Source: Brevinematales bacterium (GTDB lineage: Bacteria; Spirochaetota; Brevinematia; Brevinematales; JAOACQ01). Taken from it: a stretch of 64,000 nucleotides of DNA. Numbering within the stretch: position 1 is the first letter of the stretch; every line of letters starts with the position of its first letter. Location of the stretch: positions 73,108 through 137,107 of the forward strand of contig JBBFLL010000002.1 of the NCBI GenBank assembly GCA_037479045.1. The letters run 5' to 3'. Shown in pieces: positions 1-64,000 of the stretch. The position numbers and the translations under genes are program-made. The notes beneath the pieces were generated by a model, which was not told the origin of the DNA, did no database searches, and saw only the letters and a program-made list of their open reading frames with translations.

Positions 1-638
1 ACTACTGTAAAACCAACAACTCTTTTTCCCTTGAATTCAAAATCTTTATATTCCGCTGTTTTTATTTCTTCCCCTGATGGTGTGTAGTATATTCTTCTAT
101 AGGTTAAAAATGTGTCTTTTTCTATCCATATATCTATTCTCGCATAAAGATCCTGCTTCAAAGGTTTCAAGAGAAGGTAGTAATAGTTTTTCCCCTTTTC
201 TTCAACCTCCTTAATTTCCTCTGCAAAATAATCCTCAGAAATATCACTACTGAAAACATCACCCCAGGAAAACCCTGTCCCCATAAAAAGAGCCTGATAA
301 CTCATAATATCTGGTTTATGCCATTTATTTGGTTTATAGTATATTACGTCACCACTTCTCATACCGACATCATTCAAATTTATTGCTGGAGATTTCCATA
401 TACCTGTCTGATATTTCCTACCCTTTTTGTAGCATTGAAGTTCATAAGTTTTTAGGGGTGCATTTTTTTCTTTACTTTCTATGTAAAGATTAAAACTTCC
501 CTCATAAGGATACAGGGTTGAATCAGCTTCTTCAAGTATTTTCTTTCCCTTTTCCTTTGTAGTTTCAGAAAAAATATTCTCTGAAATCAATAAAATTAGG
601 CATAATGTAAACAAACAAAATAAAATTGTTTTTCTCAT
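1..638 (-). CDS. LolA-like outer-membrane lipoprotein-sorting/carrier family protein, N-terminal ~212 codons (runs off window start)
   Basis: Not in the ORF track because there is no stop in the window. ATG is the revcomp of 636-638, preceded by GGAGGG (revcomp of 642-650). My translation gives MRKTILFCLFTLCLILLISENIFSETTKEKGKKILEEADSTLYPYEGSFNLYIESKEKNAPLKTYELQCYKKGRKYQTGIWKSPAINLNDVGM..., with a signal peptide, open to position 1. The body resembles the LolA-like 'outer membrane lipoprotein-sorting protein' family, from memory only. Confidence 0.5.
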   Translation of the reverse strand, partial: MRKTILFCLFTLCLILLISENIFSETTKEKGKKILEEADSTLYPYEGSFNLYIESKEKNAPLKTYELQCYKKGRKYQTGIWKSPAINLNDVGMRSGDVIYYKPNKWHKPDIMSYQALFMGTGFSWGDVFSSDISEDYFAEEIKEVEEKGKNYYYLLLKPLKQDLYARIDIWIEKDTFLTYRRIYYTPSGEEIKTAEYKDFEFKGKRVVGFTV

Positions 639-654
639 CTTTCCCTCCAAAAAT

Positions 655-1875
655 TTATGTTCTTCTCAATAACTCACAAACTGAAGAAAAACCAAGTTTA
701 ACAAAAATTGGCAACTGTGCAAATGTTATTGCTATTGTATTCAGTAAAAGTGCAAGAGCAATCTGATAGGGCTTAATATAAAAATCAAGCTGATTTGTTC
801 CAGCCATAAGTACTGTTATGACTTCAAAAACTCCTTTCACGTTCCTTGAGCTTAAAAGTGAAGCAAAAAATATAGAAATTAAAGTGGCTATAAAAAGAGA
901 ACACAAAAGCTGGACAAATGACTCAAGGTATAGTAGTAAATTTATCCTCCCCTTTGGAATTCCCATGGCCATAAGAGCACCTATGTATGGTTGTTTTTGC
1001 CTGTAAATCATTACATAAACATTAAAGTTTACAACTACTACAATTGAAAGTACTACAATAATGATGAGAGAAATAAGTATAATCAGGAAGAAATTAAATT
1101 GTGTAGAAACATTCAAAGGATTTAAAGTAGAAAGACTTGTAATATTTATTGTAAACATTCCATCTCCAAACTCTTTTTTCATAAAGGGCAGGATGTAGTT
1201 CCAAAGTTCATCTATGTCTTTGTAGGGATTTTCCTTAAGAAATATAGCGTATTCAATTTCTTCAGGTTTTGGGAAGAAAAACTTCTCCATTTCCTCGTAA
1301 GTGAATAAAAGTCGTGGTTGTTGAAAGAAAGTAAGTTTTGTAGAGTTATATATTCCTACAACTTTGCAGGTTATAACATTGTAAAGTTTATCAGAAGTCT
1401 TACCACTTATGCGAATTACATCTCCAACCTTTATTTCTGACCTCTGTAAAAGTGAGGAAGGGATAATCACCTCTCTGCTTTTCTCTGGTAATCTTCCTTC
1501 TTTTAAATTTATAAACTTCTTTAAATACTTGTCAGCCTTCCAGTTCACACCTATCAACTCAGCCCAGCCTCCACTTGTTTCCATCCCGGTTGTTATGTAT
1601 TCCCCGTACGTTTTTATCCTCGGAGCCACATACAGGACAAAGGGAAGTTTTGAAATTTTTTCAAGCACCTCACTTTGGTTAAAGTTAGCGTTTTTATCCA
1701 CTCTGAAATTTAATTCACCAGAGAAAAGATTGTTTTGTAGTATCATTTGTCTTATAGAACCGTCTCTATATGCAAGGAGCATAATTATTATTACTAAAGA
1801 AACTACATTAACAAAGTACAACTTCCAGATTCTTTTAAATCCATGAAAAATTTCATTCAATATCATTATCCACAT
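655..1875 (-). CDS. ABC transporter permease, FtsX/MacB/LolCE-type (no fused ATPase)
   Basis: 406 aa. N-terminal TM, ~230-aa extracytoplasmic domain and a C-terminal multi-TM FtsX-like bundle. Lies 9 nt downstream of a paralogous permease gene. Confidence 0.7.
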   Translation of the reverse strand: MWIMILNEIFHGFKRIWKLYFVNVVSLVIIIMLLAYRDGSIRQMILQNNLFSGELNFRVDKNANFNQSEVLEKISKLPFVLYVAPRIKTYGEYITTGMETSGGWAELIGVNWKADKYLKKFINLKEGRLPEKSREVIIPSSLLQRSEIKVGDVIRISGKTSDKLYNVITCKVVGIYNSTKLTFFQQPRLLFTYEEMEKFFFPKPEEIEYAIFLKENPYKDIDELWNYILPFMKKEFGDGMFTINITSLSTLNPLNVSTQFNFFLIILISLIIIVVLSIVVVVNFNVYVMIYRQKQPYIGALMAMGIPKGRINLLLYLESFVQLLCSLFIATLISIFFASLLSSRNVKGVFEVITVLMAGTNQLDFYIKPYQIALALLLNTIAITFAQLPIFVKLGFSSVCELLRRT

Positions 1876-1884
1876 AGGCTTTCC

Positions 1885-3117
1885 TCAAAGTTCTCGTAAT
1901 ATTTCAACTGAACTTATCTGTCTAAGTTTTCTTATTATCATCAATATATTTGAAAAGATCATCATCAAAATAATTAGCAATGTGATCAATAATGTTGACG
2001 AATGCCCCTGGATTGTTAATCTCTGAGCACCAAATATAAATTGAAGTGGTATTATATTGGCTTCTATTCCGGATTTTTCCATAAGAGATGTTAAAAAGTT
2101 TCCAGAAACCACACCCATTATGCTAAATGTGAGTATAACTATCATAAACTCTCCCCCCAGAAGCGTTGCAATTCTATGGACTTTTACTCCCATTGCATGA
2201 TAAATCCCAATTTCCTGCAAACGGCTATCAATAGAAAGATAAATCAAAAACGATCCACATGCATAGATTAAAGTAAGTAAAACTATAAGGACACCTATAA
2301 TTACAATGGAAGTAATACTTGATATTCCACTTAAAAGTGAGGCAGAAGCAAGCGGGAATATGAATTTATATTGTTTCCCAAATTCCTTTTCAACCTCATG
2401 AATCAAAGTTTTTTTATAGGATTTATCTTTTAACTTTACCCATATTTCACTGGCAACAGGTTCGGTTGTTCCAAGAAGCTGATTTAAAAAGTCAAGATGA
2501 ACAAAACAATATAAGGCAAACTCAGAGTATATCTCCATATTGACGTAATCCAGTAGACCCGTAAGTCTGACAGTATCAAAATTAATGTACCCATCAAGAT
2601 TTTGAAGGCCAATTCCTAAAATCTCACCCTGTGTGAGATATAGATAATCTGAATGTCTGTAATACATCATTGCATCTGAAAGATTACATAACCACAGTCC
2701 TGCAAAAAGTTTCCTTCCGGGCAAAAGCAATTTCTCACTCTCAGGATCTACCCCAACAAGTATCATATATGCATCATTGTGTTCTGATTTAATATATGCC
2801 CATTTTCTCAATCTTGGTGAAGCAGAAACAACATAATCTTTACTCTTAAGAAAATTCCATAGCTTTTGCCAGGAAGGTAGTGTCTCAACCTTTTTTTCTC
2901 CATCCATAGTTATAATATCTATATGCTTTTTCTTTTCCGGAATTATTATGACATCAGAAGTAAGGCTTTGAATGGCAGAATTTTCTAAGGAATTTTTCAC
3001 AGAGAGTAAAATATTTATAGCTACTACAAGATAGAGAGTAAAAATAAAAATCATTATCCCCAGCAAACTGAAAAGGAAAATATGCTTTCTTATATTTGAC
3101 AAAATTAGCTTAATCAT
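1885..3117 (-). CDS. ABC transporter permease, FtsX/MacB/LolCE-type
   Basis: 410 aa with the same architecture as 655-1875. 4-nt overlap with the upstream gene (3114-3117). Confidence 0.7.
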   Translation of the reverse strand: MIKLILSNIRKHIFLFSLLGIMIFIFTLYLVVAINILLSVKNSLENSAIQSLTSDVIIIPEKKKHIDIITMDGEKKVETLPSWQKLWNFLKSKDYVVSASPRLRKWAYIKSEHNDAYMILVGVDPESEKLLLPGRKLFAGLWLCNLSDAMMYYRHSDYLYLTQGEILGIGLQNLDGYINFDTVRLTGLLDYVNMEIYSEFALYCFVHLDFLNQLLGTTEPVASEIWVKLKDKSYKKTLIHEVEKEFGKQYKFIFPLASASLLSGISSITSIVIIGVLIVLLTLIYACGSFLIYLSIDSRLQEIGIYHAMGVKVHRIATLLGGEFMIVILTFSIMGVVSGNFLTSLMEKSGIEANIIPLQFIFGAQRLTIQGHSSTLLITLLIILMMIFSNILMIIRKLRQISSVEILREL

Positions 3118-3995
3118 AATCCAATTCTTACTCCTGCATCCACATAAACCGATGATGATAAAACATTCATTCCAAATTCAAGATTTATGTTAAGTAAAGC
3201 AAGCATAATTTCAATTCCACCTGAAAGCACAAGTCCTTGAATTTCTTTACTACTGGAATTAACAGTTTTCTCAATGAGATTTTCAACCTCTAAAAAACTA
3301 TCCATTTTTCCCCACATATAAGTATAGTTTAACCTTGCATAGCTATTTAAGAAGAAAAAGGACTTTTCAAAAATCACTTCTACAGAAGGGCCATGATAAC
3401 TTCCATCAAAACCAAACTTTGCGTTATATTGGTTTCCGTCAATTGAAATTTCCCTGCTTTTACTATAATTTCCAGTCCAGTAATTATAACCCAAGCCAGT
3501 TTTTACTCCTATATAGATAGAGTTTTCTTCAGTAAGTTCATAAAGGATGCTTCCCCCGGCCCCAAGAGTTGTAGGACTAATATTTTCACTTCCCATCCAG
3601 CCCTTCACGTAGGTTGTCAAAAGCCATCTTGAAGGAAACATCAATATGAAATTTCCAGATATTAATGGCCATTTAAGACACGGCATTTCAAAAAGTCTTC
3701 TGTAGTCAAGTAAAGTAAAATTATTATCAAATGTATCAAATAGAGAAGAATTTACTTCACTGTACGAAATATTAAAAGAAAAAGATAAGTTCTCCTCACT
3801 CTGTAAATAAATTGAACCATTCTTTTTTACAGTAAGAATGGATGGGATACTTGCCTGTATAGTAGAATTTAAAGTACTTAAAAAAGAGTCTTTCTCTCCA
3901 CGCAACGTATCTATGTCAGAAGTCCATCCGAAAGGTAGAAAACTTGAAACTAATACTATTGATATAATTATCTTTTTCATAAAATTCCTCCTCAT
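3114..3995 (-). CDS. Secreted protein, putative outer-membrane beta-barrel (family not recognised)
   Basis: 293 aa. Signal peptide MKKIIISIVLVSSFLPFGW. Gly/Tyr/Ser/Asn-rich alternating pattern. 4-nt overlap with the upstream gene. Confidence 0.4.
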   Translation of the reverse strand: MRRNFMKKIIISIVLVSSFLPFGWTSDIDTLRGEKDSFLSTLNSTIQASIPSILTVKKNGSIYLQSEENLSFSFNISYSEVNSSLFDTFDNNFTLLDYRRLFEMPCLKWPLISGNFILMFPSRWLLTTYVKGWMGSENISPTTLGAGGSILYELTEENSIYIGVKTGLGYNYWTGNYSKSREISIDGNQYNAKFGFDGSYHGPSVEVIFEKSFFFLNSYARLNYTYMWGKMDSFLEVENLIEKTVNSSSKEIQGLVLSGGIEIMLALLNINLEFGMNVLSSSVYVDAGVRIGL

Positions 3996-5113
3996 TCCTT
4001 AACTGTCCAGGACATCTGTGGAAATGGTTTGTTATTTACATTTCCAAGATATATTGCCACTGTGATTGCACCACTTTTATTCTGTGCAAGTCCAATATCA
4101 AACCTTAAAATGGTTGCTAAACTTTCCATAATGTATATTCCCAGCAAAGGTGCAACATAAAAGCCATAGGCATAAGAAGGTGTGGTATCATAATTTCCTG
4201 CAAGATTACCATTTATACCGACAAGGAAACCGGGTATCAGTTTGATACTGTATGAGGCCAGATACCAGAATGGCGGTGTATAGAAGTAGAAGCCACCCAT
4301 CGGAGAGTAATATCTGAGTTCGATAGCTGTCCAGCCGACATAATCTCCTACCATAGAAGGTCCACCAATTGAATAAGTGGAAAATTTATAAGGTCTTGGT
4401 ATTGTTCCAATTCCTCCTGTTCCTTTCAAGTAGAAAGAAAGTGTCCACCAACCTCCAAGTGAGAAAAGTAACTGGGATTCAGCTTCCAGACTTGTAAAGT
4501 TTGTTCGTTCCAAAACCCAGTTTTCTGAAATACCGAGAGAGAGATACACACCCTTATGCGGATATGTAGGGACATATCCCTCATACCAGATATCGAAATC
4601 AGAACGCCTCGAGTTAAAAGATAAAGCCGCAGTAGTTTTTACAATTCTGTAGTTGTATTCCTTAAACTCGTTAATATTAGTTAAGAGAAGGTTTTGAATG
4701 TAATTAGCTCCGATGTTTAAGCCACAGTATGAAAGGAAAGTTGAATTTAAAGACATTCCAATGCTGTCATAACTCTGAGGATAGTACAAATAGCTGGCAA
4801 CACCTTCCTTATTTGAAAGGACAGTAGCACTACCAATATAATGCTGTGCATTATAAAACAAATGCAGGTAGGGACCTTCTTTCAGTAGATTGTAAAAACC
4901 CCCATCAATTCCAAATTGAGAATGATACTCCAGAAATTTTTCCACACCGAAAGAAGGTAAATATGAAACTGACAAAAAGCTTTGTGGAACTCTGCTACTT
5001 TCAACTGGTTTTTCTTCTTGATTCGTCAGAGAAAATACTGTGCCATATTCTTGATGTAAAATGAAAATCAAGAATATCAAAAGTATTTTTTTTCTTCTCA
5101 TATTTTTCTCCAC
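3992..5113 (-). CDS. Putative Omp85-like outer-membrane barrel without POTRA domains
   Basis: 373 aa with a signal peptide, aromatic/Gly-rich. The segment YSIGGPSMVGDYVGWTAIELRYYSP resembles the conserved GG...RGY...ELR region of Omp85/'bacterial surface antigen' barrels (memory-based). Confidence 0.4.
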   Translation of the reverse strand: MEKNMRRKKILLIFLIFILHQEYGTVFSLTNQEEKPVESSRVPQSFLSVSYLPSFGVEKFLEYHSQFGIDGGFYNLLKEGPYLHLFYNAQHYIGSATVLSNKEGVASYLYYPQSYDSIGMSLNSTFLSYCGLNIGANYIQNLLLTNINEFKEYNYRIVKTTAALSFNSRRSDFDIWYEGYVPTYPHKGVYLSLGISENWVLERTNFTSLEAESQLLFSLGGWWTLSFYLKGTGGIGTIPRPYKFSTYSIGGPSMVGDYVGWTAIELRYYSPMGGFYFYTPPFWYLASYSIKLIPGFLVGINGNLAGNYDTTPSYAYGFYVAPLLGIYIMESLATILRFDIGLAQNKSGAITVAIYLGNVNNKPFPQMSWTVKE

Positions 5114-5124
5114 TTTTTTATATT

Positions 5125-6078
5125 TTATTCTATCCCAAGTCTTTTAAAACACACTTGCTCGACCCATTCTTTATTAAGCCTTCTTGTCACATCAGACCAG
5201 TTCGTAAATTCTTCATAGGTATCAAGAACCGAAACCTCCGCACTTTCTCTACTTCTTCTTACTACAAGTCTACTTTCTTTATCTATCCAGTATATGCAGA
5301 ATTTGCTAAGCGTTCTACCCATAAGAAGTCTCAAAAGAAAATCTTCTGTATCCATCACTACTTTTATCGTATCATAAGTCTTGTAAGTAGTTTCAATTTT
5401 TTCTTCTTTTTCAATTTTTAGTCTACCAATAACTGGTGTCCTGAGAACATTAGGAGAAACAAATTGAGCCATACCACCCTTTTGAATATCCAGAAAACCA
5501 ATAGGAAAAGACATCGTAGCAGCAACATAGTTGAAAAAAGGTAGATTTTTATCTACTTTTGTCCTCCCTTTTTGGATTTTTGTTTCATATCCGTTCCATA
5601 TACCCCACTCAGATTCATAAATTCCACTTGACTCATCAAAGAATTCATGATGATACATCCATTGGCCAGCACTGTTTTTTGCCCTTCTGTTTGAAAAAAC
5701 AGCGTCGTATTTTATCACTTGAAGTTTCTCAAGATCAATAAGTTCAACGCTATCAAATTTATCAAGACTTTCGGGAAGAAAGGCTTGGGATTTAATGTCT
5801 TTAGCGTAAGAAGTATAATAGAAACTTCTACCATATATTCTAAGATAGCATTTATTATCAGTCTCTTCTTTTATCCATACATAGTGTTGATAACCTATGT
5901 GCATCCCAGCCATATCGTATAAAGAATAACGTATATAGGCTTTAGATGATAATAAGTTTTTATTAATTAGCAATATACCTTCTTTTGAATAAATAAAATT
6001 AGAAAGAAATAGCTGAGTTGAAAAAATAATTGAAAATCCAACAAAATTTTTCAGTTTTTTGATTATCATTATTAACAT
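5125..6078 (-). CDS. Secreted protein, paralog A of a 3-member family (function unknown)
   Basis: 317 aa with an N-terminal signal-like segment. About 90% identical by eye to 12879-13826, including a 173-nt perfect DNA match. C-terminus is NKEWVEQVCFKRLGIE. Confidence 0.75.
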   Translation of the reverse strand: MLIMIIKKLKNFVGFSIIFSTQLFLSNFIYSKEGILLINKNLLSSKAYIRYSLYDMAGMHIGYQHYVWIKEETDNKCYLRIYGRSFYYTSYAKDIKSQAFLPESLDKFDSVELIDLEKLQVIKYDAVFSNRRAKNSAGQWMYHHEFFDESSGIYESEWGIWNGYETKIQKGRTKVDKNLPFFNYVAATMSFPIGFLDIQKGGMAQFVSPNVLRTPVIGRLKIEKEEKIETTYKTYDTIKVVMDTEDFLLRLLMGRTLSKFCIYWIDKESRLVVRRSRESAEVSVLDTYEEFTNWSDVTRRLNKEWVEQVCFKRLGIE

Positions 6079-6133
6079 TCTCCTTTTCTCTAATATGATT
6101 TTTTCAATTACACAAGTTGTTATACAAAAACTT

Positions 6134-7069
6134 TCAATCTACCCCAAGTTTCTTAAAACACACCTGCTCGACCCATTCTTTATTAAGCTTTTCTGCCACA
6201 TCAGACCAGTTAGTAAACTCTTCGTATGCATCAAGAATTAAGTATTCTGAATTATTCTTATTAATTTTAACCACCATTTTTGTGTTTTTATCTATCCAGT
6301 AGATACAAAATTCCCTCGCCCATCTTCCAGCCATCAGACGAAGTAAAAAATCATGTACATCTGTCCCCAGCTTAATCGTATCAAATTCTCCCAGGACTGT
6401 ATTGATTTTTTCCTCTTTTATTATTTTGAAACTTCCAATAACAGACTCTTTAAAGTACTCAGGAAATGCAAATTGAAATTTTCTTTTGCCTGAAAAGTCA
6501 GTAAACCCAACTGGAAATCTCATACTTAATGCCGTGTAGTTTAAAACAGGTAATGATAAATCCACTTTTGTTCTACCTTTAAAAATCTTCATTTCATAAC
6601 CATTCCACATACCATATTCTGTCTCAAAAAAAGAATTTGATATATCTAATCTATCACTTATGTACATATATTGACCTCGACCTATTTTCTCTCTGCTGTT
6701 AGAATAGACTCCTCTCTCTTCTATTACCTGTGATTTTTCCAGATCTATTATGGCAAATGTTTGAAAACCTTCTAATTTCTCAGGCAAAAAGGCGTGTGAT
6801 TTCTTATCTTTTGCATAGGAGGAATAGCAGAAAATATTTTCATATATCTTAAGATAATTTTTCTCGTTTTCTTTTTCTTTTACCCATACATGATGAGCGT
6901 ACCCTGTGAGTTTGCCGCTTAAATCATAGAAGCCATATCTTAAATAAGCTTTCTCGGGAATTGAATCTACATTTAAAAAAGACTGATTTTTGTTGAGTTC
7001 TTGACCGCCAGATCTCTGAAAAAGGAGGATTAAACAGAATGAAAAAAGAAGTAATCTTACTATAAACAT
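6134..7069 (-). CDS. Secreted protein, paralog B of the same family (more divergent)
   Basis: 311 aa. Signal peptide MFIVRLLLFSFCLILLFQRSGG. Alignable end to end with paralogs A and C (YLRYGFYDLSG..., MWNGYEMKI.KGRTKVD, CIYWIDK, NKEWVEQVCFKKLGVD). Confidence 0.75.
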   Translation of the reverse strand: MFIVRLLLFSFCLILLFQRSGGQELNKNQSFLNVDSIPEKAYLRYGFYDLSGKLTGYAHHVWVKEKENEKNYLKIYENIFCYSSYAKDKKSHAFLPEKLEGFQTFAIIDLEKSQVIEERGVYSNSREKIGRGQYMYISDRLDISNSFFETEYGMWNGYEMKIFKGRTKVDLSLPVLNYTALSMRFPVGFTDFSGKRKFQFAFPEYFKESVIGSFKIIKEEKINTVLGEFDTIKLGTDVHDFLLRLMAGRWAREFCIYWIDKNTKMVVKINKNNSEYLILDAYEEFTNWSDVAEKLNKEWVEQVCFKKLGVD

Positions 7070-7119
7070 TTTCCTGATTTCTCCTTAAATATTTTAAATA
7101 ATCGATTATTTTTTTATTT

Positions 7120-7128
7120 ATTATAACA
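7120..7128 (-). promoter_or_regulatory. Possible extended -10 element (TGTTATAAT on minus strand) in the 193-nt gap upstream of paralog B
   Basis: Revcomp of 7120-7128 is TGTTATAAT. No good -35. This is the largest intergenic gap inside the cluster downstream of its 16164-16342 leader. Confidence 0.3.
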
Positions 7129-7262
7129 GAGCAAGAGATATATTCAGCATCATTTTTAACGACCTTAAAAATACCAATCCTAATATATCTTTACAAAACT
7201 CACATAAGTTCTTTGTATAAAGTATTAACACAATAAACCAGAATTTTCAACTAAAAACTATA

Positions 7263-8687
7263 TTACTTTTCTTTGAGTGCTGGTTTAATATTGTAAGTTC
7301 TTTCTGGAAGATAAAATCCAGAACCAGCAGGAAAATAATAAACATTTGTAATTTTGCCATTTTCATCAAAATAAAGTTGCTCCTTTGAAATATCAGATAA
7401 AGGAGCAAAAATCTCTACATCAGGTAGTTCTTTATGTATCATATTAGCAATATTAGCCCCTTTCTCTCCTCCTTTCCCTGCCGAGCAACTGGATATAACT
7501 ATAACACTATTGGTTGAAAATAACCCTTTGATAGATTTTAATTTTTCTCCATCATTTAAATCCAAAATTTCTTCATCTTTGTATTGATATTCTGTATTAC
7601 TTAACCTGAACATATCAATATTAGTTCCAGCTTTCCAGAATACTATTCTTCCCTCTCTACCATGACCATTTATCAACAATACATCAATCGACTGAAATAA
7701 TGCAGCATCTTTAATTGAATTAACAAATTCTATATCAGATTTTACCTGATAATAACTAACCCTGTACCCATTACTTGAAAGCTCCTCTACATTATGGACT
7801 CTAAAATCTATATCTGCTCTATTTCCAACAAATCCCGTATCAATAATTACTGAAAGTGGTTGAAAATTATCTTTCTGAGGAGATATTCTTTGTCTTGTTG
7901 CAATATCAAAGATTCTCTTATTATAAAATTTGAATGGATTAATAAAACCAAGTTTTGAAATAAGTTTCTCAAAATCATTTAGATTTTCCTTATTTACCGA
8001 AGTCAAAAGTTTCTTCTCAAACGAAGGAAAATAGATAACGAAAGGATTTACAGTAAAAGCTTTATTTACAAAGTCTTTATCTTTCAAGAGAGTTGAGGAA
8101 GCATACCGAAGATACCACCAATCTTCTTTCAAAAGGACAAGAAATAGATTCTTATCTTTCTTTAAAGTAGATTTTTCTTTATTGCCAGCAAAGTCAATTA
8201 TAGCTGGATTATACTTTATACATTCATATAAAAACTTCTTGCTATTTTTGAAACTTTCATCTGCATACTTCAAAGCAACAGGATTATTTTTAACCGCCTC
8301 CAGAACTATTTCCTTGTTTCTCCTTAAACTAAAATCTGCATATTCAAGTGAACTCCCTTCATTTTTTACAGCAAGAAATACTATTTCCTTGTCCTTTTTC
8401 AAGTTTGAAGATGCAAATTTCAGTGCCTTGCCGTTTTTGTTTACTGCAGTTTTTACTATCTCCTTATTACTTTGCCAGTTAGAACCTAAAAAACGAAGAC
8501 TCATAGGATCAATATCAATAACATTTAAAATAAAATCCTTGTCTTTTTTAAAATCTTCAGGAATATCCAAAACTGAAATTTCTCCGTTAGACAATGCCTT
8601 TATTAAGCTTTCTTTGTCAGTATTTTGCTCAGTACTCCAGATTAATCTTCCACATATAAGCAGAAGTATAAAAAAGATTACTTTCAT
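7263..8687 (-). CDS. Secreted DUF4116-repeat protein with a C-terminal domain carrying a His...Cys dyad (possible clan-CD/CHAT-like peptidase)
   Basis: 474 aa with a signal peptide. At least 4 repeats of the pattern KDKEIVxxAVKNNGxALKYAxxxLK, typical of DUF4116. The C-terminal ~190 aa contains LLINGHGREG and VIVISSCSAGKGG. Confidence 0.5.
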   Translation of the reverse strand: MKVIFFILLLICGRLIWSTEQNTDKESLIKALSNGEISVLDIPEDFKKDKDFILNVIDIDPMSLRFLGSNWQSNKEIVKTAVNKNGKALKFASSNLKKDKEIVFLAVKNEGSSLEYADFSLRRNKEIVLEAVKNNPVALKYADESFKNSKKFLYECIKYNPAIIDFAGNKEKSTLKKDKNLFLVLLKEDWWYLRYASSTLLKDKDFVNKAFTVNPFVIYFPSFEKKLLTSVNKENLNDFEKLISKLGFINPFKFYNKRIFDIATRQRISPQKDNFQPLSVIIDTGFVGNRADIDFRVHNVEELSSNGYRVSYYQVKSDIEFVNSIKDAALFQSIDVLLINGHGREGRIVFWKAGTNIDMFRLSNTEYQYKDEEILDLNDGEKLKSIKGLFSTNSVIVISSCSAGKGGEKGANIANMIHKELPDVEIFAPLSDISKEQLYFDENGKITNVYYFPAGSGFYLPERTYNIKPALKEK

Positions 8688-9943
8688 ATTGCTTTCTCAA
8701 CCTCTTTGTTTTTTTCACCGAAAACTAATTTAAAAAACTTTAAAAGTAAAAATATTAGATATGAAAATCCCCCAATCCATATTCCTGAATTTCTTAGAAA
8801 TATATTAAAAGTCTTTATATTTTCACCTTTTATTCCCGAAGATACAAGTGTTAATAATGGTTTCCATATGTAACTATCCAGATTCAATGTAATCTTAATC
8901 CAATTAATGTAAAATCCACTGAGAAAAGAAAACATAAAAAAGTAAAAAATGAAAAGATAAATAATTACAAATCTTTGAATCGATGGGGGATAAGAAGAAA
9001 AGGGAGATTTTTTCTCCTTTTTAACTATACTTTTTATCCAGTTTTTAATTTTTGTTTGCAAGCTTACAATTCCAAGAATATCGCTTAAAAACCAGTAGCC
9101 ATCCATTTTTAAAAATGGATTGAAAGTAGAAATGCTGAAAAGTGGAAAGAGTATTAAATAATCCTTTATTGCACCTGATTGGGTCAGAAAAAATGTAAAG
9201 AACAATGGAAGGAGAAAAATGAGTTCGAAATAAAAACCAGCAATTGAAACAATAGCTCTTTCCTTGCGAGGTAAATTCCAGGATTCATGAGTGTCTGTGT
9301 ACATTACAAACATAAAATAGTAAAATCCAAAGCCTATCCCATCTTTTGAAGGAACATTGTATTTTGCCAAAGCCACTGCATGACCCATTTCGTGAAAAAC
9401 TGTTTTGAAATATGGATAGATTACAAAGATTATAAAGTAATCCCATATCCCATAATACTTGATTGTTATATGTTTTGAAAAAAAAGAAAAATAGAATAAA
9501 AAAGCTTCGAGCAGACAAAATAAAGTTGTTACTCCAATTACAACTGGTTTTTTAAGAAAAAATTCAAAAATCTTCAAAAATCCAGCAAGTTTTGAAATAT
9601 CAAAAAGCTTTATTCTTAACCAGAAGTTTTCCATTCTGTTTCTAAAAGTAAAGTTTTCTTCTTTCTCTTTGAAATTGAAAGTTAAAAGTTTTTTTTGTTC
9701 TAAAAGATTTAAAACATTCTGTACAGACTTTTCATCTATTCCTAACTCTTCTCCTATTACCTTTCGAATTTCAGTGACTACCCCTCCCTCTTTTTTTTCT
9801 AAAAGGCTGATAAATTTTCTTACATTGCTATTTATTTCTACGTCACCAAGAGAAAAAGTAACTCTATATCTGATTTCATTTGAACTGGTATCGAGTGGAG
9901 AGATTTTGTAATTCCTTAAATAAACTTTATCATCATCCCTCAT
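8684..9943 (-). CDS. Polytopic membrane zinc metalloprotease (HExxH, M50-like) with an N-terminal PqqD/RRE-like domain
   Basis: 419 aa. FHEMGHAVAL (HExxH), then NPFLKMDGYWFLSD (M50-type N..P...DG motif), and multiple TM helices. N-terminal ~90 aa (NVRKFISLLEKKEGGVVTEIRKVIGEELGIDEKSVQNVLNLLEQKKLL) matches the PqqD-like winged-helix pattern. 4-nt overlap with the downstream gene. Confidence 0.6.
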   Translation of the reverse strand: MRDDDKVYLRNYKISPLDTSSNEIRYRVTFSLGDVEINSNVRKFISLLEKKEGGVVTEIRKVIGEELGIDEKSVQNVLNLLEQKKLLTFNFKEKEENFTFRNRMENFWLRIKLFDISKLAGFLKIFEFFLKKPVVIGVTTLFCLLEAFLFYFSFFSKHITIKYYGIWDYFIIFVIYPYFKTVFHEMGHAVALAKYNVPSKDGIGFGFYYFMFVMYTDTHESWNLPRKERAIVSIAGFYFELIFLLPLFFTFFLTQSGAIKDYLILFPLFSISTFNPFLKMDGYWFLSDILGIVSLQTKIKNWIKSIVKKEKKSPFSSYPPSIQRFVIIYLFIFYFFMFSFLSGFYINWIKITLNLDSYIWKPLLTLVSSGIKGENIKTFNIFLRNSGIWIGGFSYLIFLLLKFFKLVFGEKNKEVEKAI

Positions 9944-11234
9944 TTTTCAATCCTTCAGGTACGATAATCGCATAATTTACAAGATTTTTAAGTATCTCTA
10001 CCAGCTTTTTTTCTGGAATACGCTTTTTCGTTTTAGGACTTACTATTCCTCTCTTTTTTATATCCTCAATAACCATTTTTACACTCTTTTCGGTTTTCAC
10101 AGTAAGAAAAGGATAGAGATTTATTAAGTATAAAGTGTTTTTTTCTTTTCTAAAAAAAACATATGAATGTAGAAAAAATTTATTTTTAATTTCAACTTCA
10201 TAATTCTTCACTTTTTGTTGCCAAATTTCCAATAGTTCCATATCAAAAAATCTGAAAAAGAAAAAAACTTCTTTCAATTGCCTTCCATCCCATCCCAAAC
10301 ACTTTTTTCTAAGATTTTCATATAATAAGTTATATATAGTATTGCATAGTAACTGCCCTGTTTCGTTAAAGCTTAACATAGGTTTAAATTCAAAAATTTC
10401 TCCAATACTAAATAGGATTTTACCATTAAACTTTGGAAGTGTCATTATTGGTACTACAGGAGAACACGTCATTAAATGTAATATTGGAAAAATTGAAGTA
10501 ATAACTAAAGACTTTTTCCCATTCATAGTATAAACAAAAAATTTTGCTCTATCTCTATTATAATCACAGAATGCTTTTTTTATATACTCTTGAATCTTAA
10601 CATCGTTATTATCTAAGTTAATTAAGGGTAAATCTCCAAAAATAACAATAGGAAATCCGTTTCTTAATGATTGCAACATATTAAGAGGAAAATTTTTTTT
10701 ATCTTCCAAAAAACAAAAAGAAATAGTTCCAGAAAAATCAGGAAAATTAAAAAATATTCTATCAGACTCCAACTTCACATACTTTTTGTATTTTTCATAA
10801 TGCTTCTGTCTAAAGAGACTTAAAAAATATTTATACACATCACCAGATCTTAGGGCAAGTACATTTATATAACTTATATTCAACTTTTTAATTAGATAAA
10901 AGACGCTTTCCAACATCACTTCACTATGAAAGATAAAAAAGATAGCTGTTTTAAATTCATTTAGTTTTTTGATTGTATCATTTTGAAATATGCAAGTATC
11001 ACTTTCTATCAAAAACCATCGTATTCTTAAATTTGTTAATTTATTTAAAGTTTTAGAAAAACATTTGATTTTTCTATTTTGACTATTAATTATTTTAACA
11101 TTATTAAAAACTCTAAAAAGAAAACTTGCAAACCATAAGTCTTTCAAGCTTTTCTCCGTGTTTTCACTGATATAGTAATATATATAGGTAAAAATAAAAA
11201 AAATTGTGTAGATAATTCTTTTCAGGAACAACAT
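9933..11234 (-). CDS. Hypothetical protein (433 aa), N-terminal TM; possible acyltransferase-like enzyme, unassigned
   Basis: Long ORF with an 11-nt overlap with the downstream protease gene. No motif recognised with confidence. The FHSEVMLE segment only loosely recalls the HX4(D/E) motif of LpxL-type acyltransferases. The C-terminal ~60 aa is again winged-helix/PqqD-like by eye. Confidence 0.55.
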   Translation of the reverse strand: MLFLKRIIYTIFFIFTYIYYYISENTEKSLKDLWFASFLFRVFNNVKIINSQNRKIKCFSKTLNKLTNLRIRWFLIESDTCIFQNDTIKKLNEFKTAIFFIFHSEVMLESVFYLIKKLNISYINVLALRSGDVYKYFLSLFRQKHYEKYKKYVKLESDRIFFNFPDFSGTISFCFLEDKKNFPLNMLQSLRNGFPIVIFGDLPLINLDNNDVKIQEYIKKAFCDYNRDRAKFFVYTMNGKKSLVITSIFPILHLMTCSPVVPIMTLPKFNGKILFSIGEIFEFKPMLSFNETGQLLCNTIYNLLYENLRKKCLGWDGRQLKEVFFFFRFFDMELLEIWQQKVKNYEVEIKNKFFLHSYVFFRKEKNTLYLINLYPFLTVKTEKSVKMVIEDIKKRGIVSPKTKKRIPEKKLVEILKNLVNYAIIVPEGLKNEG

Positions 11235-11341
11235 ATTTCTTCTCCATACTCTACCATTTCCTTAACAAGTTAAACCACACTCTTTTAAAGTTGAAATAAT
11301 AATTTTGAAAATAAAATAATTTTACATTTATATGATAATTA

Positions 11342-12565
11342 TTAGTTAAGATTTTTAAGCAATATAACTGCGTTACTTCCTCCAAATGCAAAGGCATTTA
11401 CCAATGCACAATTTACTTCATAATCTATAGACTCGTTGGCAACATAATCTAAATCACACTCTGGATCAGGTTCATCTAAGTTTATAGTTGGATGTAATTT
11501 ATTTTCTTTCATCTGAATTATAGCTGCTATAGTTGAAATTACCCCACTTGCCCCCATTGTATGTCCAATCATAGATTTTACCGAATTAACCTTTAATTTA
11601 TATGCTTTGTCTTTAAACATATTTTTGATGGCAATTGTCTCTTCAAAATCGTTCACTGGAGTCCCTGTTCCATGTGCTTGAATATAATTTACTTTTTCAA
11701 ACAATTCAGGATAATCCTGAAAACTTTTCTCTATAGCTTTTTCTATTGATTTGTGATTTGTATGAGTGAGATGGGTTGTATCATTTGAATACCCATAACC
11801 ACAAACTTCTGCCAGCGGAATTAAACCAAATTTTTCACAAATCTCTTCTTTTGTAATTATTACTGCTCCAGCACCTTCTCCCAGAACAGTGCCCTTTCGT
11901 CGTTTACTAAAAGGAGAAGGAACTTTGGTCGGATTTTCATTATCCTTTTCGAGAACATTCAACTTATTCCATCCTATTATACTTACTGGGAAAAGAGGTG
12001 TATCCGTTCCTCCAGCAACGACCAGATCAAGAACCCCCCATTTTATAAATAGATACCCCAAGCCTATAGCATGTAAAGAAGAAGAACAAGCTGTATCTAC
12101 AGTAATTGAAAAATCTGAAAGTTTCCATTTTTCCGAAACAAGAGCCGTAGAAGAACACCTCATACTCCGGACTAAAAATAAGGGATTAATAAAATTCTCT
12201 TGTCCCTTATTATAATATCCATAGGTCTTATCCAACGTTTCATTCCCATTGTAACAGGTTCCAATAAAAATTCCTTTTTTTAGTTCTATTCTTTCAAAAA
12301 TAGGATTTAAATTATAAGCCTTTATTGCTTCATTTACAGAATAATCCAGAAAATAAAATGCTCTATCTTCTCGCATCTTTTCAATACCAATTTTTTTTAA
12401 ATCTTTATTTTTGACTTCTCCACCTATTTTCACAGGAATATTAGAATAATCATCATTTTCTAGTTTCGAAATTTGAGAAATTCCAGAAAGAATAGAACGC
12501 GAAAACTCATTGATTCCAAAAGAAGCCGGGCTTAAAACACCCATACCAACGACAAATATTTTCAT
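11342..12565 (-). CDS. Beta-ketoacyl-ACP synthase, FabF/KAS-II-like (cluster-dedicated)
   Basis: 407 aa. Cys-His-His triad motifs DTACSSSLHAIG, AHGTGTPVND and IGHTMGASG, with the C-terminal NAFAFGGSNA. Confidence 0.85.
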   Translation of the reverse strand: MKIFVVGMGVLSPASFGINEFSRSILSGISQISKLENDDYSNIPVKIGGEVKNKDLKKIGIEKMREDRAFYFLDYSVNEAIKAYNLNPIFERIELKKGIFIGTCYNGNETLDKTYGYYNKGQENFINPLFLVRSMRCSSTALVSEKWKLSDFSITVDTACSSSLHAIGLGYLFIKWGVLDLVVAGGTDTPLFPVSIIGWNKLNVLEKDNENPTKVPSPFSKRRKGTVLGEGAGAVIITKEEICEKFGLIPLAEVCGYGYSNDTTHLTHTNHKSIEKAIEKSFQDYPELFEKVNYIQAHGTGTPVNDFEETIAIKNMFKDKAYKLKVNSVKSMIGHTMGASGVISTIAAIIQMKENKLHPTINLDEPDPECDLDYVANESIDYEVNCALVNAFAFGGSNAVILLKNLN

Positions 12566-12570
12566 AATAA

Positions 12571-12822
12571 TTACCCTTGGAAGTTTTCAAGGTATTCCCG
12601 GATTTTTGATATGGTTAGTAAACCAGATGTCTCTTCAGGAGGAAAGTTTATATTAAATTTTTTCTCAATCTCAAATAGAATTTCAAGAAGAGATAATGAA
12701 TCAGCTTTGAGGTCTTCAACAAAATGAGTATTTTCACTGATATCCGCCGGCGATATCTTTAAAATTTCAGCAATTATATTTTTGATTTCCATAATATCCT
12801 TTTCTGAAATTTGCATTTTCAA
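12571..12822 (-). CDS. Acyl carrier protein (cluster-dedicated)
   Basis: 83 aa. Phosphopantetheine-attachment motif LKADSLSLLEI. Lies 5 nt upstream of the KS gene. Confidence 0.8.
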   Translation of the reverse strand: MKMQISEKDIMEIKNIIAEILKISPADISENTHFVEDLKADSLSLLEILFEIEKKFNINFPPEETSGLLTISKIREYLENFQG

Positions 12823-12878
12823 GTTCCTCCTTTTTTACAAAAGTAAAAATATTTCTCTAATTTATCTAATTTATTTTC

Positions 12879-13826
12879 CTACTCGACTCCAAGTCTTTTA
12901 AAACACACCTGCTCAACCCATTCCTTGTTAAGTTTTTCTGCTACTTCAGACCAGTTTGTAAATTCTTCGTAGGTGTCAAGAATCGAAACCTCCGCACTTT
13001 CTCTACTCCTTTTTACTACAAGTCTACTTTCTTTATCTATCCAGTATATGCAGAATTTGCTAAGCGTTCTACCCATAAGAAGTCTCAAAAGAAAATCTTC
13101 TGTATCCATCACTACTTTTATCGTATCATAAGTCTTGTAAGTAGTTTCAATTTTTTCTTCTTTTTCAATTTTTAGTCTACCAATAACCGGTGCCCTGAGA
13201 ATATTAGGAGAAACAAACTGAGCCATACCACCCTTTTGAATATCCAAAAAGCCCACAGGAAAGGACATTGTACCAGCAACATAGTTAAAGAAAGGAAGAT
13301 TTGTATCAACTTTCGTCCTACCCTTTTGGACTTTTGTTTCATATCCATTCCATGTTCCCCACACAGATTCATAAATTCCATTTGACTCATCAAAGGATTC
13401 ATGATGATACATCCATTGGCCAGCACTATTATTTGCCCTTTTGTTTGAAAAAACAGCATCGTATTTTATCACTTGAAGTTTCTCAAGATCAATAAGTTCA
13501 ACGCTATCAAATTTATCAAGACTTTCTGGAAGGAAAGCTTGTAATTTAACATCTTTCGCGTAAGAAGTATAATAGAAACTCCTCCCATATATTTTAAGAT
13601 AGCATTTATTATCAGTTTCCTCTTTTATCCATACATAGTGTTGATAACCCATGTGCTTTCCAGCCATATCGTATAAAGAATAGCGTATATAGGCTTTCAA
13701 AGGTATTAAGTTTGGATTAAGAAACAATTTCTTTATCGATTGAGAATAAGTTGAATTGATAAGAAAAATGTAATTAATCATTACGCAGCATATCAGAAAA
13801 TTAGCCCCTCTTTTTTTAACCAACAT
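12879..13826 (-). CDS. Secreted protein, paralog C of the 3-member family
   Basis: 315 aa. Near-identical to paralog A except for the N-terminal signal region. First gene after the candidate precursor. Confidence 0.75.
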   Translation of the reverse strand: MLVKKRGANFLICCVMINYIFLINSTYSQSIKKLFLNPNLIPLKAYIRYSLYDMAGKHMGYQHYVWIKEETDNKCYLKIYGRSFYYTSYAKDVKLQAFLPESLDKFDSVELIDLEKLQVIKYDAVFSNKRANNSAGQWMYHHESFDESNGIYESVWGTWNGYETKVQKGRTKVDTNLPFFNYVAGTMSFPVGFLDIQKGGMAQFVSPNILRAPVIGRLKIEKEEKIETTYKTYDTIKVVMDTEDFLLRLLMGRTLSKFCIYWIDKESRLVVKRSRESAEVSILDTYEEFTNWSEVAEKLNKEWVEQVCFKRLGVE

Positions 13827-13953
13827 TAGAAATTACCCTCCTTTATTACTATTGCTATACACATATGTTAACACAAACCAAAGAAGAAAGGGGAGATAAA
13901 AATTTTTTTAAAGCTTAGATATATTTAACTTTTTTTTCTTTTATAGCAATCTA

Positions 13954-14055
13954 CTACTCAGCTGCACAACAGTTACCACAACCAGCGCCACCAAAATCTA
14001 CCTTTTCTTCTACTTCTTCAACCTCAAATACTAAATAATCTTGTCTCTCATTCAT
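13954..14055 (-). CDS. Candidate RiPP precursor peptide, 33 aa: MNERQDYLVFEVEEVEEKVDFGGAGCGNCCAAE
   Basis: Hand-translated; too short for the ORF track. The ATG (14055-14053) overlaps the TGA (14054-14052) of the upstream gene as ATGA. GGAGGG lies 5 nt upstream. Acidic leader, Gly-Gly at residues 22-23, and a 10-residue core with 3 Cys. Sits immediately downstream of the rSAM and pseudo-rSAM genes. Confidence 0.65.
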   Translation of the reverse strand: MNERQDYLVFEVEEVEEKVDFGGAGCGNCCAAE

Positions 14056-15020
14056 GGTATCCCTCCTTTCTTATAGATTTCTCCCCTTTCCTCTTTTTTT
14101 ATTACTTTTAAGTATTTTTTTCTTAATAAGCATTCATTTTTTTTGCTACTATTAAGACTTAAACACTTAAGACCATAACAAAACAGAGAAAACTTACATT
14201 CTTTAAGATTATTACACTTCTTTTTCACTGGTTCATAAGAGAGAAGTCTTTCAGGACAATAGTCCTTTTTCCCTATATCATCATAACATACCTTCCTATA
14301 TATAAAAGGACAGATTAGAAAAACTTTATCTTTCAACACATTTTCAAAATTCTCGAAAAACAAATCGCCTTTTCCCCAGCACCCATCCTTAAAGTCTAAA
14401 AAATCACCAATGTTTTCTGGTTTATCAGAAAGAATAACCAGCCTTATATTTGAAAATAAATCTTCCATGCCAAACGGGTTAAAGTTCTCTATTTCATTTT
14501 CGTTTACAGAAAGCCACAAAGCACCTTTTTGAAAACCATACGAATTCACTTTTTTTGCAATTTCAAGCGTTAATTCAAGGTTTTCAAAATCACTCCAGAA
14601 ATTTACTTTTTCAATATTTTCTTCTTTTTTAATTTTTTCAACCCAATTTTTAAGTTTACTTTCATTCCAGCTTACATTTTTTCTTTCTCTTTTTAAATAC
14701 CCCGGCTTTCCAACAAGAAGAAAAACTTCCTTGTAGCTGGTTTTAAGTTTGTTAACTTTGCTTTCAAGAAAAGTCAGAATTTCCCTTTTTTCCTCTTCTT
14801 CGCTGTAGCAGGTTATATACCATTTTTTAAGCCAGTCTGAAATCTCTTTTTCAGAAAAAGGATATCTATTATCAGGCATAAAACTTTCATTTTTATCCTG
14901 GATTTCTTTAAGTGATTTCCATTTTGATAAATCAATTTCTTCAAGTTCACCTGTTATTAGACTCAGAATGAAATACCTTTCATCTTTATTAATTAAAAAA
15001 CAACCTTCTGCAATTCTCAT
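14052..15020 (-). CDS. Maturase-like accessory protein lacking the radical SAM CxxxCxxC motif, with a Cys-rich (9 Cys) SPASM-like C-terminus ('pseudo-rSAM')
   Basis: 322 aa with no CxxxCxxC anywhere. The last ~110 aa contain 9 Cys, including CNNLKECKFSLFCYGLKC. Lies 3 nt downstream of the rSAM gene. Confidence 0.55.
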   Translation of the reverse strand: MRIAEGCFLINKDERYFILSLITGELEEIDLSKWKSLKEIQDKNESFMPDNRYPFSEKEISDWLKKWYITCYSEEEEKREILTFLESKVNKLKTSYKEVFLLVGKPGYLKRERKNVSWNESKLKNWVEKIKKEENIEKVNFWSDFENLELTLEIAKKVNSYGFQKGALWLSVNENEIENFNPFGMEDLFSNIRLVILSDKPENIGDFLDFKDGCWGKGDLFFENFENVLKDKVFLICPFIYRKVCYDDIGKKDYCPERLLSYEPVKKKCNNLKECKFSLFCYGLKCLSLNSSKKNECLLRKKYLKVIKKEERGEIYKKGGIP

Positions 15021-15023
15021 ATT

Positions 15024-16163
15024 CTACAAAGGAATAAGACGGGAGTAGAAAAATCCAATGCCTTTTTCGGTAAGTCTTCCTATTGCTCTTTCCTTTTCAA
15101 TTGCCACAGTACATTTAGTAACAAACCCGTCTGGGCGGATTAAAAATGAGTTTCTTATCTCTGCATCACAATATTTATATTCTCTTTTTAAACCTAAAGG
15201 ACTACTAAAACCTCTCTTTGACAATTCATTTAGAAGGAATTTTTCTACACTAGAATTAATTTTGTAAGTACAGTTACTTTCATTATCTTTATTCCCATCC
15301 CAGTCTTCAGTACACGAAGAATATATATCTCTAAAGTAAATATCAACTCTATCCTTAAATTTCTTGAAGATGTCAAAGATTGAAAGAATTTCATTTAGTT
15401 CAGTTTCTTCTCCGCTGTGGATGTGAATTCTAACTGCTATCTTATTCAAAGGATTTGCTTCTAAGAAATTAGTCACGTTTTTTATAATTGTATCAAAGGT
15501 AGGCTGTCCCCCAACAAGAGTTCTCATTTTGTTATGTCTTGTCTTACCACCATCAAGTGTAAAGTGAACATCTCTTAATTGAATTTTATCGAAAATATTG
15601 ATTATTTTATCATTGAGGAGAACTGCATTTGTAGTTATTCCAGTATTAAATTTTATCTCCCATTTTTTTGAAATATCTACAGCAAAAGTACCTATCTCTT
15701 CAATTATTTCAGGCATCAAGAGTGGCTCACCACCGAACCAGCTTATTCCAAGAAAATTAAGGGTCTTAGCTCTGTTTTCAATTAACTTACAGATATTTTT
15801 GACAACATCATATGACATTCTCTCCTCAGGATGAATCTCATAACAATACGGACAACGACAGTTACAATTCAGGGTGGGAACTATTGTAAGGATCAGCTTA
15901 TCTATCCTGTAAATATCCTGATTGCGTAACTCCAGAAGAAGATTATATTCATCAATGTTATCTGGAATGAGTAATTTACCATCAACAAGTTTTTTATAAA
16001 TCTTTGCGTCTTTATTGGAAACTACATCTTCCGGATTACTTAAAATTTTTATTACATCTTCTTTCCATTCGAGTGGAAAAGATGTATAGCTATTCCCAAA
16101 CCAGGAATACAGGACATACTCATTCTCTGTTAAGAAATCGACAAAATAATTTGTTGACTTCAT
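15024..16163 (-). CDS. Radical SAM peptide-maturase-type enzyme (anSME/SPASM-twitch family-like)
   Basis: 379 aa. CNCRCPYC contains CX3CX2C. Also WFGGEPLL (GGE motif), ITTNAVLL and HFTLDG. The C-terminal region has 4 Cys, including YCDAEIRNSFLIRPDGFVTKC, typical of an auxiliary-cluster domain. SD GGGGGA precedes the ATG. Confidence 0.8.
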   Translation of the reverse strand: MKSTNYFVDFLTENEYVLYSWFGNSYTSFPLEWKEDVIKILSNPEDVVSNKDAKIYKKLVDGKLLIPDNIDEYNLLLELRNQDIYRIDKLILTIVPTLNCNCRCPYCYEIHPEERMSYDVVKNICKLIENRAKTLNFLGISWFGGEPLLMPEIIEEIGTFAVDISKKWEIKFNTGITTNAVLLNDKIINIFDKIQLRDVHFTLDGGKTRHNKMRTLVGGQPTFDTIIKNVTNFLEANPLNKIAVRIHIHSGEETELNEILSIFDIFKKFKDRVDIYFRDIYSSCTEDWDGNKDNESNCTYKINSSVEKFLLNELSKRGFSSPLGLKREYKYCDAEIRNSFLIRPDGFVTKCTVAIEKERAIGRLTEKGIGFFYSRLIPL

Positions 16164-16311
16164 TCCCCCGACCTTTTTTAATTCTTAAGTTAATATTCTT
16201 TATTTCAAACTTTTTATATTGTTTTAAATTAAATTTTTACACCTTTTACTAAAACTACCAGAAATTTTTCCTCAATTTTGAAATTTTTTATAAAAATTTT
16301 TTTGTTTTATC

Positions 16312-16342
16312 ATTATACATCTGGGGGGGGGTGGATTGTCAA
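16312..16342 (-). promoter_or_regulatory. Sigma70-type promoter for the rSAM operon: TTGACA-N19-TATAAT, with the homopolymer tract inside the spacer
   Basis: Revcomp of 16337-16342 (tgtcaa) is TTGACA. Revcomp of 16312-16317 (attata) is TATAAT. The spacer 16318-16336 is 19 nt and includes nine consecutive C on this strand. The rSAM ATG is ~150 nt downstream. Confidence 0.6.
16323..16331. repeat. Homopolymeric G9/C9 tract
   Basis: Nine consecutive G on the + strand in an otherwise extremely AT-rich intergenic region. Confidence 0.95.
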
Positions 16343-16545
16343 GGTTTTTTGGAAAAATTTAAAAATTTTTTATAATTTTTATATTTGAAAAAGTAATTAA
16401 ATTGTTTTATATTAAAATAATTATAAAAAGGAGAATAAATTTAATTTATTATTTTTAAAAAGATTAAATATCTTATAGAGAGAATAGGATATCTTGACTT
16501 AGTTAGATTTAATTTTACCTTTTTAATTTACAGAATAATTGTTAA

Positions 16546-16710
16546 AAAACCCAATACAGATTTTCTGACTACATAACGGCAAATCTTTACGGAAGATTTG
16601 TGTTTAACCAGTATGCAGATGTTGCCCCACTCGAAAATAGTGTTCGCAAAACCTACTTCGATCCAGGTTATGGACTACAGATTGGGATTGACTTAAGAAT
16701 TACCTTCTAA
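16546..16710 (+). pseudogene. Relic of the C-terminal ~54 codons of an outer-membrane beta-barrel protein gene (no start, no N-terminal part)
   Basis: Frame open only from 16546. Translates to KTQYRFSDYITANLYGRFVFNQYADVAPLENSVRKTYFDPGYGLQIGIDLRITF*, with alternating-hydrophobic terminal strands ending in Phe, an OMP C-terminal signature. Locally higher GC than the flanking spacer. The stop codon overlaps the prfA stop convergently. Confidence 0.45.
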
Positions 16711-17768
16711 CCAAGATTTTTGAGTAATTCCTGCTGTTCATTCATAATGCAGGCGTTGATAAGTTCATCACAATCCCCATCAAGAATCAAATCAAGTTTA
16801 TAAAGAGTTAAGTTTATTCTATGGTCTGTAACCCTGTTCTGGGGAAAGTTATATGTTCTTATTTTGTCGGATCTGTCTCCACTTCTGATTGAGGTTTTCC
16901 TTATCTGACTTTGTTCTTCTATTTTTTTCTGCATTTCCATATCAAATAGCTTTGATCTTAAAATTCTTAATGCTGTAGCTCTATTTTGGAGCTGAGATCT
17001 TTCTTCCTGACAGGCAACTACAATGCCAGTGGGGATATGGGTTATTCTGACAGCCGATTCAGTCTTATTAACATACTGTCCACCTGCACCACCAGCTCTG
17101 AAAGTATCAATTTTTAAGTCTTTTGGGTCTATTGCTATGTCAACTTCGTCAACTTCTGGAAGAACAACTACCGAAGCTGTTGAAGTATGAATTCTGCCAC
17201 CTGCTTCAGTTACTGGAATTCTCTGAACTCTGTGAACACCCGATTCATACTTGAGATGTGCATAAACATCTTTACCTTTTATAGAAAAAACTACTTCTTT
17301 ATAGCCGCCGAGTTCTGTTGGATTAAAGTCAAGCACTTCATATTTCCACTTTTTCCTTTCTGCATATCTTGTATACATTCGGAATAAATCTCCAGCAAAG
17401 ATTGCTGCTTCTTCTCCACCAGTTCCAGCCCTTATTTCTACTATAACATTTTTTGTTGCCATTTCATCTTTTGGAAGAAGGAGTAATAAAATTTCATTTT
17501 CAAGCTCTTCCTTTCTTTTCTTTATGTTTTCAATATCTTCTTTTGCTATTTTTTTCAGTTCTTCATCTTCTTCTGAATTGATTAATTCAAATAAGTCTTT
17601 TTCTTCCTTTTCGAGTTTGCCAAATTCTCTATACTTATCAACCAGTTCCTCAAGTTCGCTTCTTTCTTTTGCAACCTTTATGTATTCACTACTACCAGGC
17701 GGTAATTCTGATAGCCTTTTTTCAAGCTCTTCGTATTTCTTGATTAATTCTAAGGCTTTTGGGTGCAT
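16707..17768 (-). CDS. prfA: Peptide chain release factor 1
   Basis: 353 aa. GGQ motif (AGGAGGQYVNKTESAVRITHIPTG), PVT tripeptide (RF1-type PxT) and a typical RF1 N-terminus. Confidence 0.95.
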   Translation of the reverse strand: MHPKALELIKKYEELEKRLSELPPGSSEYIKVAKERSELEELVDKYREFGKLEKEEKDLFELINSEEDEELKKIAKEDIENIKKRKEELENEILLLLLPKDEMATKNVIVEIRAGTGGEEAAIFAGDLFRMYTRYAERKKWKYEVLDFNPTELGGYKEVVFSIKGKDVYAHLKYESGVHRVQRIPVTEAGGRIHTSTASVVVLPEVDEVDIAIDPKDLKIDTFRAGGAGGQYVNKTESAVRITHIPTGIVVACQEERSQLQNRATALRILRSKLFDMEMQKKIEEQSQIRKTSIRSGDRSDKIRTYNFPQNRVTDHRINLTLYKLDLILDGDCDELINACIMNEQQELLKNLG

Positions 17769-17781
17769 ACTATCTCCTTAA

Positions 17782-19506
17782 CTATATAGAAATCTGTATG
17801 TTAAATAGTCTATTGTATATACCTTTTTGTGAAATTAATTCGCTGTGAGTTCCAATTTCAACAATTTTACCGTTTTCTATAACTATTATCTTATCAGCTT
17901 TCATAATTGTTGAAAGTTTATGTGCAATTATTATTGTTGTTTGTTTACCTAAAATTGTTTCCATAGCTTTTTTTATTGATTCTTCAGACTCAGCATCAAG
18001 AGAACTTGTAGCCTCATCAAGTATCAAGATTTTTGGTTTTCTCAATATTGCTCTTGCAAGGGCTATTCTCTGTCTTTCTCCACCTGAAAGTTTGACACCT
18101 CTATCTCCTATCTCAGTTTGATAGCCTTTTTCAAGTTTTGAAATAAAATTGTGTGCGTTAGCAATTTTTGCTGCTTCTATTATTTCTTCCATTGTAGCAT
18201 GAGGGTTTGAGATTTTTATATTTTCTTCTATAGTTCCAGAAAATAGTATATTTTCTTGAGTTACAAGACTTATTTTTTCTCTCAATAAGTGTGTGTCAAT
18301 TGTAAAAATATCCTTTTCATCTATTAATACTTTTCCAGACGTGGGATAGTATAAGCCAAGTATTAAAGAAACTATTGTAGATTTTCCAGCACCACTATGA
18401 CCAACAATTGCTATCGTTTCGCCAGGCTTAATATTAAAATTTATATCTTTTAAAATATAATTATCCCCTTCATAAGCAAAAAAAACATTTTCAAAATCAA
18501 TTTTGCCTTCCAGTTTATTCAATTTAATAAGATTTTCAATTTCTTTTGTTTCATAATCGATAAGCTCAAATATTCTTTTACCAGCAGGTATAAGTTTTTT
18601 TAATACCATAAAAACATCAGTTGATTTACTTAAAGGTTCTGCAAGAAGTAAACAAAGAGTTATAAAACTTATGATTTCAGATGGTGTAGCAAGACCGTTT
18701 TTTACAATTATTGAACCAAAAAATAAAATAATGATTATCCCCAAAGCCCCAAGAAATTCTGATGTGGGTGTCCCAAGAAATCTCACCCTTATTTCTTTTT
18801 TTGTAGAAGATAAATAATCTCTATTTACATTGAAGAATTTGTCTTTCATATTATTTTCTATAGAAAAGCCTTTTATGATTTCAATTCCATATATAGATTC
18901 CTGTATTACAGAAGTGACGTTTGAAATGTTTTTTTGAACTGTTTGACTTAACTTCTGCACAAGTCCCCCAATTCCACCGAGAACTATTGCGATTATTGGA
19001 GTTATAGAAAAGAAATAAAGTGAAAGTTTGAAATTTATGAAGAATAAAATCACTACAACAGCAATTAAAGTAAGTGGCTGTATTAAAAGCTCTACCATTA
19101 CATTCATAAAAAAAACTTCAATTATCTGAACATCATTAATCAACCTTGAGATAATATCACCGAGTTTATTTTTTTTAAAATAAGACATAGGAAGAGATAA
19201 AACTTTTTCATAAACATTCTTTCTTATGTCATGCATAACATTCATTGCAAGTGAAGTAGATGAAACAAAAATAAGATAATGCGATAATACCCACCCAAAC
19301 GCAAGTCCAATAAGGATAAGAATTGATGTTATATCACTACCTTGCAAATTCTTTTCAATAAAGGCTTGAGAAAAATACTTTGTGGCAAAAAAAGCTGCTC
19401 CAACCTTTGCAAAAACAAAAAATAAAGAAAGTATAATAGAAAAAATAAACAAAAATGGATATTTAAATCCATATCCTAAAATTCGCTTTAAAACTTTATT
19501 GTCCAT
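17782..19506 (-). CDS. ABC exporter, fused TMD-NBD, MsbA/lipid A flippase-like
   Basis: 574 aa with 6 TM in the N-terminal half. Walker A GHSGAGKST, signature LSGGERQR, Walker B ILILDEATS. No N-terminal C39 peptidase domain. Confidence 0.85.
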   Translation of the reverse strand: MDNKVLKRILGYGFKYPFLFIFSIILSLFFVFAKVGAAFFATKYFSQAFIEKNLQGSDITSILILIGLAFGWVLSHYLIFVSSTSLAMNVMHDIRKNVYEKVLSLPMSYFKKNKLGDIISRLINDVQIIEVFFMNVMVELLIQPLTLIAVVVILFFINFKLSLYFFSITPIIAIVLGGIGGLVQKLSQTVQKNISNVTSVIQESIYGIEIIKGFSIENNMKDKFFNVNRDYLSSTKKEIRVRFLGTPTSEFLGALGIIIILFFGSIIVKNGLATPSEIISFITLCLLLAEPLSKSTDVFMVLKKLIPAGKRIFELIDYETKEIENLIKLNKLEGKIDFENVFFAYEGDNYILKDINFNIKPGETIAIVGHSGAGKSTIVSLILGLYYPTSGKVLIDEKDIFTIDTHLLREKISLVTQENILFSGTIEENIKISNPHATMEEIIEAAKIANAHNFISKLEKGYQTEIGDRGVKLSGGERQRIALARAILRKPKILILDEATSSLDAESEESIKKAMETILGKQTTIIIAHKLSTIMKADKIIVIENGKIVEIGTHSELISQKGIYNRLFNIQISI

Positions 19507-19514
19507 ATTATTCC

Positions 19515-20597
19515 TTATTTTAAAACTATTATTCCATTTGCACCAGCTAAAACATAGAGTAAATTTTGTGAGTTATCATAAATGATATTATTAGCAAGGT
19601 AATCGCCTTTATGATACTTCTCCAGTTTCAGTCTATTGTTTTTATAACTTAAACTTAAAACTCCATTAATTCCATCTGCTACAAAGATATCATTTCCTTT
19701 CATAAATACAGAATTAGCATCTCCAGCAGTATCATATCTGAAAACGACTTCATTATTCATTCCATTAATGTTATAAAGGCTTATTCCAAGCATTTTATCG
19801 GCTATAAGCAACTTTTTATCCATAATAAAACAATCAGACACACTATTTATATCATTCTTTATTGTAGAAATTACTTTAAAAGAATTTTTCTCGATTTTTC
19901 CAATTATTAAACCTTTATTAAAGGATGGTAAATAAAAATATCCCTTATAAAATTTCATTTTACTGTTTTCTGAAATATTAAATTGATAATTTTTTTCATT
20001 TGAACTATCAACTATATCAAATTCCTTAAGTTCATTTTTTGTCAGAACGTAAAGTTTGTGATTTCCTATACAAAAACTCTTTGGTGATAAAAAATCAACA
20101 AAGAAATAGTTTGTTAATATGACATTGGTATTCTCGACAAATAATACTACAATACCCTTTTTCTCACCAGAGAAAAAAGAAGAAACAAGGTAAATTTGAT
20201 TATTAGTTTCATAAAGCTCTAATGACTTAAGAGAAAATTTAATTTCATTTGTTTCAACTAAAAAATTAGTGATTAAAGTTAAGTTTTCATTTTTATTGAA
20301 TAAACCAAGTCCCTTTTCACCAAAAACTGCATAGAGAAATTTTTTATCAATCACAAAGTCTTCAACATATTCTCCATTTGTTCCAATCCACTGACTGACA
20401 AGTTGAAAACTTTTGACCTGATTTAAAGCCGAACGATCTTCAAGTGCTCTTCTTCCTGAGTTAACGGAAAAAATAAGTATAAAAATCAATATTAACAGAC
20501 CAAAAAAAGATAGTTTAAGAGCAGAAAACTTGAATAAATTAGGATTAATCTTCTTCACCAAAAACCTCAGCTTCAAACTTAAAAATTTTTGCTCCAT
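19515..20597 (-). CDS. Membrane-anchored repeat protein, probable beta-propeller (LVIVD-like repeats)
   Basis: 360 aa with one N-terminal TM. Recurrent motifs GEKGLGLF, KMLGISLYN, GINGVLSL and GANGIIVL. The annotated start overlaps the upstream gene by 53 nt; an internal GTG/TTG start is possible. Confidence 0.4.
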   Translation of the reverse strand: MEQKFLSLKLRFLVKKINPNLFKFSALKLSFFGLLILIFILIFSVNSGRRALEDRSALNQVKSFQLVSQWIGTNGEYVEDFVIDKKFLYAVFGEKGLGLFNKNENLTLITNFLVETNEIKFSLKSLELYETNNQIYLVSSFFSGEKKGIVVLFVENTNVILTNYFFVDFLSPKSFCIGNHKLYVLTKNELKEFDIVDSSNEKNYQFNISENSKMKFYKGYFYLPSFNKGLIIGKIEKNSFKVISTIKNDINSVSDCFIMDKKLLIADKMLGISLYNINGMNNEVVFRYDTAGDANSVFMKGNDIFVADGINGVLSLSYKNNRLKLEKYHKGDYLANNIIYDNSQNLLYVLAGANGIIVLK

Positions 20598-21099
20598 TTT
20601 CCCAGCAATATGTTTCCATTCCAGCTTTTCTGCAGGTTTGATTCAAAAACTCCTCTCTTGTCCACCCATATTCTGTCGCTACCTGAGGCAATAGTAAGCC
20701 TCTGTTAAATCCTCTTTCCATAACTATTCCATGTTTACCTACTTCGATTTCGTTTATATCTTTTACTTCTTCAAGTGGATAGAGAATTGAAATTTCGATC
20801 TTTATGTGCTTAAATTCTTCTTTAGTTAATGGATAAAATCTTGGATCCTTGAATGCCGACTGAATTGCTAAATCTTTAACAGCCTCTCTTAAAGGTTTAA
20901 CTCCCTCGACATAACCTATGCATCCTCTCAGTCTTCCACGAATCGTAAGAGTAACAAACATTCCATAACTTTCCCCAAAAATATCATCACTTAAGTCTGG
21001 GAAATTTTCATCAATTTTCTCATAGAGAGATTTTTTGATTGTTAACCTTGCTGTCTCAATAAGTTTTTTCTTTTGTTCCTCTGTCAATTTTAATTTCAT
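20545..21099 (-). CDS. AMMECR1 domain protein
   Basis: 184 aa. LRGCIGY core motif and overall AMMECR1 pattern. Confidence 0.8.
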   Translation of the reverse strand: MKLKLTEEQKKKLIETARLTIKKSLYEKIDENFPDLSDDIFGESYGMFVTLTIRGRLRGCIGYVEGVKPLREAVKDLAIQSAFKDPRFYPLTKEEFKHIKIEISILYPLEEVKDINEIEVGKHGIVMERGFNRGLLLPQVATEYGWTREEFLNQTCRKAGMETYCWENGAKIFKFEAEVFGEED

Positions 21100-21125
21100 T
21101 AATATCCCCCATAAATTTTTAAATT

Positions 21126-22226
21126 TTATCTCAATTTTAATGTAGTCAATGAAATAAGGGCACAGAGAGCTGAAATTATCCAGAATCTTATCACTACTTG
21201 TGTTTCTTTCCAGCCTTTTTTCTCAAAATGATGATGAATTGGAGCCATCAAAAATATTCTTTTACCTTCCCCAAATTTCTTTTTTGTATATTTAAAATAA
21301 CTTGTTTGTATAACGACAGAGACAGTTTCAAGAACAAACATAAAGCCAGCTATTAAAAGTAAAACCTCTTGTTTTAAAATTATAGCAATTGTGGCAATCA
21401 TACCTCCTATCGCAAGTGAACCAGTATCTCCCATAAAAATTTCTGCAGGATGAACATTATACCATAGAAAAGCAGCGAGCCCTCCAATAAAACTTGCAAG
21501 AATGACAGAAATTTCACCAGCTCCCGGGATATAAATAAACTTAAGATAATCAGAAGCGACAACATTACCGACTACGTAGGCAATTATTCCAAAAGGAATA
21601 ATAAGGAAAATACTCATTCCAGCAGCAAGCCCGTCAAGTCCATCAGAGAGATTTGTAGCGTTAGAAAATGCTACCATTGTAAAAATATAAAAAAACACTC
21701 CAATCAAAAAAGGCCAGTAAAATAAAGGCTTATTATAAAAAGGAATAAAAAAAGAAAAAGAAAACTTTTCAAAAGGATCAAAGTAAAGCAATAAGAGTAT
21801 AATGGCACTTACAATTATCTGAAACAAGAGTTTTAACTTGGCTTTAACTCCCTTTGAATTCTTTTTCGATACTTTGAGAAAATCATCATAAAAACCTATA
21901 GCAGCAAATCCAATTATTGAAAATAATACTACAAAAACATAATAGTTATAAATAGTCCATAAGAGAGAAGATAAAATTACAGAAATAATTATAAATATTC
22001 CTCCCATTGTAGGAGTTCCAGACTTTACTTGATGAGTAGAGGGACCATCTTCTCTAATAGATTGTCCTGCACCCATTTCTTTGAATTTTTTTATAAAAAT
22101 TGGCCCTAAAATCATGCCAATTATAAAAGCTGTAAGAAAGGCAGCCATAGAACGAAAAGTTATATACCTTAATAAATTAAATAAAATAAATTTATGTCTT
22201 AATTCAAAAAAAAGGATATAAAGCAT
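21126..22226 (-). CDS. mraY: Phospho-N-acetylmuramoyl-pentapeptide transferase
   Basis: 366 aa, polytopic. Motifs NATNLSDGLDGLA, MGDTGSLAIGG and APIHHHFE. Confidence 0.95.
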   Translation of the reverse strand: MLYILFFELRHKFILFNLLRYITFRSMAAFLTAFIIGMILGPIFIKKFKEMGAGQSIREDGPSTHQVKSGTPTMGGIFIIISVILSSLLWTIYNYYVFVVLFSIIGFAAIGFYDDFLKVSKKNSKGVKAKLKLLFQIIVSAIILLLLYFDPFEKFSFSFFIPFYNKPLFYWPFLIGVFFYIFTMVAFSNATNLSDGLDGLAAGMSIFLIIPFGIIAYVVGNVVASDYLKFIYIPGAGEISVILASFIGGLAAFLWYNVHPAEIFMGDTGSLAIGGMIATIAIILKQEVLLLIAGFMFVLETVSVVIQTSYFKYTKKKFGEGKRIFLMAPIHHHFEKKGWKETQVVIRFWIISALCALISLTTLKLR

Positions 22227-22291
22227 AAAAAAACTCCCCTAAATAGTTAACTAATATTATAAATTATATAAAGTAAATTGTCCAGAATAAA

Positions 22292-23512
22292 TTAAGCCTC
22301 TTTTTCTTTCTTTGATAAGGTTTTAATAAGAGCTGAGAGCTCTGCCTTTGTTTCTTCATCATCAATATAAAATTCAAAAGCTACATTAAGCCCTGCATTA
22401 TCACCAGAAACATAATGATAACGAACAACTCTTGATTTAATATTTATAGTTTTTTCTTTATAATTTATTGACAAAACAACAACAGAATTTTCTTTAATAT
22501 AATGTGTTATGTAAACATTTTTAGTATTAGCAAGTATTCCTCCCATTGATAAATCAATTACGTTAAACATTACATCTGCATTTTCGGAAGTAGACTGGGT
22601 TTTAACTATTACTTCCCCAACGATATCTGCAAGACCCTTAATATAAAATATTTCGTATATACTTAACTGCTTATACTTTGGATCATTTGGAACAGAAACT
22701 TCTATAACTCCAAAAACTCTATCGCCAATTATAATTGGAACCATAGCATAAGAAATGATGCCCTTTGATATATAAGTTTGTCTTATTTGTTCAAGAACTT
22801 GAGGATTAACTTTTTTTCCAATAAGATCAAAATATTTTTCATAACCAACGACACCATATTTTTCACCGAGATGAACATAATTTGATAAATTTTCGGTATC
22901 ACCAATCCAGAAAGTCTTTTTATAAATATTTACAACATTTTCAATAGGAGTTAACTTTGATAAATCCTTAAAAAGATTTATCTTGAATCTATTCGAGAAC
23001 CTTGAAAGCTCTTCACCTATCATTTTTATAATCTTTTTTATATCTGGTTTTTCATTTTGAACTTCAAGATATATCCCCCTTAATGTAGCTGGCAATTCTG
23101 CAAGATTCACACTTGTTTGTTTTGAAACCTCGGTTGTCTCAATGTTTTTTATGAATACCTTTATTTCATCAAGACCTTCGATTCTTGGATATTTTCTTAC
23201 GGAATGGAAAAAGAGTTTCTCTGGTAAATTGACTTCTATACTTTTAAGAGGAACATTAACAAGCCTTACCATAACATTCTCAGAATTATAAAAATTATTG
23301 TTAAGATCAAAAGAAATTTTTACATTTTTTATTGGTATAATTTCTGGAACATCATCATAAAATAAACCAAGAAGTGATGGGTCAGCCTTAGTTATAAAAG
23401 CTTCAAGACTGAATTTTTTCTCTTCATTTTCAAGTTTAACTTTAACTCTATTAAGTCTTAATTTGTTAAAAAGAGAAACAATTTCATTTCTCTGAGCTAT
23501 TTCTTTCTCCAC
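22292..23512 (-). CDS. PilZ-like domain protein with a central GAF-like region
   Basis: 406 aa. The C-terminal domain has DLSMGG (the DxSxxG PilZ motif), but I see no RxxxR motif upstream of it. Confidence 0.4.
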   Translation of the reverse strand: MEKEIAQRNEIVSLFNKLRLNRVKVKLENEEKKFSLEAFITKADPSLLGLFYDDVPEIIPIKNVKISFDLNNNFYNSENVMVRLVNVPLKSIEVNLPEKLFFHSVRKYPRIEGLDEIKVFIKNIETTEVSKQTSVNLAELPATLRGIYLEVQNEKPDIKKIIKMIGEELSRFSNRFKINLFKDLSKLTPIENVVNIYKKTFWIGDTENLSNYVHLGEKYGVVGYEKYFDLIGKKVNPQVLEQIRQTYISKGIISYAMVPIIIGDRVFGVIEVSVPNDPKYKQLSIYEIFYIKGLADIVGEVIVKTQSTSENADVMFNVIDLSMGGILANTKNVYITHYIKENSVVVLSINYKEKTINIKSRVVRYHYVSGDNAGLNVAFEFYIDDEETKAELSALIKTLSKKEKEA

Positions 23513-23514
23513 AA

Positions 23515-24501
23515 CTACTCCTTAGATATTATCTTATAAAATAAAACATTCCCCTTTTGTGTTCCTATTATCAGCATCTTATATTTATTACTCTTTTCAA
23601 AGTAAAAAACTGCACTACCAACACTATATTTTTTTAAAACATTTTTACTTTTTAAATCATATATATATATATCGCCATCTCTACCACCAGAAATTAAAAA
23701 ATTCTGGTCTATAAACTTAGCAACCAGAACCTCACTTAAATGTTCTCTGAATTTAACATAAGGAAAATCAAGGTTATCAATTTTATGAACTATAACATAT
23801 CCAAAATTATCAGCAAAAAGAAAATAATTATTATCGGAAGAAAAATTAACAAATTCGACTGGATAATCATTGGTTATTATTTTCTTTATAGATAAATCTG
23901 GAAAAGAAAAAATGATAACTTCTTTAGTTGAAGAACCAGAGATTGCAAGAAAGCCAGAACTACTTATATGAGTGTTCCATACTTCTCCCTTTGTTATCTT
24001 TTGTTCTTTTATTAAATTAAGTCCAGGAATACTCCATACCTTAACAAATCCGTCTGCTCCACCACTGAAAATATATTTATTATCACTTGAAACTGCTATT
24101 GACTGAACGCCTTTAAGATGTGCTAATTTTTTAGAGATAACTTTATAGTTTTCAGAATTTAAAATTATAAGTTCTTCATAGGCTCCAACTACAAGATATT
24201 TCCCATTTTGAGTATATTTGACTGGAATTCCCCATTTGCCTCTGAAACTAAATACAATATTGGTGATCAAGATAGATTTTTCATAGTCCCAGATAGAAAT
24301 TGAATTATCAGCACTTCCTGCGACGATATAATTCTTATAAGCATCAATATAAAAGACATAATCTTTGTGTTTAAAACCATTTTTTTCAAATTCAATATCA
24401 AAATTTTGAGTTTCAAAGAGAACTTCATTTTTTACAACAGTTTTATTTTCTGTACAGGAAAATAGAAAAAAAGTAAGTAATATATTAATAATTAATAACA
24501 T
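23515..24501 (-). CDS. WD40/beta-propeller repeat lipoprotein-like protein
   Basis: 328 aa. N-terminal LLTFFLFSC lipobox-like sequence. Repeats GSADNSISIWD, GGADGFVKVWS and GGRDGDIYIYD. Confidence 0.7.
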   Translation of the reverse strand: MLLIINILLTFFLFSCTENKTVVKNEVLFETQNFDIEFEKNGFKHKDYVFYIDAYKNYIVAGSADNSISIWDYEKSILITNIVFSFRGKWGIPVKYTQNGKYLVVGAYEELIILNSENYKVISKKLAHLKGVQSIAVSSDNKYIFSGGADGFVKVWSIPGLNLIKEQKITKGEVWNTHISSSGFLAISGSSTKEVIIFSFPDLSIKKIITNDYPVEFVNFSSDNNYFLFADNFGYVIVHKIDNLDFPYVKFREHLSEVLVAKFIDQNFLISGGRDGDIYIYDLKSKNVLKKYSVGSAVFYFEKSNKYKMLIIGTQKGNVLFYKIISKE

Positions 24502-24638
24502 ACAAAATTACCTTACTTGAATAAAAACAATAAGGGATAGAGTGATCTCAAATAAAAATTTTTTAAGACAACTCCATCCCTGCAAGAGAGGCACAAATTT
24601 TAAAGTTTTATCTGCCTCATTAAAATTAACGAAAAATA

Positions 24639-25355
24639 TTACCAGTGATCAAGCATATCGTCTGGATTCTGCTTTGTTTCAGAAAACAAATCAACATCAG
24701 CAGTCATATAATCAAAATAGGTATAAAAAGGTCTTCCGAGAATATCTTCAGGTTCAAAATCAAGTCTGAAACCAATAAATGTTATACCTCTATCCTCTGT
24801 AATCTTATAATTTTCCTGTTCAATTGTATCAGGTATATTAATATTAACCTGCTTCCATCCAGTCCAGATAAGACGTTCTGATTGAATAAATCTAAGTCTA
24901 TCAAGATAATCTTTAAGAACAAGACTTAGAGAATGTTTATAGTTTCTTCCAACAACCCATATTGTTACAGTTTTAGTTATACCTTTTATTTTAATAGGTT
25001 TGGCTGGAACAATAGTTGTCCAGCTCCAATCTCTTTTCATAAATTCAACTTTTACACCCAATACATATCTATTTCTATCTGATTCAAGATCTCTCGGAGA
25101 ACCTTCTCTTCTCATTGAAGTAGCAATACCATAATCTCTTGGCATAAATGCTGTCCATTCACCAGCAGTTTCAAAATCTTCTACAAGAACAGTTTGAACA
25201 AGTTCTGTTGCTACTTTTTTATCAGATTTTTCACCTGCATTTGTGTTGATAATCTCAAGCTCACCTACTCTCTTATAATCAGAATTACCAACCTGCTGTG
25301 CAAATATAACTCCTGATATTAACAACGAAAAAATAATAATATAAATCTTTTTCAT
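24639..25355 (-). CDS. FlaA-like protein (flagellar filament outer-layer protein family-like)
   Basis: 238 aa with a signal peptide. VLGVKVEF..., WVVGRNYKHSLSLVLKDY and GWKQVNINIP resemble spirochaetal FlaA sheath proteins (memory-based). Confidence 0.55.
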   Translation of the reverse strand: MKKIYIIIFSLLISGVIFAQQVGNSDYKRVGELEIINTNAGEKSDKKVATELVQTVLVEDFETAGEWTAFMPRDYGIATSMRREGSPRDLESDRNRYVLGVKVEFMKRDWSWTTIVPAKPIKIKGITKTVTIWVVGRNYKHSLSLVLKDYLDRLRFIQSERLIWTGWKQVNINIPDTIEQENYKITEDRGITFIGFRLDFEPEDILGRPFYTYFDYMTADVDLFSETKQNPDDMLDHW

Positions 25356-25367
25356 ATTTCACCCCTT

Positions 25368-26180
25368 TTACCAGGCTTTTGTTGCAAGATCATCACCGTT
25401 AAATCTTTCAAGATATACGTCTGTTTGAACCTGCAAATAATCTAAATAGACATAAAACTGATCAACTCTTTCTGTTGGATATGACCATATCTTTATATAC
25501 TCTAGCTTTAAAGGTTTTAAAAATGGAACCCTGTTTTCAGCCTGTGGTATATATTCCGGAATCTTAGTTCTTAAATTTCGCCATCCAACAAAGTTTATAT
25601 CTCCAACATGAATTTTATGTAAGAAACCTTTATAATCAAGTAAGTAAAATTCCATCCAGTAATTGTAATTTCCTCCCCACACCCACATATCAAGACTTTT
25701 TATTACTCCAATAAGTGGTAAAGCCTCTTTCTTAGCTTCAATTGTATTATCTGGTCTTCCATCAGAACCAACAATACTTTTCCCCTCTGTTTTAGCAGTA
25801 TAGATTTCTATCCAGTTATATCCTTTCTTAATAAACTGGGCTTTGATACCAAGAGACCACTTTTGTCTTACATCTACTTCTTGAGGAAGACCAAGTGGTT
25901 TTGCTTCAAAGTATTTTGCATCACAGGCATTTGTATCCCATGTGCTCATTTCTTTGTTAGGATCAGCTGGCTTTGCATATCTAGAAAATTTAACCTTCCA
26001 TACAATACCATTTGTCTGATCCTTTTCATCTCCAAAGTCAGAAACTGTAAATGTCTGAAGATTAATGGTTTCTCTACCTCTTTCAGAAAAACCAAAAGAA
26101 AAAACCAAATTATTAGACAGCAAAATCAAAGCTAAGGACAACAAAAGACCAAAAAAATTCAACCTTCCTTTGTATTTCAT
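25368..26180 (-). CDS. FlaA-like protein, second tandem paralog
   Basis: 270 aa with a signal peptide. WVWGGNYNYWMEFYLLDYKG and VGWRNLRTKIP parallel the motifs of the neighbouring paralog. Confidence 0.55.
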   Translation of the reverse strand: MKYKGRLNFFGLLLSLALILLSNNLVFSFGFSERGRETINLQTFTVSDFGDEKDQTNGIVWKVKFSRYAKPADPNKEMSTWDTNACDAKYFEAKPLGLPQEVDVRQKWSLGIKAQFIKKGYNWIEIYTAKTEGKSIVGSDGRPDNTIEAKKEALPLIGVIKSLDMWVWGGNYNYWMEFYLLDYKGFLHKIHVGDINFVGWRNLRTKIPEYIPQAENRVPFLKPLKLEYIKIWSYPTERVDQFYVYLDYLQVQTDVYLERFNGDDLATKAW

Positions 26181-26204
26181 ATGCCTCTCCTTAGAACTTT
26201 TTTT

Positions 26205-26564
26205 TTAAAACAAAACTTTATCTATTTTGTTATTTTCTCCAATCAATACAACCTTTGGCTTAAAGTTTTTAGCTTCTTCACTGGTTAACAATGCAAAGGC
26301 TGCTATTATAACCTTATCACCTTTCTGGTTCAAATGTGCTCCTGCTCCATTAAGACAAATTACTCCACTACCCCTTTCTCCCGGTATAGCGTAAGTAATA
26401 AGTCTTGACCCATTAGTTATATTCCACACATGAACCTGTTCATATGGAAGAATATTTGCTTCTTCCATCAAAATTTCATCTATCGTAACACTACCTACAT
26501 AATCTAAATTGGTTTCTGTAACTACAGCTCTGTGAATTTTAGATTTCAAAATATTCAGCAACAT
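26205..26564 (-). CDS. panD: Aspartate 1-decarboxylase
   Basis: 119 aa. [30 protein letters not shown] includes the Gly-Ser self-processing site. Confidence 0.95.
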
Positions 26565-26607
26565 AGTATCCTTATTTTAATATACATCGCAAAATAAGTA
26601 AAGAGTT

Positions 26608-27288
26608 TTAATATAATTTTATATAAAAATCTTTACTTCCCCAGTACCTTTCTATTGTGTCTATCACCTCTCCATTTTTATCTTTCACCACAAATTTTAC
26701 ATATATGCTATAATTTCCCGGATCAAGAAAATCTCCATCAATATTTTTAGCATTCCAGTATTTTGTAAGCTGAGCCTGACCATTTATAACTTCAATATTA
26801 TTTACATTATACACAAGATATTTTTTTGAACTTTCTTTTGAAACAGCATATACATAAAAATTTACATTCTTAGCTCTTGTAGATTTAGGAACAACTACCA
26901 TAGTAAGTTTTAAGAATTTTCTTGGTGAAACACTCTGTCCTGAATTATCATTACCGACTATAATATATGTGCCGGCTTTCTTTGAGACTTTTGTCTGTTT
27001 TTCTTCTTTTACAGCAATTCCTTCATCTTTTATCTTCATCTTTTCAAGTTGCTTAATATCCTCGGCAATCTTTTCGACTTCATCAGTTTTCTTTGTAAGA
27101 TTTGTATTTGTAACTTCTTCAGTAATATTTTCCTCTACTACAAGATTTGTATTTGTTGTTGTAATAGCCTCATTTTGTTTGAGTAATTCTGTAAGAAAAT
27201 CGTTATCTTTTGCTTCTTCCTTTTTCTTATCGCAGCCACCAATAACAAAGAAAGCTATAGCAATTAATAAAATTAAAACTCTTTTCAT
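26608..27288 (-). CDS. Lipoprotein, function unknown (C-terminal Ig-like/FlgD-Ig-like by eye)
   Basis: 226 aa. Lipobox VIGGC, a low-complexity acidic linker, and a C-terminal beta-rich domain (GNYSIYVKFVVKDKNGE). Confidence 0.45.
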   Translation of the reverse strand: MKRVLILLIAIAFFVIGGCDKKKEEAKDNDFLTELLKQNEAITTTNTNLVVEENITEEVTNTNLTKKTDEVEKIAEDIKQLEKMKIKDEGIAVKEEKQTKVSKKAGTYIIVGNDNSGQSVSPRKFLKLTMVVVPKSTRAKNVNFYVYAVSKESSKKYLVYNVNNIEVINGQAQLTKYWNAKNIDGDFLDPGNYSIYVKFVVKDKNGEVIDTIERYWGSKDFYIKLY

Positions 27289-27300
27289 TTTTCCTCCTGC

Positions 27301-28575
27301 TTAATCAACACCAATAGAAGAATATCTATAGGAAAACAACAATAATCCACCCGGTATCTGTGGTGAAAAACAAAAACTTTGAGGTTCAAATATTTTATTT
27401 TGATCAATCATATTAGTTACTTTTTCTTTATTTACTCCATTTATAAAAAATGCACCTTCAATTTCTCCACTTTTTACAACATCAAATGGAGTTTCATAGT
27501 CATGAAAATAACTTACATCAACTTTATTGAATTTTGAAATAATAGTTTGGTTAAAAATATCACTATCAAGTGTATCTGAATTTGCCGGTTTGTTATAAGT
27601 AAGTATAAAATATTTATTTCCAGCTCCTTTATGATAAAAACCAAAACTTATTAGTCCCTTTTTTCTATTTTCTTCTATTAAAAAATTAATTTTTTTTCTT
27701 GCAATTAATTCTTCTTTTGGATTGTTAAATTGTATTAAAGCAAATTTATAATCACTGGATAGAGTTTTTAATATATCTGTTATTGACATACCAAAACTTT
27801 TTATTCCTCTATGAACTGGATTAATAAAAATTGCCTCATCATAAAAATTAAAAAAACATGAAAGAACATAATTAAATGGTTCTTTTCCAGTATATTTTGA
27901 TCCTAATTCTTCTTTCTTTTCTTTCATATATTTTAAGGAGGCTTCATATCTACTATGCCCATCTATAAGATAAAGAGAACTATTTTCAAAAAAGTTCTTA
28001 ATTTCTGAAGATACGTTCTGGTCATCAATTTCATAAACTTTATAGATATTTTTCATAAATTCAACATAAAACTTTTCTTTTTTACCAGAAATGAAATCTT
28101 TAATTTTTGTATTTAATTCTTTATTTTGATCCTTATAGATAAAACATACTGGCTCTGGATTTGTCTGTGTTTCTTTGATTAAAGTGTATCTTTCATTAAG
28201 CTGTTCTTCAGTGATTTTTTGGTTTTTCTTTAATTTATCATTATAATCCTCAAGTTTCATTAGGCTGAAGATTCCATAATGAGTATAGTTTATACCCTCT
28301 ATTTTTCTCTGAACTTCTAAAATGTAGAAAAATGGTTTTTTATCAATAACTAAAACATCTCTCAATAACCAACCAAAAAATTTGTTTACGGCGTTTTTGT
28401 ATTTTTCACCATTTCCGTCTGGAGAAATAAGATATGAAAAATTATTAACTTCTTCCTTAAGTTTTGACTTGATAGAATCAGTCATAATGTCAGAGGAAGG
28501 AGAAATTAAAAGATCAAATCTCGTGAATTTTTCAGGATTATAGTAAACGCCGGAAAAAGGCAACACCTTTGCCAT
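27301..28575 (-). CDS. DUF1015 family protein
   Basis: 424 aa. The N-terminal MAKVLPFSGVYYNPEK and DGHSRYEAS patterns are typical of DUF1015. Confidence 0.6.
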   Translation of the reverse strand: MAKVLPFSGVYYNPEKFTRFDLLISPSSDIMTDSIKSKLKEEVNNFSYLISPDGNGEKYKNAVNKFFGWLLRDVLVIDKKPFFYILEVQRKIEGINYTHYGIFSLMKLEDYNDKLKKNQKITEEQLNERYTLIKETQTNPEPVCFIYKDQNKELNTKIKDFISGKKEKFYVEFMKNIYKVYEIDDQNVSSEIKNFFENSSLYLIDGHSRYEASLKYMKEKKEELGSKYTGKEPFNYVLSCFFNFYDEAIFINPVHRGIKSFGMSITDILKTLSSDYKFALIQFNNPKEELIARKKINFLIEENRKKGLISFGFYHKGAGNKYFILTYNKPANSDTLDSDIFNQTIISKFNKVDVSYFHDYETPFDVVKSGEIEGAFFINGVNKEKVTNMIDQNKIFEPQSFCFSPQIPGGLLLFSYRYSSIGVD

Positions 28576-28664
28576 GGGATCCCCTTTATAAAAAGTGTTA
28601 TTATATTTTATCGGTCAATTATAACATAAAAATAAAGAATTTAACATTTTTTTGTTATAGAATT

Positions 28665-31202
28665 TTAACTTCCTTCTTTATTATCAAACAAAGTTAATTC
28701 CTTTTTTTTCTTCGATTGCGTTTTTGCTTTTTGTTGTTTTAATTCTTTGTTGAGTTCAAATTTTATTTTATCATTTTCAATTAAAACCTTTAATTCTTTT
28801 ATTGAATTATTTGCAAAAAAATCTTCGTTTATACTTATTAAGTAATCTGTCATTGGAATTTCAATAAATTTATTAATTGCTCTTTGAAGAGAACGGGCAC
28901 CATATTTTTTATCATATCCATTTGACACAACATATTCTTTAACATCATCGTTTACCTTAAGTAATATTTTATTGTGTGATAGAGTTTCATTTAATTCTTT
29001 TATCATCTTGTCTACAATATAGATAAGACTTTTATCTTCAAGTTCATTAAAGACGACTACTTCATCAATTCTATTAAGAAGTTCCGGCTTGAAAATTTTC
29101 TTTAACTCTTCCAAAAATACTTCTTTATCCTTTTCTGTTTCCTTAGAACTGAAGAATCCAAGATGTTCTTTTCCCGATATTCTATCTGAACCAATGTTAG
29201 ATGTTAAAATTATAACAGTATTTCTGAAATCAACGACATTCCCGAAACTGTCAGTCAGCCTTCCCTCATCAAGGATTTGAAGTAATATATTAAAAATATC
29301 AGGGTGAGCTTTCTCAATTTCATCAAATAAAACAACAGAATATGGCTTTCTTCTTATTTTTTCTGTAAGAATTCCACCTGTTTCATATCCAACATAACCG
29401 GGAGGTGCTCCTATAATTCTTGAGATTTGAAACTTTTCCATATATTCTGACATATCAAGCTGAACAAGATCATCCTCAGAACCAAACATAAACTTAGCAA
29501 GTGCTTTTGCTAGGGCAGTTTTACCCACTCCAGTTGGACCTAAAAAGACAAAACTTCCCATAGGTTTTTTGGGCTTTCTTATACCAGCAACACTTTTCTT
29601 TATACAATCAGAAATAGCTTTTATAGCTTCATCCTGACCTATTATACTTTTCTTAAGTTCATCTTCTATAAAAAGGTATTTATTCTTATCTACTCCTTTA
29701 TCCAGAACGGAAATTGGTATACCTGTCATAAATGATAAGACTTCTTCTATTTCTTTTCTATCTATAACTGCTTTTTCTTTACCTGTGAAATTCTTTTGCC
29801 ATTTTTTAAATTCTCTCAAGTATTCTTTTTTTACGATTTCTATTTCATCTCTTAAAAATGCGGCTTTCTCAAAATCCTGAAGATTTATAAAGAAATTTTT
29901 ATTTTCTTCAAGTTGCTTTAACCTCATCTCAACTTCTATAAACTTAGCTGGTTTATCAAGAAGTTTACTTCCCCAATAAGCACCAGCTTCATCCATAAGA
30001 TCTATTGCTTTATCAGGCAATCTTCTTTCAGGCAAAAATCTGCTTGATAGATAAACAACTGATGATATTGCATCCTCTGTGTAAACAACATTATGAAATT
30101 CTTCATATTTTGACTTTATTTGATTTAAGATCTTTATTGTATCCTCAATTGATGGTTCATTTATAATAACAGGTTGAAATCTCCTTACTAAAGCCTTATC
30201 TTTTTCTATTTTCTTTCTGTATTCTTCAAATGTAGTAGCTCCTATACAATGTATGTTTCCCCTTGCTAATGCTGGTTTAAGCATATTAGATGCATCAAGG
30301 GCTCCTTCTGAATTTCCAGCTCCAAGTATAGTGTGAATTTCGTCAATAAAAATAACTAAATTTTCTGATTCCTCAACTTCTTTTAGTATATTCTTAATTC
30401 TTTCTTCAAATTCTCCTCTGTATTTTGTTCCAGCAACTATTAATCCTACATCAAGAAGCAAAATCTGCTTCTTTTTGATTCTATCTGGAACACTTCCCAT
30501 AACGATTCTCTGGGCAAGACCTTCGACTACGGCAGTTTTTCCAACTCCAGCATCTCCTATTAAAATTGGGTTGTTTTTTTGCCTTCTTGATAGAATCTGT
30601 ATTAATCTTTGTATTTCTTGCTCTCTTCCTATTACTGGTTCAAGTTTATTCTGAAGTGCAAGATTATTTAAATTTTTAGAGAATTTATCAAGAAAAGGTG
30701 TTTTTGTATTCTTTTTACCAAGACTCTTTTGAACAATATCTATTTCGCCATGTCCTACAAGTTTAATAATTTCCTGTCTTAATATTGCAACATCAATGCC
30801 TCTATTTTTTAAAAAAACAGGTAGAATAGCCGCATTTTCAGGTTCAGAACATAATGCCAGAAGAATATGTTCAGTACCTATGTAGTTATGTCCAATTTCT
30901 AAAGCTTCTTCTTTTGCAAGATTGATTATATTTTTAAATCTTGTGGATTGAGGAAGTTTACCCAGTATGAAGATTTGACTTGACTTAAGTCTTATTGTAG
31001 TTTCGACCTCTCTCTTTAAATCTTCTATGTCTACACCAAGTCTTCTTAAAGCCTTTATACCGAAGCCTTCCCCTTCTCTCACAAGTCCAAGAAAAATATG
31101 TTCAGGCAAAATCTCAGGAGAAGATAACCTTCTTGCTTCTTGAGCCGCAAGTATTGAAATAACTTTTTGGGCTCTTGGAGTAAAACCTGTAAAATCTTCC
31201 AT
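28665..31202 (-). CDS. clpC: ATP-dependent Clp protease ATP-binding subunit ClpC
   Basis: 845 aa. Clp_N repeats and two AAA+ modules (GDAGVGKTA; [15 protein letters not shown]). Encoded downstream of mcsA/mcsB. Confidence 0.9.
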
Positions 31203-31213
31203 AAATAGATCCT

Positions 31214-32248
31214 TTAAATAAAAGCCTTTTTAAACTTAACTAAATTGATCAACTTTTTAAGTAAATAAACCCTGAAACTATCAAAATCAGAATCTTTTAT
31301 TCCCGTCTTATATTTAAGATAATCATCAGTACCAATAAAAACAAGATTTTTCATATAATTTATATCATCGACATAATAAGCCTGTTTGTTGAGAAGGTCA
31401 ACAAGAGCAATATATTCAACAAAATCAGTGTAATTTATTTTATCGAGTTTTTTAAGCCCAAGTATCTTATCAAAGACTTTTCTTAATTTTTCCTGATTAA
31501 AGAAGATAAAGCGTTCTCGACATTCCTTCTCAAGTTTTATTATTTTTATAAGCGTTTCTTCAAACTCTTCTATCATTTCTTCTTCTGAAAGGCCAAGCGA
31601 ATAAGAATTTGAGATAAAAAATAGTGGTATATTTGAAGATATGAATGGCTGAATAGAATATGAAATCTCTTTTAATAAAGCTTTCACTTCTTCTATTTTT
31701 CCAGCAAACATTATACCACTGAGATTAATAAGAACAGAAATTTTTAATGCTGTTCCAACATTAAAAATTGAGCTTGTAAGATAACCAAATTCTTCATCAT
31801 AAGCAAAATCAATATTGTTTTCAATATCTTCTAAAAATTTAATAAGCCTGTGATAGATCGAAGAAACATTATAACCATTTTCAATCGAAAAAATCTTTAT
31901 ATGATCCTCTTCATTCAGTAAAATGACAAGTTCACCATTTTTTTTATAACCAAAAATCCTACCGTTTCTTAAAAAATCTGTTGTTAAAACTTTATTAGAT
32001 AGATATACCAGCACTTCTGCTTTACTAAGTTCACCTATTCTTACAAATTCAATGTCGTTATTATTTCTTTTAAATTCTTCAACTATTTTATCTTCTATTT
32101 CTATAGCAGATTTTTCGTCAAGAAAAAAAGAAAATTTCAAACCATCAATATTTCTGGAAATCCTTACTCTCGAAGAAAATATATAATCATCGAGCGGGTT
32201 TTTCCTTCTGTTTTGTTTCTTCGGAAGTTCAATATAATTCATCTTCAT
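31214..32248 (-). CDS. mcsB: Protein arginine kinase (ATP:guanido phosphotransferase)
   Basis: 344 aa. NEEDHIKIF motif and the conserved mcsA-mcsB-clpC order. Confidence 0.8.
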
Positions 32249-32813
32249 AATTTATCGGGCAGGTTCCTATAAGTTTTTCAAGTCTTTTTTTTACCTTCAT
32301 TGCTTCTTCAAAATTTTCAGAAAGTATCAATCTTTTTATTTTATTGCTTAAGTATTGAATTTCTTTTTTTATTAAGAATAATTTTACATACTTCTTTGGC
32401 ATAATTCCCTTATGCTGAATTCCTCTTTCAAACTCAAATATATAATCCTTTATGCCTTTCCTGAAGGTAGAATAACAATATTGACAACCAAGATACCCAC
32501 TTTCAAGAAAATTCTTAAATGAAATACCACAATTAGGACAGGTAGTGGTTGAACCCTCTTTATCCTGAGCAACTGCCTCTATTCCGTTTATCAGATAACC
32601 TATCAAATTTTTAACTTCATTGAGAGATGCAAGCATTTTATCATCAACGTAGCTAAAATCAACATTTCCATTTGATGTTTCAAGATATTTCAATGCACAT
32701 CGAGCACAAAAGCCCTTTTCTTCAACAGAATTTTCCTTCACAATTTTAAAAAAAACAAGAGCTTCTTCTTTGCCACAGACACTGCATTTTCTGTTATTTT
32801 TATTTTCTGCCAT
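32229..32813 (-). CDS. mcsA: McsA-like activator (zinc-finger + UVR domain protein)
   Basis: 194 aa. CxxC pairs (CSVCG...CARC; CPNCG...CQYC) and a C-terminal UVR-like segment. 20-nt overlap with mcsB. Confidence 0.7.
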   Translation of the reverse strand: MAENKNNRKCSVCGKEEALVFFKIVKENSVEEKGFCARCALKYLETSNGNVDFSYVDDKMLASLNEVKNLIGYLINGIEAVAQDKEGSTTTCPNCGISFKNFLESGYLGCQYCYSTFRKGIKDYIFEFERGIQHKGIMPKKYVKLFLIKKEIQYLSNKIKRLILSENFEEAMKVKKRLEKLIGTCPINYEDELY

Positions 32814-32869
32814 AAAACTACCTTTATTACAGTAATATTATAATACAATTCAAAGATTAAGTAAAGCAG

Positions 32870-33622
32870 TTATTTTAAAAACTTTTCATATTTCCATCTT
32901 GAAGACTGAAATTTTATAAAAAAGATAGAAATAAGAAAGACAATAAGGCCACCATAGAAATGAGAAGCAATTTGATTTTCAAATTTACTCAAATACAAAT
33001 ATAAAAATATAATAGGAAAAATAAGCATTCCAGCAATTTGCTGAGCGGCAATAAAGGTTTTTGTTCCAGAAGAAATCCACACAATAATCGAAATAAATAG
33101 AAAAAGAAAAGAAGGAATAAACCAGAAGATAAATAAAACCCATTTCAAATCTGGAAATGAAATCTCTCCATATATTTTTAAGGAAAAAAAGTTAACTATA
33201 ATACAAAATAATATAAAAAATATCAATATTATAAACATTACCATTGAAAAAATAGTGAAAATCTTTGAAATAAACAAATCACTAATCTTAATAGGAGTAT
33301 AGAAAATACTTTCAATAGTTTGTCCTTCCTTTTCAGCAACAAAAGAAGATGCCGAAAAAATACTACTTAAAGTAAGTGAAACAATCAAAAAATAGAGTGG
33401 AAAAATTCCATTTATTGCATAATTAAAATTAATTTTTGATTCTTCAAGTAGAGTAGCAACAGAGGAATCTTTTGAAATATATAAAGCAAAGAGAGTTGTT
33501 AAAGGGAAAATAATAAGCATAATAAATGGTAAAATAAGAGATGGAATTATAACCTGTGGATTTGAGAAGGTTTCTTTAAATTCTTTCTTAAAAATAACAA
33601 GAAAATATCCAATCAATTTCAT
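32870..33622 (-). CDS. ABC-2 type transporter permease
   Basis: 250 aa with 6 predicted TM. 4-nt overlap with the upstream ATPase gene. Confidence 0.65.
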   Translation of the reverse strand: MKLIGYFLVIFKKEFKETFSNPQVIIPSLILPFIMLIIFPLTTLFALYISKDSSVATLLEESKINFNYAINGIFPLYFLIVSLTLSSIFSASSFVAEKEGQTIESIFYTPIKISDLFISKIFTIFSMVMFIILIFFILFCIIVNFFSLKIYGEISFPDLKWVLFIFWFIPSFLFLFISIIVWISSGTKTFIAAQQIAGMLIFPIIFLYLYLSKFENQIASHFYGGLIVFLISIFFIKFQSSRWKYEKFLK

Positions 33623-34536
33623 AAGTTGTCCTTATTAAAAGAAAAATAGATTTTTTCAAGATTCCAGTGTTCTATCTTTGCCTCATAAATTTTGCCACCA
33701 TTAACTACCCATTTATGAATGCAATCTGCGACAAATTCATCAATATTATTTTTATTTTCTGGATAAAGATAAAACAAATTTTTTTGAATTTCATTTACTT
33801 TAATTTCTAAAGATTTTGGTTTAATTCCCCTTATTTTAAGATATAGAGAATCTGGAAATTTTTTGATTAAATCATCAAGTGTTCCAGAAGCAATAAGCTT
33901 ACCCTCTCTGAGAAGGCCAAAAATATCACATATCTCCTCTGCTTCTTTGAGAAGATGGGTAGATAAAAATACTGTGCTACCTATCTCCTTTACAAGTTCT
34001 TTTATCAATTCTTTCACCATAGAAGTTGTTTCTGGATCAAGACCAGTTGTTGGTTCATCAAGGAATATTAATAGTGGTTTATGAATTAAAGCTATAGCTA
34101 AAGCTATTCTTTTTTTCATTCCCGTGCTCATATCTTTAACTTTTTTGTTCCAGAAGGAAGAAAGTTCAAGCCTATTTTCTATCCAATCAAGATTTGAATT
34201 AAGCAGATTTTTATTTAAACCTCTCAAAGAAGCAAAAAATAATATGTTATCTTTACCAGATAGATTTTTATAAAGAGAAGCTGTTTCAGTTAAAACACCA
34301 GAAATTGTATGCACATAAGTAGCATTTTCGTATACATCTTTTCCTGAAATTTTTACTTTTCCATTTTCTACTGGAAGTATTGCGTTTATTATCCTTATAG
34401 TGGTAGTTTTTCCAGCTCCGTTTGGTCCTAAAAAGCCAAAAATCTTCTCTTCTGGAATACTTAAGGTTATGCCTTTCAAAACCTTTTTGTTTTTATAACT
34501 GAATTCGACATTTTCAAGTTCTATAATATCTTGCAT
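33619..34536 (-). CDS. ABC transporter ATP-binding protein
   Basis: 305 aa. Walker A GPNGAGKTT, signature MSTGMKKR, Walker B LIFLDEPTTGLD. Confidence 0.9.
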   Translation of the reverse strand: MQDIIELENVEFSYKNKKVLKGITLSIPEEKIFGFLGPNGAGKTTTIRIINAILPVENGKVKISGKDVYENATYVHTISGVLTETASLYKNLSGKDNILFFASLRGLNKNLLNSNLDWIENRLELSSFWNKKVKDMSTGMKKRIALAIALIHKPLLIFLDEPTTGLDPETTSMVKELIKELVKEIGSTVFLSTHLLKEAEEICDIFGLLREGKLIASGTLDDLIKKFPDSLYLKIRGIKPKSLEIKVNEIQKNLFYLYPENKNNIDEFVADCIHKWVVNGGKIYEAKIEHWNLEKIYFSFNKDNL

Positions 34537-34620
34537 AATAATATTATAAAATGAACAAGATAAAATGTAAAAAAGTTTAAATAATAATTAAAATATGCTA
34601 TAATCTTAACTAGAGATATT

Positions 34621-35769
34621 ATGAAAATACTATATATATGGCATGCAGCCGTAGAAAAAAACTATCGTAAACTTCTGGCCAGAATGGCAGATGATCACGA
34701 AGTCATACTTGCTACCTCTCATAGATGGTATGAAAGTTCAAAAGATCAATATTTCACTTATGTTCCTGAGATAGATAGCAAGTTGAAAATATTTAAGTTT
34801 TTTGCGGTGTTTCATAACCACATAAGATCATTTTTTTACCCTAATGTTTTTAAAATGATTCTTGTATTATTACAAAAACCCGAAGTTATTTACCTTAAAG
34901 AAGAACCATATTCATTAAATGCCTTTCAATGGGTATTTTTAGCAAAAATTTTCTCAAAAAAATCAAAGATAGTAATAGAAAGCGATGAAAATCTTATGGT
35001 TAAACATCCTTTTATATTTATCTGGGTTGAAAAATTCGTCCTTAAAAAAATTGATGCTCTTGCCTGTGTGCCTACTAAGGGTATTGAATTATACAGGTCA
35101 AAAGGATTCAATAAAAAAATCTTTAAAACCTTTTACTTTTACAATGAAGAAATTTTTAAGCCTATCGATAGAGAATTGGCCTTCAAACAACTGGGAATAG
35201 AAAAAAAAGATAGTTTATACATTGGTTATGCTGGAAGAATAACAGAAGAAAAAGGTATAGAAGATTTGATTGAAGCATTTTTAATTATATCAAAAGAAAA
35301 TAAAAAAATATTTCTCTTGATAGCAGGCAAAGGAACAAAAGAATACGAAGAAAAAATAAAAAAGATTATTGTTGAAAACAGAATAGAGGATAAAGTGAAA
35401 TTCTTAGGCTCTTTACCCATAGAAAAACTTATCTATTTCTATAATGCTATAGATGTTTTTGTATTACCGTCTCATTCTACATCTTGGTGGATTGAACAAT
35501 TTGGCAGAGTAATTGTAGAAGCAATGGCGTGCGGCACTCCAGTGGTTGGTTCTTCATCTGGAGAAATCCCGATTGTAATAAACAATAAAGAATTAATCTA
35601 CGAAGAAAAAAACATTACAGAACTTGCAAATATCATAAGGAAATTTTCAACAAATGAATTTTCAAAAGAAAAATTCCTTAACTTCACTATGTCAGAAGCA
35701 AAAAAGTACTCACTTGAAGAAGTTAAGAAAAACAAGGTTGATATTATGGAGGAGATGTTTAAAGATTAG
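34621..35769 (+). CDS. Glycosyltransferase family 4 (GT-B)
   Basis: 382 aa. EQFGRVIVEAMACGTPVVGSSSGEIP, the E-x7-E region. Confidence 0.85.
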   Translation: MKILYIWHAAVEKNYRKLLARMADDHEVILATSHRWYESSKDQYFTYVPEIDSKLKIFKFFAVFHNHIRSFFYPNVFKMILVLLQKPEVIYLKEEPYSLNAFQWVFLAKIFSKKSKIVIESDENLMVKHPFIFIWVEKFVLKKIDALACVPTKGIELYRSKGFNKKIFKTFYFYNEEIFKPIDRELAFKQLGIEKKDSLYIGYAGRITEEKGIEDLIEAFLIISKENKKIFLLIAGKGTKEYEEKIKKIIVENRIEDKVKFLGSLPIEKLIYFYNAIDVFVLPSHSTSWWIEQFGRVIVEAMACGTPVVGSSSGEIPIVINNKELIYEEKNITELANIIRKFSTNEFSKEKFLNFTMSEAKKYSLEEVKKNKVDIMEEMFKD

Positions 35770-36886
35770 AAAATATCTTTTCCACATCAAAATCCATACA
35801 TCGATAGCTATGTGGACATTTTCCCTCGCAAGGAGAAAGGGGGCATTCATTCTTTAATATTACTATGTTTTGCCCTAAAGCTCGCCATTGATTAACATCA
35901 CCAAGCCCTGAGTAAAATACGAAAGTTTTAACATTTGTCATACCAGCAATGTGTGCAGATAAGCTATCAACAGTTATTATAAGGGTTGCAAGTTTATAAA
36001 ATTCATACAAACTCAAAATATCAAATTTTCCTGTTAAAATTTTCACATTTTCAAATCCACTGGCTATTTCTTTTGCAAGTTTTTCTTCCATTGCACTGCC
36101 AGTTATAATAACTTCATAATTTTTCTCAATAAGAATTTTCAATATTTTTTGCCATCTATCTATTGAAAGAGTTTTAAGCATATTTCCAGATCCGGGATGA
36201 ACGATTGCCATTTTTGATTTTAGATTAAGACTATCAAATTGCTCTTTTGCCGTAAGTTTGTGATTCTCGACTGGGAAAAGCTCTGAAGATAAATCTTCAA
36301 ATTTCTTTTCTATACCGAGAGGTTTTAATATTTCAAGATAATGTTCAATTTCGTGAACTTTATTTTTCCACTCAACTTCCTTTGAAAATAAAAATCCAAA
36401 TCCGGCTGTTCCATGTCCTATTGTGTAATTTATTTTTCCAAGCAGTGCTAGAGATACAAGATTACCTCTTCTTGACCTCATAAACAAACCAAGATCGTAC
36501 TTTTCATTTCTTATAACTTTTAATGAAGAAAAAAAAGTTTTGTAAAATTCAAGTTTCTTTTTGAATTTTGAGATATTTTTCCTATTTGCAAATGGAACAT
36601 TAATTATAATTTTGTGTCTTATATAGGGATTGTTTTCTAATACTGGCAAAGCCCATTCCCCGCAAACGATGTCTATAATAGATTCGGGAAACTTTTCTTT
36701 CAGAGGTTTTAAAATAGAAGTGGTAAGAAGAATATCTCCAAGATGGTCTGGTTTAACAATAAGAATCTTTTTAACTTTCTCTGGAAATTTTCTGTTAATA
36801 AAAAAGTAAAAAATCGGCTTTAAAAAAGAATCAATTAAAAACAAAAACAATTTTATATAAAATTTCTTACTCAAGTATTTTTGCAT
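35759..36886 (-). CDS. Glycosyltransferase family 9 (heptosyltransferase-like)
   Basis: 375 aa. ILIVKPDHLGDILLTTSILKPLKEKFP and VDSLSAHIAG are typical of GT9. Confidence 0.8.
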   Translation of the reverse strand: MQKYLSKKFYIKLFLFLIDSFLKPIFYFFINRKFPEKVKKILIVKPDHLGDILLTTSILKPLKEKFPESIIDIVCGEWALPVLENNPYIRHKIIINVPFANRKNISKFKKKLEFYKTFFSSLKVIRNEKYDLGLFMRSRRGNLVSLALLGKINYTIGHGTAGFGFLFSKEVEWKNKVHEIEHYLEILKPLGIEKKFEDLSSELFPVENHKLTAKEQFDSLNLKSKMAIVHPGSGNMLKTLSIDRWQKILKILIEKNYEVIITGSAMEEKLAKEIASGFENVKILTGKFDILSLYEFYKLATLIITVDSLSAHIAGMTNVKTFVFYSGLGDVNQWRALGQNIVILKNECPLSPCEGKCPHSYRCMDFDVEKIFSNL

Positions 36887-36924
36887 ATCTTTTATTATAA
36901 AATAAAATTCAGAGGTTGTAAAAT

Positions 36925-36953
36925 TTGAGAACTTTTGTAAAATGAATTATAAT
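36925..36953 (+). promoter_or_regulatory. Putative promoter of lysA (TTGAGA-N17-TATAAT)
   Basis: ttgaga at 36925-36930, 17-nt spacer, tataat at 36948-36953. The ATG is at 36985. Confidence 0.35.
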
Positions 36954-36984
36954 CTTACATTCTAAAATTATATCCGGAGAGTTT

Positions 36985-38247
36985 ATGGAAGTCTTATCTG
37001 TAAAGAACAATGAGCTTTATATTGATGGTGTTTCTGCAAGGGATTTAATTTCAAATTTTGGTAGCCCACTTTATGTCTATTCAGAAAAAATAATAAAAAA
37101 TAGATTTATTGATTTGAAAAATTCAATAAAATATGAGAATAAAAATATACTCTATGCAATGAAAGCAAATTCAAATTTTCAAATACTTAAAATGCTTGCG
37201 AAAGAAGGGGCTGGAATTGACGCAGTTTCATTAGAAGAGGTTGAAATAGCTTTAAAAGCCGGGTTTAAACCAGAAAAAATTCTATTCACTGGTGTCAATC
37301 TTTCAGTAGAACAAATGAAAAAAGCTATAAAAAAAGGTGTTATGTTAAATCTTGGCTCGTTAATGCAACTCAAATTCTATGGAGAATATTTTCCAGAGAC
37401 AAAAGTTTCTATAAGAATTAATCCAGATTTTGGAGCCGGACATCATGACCATGTAGTAACAGGAGGTAGAGCAAGCAAGTTTGGAATTTTTATTTCAAAG
37501 GAAGATAAAAAATCGTTGGAAGAAATAAATAAGATTTGTAATAAATATAAAATTACTATAGCTGGAATTCATGCTCACATAGGTTCTGGTATAACAGAAG
37601 AATCAAAATACATTGAACTCTCAGAGATTATTTTAAACATTGCAAAAGAATTCAAAAATCTTGAATTCATAGATATAGGAGGTGGAATTGGAGTTCCATA
37701 CAGAGAAAATCAGCCACCTTTTGATATAAAAAAGTTTGGTGACGATATTACAAAAGCAATAAATGATTTTTCAAAGGAATACGGTAGAAATGTTAAATTA
37801 ATGATCGAACCGGGAAGATATATTGTCGCTGAATCTGGAATTTTACTTGTTACAGTTTATGATATTAAGGAAACTCCTCTATATAAATTTGTTGGTGTAG
37901 ATAGTGGTTTTAATCATCTTATAAGACCTATGGCTTATGGTAGTTATCATAGAATTATAAATGCTTCAAATGTTGAAGATGAGAAAGAAGAAGTCGTTGT
38001 AGCTGGATATATATGTGAAAGTGGAGATGTATTTACCAGAAATGAAGATGGGATTGAAAAAAGACCTATTTCTAAGATAGACATAGGAAATATTCTTGCA
38101 ATAATGAATGCTGGTGCTTATGGTTATGCAATGGCTTCAAATTACAATTCAAGACCAAGACCAGCTGAAGTTATGGTTTATAATGGCAAAGCAAGACTTG
38201 TAAGAAGGAGAGAGACTGTTAAAGATTTGCTTATTACACAGAAATAA
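36985..38247 (+). CDS. lysA: Diaminopimelate decarboxylase
   Basis: 420 aa. YAMKANSN (PLP lysine), EPGRYIVA and CESGD motifs. Confidence 0.9.
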   Translation: MEVLSVKNNELYIDGVSARDLISNFGSPLYVYSEKIIKNRFIDLKNSIKYENKNILYAMKANSNFQILKMLAKEGAGIDAVSLEEVEIALKAGFKPEKILFTGVNLSVEQMKKAIKKGVMLNLGSLMQLKFYGEYFPETKVSIRINPDFGAGHHDHVVTGGRASKFGIFISKEDKKSLEEINKICNKYKITIAGIHAHIGSGITEESKYIELSEIILNIAKEFKNLEFIDIGGGIGVPYRENQPPFDIKKFGDDITKAINDFSKEYGRNVKLMIEPGRYIVAESGILLVTVYDIKETPLYKFVGVDSGFNHLIRPMAYGSYHRIINASNVEDEKEEVVVAGYICESGDVFTRNEDGIEKRPISKIDIGNILAIMNAGAYGYAMASNYNSRPRPAEVMVYNGKARLVRRRETVKDLLITQK

Positions 38248-38261
38248 ATCAAAGGAAAATT

Positions 38262-38711
38262 ATGAGTTATAAAAAATACTATTATTCTATTATCAAGGAG
38301 ATAAAGAAAAGAATTATTTATTTTTATCAGGATAATTTGATATCTCTTGTTATCTTTGGTTCAGTTGCTAAAGATACATTTTCTCCTGAATCAGATATAG
38401 ATATTCTTATAATACTGAATAAAAGAAAAGGAAGCTATATAGATTTTTCTGAATATTATGATAACATAGAAACCAATTTGAATACTTTGAAAAAAGCTAA
38501 GAAAAAAAAACTCAATATTATAATAAACCCAATTTTCAAAGAAAAGGATAAATTGACTATAAACACTCCTTATTTATGGAAAAATAAATTTATAGTTTTG
38601 TATGATAGAGGAAATTTTTTCAAAAATTTTACTGAAAATTTGAGAAATTACGAAAAGAGATTAGTTACTCAAGATAACAAAATACCATATATTGAGGTAA
38701 GAAATGGTTAA
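38262..38711 (+). CDS. Nucleotidyltransferase (MNT-type, minimal NTase) protein
   Basis: 149 aa. GSVAKDTFSPESDIDILI, i.e. GS...DxD. Confidence 0.75.
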   Translation: MSYKKYYYSIIKEIKKRIIYFYQDNLISLVIFGSVAKDTFSPESDIDILIILNKRKGSYIDFSEYYDNIETNLNTLKKAKKKKLNIIINPIFKEKDKLTINTPYLWKNKFIVLYDRGNFFKNFTENLRNYEKRLVTQDNKIPYIEVRNG

Positions 38712-39111
38712 CAAAGCTCTTGCTAAGGATTATTTTAAAAGAGCGAAAATTAGATTTAATGTATTGCAGACATATATGAAAGAAAGAGATTATGCTGATG
38801 TGATACGTGAATCACAAGAAATAGTTGAATTGATACAGAAAGCTCTTTTGATAAATATGGAAATAGATCCTCCAAAATGGCACGATGTAATAGATATAAT
38901 AATTGAAAATATCGAAAAAATTCCTGTAAAATTTCATTCTGAAATAAAAAATTTGGTTACATCTTCAAAATGGTTAAGAAGAGAGAGAGAAATATCTTTT
39001 TATGGGGATATGGACTATTTACCATTAAGTGATTATTCAGAGGATGACGCAATTAAAGCAATTGAAACTGCAGAAAGATTTATTAAAATAGCTGAAGGTG
39101 TTTTTAATTAA
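38704..39111 (+). CDS. HEPN domain protein (partner of the MNT gene)
   Basis: 135 aa. 8-nt overlap with the NTase gene. All-helical, with LRREREISFYGD resembling the HEPN (PF05168-type) signature. Confidence 0.65.
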   Translation: MVNKALAKDYFKRAKIRFNVLQTYMKERDYADVIRESQEIVELIQKALLINMEIDPPKWHDVIDIIIENIEKIPVKFHSEIKNLVTSSKWLRREREISFYGDMDYLPLSDYSEDDAIKAIETAERFIKIAEGVFN

Positions 39112-39122
39112 CTCAAAAAATA

Positions 39123-39165
39123 ATTAAAATTAGATATAATTTCTATAAAGTTAAATCTAATTTTA
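39123..39165 (+). terminator. AT-rich hairpin (12-bp perfect inverted repeat, 19-nt loop) after the HEPN gene
   Basis: ttaaaattagat (39123-39134) pairs with atctaattttaa (39154-39165), followed by a T-run. Confidence 0.3.
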
Positions 39166-39194
39166 AAATTTTTAAATAAAATGGGAATAGAAAA

Positions 39195-40502
39195 TTGTTG
39201 AAAAGAAAACTATTTTTTGCAATTGAAAAAATAAAACTATGGTTAAACAAAAAAGGAACACAAAAAGTTTTAACTAATTTTACATGGCTTAGCATATTTC
39301 AATTAGTCGAAAAAGTTGTTCCACTAATAACAATTCCATATCTTTTGAGAATAATTGGAATTGAAAAATGGGGGCTTATTACTTTTGCTTTAAGCTTTAT
39401 TCAATATTTTAATACTTTTGTTGACTATGGCTTCAATGTAACTGGAGTCAGAGAAGTTTCATTAAATCAGGAAAATCAAGATAAGCTTAATGAAATTTTT
39501 TCAAATATTATTTTAATAAAATTAGTCTTTCTTATTATTGGATTCCTAATTTATCTTGCTATTATTATCTCTTTTAAAAAATTCTACTATGAAATAATTG
39601 TTTTTCTACTTACTTTTGGCTGGGTTATTGGGCAAGCTATATTTCCCCTGTGGTTCTTTCAGGGAATGGAAAAAATGAAGTTTTCTACTATACTTTCCTC
39701 TGTTGCTAAAATAATATTTTTAATTTTAATTTTTTTATTCGTCAAAAAGGAAAGTGATTATTTGCTTGTTCCTCTATTTAATTCATCAGGTATGATAATT
39801 GCTGGTACTATAGGAACTTTGATTGCAATTTTTAATTTCAAAATTAAAATTAAAATACCAAAATTATCAAATATGATTAAAATATTAAAAGATGGAGGAA
39901 AAGTTTTTATATCAAATTTGTTTATAAGTTTTTATACAAATACAAGAGTTTTTGCTTTAGGTTTATTCACAAATAACACCGTCGTTGGTTATTATGGGAT
40001 TGCTGAGAAAATAGCCTTTTATATTGGGATGCCATTTGGACTTTTTGCACAGGCAATGTATCCAAGAATTTCAAATTTGTATGGAAATAATAAAGAAAAA
40101 TTTATGAAATTGATTAAATATCTTAATATTGGGGCCTTCTTATGGGGAATTTTTATCTTTATAATTGGAATATTATTTTCTGATTTTTTAGTATATATAT
40201 TAACCGGTAAACCAATAACATATGAAACAAAATTTTCTTTAATTTTATTGTTAGTGGGATCTTCTTTTGTCCAAGCAAATACATTTAGAATTCAATATTT
40301 TCTTGCAACAGGAAAATTTGGAATTTATACAATAATACATATAGTTTCTGGAATTATAGGTATGATTTTAATATTTTTTCTTTCTTACTTATACAGTTAT
40401 AAAGGAACAGCTATTTCTGTAGCTTTAATAGAAGGAATGATAGTGATTTTGTCATTTGTTTTGTTTAATATTAACAAAAAAGAGGAGAGATATGAAAAAT
40501 AA
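39195..40502 (+). CDS. Polysaccharide flippase (Wzx/MOP superfamily)
   Basis: 435 aa with ~12 TM. N-terminus typical of O-unit flippases. The start codon is non-ATG in the ORF track, so the exact start is uncertain. Confidence 0.75.
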   Translation: MLKRKLFFAIEKIKLWLNKKGTQKVLTNFTWLSIFQLVEKVVPLITIPYLLRIIGIEKWGLITFALSFIQYFNTFVDYGFNVTGVREVSLNQENQDKLNEIFSNIILIKLVFLIIGFLIYLAIIISFKKFYYEIIVFLLTFGWVIGQAIFPLWFFQGMEKMKFSTILSSVAKIIFLILIFLFVKKESDYLLVPLFNSSGMIIAGTIGTLIAIFNFKIKIKIPKLSNMIKILKDGGKVFISNLFISFYTNTRVFALGLFTNNTVVGYYGIAEKIAFYIGMPFGLFAQAMYPRISNLYGNNKEKFMKLIKYLNIGAFLWGIFIFIIGILFSDFLVYILTGKPITYETKFSLILLLVGSSFVQANTFRIQYFLATGKFGIYTIIHIVSGIIGMILIFFLSYLYSYKGTAISVALIEGMIVILSFVLFNINKKEERYEK

Positions 40503-41724
40503 AACTTTTGTAACAATAATGAAGTGGACAGTTAATGCGGATTTAATCAAAATGACTGGACAAATTCCATACAATATGTATAAAAAATACGGTTATGAAT
40601 CTATACTTGTTACATATAACAATGAGACAGAAGATGAGTTTACCCCTGAAGAAAAAAGTTTTAATCTTCCAGTTGAAAAATATACATATCATGAAAATAT
40701 TGTTAAAGGATTGAAACTTGAGTTCATTAAAAGAGAAGGTAAAATAGCAGGATTAGATAAAGCTATATTAAAATACATAATAAAAAATGCAAAAAAGATA
40801 GATATTTTAAATCTTTATCATTACTCACTTCAAACTATGATATATACAATTCTATATAAGTTTTTAAACAAAAAGGGTATTACTTATATTACTCTTGATA
40901 ATGATCTTGGTGCTCTTGAATATCAACACTTTTCACTATTATTAAAGCATCCTCATAATAAAATAAGAAATTTTATTGCCTATAAATTCATTGAACCGCT
41001 TTTTTTAAAAAAAGTTGATTTTCTTTCCAATGAAACCAAAAAAGGAACAGAAAGATTAAAGAATCTATACAAGAAATATGAAAAAAAGTTTTTTTATCAA
41101 CCTTATGGTATAGACGAAAGATTTATCTTAAATAGCAATATAAAAATTAAAACCTATGAAGAAAAAGAAAATATTATACTTACAGTTGCAAGAATTGGTC
41201 ATCCCCAAAAGAATAATGAACTTTTGCTTAAGGCAATTGCAAATATTGACCTCAAAGATTGGAAAGTTATTCTTGCTGGAAAAGTAGAAAAAAATTTTAC
41301 TAATTTTATAGAAAACTATTTTAATAAAAATCCACATTTAAAAAATAAAATTGTTTTTACAGGACATATTTCTGATAGAAATAAGTTATATGAATTATAC
41401 AACAGCTCTAAAATTTTTTGTATGACTTCAAACTTTGAAAGTTTTGGTATAGTTATGATAGAAGCGGGATACTTTGGAAATTATATACTTACAAGTAATG
41501 TTGTAAGTGCAGAGGATATTACAAACAACAGAAATTGTGGAGATATATTCGAAATAGGTAATCAGAAAGAATTAGAACAAAAATTACAAAATTTGATTAA
41601 TAATCCTGAAATTATAAGAAATAATATGGAAAAAATAATGAAACATATAAGAAATAATTTTTTATGGGAAAATATAATAAGTAAACTTGCAGAATTAATT
41701 GAGGAGAAAAATAATGAAATATAA
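40492..41724 (+). CDS. Glycosyltransferase family 4
   Basis: I prefer the ATG at 40492 (MKNKTFV..., preceded by AGAGGAGAG) over the track start at 40456. C-terminal SNFESFGIVMIEAGYFGNYILTSNV. Confidence 0.75.
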   Translation: MKNKTFVTIMKWTVNADLIKMTGQIPYNMYKKYGYESILVTYNNETEDEFTPEEKSFNLPVEKYTYHENIVKGLKLEFIKREGKIAGLDKAILKYIIKNAKKIDILNLYHYSLQTMIYTILYKFLNKKGITYITLDNDLGALEYQHFSLLLKHPHNKIRNFIAYKFIEPLFLKKVDFLSNETKKGTERLKNLYKKYEKKFFYQPYGIDERFILNSNIKIKTYEEKENIILTVARIGHPQKNNELLLKAIANIDLKDWKVILAGKVEKNFTNFIENYFNKNPHLKNKIVFTGHISDRNKLYELYNSSKIFCMTSNFESFGIVMIEAGYFGNYILTSNVVSAEDITNNRNCGDIFEIGNQKELEQKLQNLINNPEIIRNNMEKIMKHIRNNFLWENIISKLAELIEEKNNEI

Positions 41725-42757
41725 CCAACCTTTTGTAGCGATTTTACTTGTAAATTACAACAGTTCCGACTTTCTTATAGAATGCCTTGAAAGTATTTTT
41801 AGATTAAATTATAGGAATTATCAGGTAATTATAACAGAAAACAGTGAACGAAATCAAGAGAAAGAAATTGAAATTTTAACAAAGTGGGTCAATAATGAAA
41901 TAAATTTTATTTCTAACAAAAATTTTAGTTATATTTTTAGTACCCCAATTAAAAAAACATCTCTCAGTATAAATATAATTGAGGAAGATGAAATATTTAA
42001 AAAAAGTAATTCCAAAGATTCTATTATTTTAATAAAATCAAAAGAAAATTCTGGTTTTGCTGGTGGTTGCAATAAAGCTCTTAATTTCATAATTAATCAA
42101 GATAAATTTGAATATATTTGGATGTTAAATACAGATACAATTGTCGAAAAAAATTCTTTAAAATTTCTTGTTGAAAAATTTAATGAAAATAATAATATAA
42201 TTGCCGTTAGTTCAAAATTGAAGTATTATGACTATCCTACTAAAATTAACTTGATAGGCGGCAAATTTATAAATAAAATTTTTAAAATGGGTTATATACC
42301 ACTAGGGTATTTAGAGGATGATAATGGGCAATATGATACTGAAATTTCAATAGATTCTCCAGCGATGGCAAGTTGTCTAATCAATTTAAAATTCATAGAA
42401 AAAGTAGGTCTTATGCGTGAAGATTATTTTCTTTATAGTGAAGATATAGAATGGTTTGAAAGAATGAAAAAAGCAGGTTATAAATTCGCATATCAATATA
42501 AAAGTGTAGTTTACCATAAGGAAAGTGCAATTACAAAAAAGATAAAAAAGATATCTTTATATTATTGTATTAGAAATAAAATTCATTTTTACTTAATGTA
42601 TTATAAATCATTGAGATATAAAATGGGGCTCTTTTTTTCTATTTTAAGAGATATTGGTGGAAATATAAAAAGAGGTCAAGTAGGCAATATAAAAATTATA
42701 TTTAAAGGAATCTTTGACGGTATCAGAGGAAAGTTGGGAAAAATTAATCATTTATAG
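41714..42757 (+). CDS. Glycosyltransferase family 2
   Basis: I prefer the ATG at 41714 (MKYNQPFVAILLVNYN, preceded by GAGGAG). Contains the GT-A N-terminal pattern and a DxD-like region. Confidence 0.75.
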   Translation: MKYNQPFVAILLVNYNSSDFLIECLESIFRLNYRNYQVIITENSERNQEKEIEILTKWVNNEINFISNKNFSYIFSTPIKKTSLSINIIEEDEIFKKSNSKDSIILIKSKENSGFAGGCNKALNFIINQDKFEYIWMLNTDTIVEKNSLKFLVEKFNENNNIIAVSSKLKYYDYPTKINLIGGKFINKIFKMGYIPLGYLEDDNGQYDTEISIDSPAMASCLINLKFIEKVGLMREDYFLYSEDIEWFERMKKAGYKFAYQYKSVVYHKESAITKKIKKISLYYCIRNKIHFYLMYYKSLRYKMGLFFSILRDIGGNIKRGQVGNIKIIFKGIFDGIRGKLGKINHL

Positions 42758-43791
42758 ATTGAAAAAAAACCATAAAAATTATTCCTAAACTTTTCAATAC
42801 TGAAAAACTTAGCTTTATTAATTGCATTTTTTGAAATTTTTTCTTTATAAATTTTATCATTTTTGATTATCTTAATTATCTCATTAGTTTTTTTCACATC
42901 AAAAGGTTTTATTAAAAAACCATCTACTCCATCTTCTATCAATTCACTGAAAGCTCCACTATCAAAGGCTATAACGATTTTGCCATAGGACATCATTTCA
43001 ATAAGAGATAAGCCAAAACCTTCTCCTATAGAGGGAAAAATAAATACATCTCCATAAGTTGCAGCTTCTTCTGGTGTCATCCAGCCTAAATCTTTTTCTT
43101 TCGGAATATCAACAGGTTTTGCACAACCTTTTTGACTACCTATATACCCTACATTAGCTTCAAGTTTTTCAAGAAAGAGTGGATTTTTATAACTTTCATA
43201 TCTACCAAAAAATAGAACAAAATCTTTTTGAGGGTTAATGTATTCAAAACTTGATTCAATACCATTATACACAACATCTATTGGTATTTTTTTACTAAAA
43301 AATCTATATAGAAAATCACTTTCAAATCTTTTTTTTACGTATTTACTTACTGTAATAATATTATTTATATTTTGAATACTCAAAAAATCTCTGAAAGTAA
43401 TTATTGGATTTTTCCTGAGTAAATGCTCCTTAGACTGCATATGCCATAACATTTTAACATTTTTTTTGCTCTTCGATATTGGAATAGCTAATTGTTGGAC
43501 TCCTTCTCTCGAATCAAAAATTATAATATCACCATCATTTATCAAATTTAAGTTAAAGTCTTTAAAACTGTCATCATAAGCCCTATAATTACGATTTTCA
43601 AATGTCTTCCAGTTTTTATGAATATAATGGATAAGATTATTATAGTTAAAATCTTTCCAGATTTCTATAGCATATGAAGAATAATGCAAAAAAACTTCAA
43701 AAGGAGGATTCTTTAGCAAAGCTTTCCATACCTTTGTGCCACCACCAATGGAATTTTGAGTTCCAGAAAATATGAAGTGTATCTTTCTCAC
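42748..43791 (-). CDS. Glycosyltransferase family 4
   Basis: 347 aa. PSIGEGFGLSLIEMMSYGKIVIAFDSGAFSELIEDGVDGFL. Confidence 0.8.
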   Translation of the reverse strand: MRKIHFIFSGTQNSIGGGTKVWKALLKNPPFEVFLHYSSYAIEIWKDFNYNNLIHYIHKNWKTFENRNYRAYDDSFKDFNLNLINDGDIIIFDSREGVQQLAIPISKSKKNVKMLWHMQSKEHLLRKNPIITFRDFLSIQNINNIITVSKYVKKRFESDFLYRFFSKKIPIDVVYNGIESSFEYINPQKDFVLFFGRYESYKNPLFLEKLEANVGYIGSQKGCAKPVDIPKEKDLGWMTPEEAATYGDVFIFPSIGEGFGLSLIEMMSYGKIVIAFDSGAFSELIEDGVDGFLIKPFDVKKTNEIIKIIKNDKIYKEKISKNAINKAKFFSIEKFRNNFYGFFSIYK

Positions 43792-44219
43792 CCTTCAACC
43801 TCTATAATTCTTTCAACTTCTGATTCACTGTAATAAAAATTTAAAACACAGGCATTTTTTAATTTATTCTCAATTTTTTCTGGCCATTCAATAAAAACAA
43901 AATCAAAATTATCAATAAGTTCGTAAAACCCAATTTCTTCAATTTCTTCTGGTGATTTAATCCTATAAAAATCCAGATGAGCAATTTTTGCATTCTTATT
44001 CACATATTCATTAATAACTGTGAAGGAAGGGCTTGAAACCAAATCCTCAAGTCCAAAGAAAGAAGAAAAACCTCTAACAAAAGAAGTTTTACCACTTCCA
44101 AGCTCACCCTTAAGCATAAAAACTTTTATTTCAGAAATATCTATTATTTCACCAGAGGCAAATTTTTTACCTAAGTCAAATGTTTCTTCAACACTTCTCG
44201 AAACAAATTTAATACTCAA
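43788..44219 (-). CDS. tsaE: tRNA t6A37 biosynthesis ATPase TsaE
   Basis: 143 aa. GELGSGKTSFVRG P-loop, SPSFTV and HLDFYR motifs. Confidence 0.85.
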   Translation of the reverse strand: MSIKFVSRSVEETFDLGKKFASGEIIDISEIKVFMLKGELGSGKTSFVRGFSSFFGLEDLVSSPSFTVINEYVNKNAKIAHLDFYRIKSPEEIEEIGFYELIDNFDFVFIEWPEKIENKLKNACVLNFYYSESEVERIIEVEG

Positions 44220-45651
44220 CTCTATAAACCTCTATTGGTTTAGACTTACCTTTCACGGAAATTGGTTCGAGTTTAATAAATTTGAATTCTTTGTTATTTT
44301 TTACTTTATCATAAACACTTTTTGCGATAATTATTTCATCCTTTGAAGCAGCACTGCATAATCTGGATGCAAGATTTACATTATCTCCTATCACGGTATA
44401 ATCCATTCTATCGTGAGAACCTATACTACCTCTTACAACCTCTCCAACATTTATTCCAATTCCAATATGAATAGTTGATAGCCCTTTATTTTTCCTTTCT
44501 TCATTCATTTGTGAGATTTTCTTTTGAATCTCACTTGCTGCTTTCAATGCATTAACACACATTTCTTCTCCATCAAATATTGCAACAATCTCATCGCCGA
44601 CAAATTTATCAATATCTCCATTAAAATCATGAATAATATTTGTTTGAACATCAAGATATTCATTGAGAATATTTACAACTTCCTGTGGATCTATCTTTTC
44701 ACTCATAGCAGTAAAACCTCTGATGTCAGAAAAAAACATTGTCAATTCTTTTCTTTCTGTTGGTTTTGTTGTTCCTCCCATATCAATATGACTTGAAGCA
44801 ACTGTTTTTTGAATCATTTTCACAGTTGAACCTGATACAAACTTTTGCATTTCAAGTTTTTCTTTGACTGAAACAACCATTTCTTCAAAACTTCGAGCAA
44901 GCAGACCGATTTCATCTCTTGTAGGAATATGAAGTTTGATGTTATAATCTCCAAGTCCAAATTTCTTTACTCCATCAGTTAATTGGATAATTGGTTTTAC
45001 TATGCCATCAGAACCTTTGATTGATAGAAAAATTGCAAATAATGCTACAACAGTAGTAACAAAGATTATAAGGAGCTTTATGTTGTTGATTTCATCAATT
45101 ATTACTTTTTTAGAATACCATAATGTTATGTTTCCGATTCTCTTCTTATTTACAAAAACTGGCATTATATATTCAATTACTCTTACAGAAATATCCGAAC
45201 TTAAATTTACTTTGAGAAGATCTGGATTTTTATAAAAAGCCTCAACAGTTTTTGCTCTTTTTTCAATTTCTTTCAAATTTTCTTCAGGTTGATTATACCC
45301 AACAAAAAGATGGACTTTTTTTATATCATCACCTGTTATTATTATCCCATTATAACCAAGATAAATCAATCCGATAGTATTTTGAAATGCTTTAACAGCC
45401 TCATCAGTAGCAGGAATTGAGATATAGTTATACTCTATTGACTTAGAAAGGTCTTTCAAAATTCTTTCACAGAATATATCTGCTTTATTAAGAAGTGTTT
45501 TTTCAAGATAAAGAGTGAACATAAAACCAAGAGAAACAGAAACTATTAAAATAATAGCAACTTCAAAAACAACAACTTTCGCTTTTATTTTTTTTGTTAA
45601 TGCCTCAAATAAAGAAAGAAAAAAAAGTTTGCGGGCTTCTTTTTTATCCAT
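44209..45651 (-). CDS. Membrane class III adenylate/guanylate cyclase with HAMP domain
   Basis: 480 aa. Two TM flank an extracytoplasmic domain, followed by HAMP. The cyclase core has FFSDIRGFTAMSE, GDEIVAIF and IGDNVNLASRL. Confidence 0.85.
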   Translation of the reverse strand: MDKKEARKLFFLSLFEALTKKIKAKVVVFEVAIILIVSVSLGFMFTLYLEKTLLNKADIFCERILKDLSKSIEYNYISIPATDEAVKAFQNTIGLIYLGYNGIIITGDDIKKVHLFVGYNQPEENLKEIEKRAKTVEAFYKNPDLLKVNLSSDISVRVIEYIMPVFVNKKRIGNITLWYSKKVIIDEINNIKLLIIFVTTVVALFAIFLSIKGSDGIVKPIIQLTDGVKKFGLGDYNIKLHIPTRDEIGLLARSFEEMVVSVKEKLEMQKFVSGSTVKMIQKTVASSHIDMGGTTKPTERKELTMFFSDIRGFTAMSEKIDPQEVVNILNEYLDVQTNIIHDFNGDIDKFVGDEIVAIFDGEEMCVNALKAASEIQKKISQMNEERKNKGLSTIHIGIGINVGEVVRGSIGSHDRMDYTVIGDNVNLASRLCSAASKDEIIIAKSVYDKVKNNKEFKFIKLEPISVKGKSKPIEVYRVEY

Positions 45652-45753
45652 TAACCCCCTCCAAAATTTTAACCTTAGACTGAAAAAATTTTTTAAATAA
45701 AAAAGAAATTTTTAACTTAATCAAACACATTATAAAATTCTTATTAAATAATG

Positions 45754-46305
45754 TCAAAAATCAACTGGCTTACACAAAATCTCAATGATCTTTGTTTCAA
45801 GCATCATTGAAGCATGAGATGGAACTATTATTATGGCAGTATCAACACCCTCTTCTGTTCCACCAAGAGATATTATCTTTTCACCATAAGGTATAATTCC
45901 AGCATCAAGAGCCATTATGGCTATTTCAGTTGCAACTTTTAAACCCTGTCCAAACATTCTTAAAGTATTAGCTACAATTTCTACTGGATATATACCACCA
46001 AATTTTTTTGATAGTCCTCTTTCTGCACCACTTAAAACGTGAGTTGTCGTTAATATTTTGATTCCATTATTTTCCAGTTTAAGCCTTGTAGCTTTATCCA
46101 TTTCATTTTTGCCTTTTTCAGCAAATCCATAAGCATGTGTAACACATACAAGGTTTTTATTCTTAACGTTTTCAAAAAATGTGGCAGTCCATCCAGAGGC
46201 AGATGGAAAAACTATATTTTTTATTTTTCTCTCTTCTGAAACTTTTAAAGCAATTTCAATAGTCTTTTGAGTATTTGTTTTTCCGGCTTTTTCAAAACAA
46301 ACCAT
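45754..46305 (-). CDS. Stand-alone pyruvate kinase C-terminal (alpha/beta) domain-like protein
   Basis: I prefer the ATG at 46305 (MVCFEKAG...), just after the asd stop and a GGAAGG. The track start at 46326 is a TTG overlapping asd. Family assignment is from memory. Confidence 0.5.
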   Translation of the reverse strand: MVCFEKAGKTNTQKTIEIALKVSEERKIKNIVFPSASGWTATFFENVKNKNLVCVTHAYGFAEKGKNEMDKATRLKLENNGIKILTTTHVLSGAERGLSKKFGGIYPVEIVANTLRMFGQGLKVATEIAIMALDAGIIPYGEKIISLGGTEEGVDTAIIIVPSHASMMLETKIIEILCKPVDF

Positions 46306-46306
46306 A

Positions 46307-47425
46307 CTACCTTCCAAGATAGTCAAGGACTATATTTAATATTCTTCTTATGGGTTCAGCAGCTCCCCAGAGTAATTGATCACCTACAGTAAAACAAGTT
46401 AAATATTCTTCGCCAATATTCATTTTTCTTATCCTTCCCACTGGAACAGAGAGAGTTCCTGAAACAGCCGCAGGAGTAAGTTCTTTTATAGTAATATCTC
46501 TCTCGTTTGGAACAACTTTAACCCATTCATTTGCATTTGAAATAATATCAACTATATCATTCAAAGGTAAATTTTTCTTTAACTTTATAGTAAGTCCCTG
46601 AGAATGACATCTCATTGCCCCAATTCTTACACATATTCCATCAACAGGAATTGGTGGATTATTCATAAGAATTTTATTGGTCTCAGCATAACCTTTCCAC
46701 TCTTCTCTACTCTGTCCATTATCAAGTTGTTTATCTATCCAGGGAATAAGGCTACCAGCAAGAGGAACACCAAAGTTATCTACGGGAATATTTTTACTTC
46801 TTAAAGCCTCGCTTACCTTTCTATCTATATCAAGTATAGCACTTGCTGGATCTTTTAATTCATCTTCTACTGTGTTATATAGATAGCCCATCTGTAACAA
46901 AAGCTCTCTCATATTCTTTGCACCTGCTCCAGAAGCAGCTTGATAGGTCATTGAAGAAACCCATTCAACAAGCCCGGCATGAAAAAGCCCACCGACTCCC
47001 ATAAGCATAAGGCTTACAGTGCAATTACCACCTATATAATCTTTTATCCCTTTTTGCAATGCTTCATCTATAACCTTTCTATTTACTGGATCAAGCACTA
47101 TTATGCTATCCTTTTCCATTCTTAAAGTTGAAGCAGCATCAATCCAATAACCCTTCCAGCCTTCCTTTCTCAATTTAGGATAAATCTCAGTGGTATAGTC
47201 TCCACCCTGACAGCTCACAATTATATCAAGTTTCTTTAAACTATTTATATCAAAAGCATCCTGCAAAGGAGGTGTTTCAATACCTATTTCTGGAGCTTTT
47301 CCTCCAACCTGAGAGGTAGAATAAAAAATTGGCTCAAAGCCCTTGAAATCCTTTTCAGCAAGCATTCTTTCCATGAGCACAGAACCTACCATTCCTCGCC
47401 AGCCAATGAATCCAACTTTAAGCAT
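46307..47425 (-). CDS. asd: Aspartate-semialdehyde dehydrogenase
   Basis: 372 aa. [17 protein letters not shown] and the [11 protein letters not shown] active-site Cys. Confidence 0.95.
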
Positions 47426-47560
47426 ACTATCACCTCAAATATAAAATTTAAGCATAAATTATAATACAAAAATAAATTAAATTCAAATTTTATCGTTTTA
47501 AATATACTACTCGAAGAATTCATTGATTCTGTAAAAATTTCTTAATTTTTTTATAAAAAG

Positions 47561-49285
47561 TTATGATTTTTTAAATACACCAACAAGATAAAAAATACTA
47601 TAATATATCTGAAGAATTGCAATTAAAAAGCCATCAAAAAATGCTTTAAATCCATAAATCAACCTGCTTATAAAAATTATTCCATAATAGATAGCTAAAA
47701 ATAAGAGAGTAAATTTATTGATAAAAATTAATGAAAATAAAATCCATATCAAAAAGAAAAATGGTAAAATATAACCAATTGATAAGAACTTAATTTCTTT
47801 TCTTTTAATAATATTTCTCAATTCTTCTCCTCTTGAAATAGCATTATTTTTGACATATAAAAATAATTCTTTCAAATTTTCTGAAAATTTGCTATAAATC
47901 ATAATATCTGGTGAATAATACAGTTTTTTAGTTGCTTTTTGAATTAATTCTGAAATGAGATATTCAAGTCTACCAGAGTTTTTTATTTCATAATTTGCAA
48001 GTAAAATATCTCTTTTTACAAATAGCCCATTTATATTTAACTCTCTCACTTCTTTAAAATTAACAGGTTTATATCTGTATGTAAGGTTGAAGTTTAAAAA
48101 AAAGCTACCAATTATTCTGTGAGATAAAATCTGAAAACCCGAATTCTCTGAAGGAAGTATATATCCACCTACTCCACCAACATCTGGAAGGGATAAAATT
48201 CTTCCCACATTGTATAAAAATCTTTCATCAACAAATGAATTTAACCTTGAAAAAACAATAACATCTCCATTAAGAATAGAAGAATTTATTAAAGATTGTA
48301 ATTTTTCTATTTCATTCAAAGAATTTGACAATTTTAAAAACTTATATTCTTTTTGACTTTCAAATTTTTCTTCTCCAATCAATATTATTTCATAATAGGG
48401 GTAAAGAATTGAGGTAAAGGTTTTGAAAGCCATCTTTTCAAATTCATCATTTTTGGAAGAAAACAAAACAATAGAATAAAAAAACTTCTTGTTTTCACCG
48501 AGTGGTCTATCATAAAATTTTAATATTTTATCTCTATACCAGACAGCGAAAGTATCAATAAATGTTTTTAAGATTACATTGAAATTAAAATTCCAGCCAA
48601 ATTTCCTTGAAAAATCAAGTTTTATAGGTGCTGAAACAACTTTTAACTGATGTTTGAATAGAATTAATAACAATTCAATATCAAAAGCAAATCTTTTTAC
48701 TATAACTTTTGGTAAAGCAAGCTCTAAAGCCTCTCTTTTGAAAAGTTTTATTCCCGTTTGAGTATCCATTATAGGCAAGCCAAACAAAAATTTCACAATA
48801 GAATAATACCCAAAGCTCAATATTTTTCTATAAAATGGATAATTGACAATTGAATCTGGATGTAGTTTACTTCCTATAACAGCATAGGCTTTTTCTGTTG
48901 ACATTTTTTTTAAGAAATTCGGTAAATGCTCGATAGAAAGTTCAAGATCGGAATCAATAAATAGTATAAGTTCTCCACTTGAAAACTCGTATCCAGTCTT
49001 TAATGCCCAACCTTTACCGAAGTTTTTGTAATTTTTTATAATTTTTACAGTCTCATCTTTTGAAAAATTTTCTTTCAGTAATTCATAAGAATTATCTGTT
49101 GAACCATCGTCAATCAGGACAATTTCGTAATTAAGATTTAAAGAAGATAAATATTCTTTAACTCTATAAACATTTTGAACAATTCTTTTTTCTTCATTTA
49201 AGAAAGGCATCAATATAGAAATCTTCTTGGTTTTTAACTCATCAGGAATTTTTACATATTCAAGTGGATCAAATTTTATCGACAT
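47561..49285 (-). CDS. Two-domain glycosyltransferase family 2 protein with C-terminal TM helices
   Basis: 574 aa. N-terminal GT-A (ISILMPFLNEE...IDDGSTDNS...DSDL), a second GT2-like half, and a hydrophobic C-terminus. Confidence 0.7.
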   Translation of the reverse strand: MSIKFDPLEYVKIPDELKTKKISILMPFLNEEKRIVQNVYRVKEYLSSLNLNYEIVLIDDGSTDNSYELLKENFSKDETVKIIKNYKNFGKGWALKTGYEFSSGELILFIDSDLELSIEHLPNFLKKMSTEKAYAVIGSKLHPDSIVNYPFYRKILSFGYYSIVKFLFGLPIMDTQTGIKLFKREALELALPKVIVKRFAFDIELLLILFKHQLKVVSAPIKLDFSRKFGWNFNFNVILKTFIDTFAVWYRDKILKFYDRPLGENKKFFYSIVLFSSKNDEFEKMAFKTFTSILYPYYEIILIGEEKFESQKEYKFLKLSNSLNEIEKLQSLINSSILNGDVIVFSRLNSFVDERFLYNVGRILSLPDVGGVGGYILPSENSGFQILSHRIIGSFFLNFNLTYRYKPVNFKEVRELNINGLFVKRDILLANYEIKNSGRLEYLISELIQKATKKLYYSPDIMIYSKFSENLKELFLYVKNNAISRGEELRNIIKRKEIKFLSIGYILPFFFLIWILFSLIFINKFTLLFLAIYYGIIFISRLIYGFKAFFDGFLIAILQIYYSIFYLVGVFKKS

Positions 49286-49332
49286 TATAAACTCTTATTA
49301 TAGTTGAAAGGGTATTAACCCTTTCAACATAT

Positions 49333-50403
49333 TTAAATTGCGTTTGCTACAAGATCGCCAACTTCTTCTGTATTATATCCCATTTTGCCAGCTGATAAGC
49401 TCTTAAGTTTTGTGCAGGTTAAAGCTACAGCATTTTCTATGGCTTTTGCAGCTTTTTCTTCTCCCAAGAATTCAAGCATCATTCTTCCTGCTTCAATTGC
49501 AGCAAGTGGATTGATCATCTTTTTACCAGTATATTTTGGTGCAGAACCACCAATAGGTTCAAACATTGATACACCTTCGGGATTAATATTTCCACCAGCA
49601 GCTATACCCATACCACCCTGTATCATAGCACCAAGGTCTGTAATGATATCACCAAAAAGATTTTCAGTTACAATAACATCAAACCATTCTGGATTTTTTA
49701 CAAACCACATTGTAGTAGCATCAACATGCATATAATCTCTTGGAATATCAGAATACTCCTTTTGTCCCATTTCTTCAAAAGCTCTGAACCACAAATCTCC
49801 ACAGTATGTTAAAACATTTCTTTTATGAACAAGATGAATTGGCTTTGCTTTTGATTTTTCGCTTTCTTTATTTCTCTTTTTCTTTAATTCAAAAGCAAAT
49901 TTCAAACATCTATCAACTGTTCTTCTATCATATACCATAAGTTGTGTGGCAATCTCATCTTGCGTTCCTTCTCTTGTTACACCACCATGCCCGGTATAAA
50001 TACCACCAGTATTTTCTCTTATAACTACAAAATCTATATCTTCTGGCTTTTTGTCTTTTAATGGAGTGTCTACGTTAGGATAAAGTTTAACTGGTCTTAA
50101 ATTTATATATTGATCGAGATCAAATCTTATTTTTAATAGCAGCCCTTTTTCAAGGATTCCGGGTTTAACGTCTGGATGACCTATAGCTCCAAGATAGATT
50201 GCATCATAGTTTTTAAGTTCCTGAACTTCTTCGTTTGAAATTATCTTTCCAGTTTTTAGATATCTTTCACCACCATAATCAAGATAATGAAAATCAATCT
50301 TAAAACCAAATTTTGTAGAAGCTGCATTTAAAACTTTAACACCTTCTGCAATAACTTCAGGACCTGTTCCATCTCCACCAATTACCGCAATATTATATGC
50401 CAT
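49333..50403 (-). CDS. Isopropylmalate/isocitrate/tartrate dehydrogenase family oxidative decarboxylase
   Basis: I prefer the ATG at 50403 (MAYNIAVIGGDGTGPEV, GGAGG upstream). Contains NLFGDIITDLGA and GSAPKYTGK motifs. Subfamily not resolvable by eye. Confidence 0.8.
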   Translation of the reverse strand: MAYNIAVIGGDGTGPEVIAEGVKVLNAASTKFGFKIDFHYLDYGGERYLKTGKIISNEEVQELKNYDAIYLGAIGHPDVKPGILEKGLLLKIRFDLDQYINLRPVKLYPNVDTPLKDKKPEDIDFVVIRENTGGIYTGHGGVTREGTQDEIATQLMVYDRRTVDRCLKFAFELKKKRNKESEKSKAKPIHLVHKRNVLTYCGDLWFRAFEEMGQKEYSDIPRDYMHVDATTMWFVKNPEWFDVIVTENLFGDIITDLGAMIQGGMGIAAGGNINPEGVSMFEPIGGSAPKYTGKKMINPLAAIEAGRMMLEFLGEEKAAKAIENAVALTCTKLKSLSAGKMGYNTEEVGDLVANAI

Positions 50404-50525
50404 TATTTTCCTCCACAAATGTTAGAATTAAATAGTTTAAAATAAACCAGCCAAAAAGTCAAAAATAAGTTTCATAAAAATAGTGAAAACTTAAATTTTG
50501 TGTTAAAATCTTATATGGAGAAATT

Positions 50526-51098
50526 ATGATAAAGGACAGAATAAAAGAATCTATAGACGTTAAAGAAAAAATTTTAAACGATGAAAAGTTATTGAATAAC
50601 ATTTCTGTTGTGGCTCAAAAAATAATTGAATGTTATAAGAATAATGGCAAAGTTTTATTTGCTGGAAATGGTGGTAGTGCTGCTGATGCACAGCATTTAG
50701 TTGCTGAACTTGTAGCAAGATTTTATCTTGAAAGAAAAGCCTTGAAGGCTGAAGCATTGAGTGTCAACACATCTACAATAACAGCTATTGGCAATGATTA
50801 CGACTATTCAAAAATTTTCTCAAGGCAAGTAGAAGCTAATGGTGAAAAAGGAGATATCTTTATAGGTCTATCAACAAGTGGAAACTCAAAAAATATAATA
50901 GAAGCTATAAATGTATGTAGAGAAAAGGGATTATTTGTAGTAGGTTTTACTGGAGAAAGTGGTGGTAAAATGAAAGAAATGTGTGATATACTCATAAATG
51001 TTCCTTCGAGTGATACTCCAAGAATTCAGGAAGCACATATAACTATTGGTCATATTATATGTGAGATTGTTGAAAAAGAATTGTTTGCTAACAAATAG
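50526..51098 (+). CDS. gmhA: Phosphoheptose isomerase (SIS domain)
   Basis: 190 aa. GNGGSAADAQH and LSTSGNS motifs. Confidence 0.85.
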   Translation: MIKDRIKESIDVKEKILNDEKLLNNISVVAQKIIECYKNNGKVLFAGNGGSAADAQHLVAELVARFYLERKALKAEALSVNTSTITAIGNDYDYSKIFSRQVEANGEKGDIFIGLSTSGNSKNIIEAINVCREKGLFVVGFTGESGGKMKEMCDILINVPSSDTPRIQEAHITIGHIICEIVEKELFANK

Positions 51099-51106
51099 AA
51101 AAGAAT

Positions 51107-51134
51107 GGTTTTATTTTTAATAAAACCTATTTTT
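51107..51134 (+). terminator. Possible rho-independent terminator after gmhA
   Basis: ggttttat (51107-51114), tttta loop, ataaaacc (51120-51127), then tattttt. Only 2 GC pairs, so the stem is weak. Confidence 0.4.
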
Positions 51135-51142
51135 GAAAAATT

Positions 51143-52138
51143 ATGAAAAGATTTTTGTTAATATTTATTCTAAGTACTTCTTCACTTTTTGGTTTGAGAA
51201 ATTTTCAAAGATTTTACATTGGAGCTGAAAATATAGGAATTGGAAATGCGGCAGTAGCAGACTCTTCAGCCGAAAGCACAATAGTTTACAATCCTTCTAT
51301 AATTCCAGCTCTGTATTCTACAAACAGTAGTTTTATAATTTCCTATGAAGTTTTTTCGACTTTTAAAATTATTGATATACTTGCCTTAAACATAAAATAT
51401 GACTTTGACATTTTTCCATTTTTTTCTTTTATTCTTCCAAAAGAAAATTATGGTCTATCTTTATCCCTTGAAGATCTGTTTTATTCTCCTGAAGCAAGTT
51501 TTGATTTAAGATTTGTAAAGCTGAGTCTTTCTTACAAACCTCTCGAAAATTTTGTTATAGGTTTTTCTCCCGGTTTCTTGATAGCGACAGAAAACAATGG
51601 CTATGGTTTTGGCTATGGCGGTCAATTTTCTTTTCTACTTAAGATACTTGAGAATTTAGAGATGGGGGGTAGCTTTTTATATTTTTCTCAAGTTGAGTGG
51701 GATATTACTCCATACGGTGATAAACTAATAGAAAAATTTCCAAATGAAATCAACTTTGGTGGAACTTTAAAAATGAATAAAGACTTATTCTTTTATTTTT
51801 CAATTGCCAATAGTTTTCTTAATGAGGTAAGTTTTACAATTGATGGGACAAAAACTACTCCCGAATGGGCTACAAATTTTATATACCTTAAACCTTCTAT
51901 TGGTGTCAGATTTCTTGAAAAAAATACAGGAGGACACATAGCTATTGGTTGCTTTATTGATCATTACTTTACGGAAACAAGCATCTTAAATCAATACTAC
52001 CTTACTTTTGGTTTCAGAGGTTATGGTAAAAGATTAAAATACAACATTTCTTTCACTGATGGCTACTTAATTAACTTATTTTACAGAGAAAATATTCCCA
52101 GAGAAAGTATAAACATCAGCTTCAGTTTTTATTTCTGA
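51143..52138 (+). CDS. Putative outer-membrane beta-barrel protein
   Basis: 331 aa with a signal peptide. Alternating aromatic/Gly pattern, C-terminus ...INISFSFYF. Confidence 0.5.
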   Translation: MKRFLLIFILSTSSLFGLRNFQRFYIGAENIGIGNAAVADSSAESTIVYNPSIIPALYSTNSSFIISYEVFSTFKIIDILALNIKYDFDIFPFFSFILPKENYGLSLSLEDLFYSPEASFDLRFVKLSLSYKPLENFVIGFSPGFLIATENNGYGFGYGGQFSFLLKILENLEMGGSFLYFSQVEWDITPYGDKLIEKFPNEINFGGTLKMNKDLFFYFSIANSFLNEVSFTIDGTKTTPEWATNFIYLKPSIGVRFLEKNTGGHIAIGCFIDHYFTETSILNQYYLTFGFRGYGKRLKYNISFTDGYLINLFYRENIPRESINISFSFYF

Positions 52139-52856
52139 AACATACGAGATATTCAACATTATTACTTTTGTATCCTGTAATGGGAGACTCTATAATTTCA
52201 CTTGAGTTAAGACCAATTGAATCAGCATAACTTAAGACTTTTTCTATGGCTTCACTTCTGAATTCTTCTTTTACAATACCACCTTTCGATATTTTATCTT
52301 TTTCAAGCTCAAATTGTGGTTTAATTAATGCTACAATCCAGAATCCTTCCATAAGAATATTTTTCAAAGGTAGAAGTATCTTTGTAAGAGATATAAAAGA
52401 AACATCAACTACACCTATTTCAATTTCCTCAGAGAATAGTTCCTTTGTGAGAAACCTTGCATTTGTATTTTCCATAGAAACTACCTTGGGGTTGGTTCTT
52501 AACTTCCAGTCAAGCTGGTTTGTTCCACAATCTACTGCATAGACAAGCCTTGCCCCTTTTTCAAGCAAAACTTCAGTGAAACCACCAGTGGAGGCTCCAA
52601 CATCAATGGCTACTTTCTCTTTAACATCAAGTCCAAAATATTCTATCGCATGTTTGAGTTTCAATGCTCCACGACTTACGTATGGAAACTTTTCTTTTAT
52701 TCTTATAGAAACATTTTCGTCAAATAAGATACCTGCTTTTGTTATAGGATTTTCATTTACTAACACATTACCAGCTAATATTTCCCTTTGTGCCTTTTCC
52801 CTTGAATCAAACAATCCTTTTTTAACGAGTATTATATCAAGCCTTTCTTTTGACAT
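52122..52856 (-). CDS. tlyA: TlyA family rRNA 2'-O-methyltransferase (S4 + FtsJ domains)
   Basis: 244 aa. RLDIILV...SREKAQREI (S4) and DVGASTGGFTEVLL (SAM-binding). Confidence 0.85.
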   Translation of the reverse strand: MSKERLDIILVKKGLFDSREKAQREILAGNVLVNENPITKAGILFDENVSIRIKEKFPYVSRGALKLKHAIEYFGLDVKEKVAIDVGASTGGFTEVLLEKGARLVYAVDCGTNQLDWKLRTNPKVVSMENTNARFLTKELFSEEIEIGVVDVSFISLTKILLPLKNILMEGFWIVALIKPQFELEKDKISKGGIVKEEFRSEAIEKVLSYADSIGLNSSEIIESPITGYKSNNVEYLVCFRNKN

Positions 52857-52858
52857 AA

Positions 52859-55315
52859 TTAAATAAACAAATTGTTATCCGCATATTCACTTGCTTCAAG
52901 GTAAGATGCAACTCCACCTATCTCAACACCATCAATAAGTTCTTCTTTCTTAATGCCCATAAGATCCATAGACATCTGACAGGCTACAAGTTTCGCACCA
53001 TTCTTTATAGCATTTTCTATCATCATTTCAAGCTGTTCTACTTTTTTCTTTTTCATAAGCCATCTTATCATTAAAGGACCTGCACCCAACATATTCATTT
53101 GAGATAATTTCAGATGTTTACTTCCCTTTGGCAGCATTATTCCAAACATCTTTTCTATGAAATTCTTTTTGACTTTAGCTTTTGGTTTTCTTAATACAGA
53201 AAGTCCCCAGAATGTAAAAAACATAGTTACTTTTCTACCCATAGATAAGGCACCGTTAGCAATAATGAAAGAAGCTATAACCTTATCAAGGTTATTATCA
53301 AAAACTATGATAGTTTTATCATTGCCACTAGCCTTTGAAATATCTCTTTTAATCTCTGCTTTTTCTATTACGGCATTTACAATTCCCCTTTCCATATTGA
53401 GTGATATAAGTTTATTACCGGTAGCTTTAGCCCATGCAACAACATCATTGTAAAATCCGGGATCTGTAGCTTTAACTTCAAGGACATCTCCAACATTAAC
53501 TCTATCTATTTCTGTTTTTAACTTCATTATTGGGCCGGGACATTGTAAACCACAGGCATCAACGCTTATCTTTTTCTTTGGCATCTCAACTGAAAGAGCT
53601 ACACTTTTTGAAGTAGCAAGTCCAGTGTCAAAATCCTCTCCAAATTTATCTGGATTATCCTGAACAGAAACGCTCGAAGAATAAGTAAGATAGCCACCAA
53701 CAAGGTTTCTTACATTTTTATATCCATTTGCAAGTAATATTCTTGCAGCAATATAACCTCTCAAACCTACTCTACAGAAAACTACAATATCTTTATCTTT
53801 TGGAATTTCTTTCAATCTATTTCTTAAATCATCAACAGGAATATTTATTGCTCCTTTTATTGTGCCATGCTTTACTTCTTCCTCAGTTCTTACATCAAGA
53901 AGAATTGTTTTTGATAGATCAAGAGACTCTATTTCATTCCAGTAAATTGGCTTAACAAGACCTTTCAATATATTTTCAGCAGTAAAACCAGCCATATTTA
54001 CAGGATCCTTTGCAGAAGAATAAGGAGGAGCATAAGCCTGTTCATAATTAAGTAAATCAAAAATAGTTCCATTCTTCTGGATAAAAGAAGTTATTACATC
54101 AATTCTTTTGTCAACACCATCAAAACCAACACACTGGGCACCAAGTATTCTACCATCTTCAGGCGAAAAGATTACCTTTAAAGAAAGGGACAAAGCATCA
54201 GGATAATATGTAGCATGTGAAGATGGATGAACTATTGTATATTGATATGGTATTTTTTCTGCTTTCAATAACTTTTCATTTGCTCCAGTTACAGCAACTG
54301 TGAGGTCAAAAACTTTTGCTATTCCACTACCAACTGTTCCAAAATATTTTAATTTATTACCATTTATTATATTGTCAGCAACAATCCTTCCCTGTTTATT
54401 CGCTGGACCAGCAAGTGGAATAAGACTATTTTTTCCTGTAATAAAATTTTTTACCTCTATTGCATCTCCTATTGCATAAATATCTGGATCGCTTGTCTGT
54501 AAATATTCATCAACTAAGATTCCTCCTTTTTCACCAATAGCAAGACCAGCCGATTTTGCAAGTTTTACATCAGGTTTAACACCTATAGACATTATAACCA
54601 TATCACAAAGTAAAACTTTTCCATTTTTGAGTTCTACTTTAACCTTCTGGTTTTCTTCAGAAAAACCAACCACAGAATTGTTGAGATAGAACTCTACACC
54701 TTTTGTTTTAAGATGTTGATGAATGATTGAGGCCATTTCATAATCAAGAGGCGGCATAAGTTGGTTTGCAAGCTCAACAATTGTGACATATATTCCTTTA
54801 TGGTGTAGATTTTCGGCAATTTCAAGTCCGATATATCCACCACCTACAACTATAACTCTCTTAGGATTATTTTTGTCTATATAGTTTTTTATCCTATCGG
54901 TATCATCGACATTTCTCAATTTAAAAACTTTGTCAGAATTGACGCCTTTAATATCTGGAACAAAAGGTTCTGCTCCCGGAGAAAGAACAAGTTTATCATA
55001 GTCTTCTGTATATTCTTCACCTGTCAATAGGTTTTTTGCTTTAACTGTCTTTTTATCTGGATTTATTGATATAACTTCTGTATTTATTCTCACATCAACA
55101 TTGAATCTATTTTTAAATGAAGACGGTGTCTGAACAAAAAGTTTATTTCTTTCACTTATTACTCCACCAATGTAGTATGGAAGTCCACAATTGGCATAAG
55201 AAACGTATCCACCCTTTTCAAAAACAATTATCTCATCTTTCTCAGAAAGCCTTCTCAATCTTGCAGCAGCACTCATTCCACCAGCTACACCACCAACTAT
55301 CAGATATTTAGCCAT
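52859..55315 (-). CDS. Four-domain fusion: CoA-disulfide reductase/NADH oxidase-like flavoprotein + rhodanese + TusA/SirA-like + DsrE-like
   Basis: 818 aa. GGVAGGMSAA...YANCGLPYY (redox Cys), rhodanese FCRVGLRG, TusA-type DACGLQCPGP, and a C-terminal DsrE/DrsE-like region (MFFTFWGL...VACQMSMDLMG). Confidence 0.8.
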   Translation of the reverse strand: MAKYLIVGGVAGGMSAAARLRRLSEKDEIIVFEKGGYVSYANCGLPYYIGGVISERNKLFVQTPSSFKNRFNVDVRINTEVISINPDKKTVKAKNLLTGEEYTEDYDKLVLSPGAEPFVPDIKGVNSDKVFKLRNVDDTDRIKNYIDKNNPKRVIVVGGGYIGLEIAENLHHKGIYVTIVELANQLMPPLDYEMASIIHQHLKTKGVEFYLNNSVVGFSEENQKVKVELKNGKVLLCDMVIMSIGVKPDVKLAKSAGLAIGEKGGILVDEYLQTSDPDIYAIGDAIEVKNFITGKNSLIPLAGPANKQGRIVADNIINGNKLKYFGTVGSGIAKVFDLTVAVTGANEKLLKAEKIPYQYTIVHPSSHATYYPDALSLSLKVIFSPEDGRILGAQCVGFDGVDKRIDVITSFIQKNGTIFDLLNYEQAYAPPYSSAKDPVNMAGFTAENILKGLVKPIYWNEIESLDLSKTILLDVRTEEEVKHGTIKGAINIPVDDLRNRLKEIPKDKDIVVFCRVGLRGYIAARILLANGYKNVRNLVGGYLTYSSSVSVQDNPDKFGEDFDTGLATSKSVALSVEMPKKKISVDACGLQCPGPIMKLKTEIDRVNVGDVLEVKATDPGFYNDVVAWAKATGNKLISLNMERGIVNAVIEKAEIKRDISKASGNDKTIIVFDNNLDKVIASFIIANGALSMGRKVTMFFTFWGLSVLRKPKAKVKKNFIEKMFGIMLPKGSKHLKLSQMNMLGAGPLMIRWLMKKKKVEQLEMMIENAIKNGAKLVACQMSMDLMGIKKEELIDGVEIGGVASYLEASEYADNNLFI

Positions 55316-55325
55316 ACAAAACCTC

Positions 55326-55682
55326 CTACCATAATTTAAACAAATGTGGCAAAAAAATCAATAATCCTATAATTATTGAATATAAGGCGGAAAGCAAAAC
55401 AAATCCGGCAGAAATATCTTTAATTATTTCTATTTTTTTATTATATTTATTATCTATCAAATCGAGAGATTTTTCAATAGCAGAATTGATTAATTCTGAG
55501 ATTAAAACAAGAAAAATTGCTGAAATTATAAAAAGCCATTCAATTTTTTTTATTCTTAAAATAAAAGAAAATAAAATAACAACAATTGCCACAAAAAAGT
55601 GGATTTGAAAGTTTTTCTCATTAAACAAAGCAAATGATAAGCCTTTGATGGCAAATTTTAAAGATTTAATAAACCTTTTCAT
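55326..55682 (-). CDS. dgkA: Diacylglycerol kinase (prokaryotic DgkA family)
   Basis: 118 aa with 3 TM. SELINSAIEKSLD motif. Confidence 0.8.
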   Translation of the reverse strand: MKRFIKSLKFAIKGLSFALFNEKNFQIHFFVAIVVILFSFILRIKKIEWLFIISAIFLVLISELINSAIEKSLDLIDNKYNKKIEIIKDISAGFVLLSALYSIIIGLLIFLPHLFKLW

Positions 55683-56748
55683 CTAATATTGCTTTTAAAA
55701 TTTCTTCAAAACTTCCATAAACATTAAGATTATTCTTAATCTCATAATTTCCTTTAAGAATATATGACTTAAGATAAGGAAGTTTTATTCTATCACTCTC
55801 TTTATCACCAATCATAACACTCTTCGTTAAGTCAATATTAAACCTTTCTGCAGCCTTTAAAAACATACCAGGTTCTGGTTTTCTATCAAGGCTTTTTTTT
55901 CTGTAAATTTCAACAACCCCATCTTTATGGTATGGACAATAAAAACTACCAAGTATTTTAAACCCTTTATTTATCAATTCTCTCTCAAGATGATCCTGAA
56001 ATTTGAAGTAATCTTCTTCTGTAAATTTCCCTTTAGCAATTCCAGCCTGATTAGTGGTAATAACAAACCCATCAAAGTATTTTTCAATAGAATTCATAAA
56101 TTCAAAAAGCCCATTTTTGAACTTTAAATCCTCGATTTTATAAACATAACCAAGATCTTCGTTGATTATACCATCTCTATCCAGAAAAACAACTTTAAGT
56201 TTATTTCTCTTTCTTATCTCAGAAATTTTATAAACTATGTGCTCCAGTTCAATCTGTGAATGAATTTTACCTAAGTCAATTATTTCTCCATAAATAGGTA
56301 AACCTATTGCTTTATCATTAAAAATAACATCTTCTTTACCAATTAAATCTTTTTTAAGAACAAAACAACCAAAATGGTTAAATCCTTCACCTGAAGAATT
56401 AGCTAGTAAATTAAAGTCATCATCAAGTAAAAAACTACCACTTTCATAGTCAATTTTCACTGGAATTGTTGCTCTTAAATTTTTATGAAGGTGAAATGAA
56501 AATAAGAAATTCAAATCAAAATCAAAAAATTTATTTATTACAATAACATTATCACTTATATCTTCTGGAAGAAAAGAGAGATTTTCAATATTGATAAAGT
56601 CTGAAGTTTTTTCTGAAGTTAATAGAAATATTCTATTAATTCCAGAACTTTTAAGCCAGTCATTTAACTCAGAAAACAACTTTGAATAATCAAGCTCTTT
56701 AGATAATTGAAAATTTAAAATGCAATCCAACTTTAACCCACTATCCAT
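55666..56748 (-). CDS. gmhB: D,D-heptose 1,7-bisphosphate phosphatase (GmhB, HAD) fused to an N-terminal ~185-aa unassigned domain
   Basis: The C-terminal half has FLDRDGIIN, TNQAGIAKG, CPYH, RKPEPGM and GDKESD. The N-terminal half is only vaguely nucleotidyltransferase-like. Confidence 0.7.
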   Translation of the reverse strand: MDSGLKLDCILNFQLSKELDYSKLFSELNDWLKSSGINRIFLLTSEKTSDFINIENLSFLPEDISDNVIVINKFFDFDLNFLFSFHLHKNLRATIPVKIDYESGSFLLDDDFNLLANSSGEGFNHFGCFVLKKDLIGKEDVIFNDKAIGLPIYGEIIDLGKIHSQIELEHIVYKISEIRKRNKLKVVFLDRDGIINEDLGYVYKIEDLKFKNGLFEFMNSIEKYFDGFVITTNQAGIAKGKFTEEDYFKFQDHLERELINKGFKILGSFYCPYHKDGVVEIYRKKSLDRKPEPGMFLKAAERFNIDLTKSVMIGDKESDRIKLPYLKSYILKGNYEIKNNLNVYGSFEEILKAILDEKVY

Positions 56749-57923
56749 TTTGTTTCAAGTGCTATCATTAATTCTTCATTAGTAGGAACAAGCAAGATTT
56801 TGGTTTTAGATTCTTTTTTACTCAGATCTGCAAGTTTTCCTCTTGTAGTCTGATTTTTTTCACTATCAAGGATTATTCCATACTCTTCAAGCCCCATAAC
56901 ACTCTGTTCCCTGATATGCCATTCGTTTTCACCAATACCTGCAGTAAATATTATAGCGTCAACTCTACCGAGTTCAACCATATAAGCCCCAATATACTTC
57001 CTAATGCTTTTCACAAGGACTTCTATAGCAATTTTTGCTCTTTTGTCTTCATCTTTTTTTGCAAAAATATCCCTTAAATCATTTGAAATTCCAGACAAAC
57101 CTAAAAGCCCAGACTTTTTGTTTAAAACATCATTTATCTCTTTTGGAGAGAGATTTTCTTTTTCCATAAGGAAGAATATTATTGCTGGATCAATACTACC
57201 AGATCTTGTTCCCATCACCACACCCTCAAGTGGAGTAAATCCCATAGATGTATCAACTGACTTTCCACCTTTAATAGCTGTAATACTTGAACCATTACCA
57301 AGATGACAAGAAATAGCATTAAAATTCTCAATTTTTATTCCAAGAAACTCTGCTGCTTTCATACTAACATATCTATGAGAAGTACCATGAAAGCCATATC
57401 TTCTTATTCCATACTTTTCGTAAAACTCATACGGAAGTGCATACATATAAGAACTCTCTGGCATAGTCTGATGAAAAGCAGTATCAAAAACAGCAACCTG
57501 CTTTGTTTTTGGTAAAATTTCCTTACAGGCAAGAATACCCTGTAAGTTTGGAGGATTATGAAGTGGAGCAAGCTCAGAATATTTTTCAATTGATTTTATA
57601 ACTTTATCATCTATTAAAACTGATTTAAAAAATTCTTCTCCACCATGAACAACTCTATGACCAATAGCATCTATTTCATCAAGAGAGGAGATAAAATTAT
57701 TGTTTTTATCAATTAAAGAATCAATAACCACTTTCAGTGCTTCTGTGTGGTTTTTGGCAGAAACCTTTGATTTAATCTTTTCACCATTTTTGTTATTAAA
57801 ACTGAATTCGGCATCACTACCTATCTTTTCAACAATTCCCTTTGTGATAACAAGTTCACTATCTGTTTCTATGAGCTGATACTTCAGTGAAGAACTACCT
57901 GCATTGATAACAAGGACTTTCAT
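56733..57923 (-). CDS. ackA: Acetate kinase
   Basis: I prefer the ATG at 57923 (MKVLVINAGSSSLKYQ, GGGGGA upstream). Contains the HRVVHGG and GFHGTSH motifs. Confidence 0.95.
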   Translation of the reverse strand: MKVLVINAGSSSLKYQLIETDSELVITKGIVEKIGSDAEFSFNNKNGEKIKSKVSAKNHTEALKVVIDSLIDKNNNFISSLDEIDAIGHRVVHGGEEFFKSVLIDDKVIKSIEKYSELAPLHNPPNLQGILACKEILPKTKQVAVFDTAFHQTMPESSYMYALPYEFYEKYGIRRYGFHGTSHRYVSMKAAEFLGIKIENFNAISCHLGNGSSITAIKGGKSVDTSMGFTPLEGVVMGTRSGSIDPAIIFFLMEKENLSPKEINDVLNKKSGLLGLSGISNDLRDIFAKKDEDKRAKIAIEVLVKSIRKYIGAYMVELGRVDAIIFTAGIGENEWHIREQSVMGLEEYGIILDSEKNQTTRGKLADLSKKESKTKILLVPTNEELMIALETKWIVG

Positions 57924-58100
57924 AATATCCCCCAAGAATTAATTATTATAAAACAAAAAACCAAAAATTTCAAATTTTCAGTTTAAAAAATAATTTTAAA
58001 AATTAATTTTAAAATGAAATTCTGTAATATATCAATAATAAAATTTAGTTTTTATTCAAAATTTTCAGACTGCCAATAAAAAAACAATCTTTAATAATTT

Positions 58101-58129
58101 TTGAAAAAAAAAAGGACTTATGTTATAAT
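58101..58129 (+). promoter_or_regulatory. Putative mgtE promoter: TTGAAA-N17-(TGt)TATAAT
   Basis: ttgaaa at 58101-58106, 17-nt spacer ending in TGt, tataat at 58124-58129. The start codon is 38 nt downstream. Confidence 0.5.
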
Positions 58130-58166
58130 TCTTGACCTTTCCGACACCTTTCCAGAGGAGGTCAGT

Positions 58167-59525
58167 ATGCTTAAAGAAATTTTTAAGCCAGAGATCATTG
58201 AGTTGATAGAAAAGAAAGAATGGAAAGCATTAAAAGAAGTTTTATCTGACTGGCCACCTCAGGATATAGCGAGCCTTATAACCAGTCTTGAAGAAAAAGA
58301 AGCATTTATAGTTTTTCGTCTTCTTCCGAAGTCAGTTGCAAGTGAAGTCTTCAGTGAACTTGATGCTGAAACTCATGAAATAATTCTTTCGCAATTAACA
58401 AATGATCAGGTTAAAGAAATATTCCTTGAACTTTCTCCAGACGACAGAACAGAACTTTTTGAAGAGTTACCTCCTGAAGCTACACAAAAGATTATAAATC
58501 TATTACCTCCTCAGGAAAGAAAAGAAGCATTACAATTACTTGGCTATCCAGAGGATAGTGTCGGTAGGTTGATGACTCCTGACTATATAGCAATTAAAGC
58601 AGAATGGACGGTTGAACAGGCTATCGAATACATAAGAGAAAAAGGAATAGATGCAGAAACCATAAATATGGTGTATGTAATAGACGATAACAATAAACTT
58701 ATTGATGATATTCCAATAAGAAGGCTTATAATTTCAAATCCAAAAAATAAGATTTCTTCAATAATGGATGAAAATTTTATTTCTATATTTGTAAACGAAG
58801 ATCAGGAAGAAGCTGTTAGAACAATGAAGCGTTATAGACTTAATGTTTTACCAGTTGTTGATCAAAATGGAATTCTTCTTGGTATTGTTACAATTGATGA
58901 TATTATGGACATTATGGAAGAAGAAGATTCTGAAGATTTCACAAAAGTATCTGGTATAAGTTCGCATGATGTTGGTGTAGATATTATAACAGACCTTCTT
59001 AAATCTCCAATTACAACACTTTACAAAAGTAGAATTTTCTGGCTTTTTGCTTTGCTTATAATGGATCTTTTCACTGGTGGAATTATAAATAGTTTTGAGA
59101 CTCTTATTGGTAAATATATTGTTTTAGTAACATTTTTACCTGTCCTTGTTGATACTGCTGGAAATGCTGGTGCACAATCTGCAACACTTACCATTAGAGC
59201 ATTAGCACTTGGAACTGTAAAGCCAGCTGACTGGGTAAAACTCTTTTTTAAGGAAATTTCGGTATCAACTTTACTAGGGATTAGTATGGGAATTGGAATT
59301 TCTTTTATGGGTTTTGTAAGAGGAGGCTTTAATATAGCAAGAGTTATAGTTTTGAGTATGTTTATAAATGTAGTTATTGGTTCCCTAATAGGTATAATAT
59401 TGCCATTCATTTTTGCTGGTCTTAAAAAAGACCCAGCTACAGCAAGCACCCCATTAATTACAACTCTTGCTGATATTATTGGGACAGGAATATATCTAAC
59501 AATTGCGACTCTTATGCTTGGGTAG
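58167..59525 (+). CDS. mgtE: Magnesium transporter MgtE
   Basis: I prefer the ATG at 58167 (MLKEIFKPE, AGAGGAGG upstream). Has an MgtE_N domain, a CBS pair and a C-terminal 5-TM domain (PVLVDTAGNAGAQS). Confidence 0.9.
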   Translation: MLKEIFKPEIIELIEKKEWKALKEVLSDWPPQDIASLITSLEEKEAFIVFRLLPKSVASEVFSELDAETHEIILSQLTNDQVKEIFLELSPDDRTELFEELPPEATQKIINLLPPQERKEALQLLGYPEDSVGRLMTPDYIAIKAEWTVEQAIEYIREKGIDAETINMVYVIDDNNKLIDDIPIRRLIISNPKNKISSIMDENFISIFVNEDQEEAVRTMKRYRLNVLPVVDQNGILLGIVTIDDIMDIMEEEDSEDFTKVSGISSHDVGVDIITDLLKSPITTLYKSRIFWLFALLIMDLFTGGIINSFETLIGKYIVLVTFLPVLVDTAGNAGAQSATLTIRALALGTVKPADWVKLFFKEISVSTLLGISMGIGISFMGFVRGGFNIARVIVLSMFINVVIGSLIGIILPFIFAGLKKDPATASTPLITTLADIIGTGIYLTIATLMLG

Positions 59526-59534
59526 GTTTTCACA

Positions 59535-60854
59535 ATGGAATTATATATTTCAACTAAAGAAAAAAAGTTTGTAAAAAAGCCTTTAACTTTAAGTAAAATA
59601 GATAAAAAACTCGAATTCAACCTCATTAAAATTTATGAAAAAGAGTATCAGGAAATTCTTGGTTTTGGAGGTGCTATTACTGAAGCCTCAGGCTATGTTT
59701 TTTCAAAATTAAGTCAAACAAATAAAGAAATAATAATTAATAACTATTTCAAAGAAAATAAATATAATTTTGTACGTATTCATATTGGAAGTTGTGATTT
59801 CTCTCTTGGCCATTATTCCCATATTGAGGAAAATGATGAAACTTTATCTACTTTCTCAATCGAAAGAGATAAAAAATATATCATTCCCTTGTTAAAAGAA
59901 GCATTAAGAATAAAACCAGATTTAAAAATCATTGCTTCTCCATGGAGTCCACCTGCGTTTATGAAAGAAAATAAAGATAGAAATAAAGGTGGGAAATTGC
60001 TTAAAAAATACTATCCTCTCTGGGCAAAATATATAGCAAGATTTATAAAGGAATACAAAAAAGAAGATATACATATATGGGGAATAACAATTCAAAATGA
60101 ACCTATGGCAAAACAAGCGTGGGATTCCTGTGAATTCACTCCAAAGGAAGAAGAGGAATTCCTTGTAAACCATCTCTATCCAACTCTCGAAAAAGAAAAA
60201 CTCAAGCATATAAAAATATTCATCTGGGATCACAATAAGGAATTAATATATGAAAGAGGCTCTTCTATTTTATCAAATTCACTTGCTTACGAATATGTTT
60301 ATGGGGTAGCTTACCACTGGTATAGTGGAGATCATTTTGAAAATTTAAGATTATTTCATGAAAAATATCCAGAAAAGTTTCTCTTAAATACAGAAGCATG
60401 TCAGGAGGGCGGTATAGCTTCTGATGACTGGAAAGTTGCAGAACGTTATGCACATCATATTATTGGTGACTTAAATAATTTTTCTAATGGCTGGATAGAC
60501 TGGAATATTTTACTTGATGAAAATGGTGGCCCAAATCATGTAAAAAATTACTGTGATGCTCCAATTATTGCCAATACTCAAACAAATCAACTTTCTATAA
60601 GAGGTCATTTTTATGCTATAGGGCATTTCAGTAATTTTATAAAAGAAGGTGCAAAAAGACTTGCTACGAGTTCTTTTAATTCAAAAATTGAAACTGTAGC
60701 TTTTTTAAATAAAGATTGTTCTATTGTATGTATAATATTTAATCAAACAGATGAAAAACATAGCTTTAATTTGATAATAAACGAAAAGTACTCAACAATT
60801 GAAAGTGAACCACACTCGATTATTTCAATACTAATCAACCAAGAAGATAGATAA
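59535..60854 (+). CDS. Glycoside hydrolase family 30 (glucosylceramidase-like)
   Basis: 439 aa. GFGGAITEAS, ASPWSPPAFMK, ITIQNEP (acid/base Glu) and a NTEAC region. Confidence 0.8.
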   Translation: MELYISTKEKKFVKKPLTLSKIDKKLEFNLIKIYEKEYQEILGFGGAITEASGYVFSKLSQTNKEIIINNYFKENKYNFVRIHIGSCDFSLGHYSHIEENDETLSTFSIERDKKYIIPLLKEALRIKPDLKIIASPWSPPAFMKENKDRNKGGKLLKKYYPLWAKYIARFIKEYKKEDIHIWGITIQNEPMAKQAWDSCEFTPKEEEEFLVNHLYPTLEKEKLKHIKIFIWDHNKELIYERGSSILSNSLAYEYVYGVAYHWYSGDHFENLRLFHEKYPEKFLLNTEACQEGGIASDDWKVAERYAHHIIGDLNNFSNGWIDWNILLDENGGPNHVKNYCDAPIIANTQTNQLSIRGHFYAIGHFSNFIKEGAKRLATSSFNSKIETVAFLNKDCSIVCIIFNQTDEKHSFNLIINEKYSTIESEPHSIISILINQEDR

Positions 60855-61737
60855 TACCAGTAAGGCTTAACATACTCATAATCAAAGATACAAGCACTAT
60901 CTCGCTTGCAAGTTTTTCATTCGCTCCAAAGTGAGTCGCCAATATTGAAGAATAAACAGCAGAAGGCATTGCAATTTGAAGAATGCTTACTTTAAACATT
61001 ATGTCGCTAACACCAAAGATTTTCAGTATAACAAATCCAATTGTGGGAATAACTACAAGCTTAACAATACTTATTCCAAAAACAAATAGAATATTTTTAT
61101 CAAGTTTAACCCTCGCAAGATTAATACCTACAAGCAAAAGATTGACAGGAATAGCAGAATAACCTATAGCTTTTACTGGCATAATAATTGGTTGTGGAAG
61201 AGTGATTTTAAATAAACTCAATAAAATAGCAAGTATCATTGCATAAAATACAGGAACTTTTAAAATATTTTTAAAAGCTATCTTATAATCATATTTGTCT
61301 CTTGAAGCTATATAAACTCCAAAGGTATTAGTGTAAAATATATAAATTATGAGAAGTATTGAAGCAAAAGACAATGCCCCTTTTCCATAAGCATATTCAA
61401 TAACAGACATTCCGTAATTTCCAGTGTTAGGAAGAACAAGGGTAAGTATCAAAATTGTCTTTATATTTTTACTTAATTTGAATATTCTTGATAAAATTTC
61501 GACTGATAGCCATGTTATTACAAGAAGGATAAGTGTGGATATAAAAACTTTAAAAGTAGTAAATTCAAACAAACCATTTGCTTCAATAAGTGAAATAAAA
61601 ACAAGGCAAGGAGTAAAGATATAAATAGAAACTGTAGAAAAACTTTTTTGATCAAGTTTAAAAAACTTGCCAAGCAAAAATCCCATCAGAAAAATAATAA
61701 TTACAGGTATTATAACATTTATAAAAATACCAATCAT
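60835..61737 (-). CDS. AEC (auxin efflux carrier) family transporter
   Basis: 300 aa with ~10 TM. The 3' end overlaps the GH30 gene convergently by 20 nt. Confidence 0.7.
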   Translation of the reverse strand: MIGIFINVIIPVIIIFLMGFLLGKFFKLDQKSFSTVSIYIFTPCLVFISLIEANGLFEFTTFKVFISTLILLVITWLSVEILSRIFKLSKNIKTILILTLVLPNTGNYGMSVIEYAYGKGALSFASILLIIYIFYTNTFGVYIASRDKYDYKIAFKNILKVPVFYAMILAILLSLFKITLPQPIIMPVKAIGYSAIPVNLLLVGINLARVKLDKNILFVFGISIVKLVVIPTIGFVILKIFGVSDIMFKVSILQIAMPSAVYSSILATHFGANEKLASEIVLVSLIMSMLSLTGIIYLLG

Positions 61738-63101
61738 CTTATTTTTTCCATATTTTTATTTTTTGAATAAAGGAGAACATTGTAGGTTTTTGAAACTTCA
61801 TCACCTATTCTGATTTTTGGACTTATTTCTCCTTTGTTTCTTGCTTCGTAAAGGGCTTCACATATTTCTTCTTTGAGATTTAAAGGACTTATTGGATTGA
61901 TGTATATTCTTGTATTTCCTTCAAAACCAGCAGGATTAACTATTCTTAATTTAATTGATACTCTCCATGGAGAAGGAGAACAGGAATCAAAAGGAGAATA
62001 ATACCATTCTTCATTACAGGTGGTTCTGTTTGTTAAGACCTTATGAATAGAATAGACAAGATCACTAATTCCTTTTATTTCTTCAAAACTGTGTTCAAAA
62101 GGCCTGCAATTTTTACTTTTTGAATAAATAGAGATGGTGGGATAATTACTACCTATTTCTGGAACGGCAATTGCAAAGTCATTTTCAGCAATAAGTAGTC
62201 CTTCATCTATTGAAAAATTTATTGCAAAGTCATTGTATAAATTGATGTTTTGATGAAGTTTTTCTATTTCTTTTTCAAGCTGAACTCCCCACTCATCAAG
62301 GGCTACAAGTTGTCTATGTAGGTGATCAAAACTTGCTCCTGCTGGTTTAAGCCAGTTTTGAAATACACTTATATACTTAATAAAGGGATTTTGTTTCAAA
62401 AGTCTTGTTATGCTTTCTATAGTTATTAACATAAAATTAAAGTGATTTTCTTCTCCAAGTTCCCCAGAAGAAGCAAGCTCATAAGTATATTTTGCATTTT
62501 TCACATAATGTCTTCTTGCAATTATCAAATCATGACACCCATAGAAAAAAGGTTCCATTCTTTTTGTTTTTTCTTTTTCTGAAAGTTCATCAATATTTAT
62601 GCCAAGTTTTCCAAGTTTAATTCTTAACATATTTTCGCAATGAAAATATCCTTCTTTTGTAGACAAGTAATTTTCCTTCCATTCTACTATTTCTTTTGGA
62701 GGCAAATAGTTGTAATTTTTTCTCCAGTAGTCATAAGTAACAATCTCAAAAAGGTTTCCTACAGTTTTAAATTCTGGAGAATTTTTACTTATAATTTCGT
62801 ATGAGGGGTAGTAAATTTTATCCCACTTATCTTCATTCATAAAATAACGAAGTTTTTCTGGGGTGCAATATAGGAAGTTCTTTTCACAAAAATCACAGTA
62901 ATCTTCTGGCTCTCTTTTCTCAAGATTTATTTTTTCTTTAATAGAAAGATTTATTACTGGTCCTTTTCTTCTTTCTTCTACACACCAGACTTCGGTATCT
63001 GAAAATGGATTGACCTGTTTTATTGTTCCGTCTGGCATCTTATGGTAAAATCTGTCATAATCCTTCATAAAGCCCCTAAGGAGCCTTGTCTTTAAAGACA
63101 A
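61734..63101 (-). CDS. GalT-like (HIT-superfamily) nucleotidyltransferase/phosphorylase, DUF4921-like
   Basis: 455 aa. CDFC zinc-knuckle-like motif and SFDHLHRQL (the HxHxQ signature of the galactose-1-P uridylyltransferase branch). Confidence 0.55.
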   Translation of the reverse strand: MSLKTRLLRGFMKDYDRFYHKMPDGTIKQVNPFSDTEVWCVEERRKGPVINLSIKEKINLEKREPEDYCDFCEKNFLYCTPEKLRYFMNEDKWDKIYYPSYEIISKNSPEFKTVGNLFEIVTYDYWRKNYNYLPPKEIVEWKENYLSTKEGYFHCENMLRIKLGKLGINIDELSEKEKTKRMEPFFYGCHDLIIARRHYVKNAKYTYELASSGELGEENHFNFMLITIESITRLLKQNPFIKYISVFQNWLKPAGASFDHLHRQLVALDEWGVQLEKEIEKLHQNINLYNDFAINFSIDEGLLIAENDFAIAVPEIGSNYPTISIYSKSKNCRPFEHSFEEIKGISDLVYSIHKVLTNRTTCNEEWYYSPFDSCSPSPWRVSIKLRIVNPAGFEGNTRIYINPISPLNLKEEICEALYEARNKGEISPKIRIGDEVSKTYNVLLYSKNKNMEKIR

Positions 63102-63192
63102 AGCGTGAATTATTAATTATAAAATCAAGAAGGCTATTTTTCAAATTTATGCCAATTTGATTTAATATTGATATTATGATAAAATCTTTGCT

Positions 63193-64000
63193 ATGGAAAT
63201 TTTTATTAAATCTCTTGAAGCTATTCTTGTATTGATAGGACTCGGTTTTTTTGGATTTTATCTTTTATTCAAAAAATTCTTAAAACAAGAAGTGCTTAAG
63301 ATTCTTTCTCCAATAGCCATAGAATTTGCTGTCCCAGCAATGATATTTTCAGATATAATCTTAAATTTCAAACCTGAAAGAATACCAGATTGGTGGTTAT
63401 ACCCTTTATTCTGGTTAATCTCCTTTATTTTTGGAATATTTCTGTCTTATCTTTTTTCTATTTTTGTAAAAAAAGAGTTTAAAAAAGAGTTTCTTTTAAG
63501 CCTTATTTTCCCAAATGCTGTATTTATTCCAATAGTTCTTATATCAAGTCTTTATGGTGAAAATAGTGATATGCTCGTTAAATTATATCTATTTACTTTA
63601 TTTTTCCCCGTTTTTTTATTTAATCTTTATAACTTATTCATTGACTACAAAAAAATAAAACTTAATATTAAAATCATCTTTAATCCTATCATCCTTACAA
63701 CGATTATCGCTATTTTATTGAAAATAAACAATCTTGAGGTATTTATTCCTGATTTCCTTATTGACATTTCTCGTAGAATTGGGGCTCTTTCTATACCTAT
63801 AATTTTACTCATTATCGGGGGAAATATTTATTTCCAGTTTGAAAAAAAATCTGAAATAAAATGGGGTGAAGTAATCTATTTCGTTATTATAAAAAATATC
63901 ATTTTTCCATTAATTCATATAATGATATTAAATTCTTTAAACATTCCCACAGATGTAAAAATTCTCATATTTTTACAGAGTGCTGTACCACCTGTTACAG
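63193..64000 (+). CDS. AEC family transporter, N-terminal ~269 codons (runs off window end)
   Basis: Not in the ORF track because there is no stop in the window. Hand translation from ATG 63193 gives MEIFIKSLEAILVLIGLGFFGFYLLFKKFLKQEVLKILSPIAIEFAVPAMIFSDII...LQSAVPPVT, polytopic, with no in-frame stop to 64000. Confidence 0.65.
   Translation, partial: MEIFIKSLEAILVLIGLGFFGFYLLFKKFLKQEVLKILSPIAIEFAVPAMIFSDIILNFKPERIPDWWLYPLFWLISFIFGIFLSYLFSIFVKKEFKKEFLLSLIFPNAVFIPIVLISSLYGENSDMLVKLYLFTLFFPVFLFNLYNLFIDYKKIKLNIKIIFNPIILTTIIAILLKINNLEVFIPDFLIDISRRIGALSIPIILLIIGGNIYFQFEKKSEIKWGEVIYFVIIKNIIFPLIHIMILNSLNIPTDVKILIFLQSAVPPVT

What the first reader, a model, noticed from the sequence alone, without database searches (positions are those of the whole stretch)
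16312..16342. Consensus promoter whose 19-nt spacer contains a C9/G9 homopolymer: candidate phase-variable switch for the cluster
On the minus strand there is a perfect -35 (TTGACA, revcomp of 16337-16342) and a perfect -10 (TATAAT, revcomp of 16312-16317). They are separated by 19 nt (16318-16336), and 9 of those nucleotides are a C run (G9 on +, 16323-16331). Two perfect hexamers in the correct order ~150 nt upstream of the first gene of a 16-kb co-directional cluster are unlikely to be accidental. A 9-nt G/C run in a genome this AT-rich is also very improbable by chance. The optimal sigma70 spacing is 17 nt. Slipped-strand gain or loss of 1-2 nt in the tract would therefore tune or switch promoter strength. 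This mechanism is established for poly-G/C or dinucleotide tracts between -35 and -10, for example in Neisseria porA/opc and Haemophilus hif. Poly-G tracts upstream of Treponema pallidum tpr genes also modulate transcription. The implication is that production of the modified peptide and its envelope module is stochastically ON/OFF or graded in the population.
Basis: partly seen in the sequence, partly recalled or inferred. Interest (0 to 1): 0.8.

Follow-up and report, generated by a model that had tools for sequence, protein, structure and literature searches.

The report
Mutable poly-C tract inside operon promoter
A perfect bacterial promoter in front of a peptide-antibiotic-like gene cluster of a hot-spring spirochete has a run of nine C's that pushes its two halves 19 bases apart, and other natural populations of the same species carry seven C's, which gives the ideal 17, so this run probably acts as a mutation-prone dial for the cluster's expression, a known kind of switch in a new setting.

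Summary
On the minus strand, TTGACA (16342-16337) and TATAAT (16317-16312) are separated by 19 nt, 9 of which are C (G9 on +, 16323-16331). The site lies 148 nt upstream of the first gene of a radical-SAM peptide (RiPP) cluster.

- The run is the only G/C run of 7 or more in the 64 kb (expected about 0.04).
- The organism, an uncultured hot-spring Brevinematia spirochete, clearly uses sigma-70-type promoters. Seven of its nine best intergenic promoter matches have 17-nt spacers.
- Among near-identical assemblies of this species (about 99.9% identity in the cluster region), seven carry C9 and three carry C7. The tract is the only indel near the promoter, and C7 gives the optimal 17-nt spacer. 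Three further contigs break at the tract.

Tract-length polymorphism that moves the promoter between poor and optimal geometry is therefore real. What is not shown:
- High-frequency reversible switching. C7 is linked to one SNP, and no C8 or C10 was seen.
- The transcription start site.
- An effect on expression.

Verdict: a credible, partly validated promoter-spacer contingency tract of the porA / tp0126 kind. It is a new member of a known kind, in a free-living thermophile, controlling a RiPP operon.

The parts
16337..16342 (-). -35 hexamer TTGACA (6/6)
   Evidence: Read directly. Conserved in all 10 assemblies that span it. It is retained even where an IS sits immediately upstream.
16318..16336 (-). 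Promoter spacer, 19 nt in the window (ATCCA-C9-AGATG) and 17 nt in the C7 alleles
   Evidence: No dyad symmetry in the spacer or core promoter.
16323..16331 (-). Homopolymeric C9 tract (G9 on the + strand); the polymorphic element, C9 or C7 in natural populations
   Evidence: The only G/C run of 7 or more in the window. Assemblies with C9: window, L059, L063, L064, L076, L068/L082, L077. Assemblies with C7: L066/L071, L070, L069. Contigs L001, L065 and L075 break at its edges.
16312..16317 (-). -10 hexamer TATAAT (6/6)
   Evidence: Invariant in all 13 contigs that reach it.
16304..16306 (-). Predicted transcription start (A residues 6-8 nt downstream of the -10); inferred, not mapped
   Evidence: Inferred from sigma-70 promoter geometry. 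No experimental data.
16164..16303 (-). Predicted AT-rich 5' UTR of about 140 nt, with a Shine-Dalgarno-like AAGGT/GGGGG at 16165-16175
   Evidence: No Rfam family. Folding is no better than shuffles, z = +0.85. The only other sigma-70-like candidate on this strand in the intergenic region is the weak TTGAAA-16-AAGAAT at 16208-16181, 9/12.
15024..16163 (-). First gene of the operon: a radical SAM/SPASM peptide maturase. In this window it lacks the last 67 codons through a 201-nt deletion
   Evidence: Pfam and NCBIfam hits. The 446-aa allele is P0001/P0032. Deletion junction.
14052..15020 (-). Second gene: a 322-aa Cys-rich protein of unknown family, starting 3 nt after the rSAM stop codon
13954..14055 (-). 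Candidate RiPP precursor peptide MNERQDYLVFEVEEVEEKVDFGGAGCGNCCAAE (acidic leader, GG motif, Cys-rich core); overlaps the previous gene by 4 nt
   Evidence: Called as a 33-aa gene in eight other assemblies.
655..13826 (-). Rest of the co-directional cluster. It encodes a 315-aa unknown protein, an ACP, a FabF-like ketosynthase, a 433-aa unknown protein, an M50/daptide-like intramembrane protease, a DUF4116 protein, several unknown proteins and two FtsX/MacB-type permeases
   Evidence: No promoter-like site scoring 11/12 or better on the minus strand inside it.
16546..16710 (+). Remnant (last 54 codons) of a large outer-membrane-like gene. It marks the upstream edge, at 16547, of the DNA that carries the promoter and cluster
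   Evidence: tblastn and blastn against L007. Relatives L007 and L078-L081 have the intact 1578-1862-aa gene.
16343..16347 (-). Site where a 1.44-kb rve-type IS is inserted in another lineage (AAACC, directly upstream of the -35)
   Evidence: L068/L082 and L077.

Best explanation
This is most likely the main sigma-70-type promoter of the RiPP operon (rSAM maturase, 322-aa partner, precursor peptide and downstream genes). Its strength is set by the length of a slippage-prone poly-C tract in the spacer. With C9 the two perfect hexamers are 19 nt apart, out of register for RNA polymerase holoenzyme, so the promoter is weak. With C7 they are 17 nt apart, which gives a full-consensus and presumably very strong promoter. 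C8 would be intermediate.

Slipped-strand mispairing during replication adds or removes C's, producing heritable expression variants of a costly or conditionally useful cluster.

Shown:
- the anatomy of the site;
- the rarity of the tract;
- use of 17-nt sigma-70 promoters by this organism;
- natural C7 and C9 alleles on otherwise near-identical DNA.

Inferred:
- that this is the TSS-defining promoter;
- that C9 is low and C7 is high;
- that the changes arise by slippage and are reversible.

C9 occurs in all but one haplotype and C7 is linked to a derived SNP. This suggests a slow, lineage-level rheostat rather than a fast ON/OFF flip.
For: 1. Perfect hexamers, a 19-nt spacer and C9 are present as described.
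2. The tract is the only G/C run of 7 or more in 64 kb (expected about 0.04), and there is none in about 70 kb of further loci scanned.
3. The organism uses canonical promoters. Of 17 sites matching 11/12 or better, 9 lie in the 8% of DNA that is noncoding, directly upstream of co-directional genes (P about 2e-6). Seven of those 9 have a 17-nt spacer (P about 1e-4). This site stands out with 19.
4. Length polymorphism exists:
   - C7: JGI 3300007072 (L066/L071), ERZ27245800 (L070), ERZ511474 (L069).
   - C9: window, GCA_049968535.1, GCA_964632035.1, ERR1612258, GCA_900118445.1, GCA_017880035.1, SRR13170868.
   - In L066 the tract is the only gap in 3.5 kb aligned at 99.8-99.9% identity. The many A/T runs match, which argues against a general homopolymer sequencing error.
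5. Three contigs from other assemblies end exactly at the tract.
6. No competing strong promoter lies on this strand in the intergenic region. No riboswitch or structured leader was found.
7. Homologous clusters in other taxa also begin with the rSAM gene and have a sigma-70-like site 75-100 nt upstream.
8. There is a precedent in spirochetes. The T. pallidum tp0126 poly-G lies between -35 and -10 and is optimal at a 17-nt spacing. porA works the same way (PMC7864442).
Against: - Only two lengths were seen, and no C8 or C10.
- All three C7 contigs share the SNP L059:9721 G>T. Two of them have the same contig end and are probably from the same sample. C7 may therefore be a single fixed event in one hot-spring lineage.
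- C9 is unchanged in a strain with three nearby substitutions or indels (L063) and in a lineage whose flanking genes are 4% diverged (L082). This is more stable than classical contingency tracts.
- Single A-run indels are about as frequent in the same few kb, so the tract is not demonstrably more mutable than other homopolymers.
- The TSS is unknown. A 140-nt leader is longer than at the other good promoters in the window, where the -10 lies 7-78 nt from the start codon.
- No terminator-like site was found between prfA and the cluster on this strand, so read-through could supply transcription independent of this promoter.
Confidence: 0.55

Rival explanations
1. It is a functional promoter but not a phase-variable one. 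C9 and C7 are two stable regulatory alleles, with a single rare 2-nt contraction acting as a promoter-up mutation in one hot-spring lineage. The mutation rate is too low to generate within-population heterogeneity.
For: C7 is strictly linked to SNP 9721T, and C9 is found on every other haplotype, including diverged ones. No intermediate C8 was seen. A run of nine is at the lower limit of tracts that are usually counted as hypermutable: PMC7864442 uses a threshold of 8 or more, and 4 of its 17 tracts barely varied.
Against: A 2-nt change in a 9-nt run is the only indel at the promoter, on a background with 1-4 SNPs per 3 kb. This implies a locus-specific rate far above the substitution rate. 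Three assemblies break exactly at the tract, as expected if reads disagree there.
Confidence: 0.25
2. The hexamers are a chance match in AT-rich DNA and the tract polymorphism is neutral. The operon is transcribed from another start, or by read-through from prfA.
For: TATAAT is common (177 copies in the window), and promoter-like matches as a whole are not enriched over shuffles (61 against 55.5). No terminator was detected downstream of prfA on this strand. The leader would be unusually long for this genome.
Against: A perfect pair is expected only 0.29 times per window on both strands, and here it lies in the 8% of DNA that is noncoding, in the correct orientation ahead of an operon. It is the only TTGACA in the intergenic region. 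The core is preserved although an IS landed immediately upstream of it. The alternative allele restores exactly 17 nt.
Confidence: 0.12
3. The 19-nt spacer is the designed state. This would be a MerR-type (or otherwise activator-dependent) promoter that needs a DNA-distorting regulator, and C7 is a constitutive escape mutant.
For: Perfect hexamers with a 19-20-bp spacer are the hallmark of MerR-family promoters (established knowledge). C9 is the majority allele.
Against: There is no dyad symmetry in or around the spacer; a C9 centre cannot be palindromic. No MerR-family or HTH domain was found in the 29 window proteins tested, which include the 14 cluster ORFs, 5 upstream flanking ORFs and 10 other ORFs of up to 238 aa.
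Confidence: 0.05
4. The tract length differences are sequencing or assembly artefacts at a poly-G/C run.
For: Homopolymers are error-prone. One C7 contig has only 2.6x coverage (L069). Contig breaks at the tract may simply reflect poor read quality there.
Against: C7 is given by three contigs from three assembly records. The contig names (NODE_, k141_) suggest at least two different assemblers, and one is JGI's own record. C9 appears in seven assemblies. All neighbouring A/T runs of 5-8 nt agree between the C7 and C9 contigs. A 9-nt run is shorter than any assembly k-mer, so spanning reads are needed.
Confidence: 0.03

Closest known systems
Treponema pallidum tp0126 promoter (poly-G between -35 and -10)
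   Same: It belongs to the same phylum (Spirochaetota). A G/C homopolymer of about 8-10 nt lies inside the spacer of a sigma-70 promoter, and transcription is optimal when the tract brings the spacing to 17 nt (PMC7864442).
   Different: There, length heterogeneity within isolates and length-dependent reporter activity were measured; here only between-assembly alleles are known. The target there is an outer-membrane protein of an obligate pathogen. Here it is a RiPP biosynthetic operon of a free-living hot-spring thermophile with about 30% GC, in which such tracts are otherwise absent.
Neisseria meningitidis porA promoter (poly-G spacer tract)
   Same: The homopolymer sits strictly between the hexamers, and changes of 1-2 nt shift the spacing around 17 and grade expression (as summarised in PMC7864442).
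   Different: porA has imperfect hexamers and a well-documented high switching rate. Here both hexamers are perfect and the common allele is the too-long state (19) rather than a too-short one.
N. meningitidis opc, Bordetella fim and T. pallidum tprE/G/J/L promoter tracts
   Same: All are poly-C or poly-G tracts in promoter regions that modulate transcription by length.
   Different: In those cases the tract overlaps the -35 or -10, or lies between an activator site and the -10. The mechanism is therefore not pure hexamer spacing (PMC7864442; the Bordetella example is from general knowledge).
Phase-variable bacteriocin-like peptide genes of the Neisseria gonorrhoeae nap island
   Same: Homopolymer-length variation governs production of secreted or lytic peptides from a horizontally acquired island, and this is interpreted as bet-hedging (PMC11798529).
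   Different: Those tracts lie inside the ORFs and act by translational frameshift, not in a promoter spacer. The peptides are not rSAM-modified RiPPs.
MerR-family 19-20-bp spacer promoters
   Same: They share near-consensus hexamers with an over-long 19-nt spacer.
   Different: They require a palindromic operator in the spacer and a MerR regulator, and neither was found here.

Membership tests
Promoter-spacer simple-sequence-repeat phase variation (porA / tp0126 type) | A homopolymer or short repeat (about 8 units or more) lies between recognisable -35 and -10 hexamers of a sigma-70 promoter upstream of a gene. | tested here: met
   C9 lies within the 19-nt spacer of TTGACA/TATAAT, 148 nt upstream of the operon's first ATG.
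Promoter-spacer simple-sequence-repeat phase variation (porA / tp0126 type) | The host RNA polymerase uses -35/-10 promoters with an optimum spacing of about 17 nt. | tested here: met
   Nine of 17 sites matching 11/12 or better lie in intergenic DNA ahead of genes, and 7 of those 9 have a 17-nt spacer. This is sequence statistics only.
Promoter-spacer simple-sequence-repeat phase variation (porA / tp0126 type) | Tract length differs among strains or isolates while the flanks stay the same. | tested here: met
   C7 appears in 3 assemblies and C9 in 7, with identical flanks and 99.8-99.9% identity overall.
Promoter-spacer simple-sequence-repeat phase variation (porA / tp0126 type) | The observed lengths move the spacing between optimal and sub-optimal values. 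| tested here: met
   C7 gives 17 nt and C9 gives 19 nt. No alternative -35 is in register at C9: the shifted hexamers match 1-2 of 6 positions (by inspection).
Promoter-spacer simple-sequence-repeat phase variation (porA / tp0126 type) | Tract length is heterogeneous within a clonal population, with reversible switching at high frequency. | not testable with these tools
   No reads are available. The indirect evidence is ambiguous. Contigs break at the tract in 3 assemblies, but C7 is linked to a SNP.
Promoter-spacer simple-sequence-repeat phase variation (porA / tp0126 type) | Transcript or reporter level depends on tract length, and the TSS lies downstream of the -10. | not testable with these tools
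   This needs 5' RACE or dRNA-seq and reporter fusions.
MerR-type over-spaced promoter | The spacer between the hexamers is 19-20 bp. | tested here: met
   The spacer is 19 nt in the majority allele.
MerR-type over-spaced promoter | A dyad-symmetric operator is centred in the spacer. | tested here: not met
   No inverted repeat of 6 nt or more touches 16312-16342.
MerR-type over-spaced promoter | A MerR-family regulator is encoded nearby. | tested here: not met
   No MerR or HTH domain was found in the 29 ORFs tested: the 14 cluster ORFs, 5 upstream flanking ORFs and 10 other window ORFs of up to 238 aa. The rest of the genome has not been seen.
Radical SAM/SPASM RiPP gene cluster (the regulated target) | An rSAM maturase with a SPASM C-terminal Cys motif lies next to a short precursor peptide with a leader and a Cys-rich core. 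| tested here: inconclusive
   The maturase matches the Clo7bot, Cys-rich and CefB models at E values of 1e-43 to 1e-47, but below their trusted cut-offs. A 33-aa precursor-like ORF with a GG motif is present. In this window the SPASM C-terminus is deleted, whereas other strains have it intact.

The most novel reading that the evidence does not exclude
This may be a true contingency locus in a free-living, thermophilic, uncultured spirochete. On this reading, a slippage-driven promoter-spacer switch toggles a whole rSAM-RiPP/lipid-tailoring operon between C7 (ON) and C9 (OFF), as bet-hedging over a costly or self-harming product.

The cluster and its switch would have spread recently between 96%-ANI lineages by recombination. 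In long-term OFF (C9) backgrounds the cluster would be decaying: the SPASM deletion, the IS insertions and the frameshifts are all seen on contigs carrying C9 or beginning at or just after the tract, and none on a C7 contig.
Probability: 0.3. Interest if true: 0.7.

Novelty: new member of a known kind. Interest (0 to 1): 0.55.

Why it matters
Phase-variable promoters are known almost only from host-adapted pathogens and from surface antigens. If tract length is shown to control expression here, three things would follow. The mechanism would extend to a free-living hot-spring thermophile and to a secondary-metabolite (RiPP) operon. There would be a natural pair of alleles, C7 and C9, ready for reporter tests. 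It would also mean that whether such clusters are expressed in metagenome-derived genomes can depend on a 2-nt difference that assemblies often lose, since three contigs break at the tract. The locus also illustrates, in one species, several ways of modulating or losing a dispensable cluster: tract change, IS insertion next to the -35, a domain deletion and frameshifts.

Tried and rejected
1. The genome-contig scan with the rSAM protein found no relative. The second scan, with RF1, gave the taxon (Brevinematales). The only close relative it returned, L007, has an intact large OMP gene at this locus instead of the cluster, so the promoter cannot be compared between species. Three further relatives found via the look-up of encoding contigs show the same arrangement.
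2. Homologous clusters at 42-48% rSAM identity (L060, L061, L062) have promoter-like sites but no G/C tract, so the tract is species-specific.
3. Rfam scans of the window and of the leader found nothing. The leader does not fold better than shuffles, so a riboswitch or attenuator reading was rejected.
4. The MerR-type reading was rejected: no dyad and no regulator.
5. I tried to read within-sample heterogeneity from where contigs break. L065 and L075 start with exactly nine C's, and L001 starts just after the tract. These patterns do not fit a simple C7/C9 de Bruijn branch and cannot be interpreted without reads.
6. The second hit of the metagenome pattern scan (L067) is an unrelated contig with the same hexamer flanks and a 17-nt non-repetitive spacer. 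I judged it a chance match of promoter-consensus DNA.
7. A first multiple alignment was spoiled by one wrongly oriented sequence and was replaced by pairwise variant calling.

Full report
**1. Observation**

Reading both strands confirms every coordinate in the finding.
- The minus strand reads ccTTGACAatccaCCCCCCCCCagatgTATAATgat.
- The -35 hexamer is at 16342-16337 and the -10 hexamer is at 16317-16312.
- The spacer (16318-16336) is 19 nt, and the C9 tract (G9 on +) is at 16323-16331.
- There is no TGn extended -10.
- The next minus-strand ORF starts at 16163, so 148 nt separate the -10 from the ATG.

Chance estimates:
- A perfect hexamer pair with 15-20 nt between occurs twice in the window, against 0.29 expected from shuffles.
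- The run is the only G/C homopolymer of 7 or more in the 64 kb, against a first-order Markov expectation of about 0.04 for runs of 9 or more on both strands.
- No further run of 7 or more occurs in the other loci scanned (about 70 kb), which comprise relatives and two homologous clusters.

**2. Organism and target**

RF1 (prfA, 16707-17768, minus) is 96% identical to that of a Brevinematales MAG. The cluster proteins are named Brevinematia or Brevinematales by NCBI. A FlaA flagellar sheath protein is present. One sample that contains the species is the Dewar Creek DC9 hot spring, at 64.7 C and pH 7.94 (PMC8098120).

The genes downstream of the promoter are, in order:
- a radical SAM/SPASM peptide maturase;
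- a 322-aa Cys-rich protein;
- a 33-aa precursor-like ORF, MNERQDYLVFEVEEVEEKVDFGGAGCGNCCAAE;
- an ACP;
- a FabF-like ketosynthase;
- an M50/daptide-like intramembrane protease;
- a DUF4116 protein;
- unknown proteins and FtsX/MacB permeases.

All are on the minus strand down to 655. The first three genes are separated by 3 nt or overlap by 4 nt, so they at least are co-transcribed.

**3. Is it a promoter in this organism?**

I scored the window for sites matching the two hexamers at 11/12 or better, with spacers of 15-20 nt.
- Nine of the 17 sites fall in the 8% of DNA that is noncoding, directly upstream of co-directional ORFs (binomial P about 2e-6).
- Seven of these nine have a 17-nt spacer (P about 1e-4).
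- The coding-region hits have scattered spacings.

The organism therefore uses canonical sigma-70 promoters with a 17-nt optimum, and the site under study stands out by having 19. The only other 12/12 site (45757-45729, minus) has a 17-nt spacer and lies about 78 nt ahead of a 480-aa gene.

In the 543-nt intergenic region the only other sigma-70-like candidate on the minus strand is a 9/12 match that overlaps the ribosome-binding region. The leader has no Rfam match and no significant structure. Homologous clusters in other taxa (42-48% rSAM identity) also start with the rSAM gene and have a sigma-70-like site 75-100 nt upstream.

**4. The decisive comparison: tract length in other assemblies of the same species**

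Exact-protein look-ups and one metagenome pattern scan recovered 13 further contigs that are 99.6-100% identical to the window across the cluster's 5' end.

Assemblies that span the promoter with C9:
- the window;
- L059 (GCA_049968535.1);
- L063 (GCA_964632035.1);
- L064 (ERR1612258);
- L076 (GCA_900118445.1);
- L068/L082 (GCA_017880035.1);
- L077 (SRR13170868).

Assemblies that span the promoter with C7:
- L066/L071 (JGI 3300007072);
- L070 (ERZ27245800);
- L069 (ERZ511474).

C7 gives TTGACA-17 nt-TATAAT, the full consensus. In L066 the 2-nt tract difference is the only gap in 3.5 kb of alignment, and every neighbouring A/T run agrees. This argues against a generic homopolymer error. Three further contigs end at the tract: L065 and L075 begin with exactly nine C's, and L001 begins with the base after the tract.

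**5. Limits of that evidence**

- Variant calling against L059 shows that all three C7 contigs share one SNP, 9721 G>T (W126L in the 322-aa gene), which no C9 contig has.
- L066 and L070 share contig ends and are probably the same sample. L069 has one extra SNP.
- C9 persists in L063, which has three changes within 160 nt (an A>T next to the tract, A7>A8 in the leader, and C>T in the SD region).
- C9 also persists in L082, whose flanking housekeeping genes are 4% diverged.
- By parsimony C9 is ancestral among the sampled copies and C7 is a derived contraction in one lineage.
- No C8 or C10 was found.
- Single A-run indels occur in the same few kb (L063, L068, L075), so the C tract is not demonstrably more mutable than other homopolymers.

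The data therefore establish a natural polymorphism with an obvious predicted effect on the promoter. They do not establish rapid reversible switching.

**6. Context of the locus**

Relatives (L007, L078-L081) have an intact 1578-1862-aa outer-membrane-like gene convergent with prfA. The window keeps only its last 54 codons (16546-16710, +), and homology stops at 16547. The AT-rich 383 nt that carry the promoter, together with the cluster, therefore replaced most of that gene.

L082 is identical to the window from 14069 to about 17000 and then 4% diverged. The cluster's 5' end, with its promoter, has therefore recently moved between lineages by recombination.

The locus is also a hot spot of lesions:
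- a 201-nt deletion removes the SPASM Cys motif of the maturase in the window and in L001;
- a 1.44-kb rve IS is inserted at 16343-16347, immediately upstream of the -35, in L082 and L077;
- L082 also has a frameshift in the 322-aa gene and an IS1595 transposase downstream;
- L075 has another frameshift.

All of these lesions lie on contigs that carry C9 or that begin at or just after the tract (L001, L075), so the tract state is not known for every one. The three C7 contigs are intact over the region covered. This fits relaxed selection on a weakly expressed cluster, but the numbers are small.

**7. Mechanism and rivals**

The best-supported reading is that this is the operon's promoter, and that tract length sets hexamer spacing and hence strength: C9 weak, C7 strong, with slippage generating the variants. 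I give this a confidence of 0.55.

Rivals:
- Stable alleles rather than a switch (0.25).
- Chance hexamers with a neutral polymorphism, and transcription from elsewhere or by prfA read-through (0.12). No terminator-like site was found on this strand between prfA and the cluster.
- A MerR-type activator-dependent 19-nt promoter (0.05). There is no dyad in the spacer and no MerR or HTH protein among the 29 ORFs tested.
- An assembly artefact (0.03).

**8. Comparison with what is known**

The anatomy is that of the porA and T. pallidum tp0126 promoters. In tp0126 the poly-G lies between the -35 and -10 and transcription is optimal at a 17-nt spacing (PMC7864442). Four of the six defining features of that class were tested here and met. 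The two functional ones, within-population heterogeneity and length-dependent transcription, cannot be tested with these tools.

Homopolymer control of bacteriocin-like peptides is known from the gonococcal nap island, but there the tracts lie inside the ORFs (PMC11798529).

I therefore file this as a new member of a known kind. It is unusual for its host (a free-living hot-spring thermophile with about 30% GC and otherwise no G/C tracts) and for its target (a RiPP operon).

Noticed in passing
window 15024-15030 (deletion junction) within rSAM gene 15024-16163 (-): The window and L001 (SRR33387333) carry a 201-nt deletion. It removes the last 67 codons of the radical SAM maturase, including the CKDCKFLPYCWGQC...C SPASM motif. 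Ten other contigs (L059, L063-L066, L068-L070, L075-L077) encode the full 446-aa protein. The maturase is probably inactive in this strain.
   Followed up: yes
window 16546-16710 (+); junction at 16547: The last 54 codons of a 1578-1862-aa outer-membrane-like gene remain here. The gene is intact, and convergent with prfA, in related Brevinematales (L007, L078-L081). The RiPP cluster and its promoter replaced the rest of it. Contig L002 of another assembly ends exactly at 16547.
   Followed up: partly
window 16343-16347; L082:6427-7869: In GCA_017880035.1 and SRR13170868 a 1.44-kb IS with an rve-family transposase is inserted directly upstream of the -35 hexamer (junction AAACC). It removes the A/T-rich upstream region from the promoter. 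The same genome (GCA_017880035.1) has a frameshifted 322-aa gene and an IS1595-type transposase further downstream.
   Followed up: partly
window 14069-17000 versus beyond 17000; L082: L082 has no substitutions against the window (one 1-nt A-run indel, plus the IS and the 201-nt indel) from 14069 to about 17000, inside prfA. It is about 4% diverged from there to 22770. This is a sharp recombination boundary and indicates recent transfer of the cluster's 5' end between lineages.
   Followed up: partly
L059:10094 and 10221 (window about 14270 and about 14143, in the 322-aa gene): Single-base indels in A5 and A8 runs truncate the 322-aa protein to 256 aa (L068) and 298 aa (L075). They could be real inactivating variants or assembly errors.
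   Followed up: no
window 12879-13826 (-) and 5125-6078 (-): Two paralogous genes of unknown function (315 and 317 aa) lie within the same cluster and share about 91% nucleotide identity over 832 nt.
   Followed up: no
L060:5880-5907: A homologous cluster from a different organism with about 50% GC (rSAM 48% identical) has TTGAAA-A5T9GG-TATAAT about 95 nt upstream of its rSAM gene. This is also a promoter-like site whose 16-nt spacer is almost entirely homopolymer.
   Followed up: no
L067:927-957: An unrelated 1-kb metagenome contig carries TTGACAATCCA-ctcgcaca-GATGTATAATGA. It has the same 23 flanking bases with a 17-nt non-repetitive spacer, between a divergent gene that was not annotated here and a gene beginning MKKYISLLLAL. 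This is probably a chance match of consensus promoter DNA.
   Followed up: partly
window 45729-45757 (-): This is the only other 12/12 consensus promoter in the window (17-nt spacer). It overlaps the end of a pyruvate-kinase-C-domain ORF and lies about 78 nt upstream of a 480-aa gene.
   Followed up: partly
window 38262-39111 (+): An adjacent nucleotidyltransferase and HEPN gene pair (a toxin-antitoxin-like module) lies in the lowest-GC part of the window (24-25% GC).
   Followed up: no
window 13954-14055 (-): A 33-aa ORF, MNERQDYLVFEVEEVEEKVDFGGAGCGNCCAAE, has an acidic leader, a GG motif and a Cys-rich 10-residue core. It is the likely RiPP precursor and is called as a gene in eight other assemblies.
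   Followed up: partly
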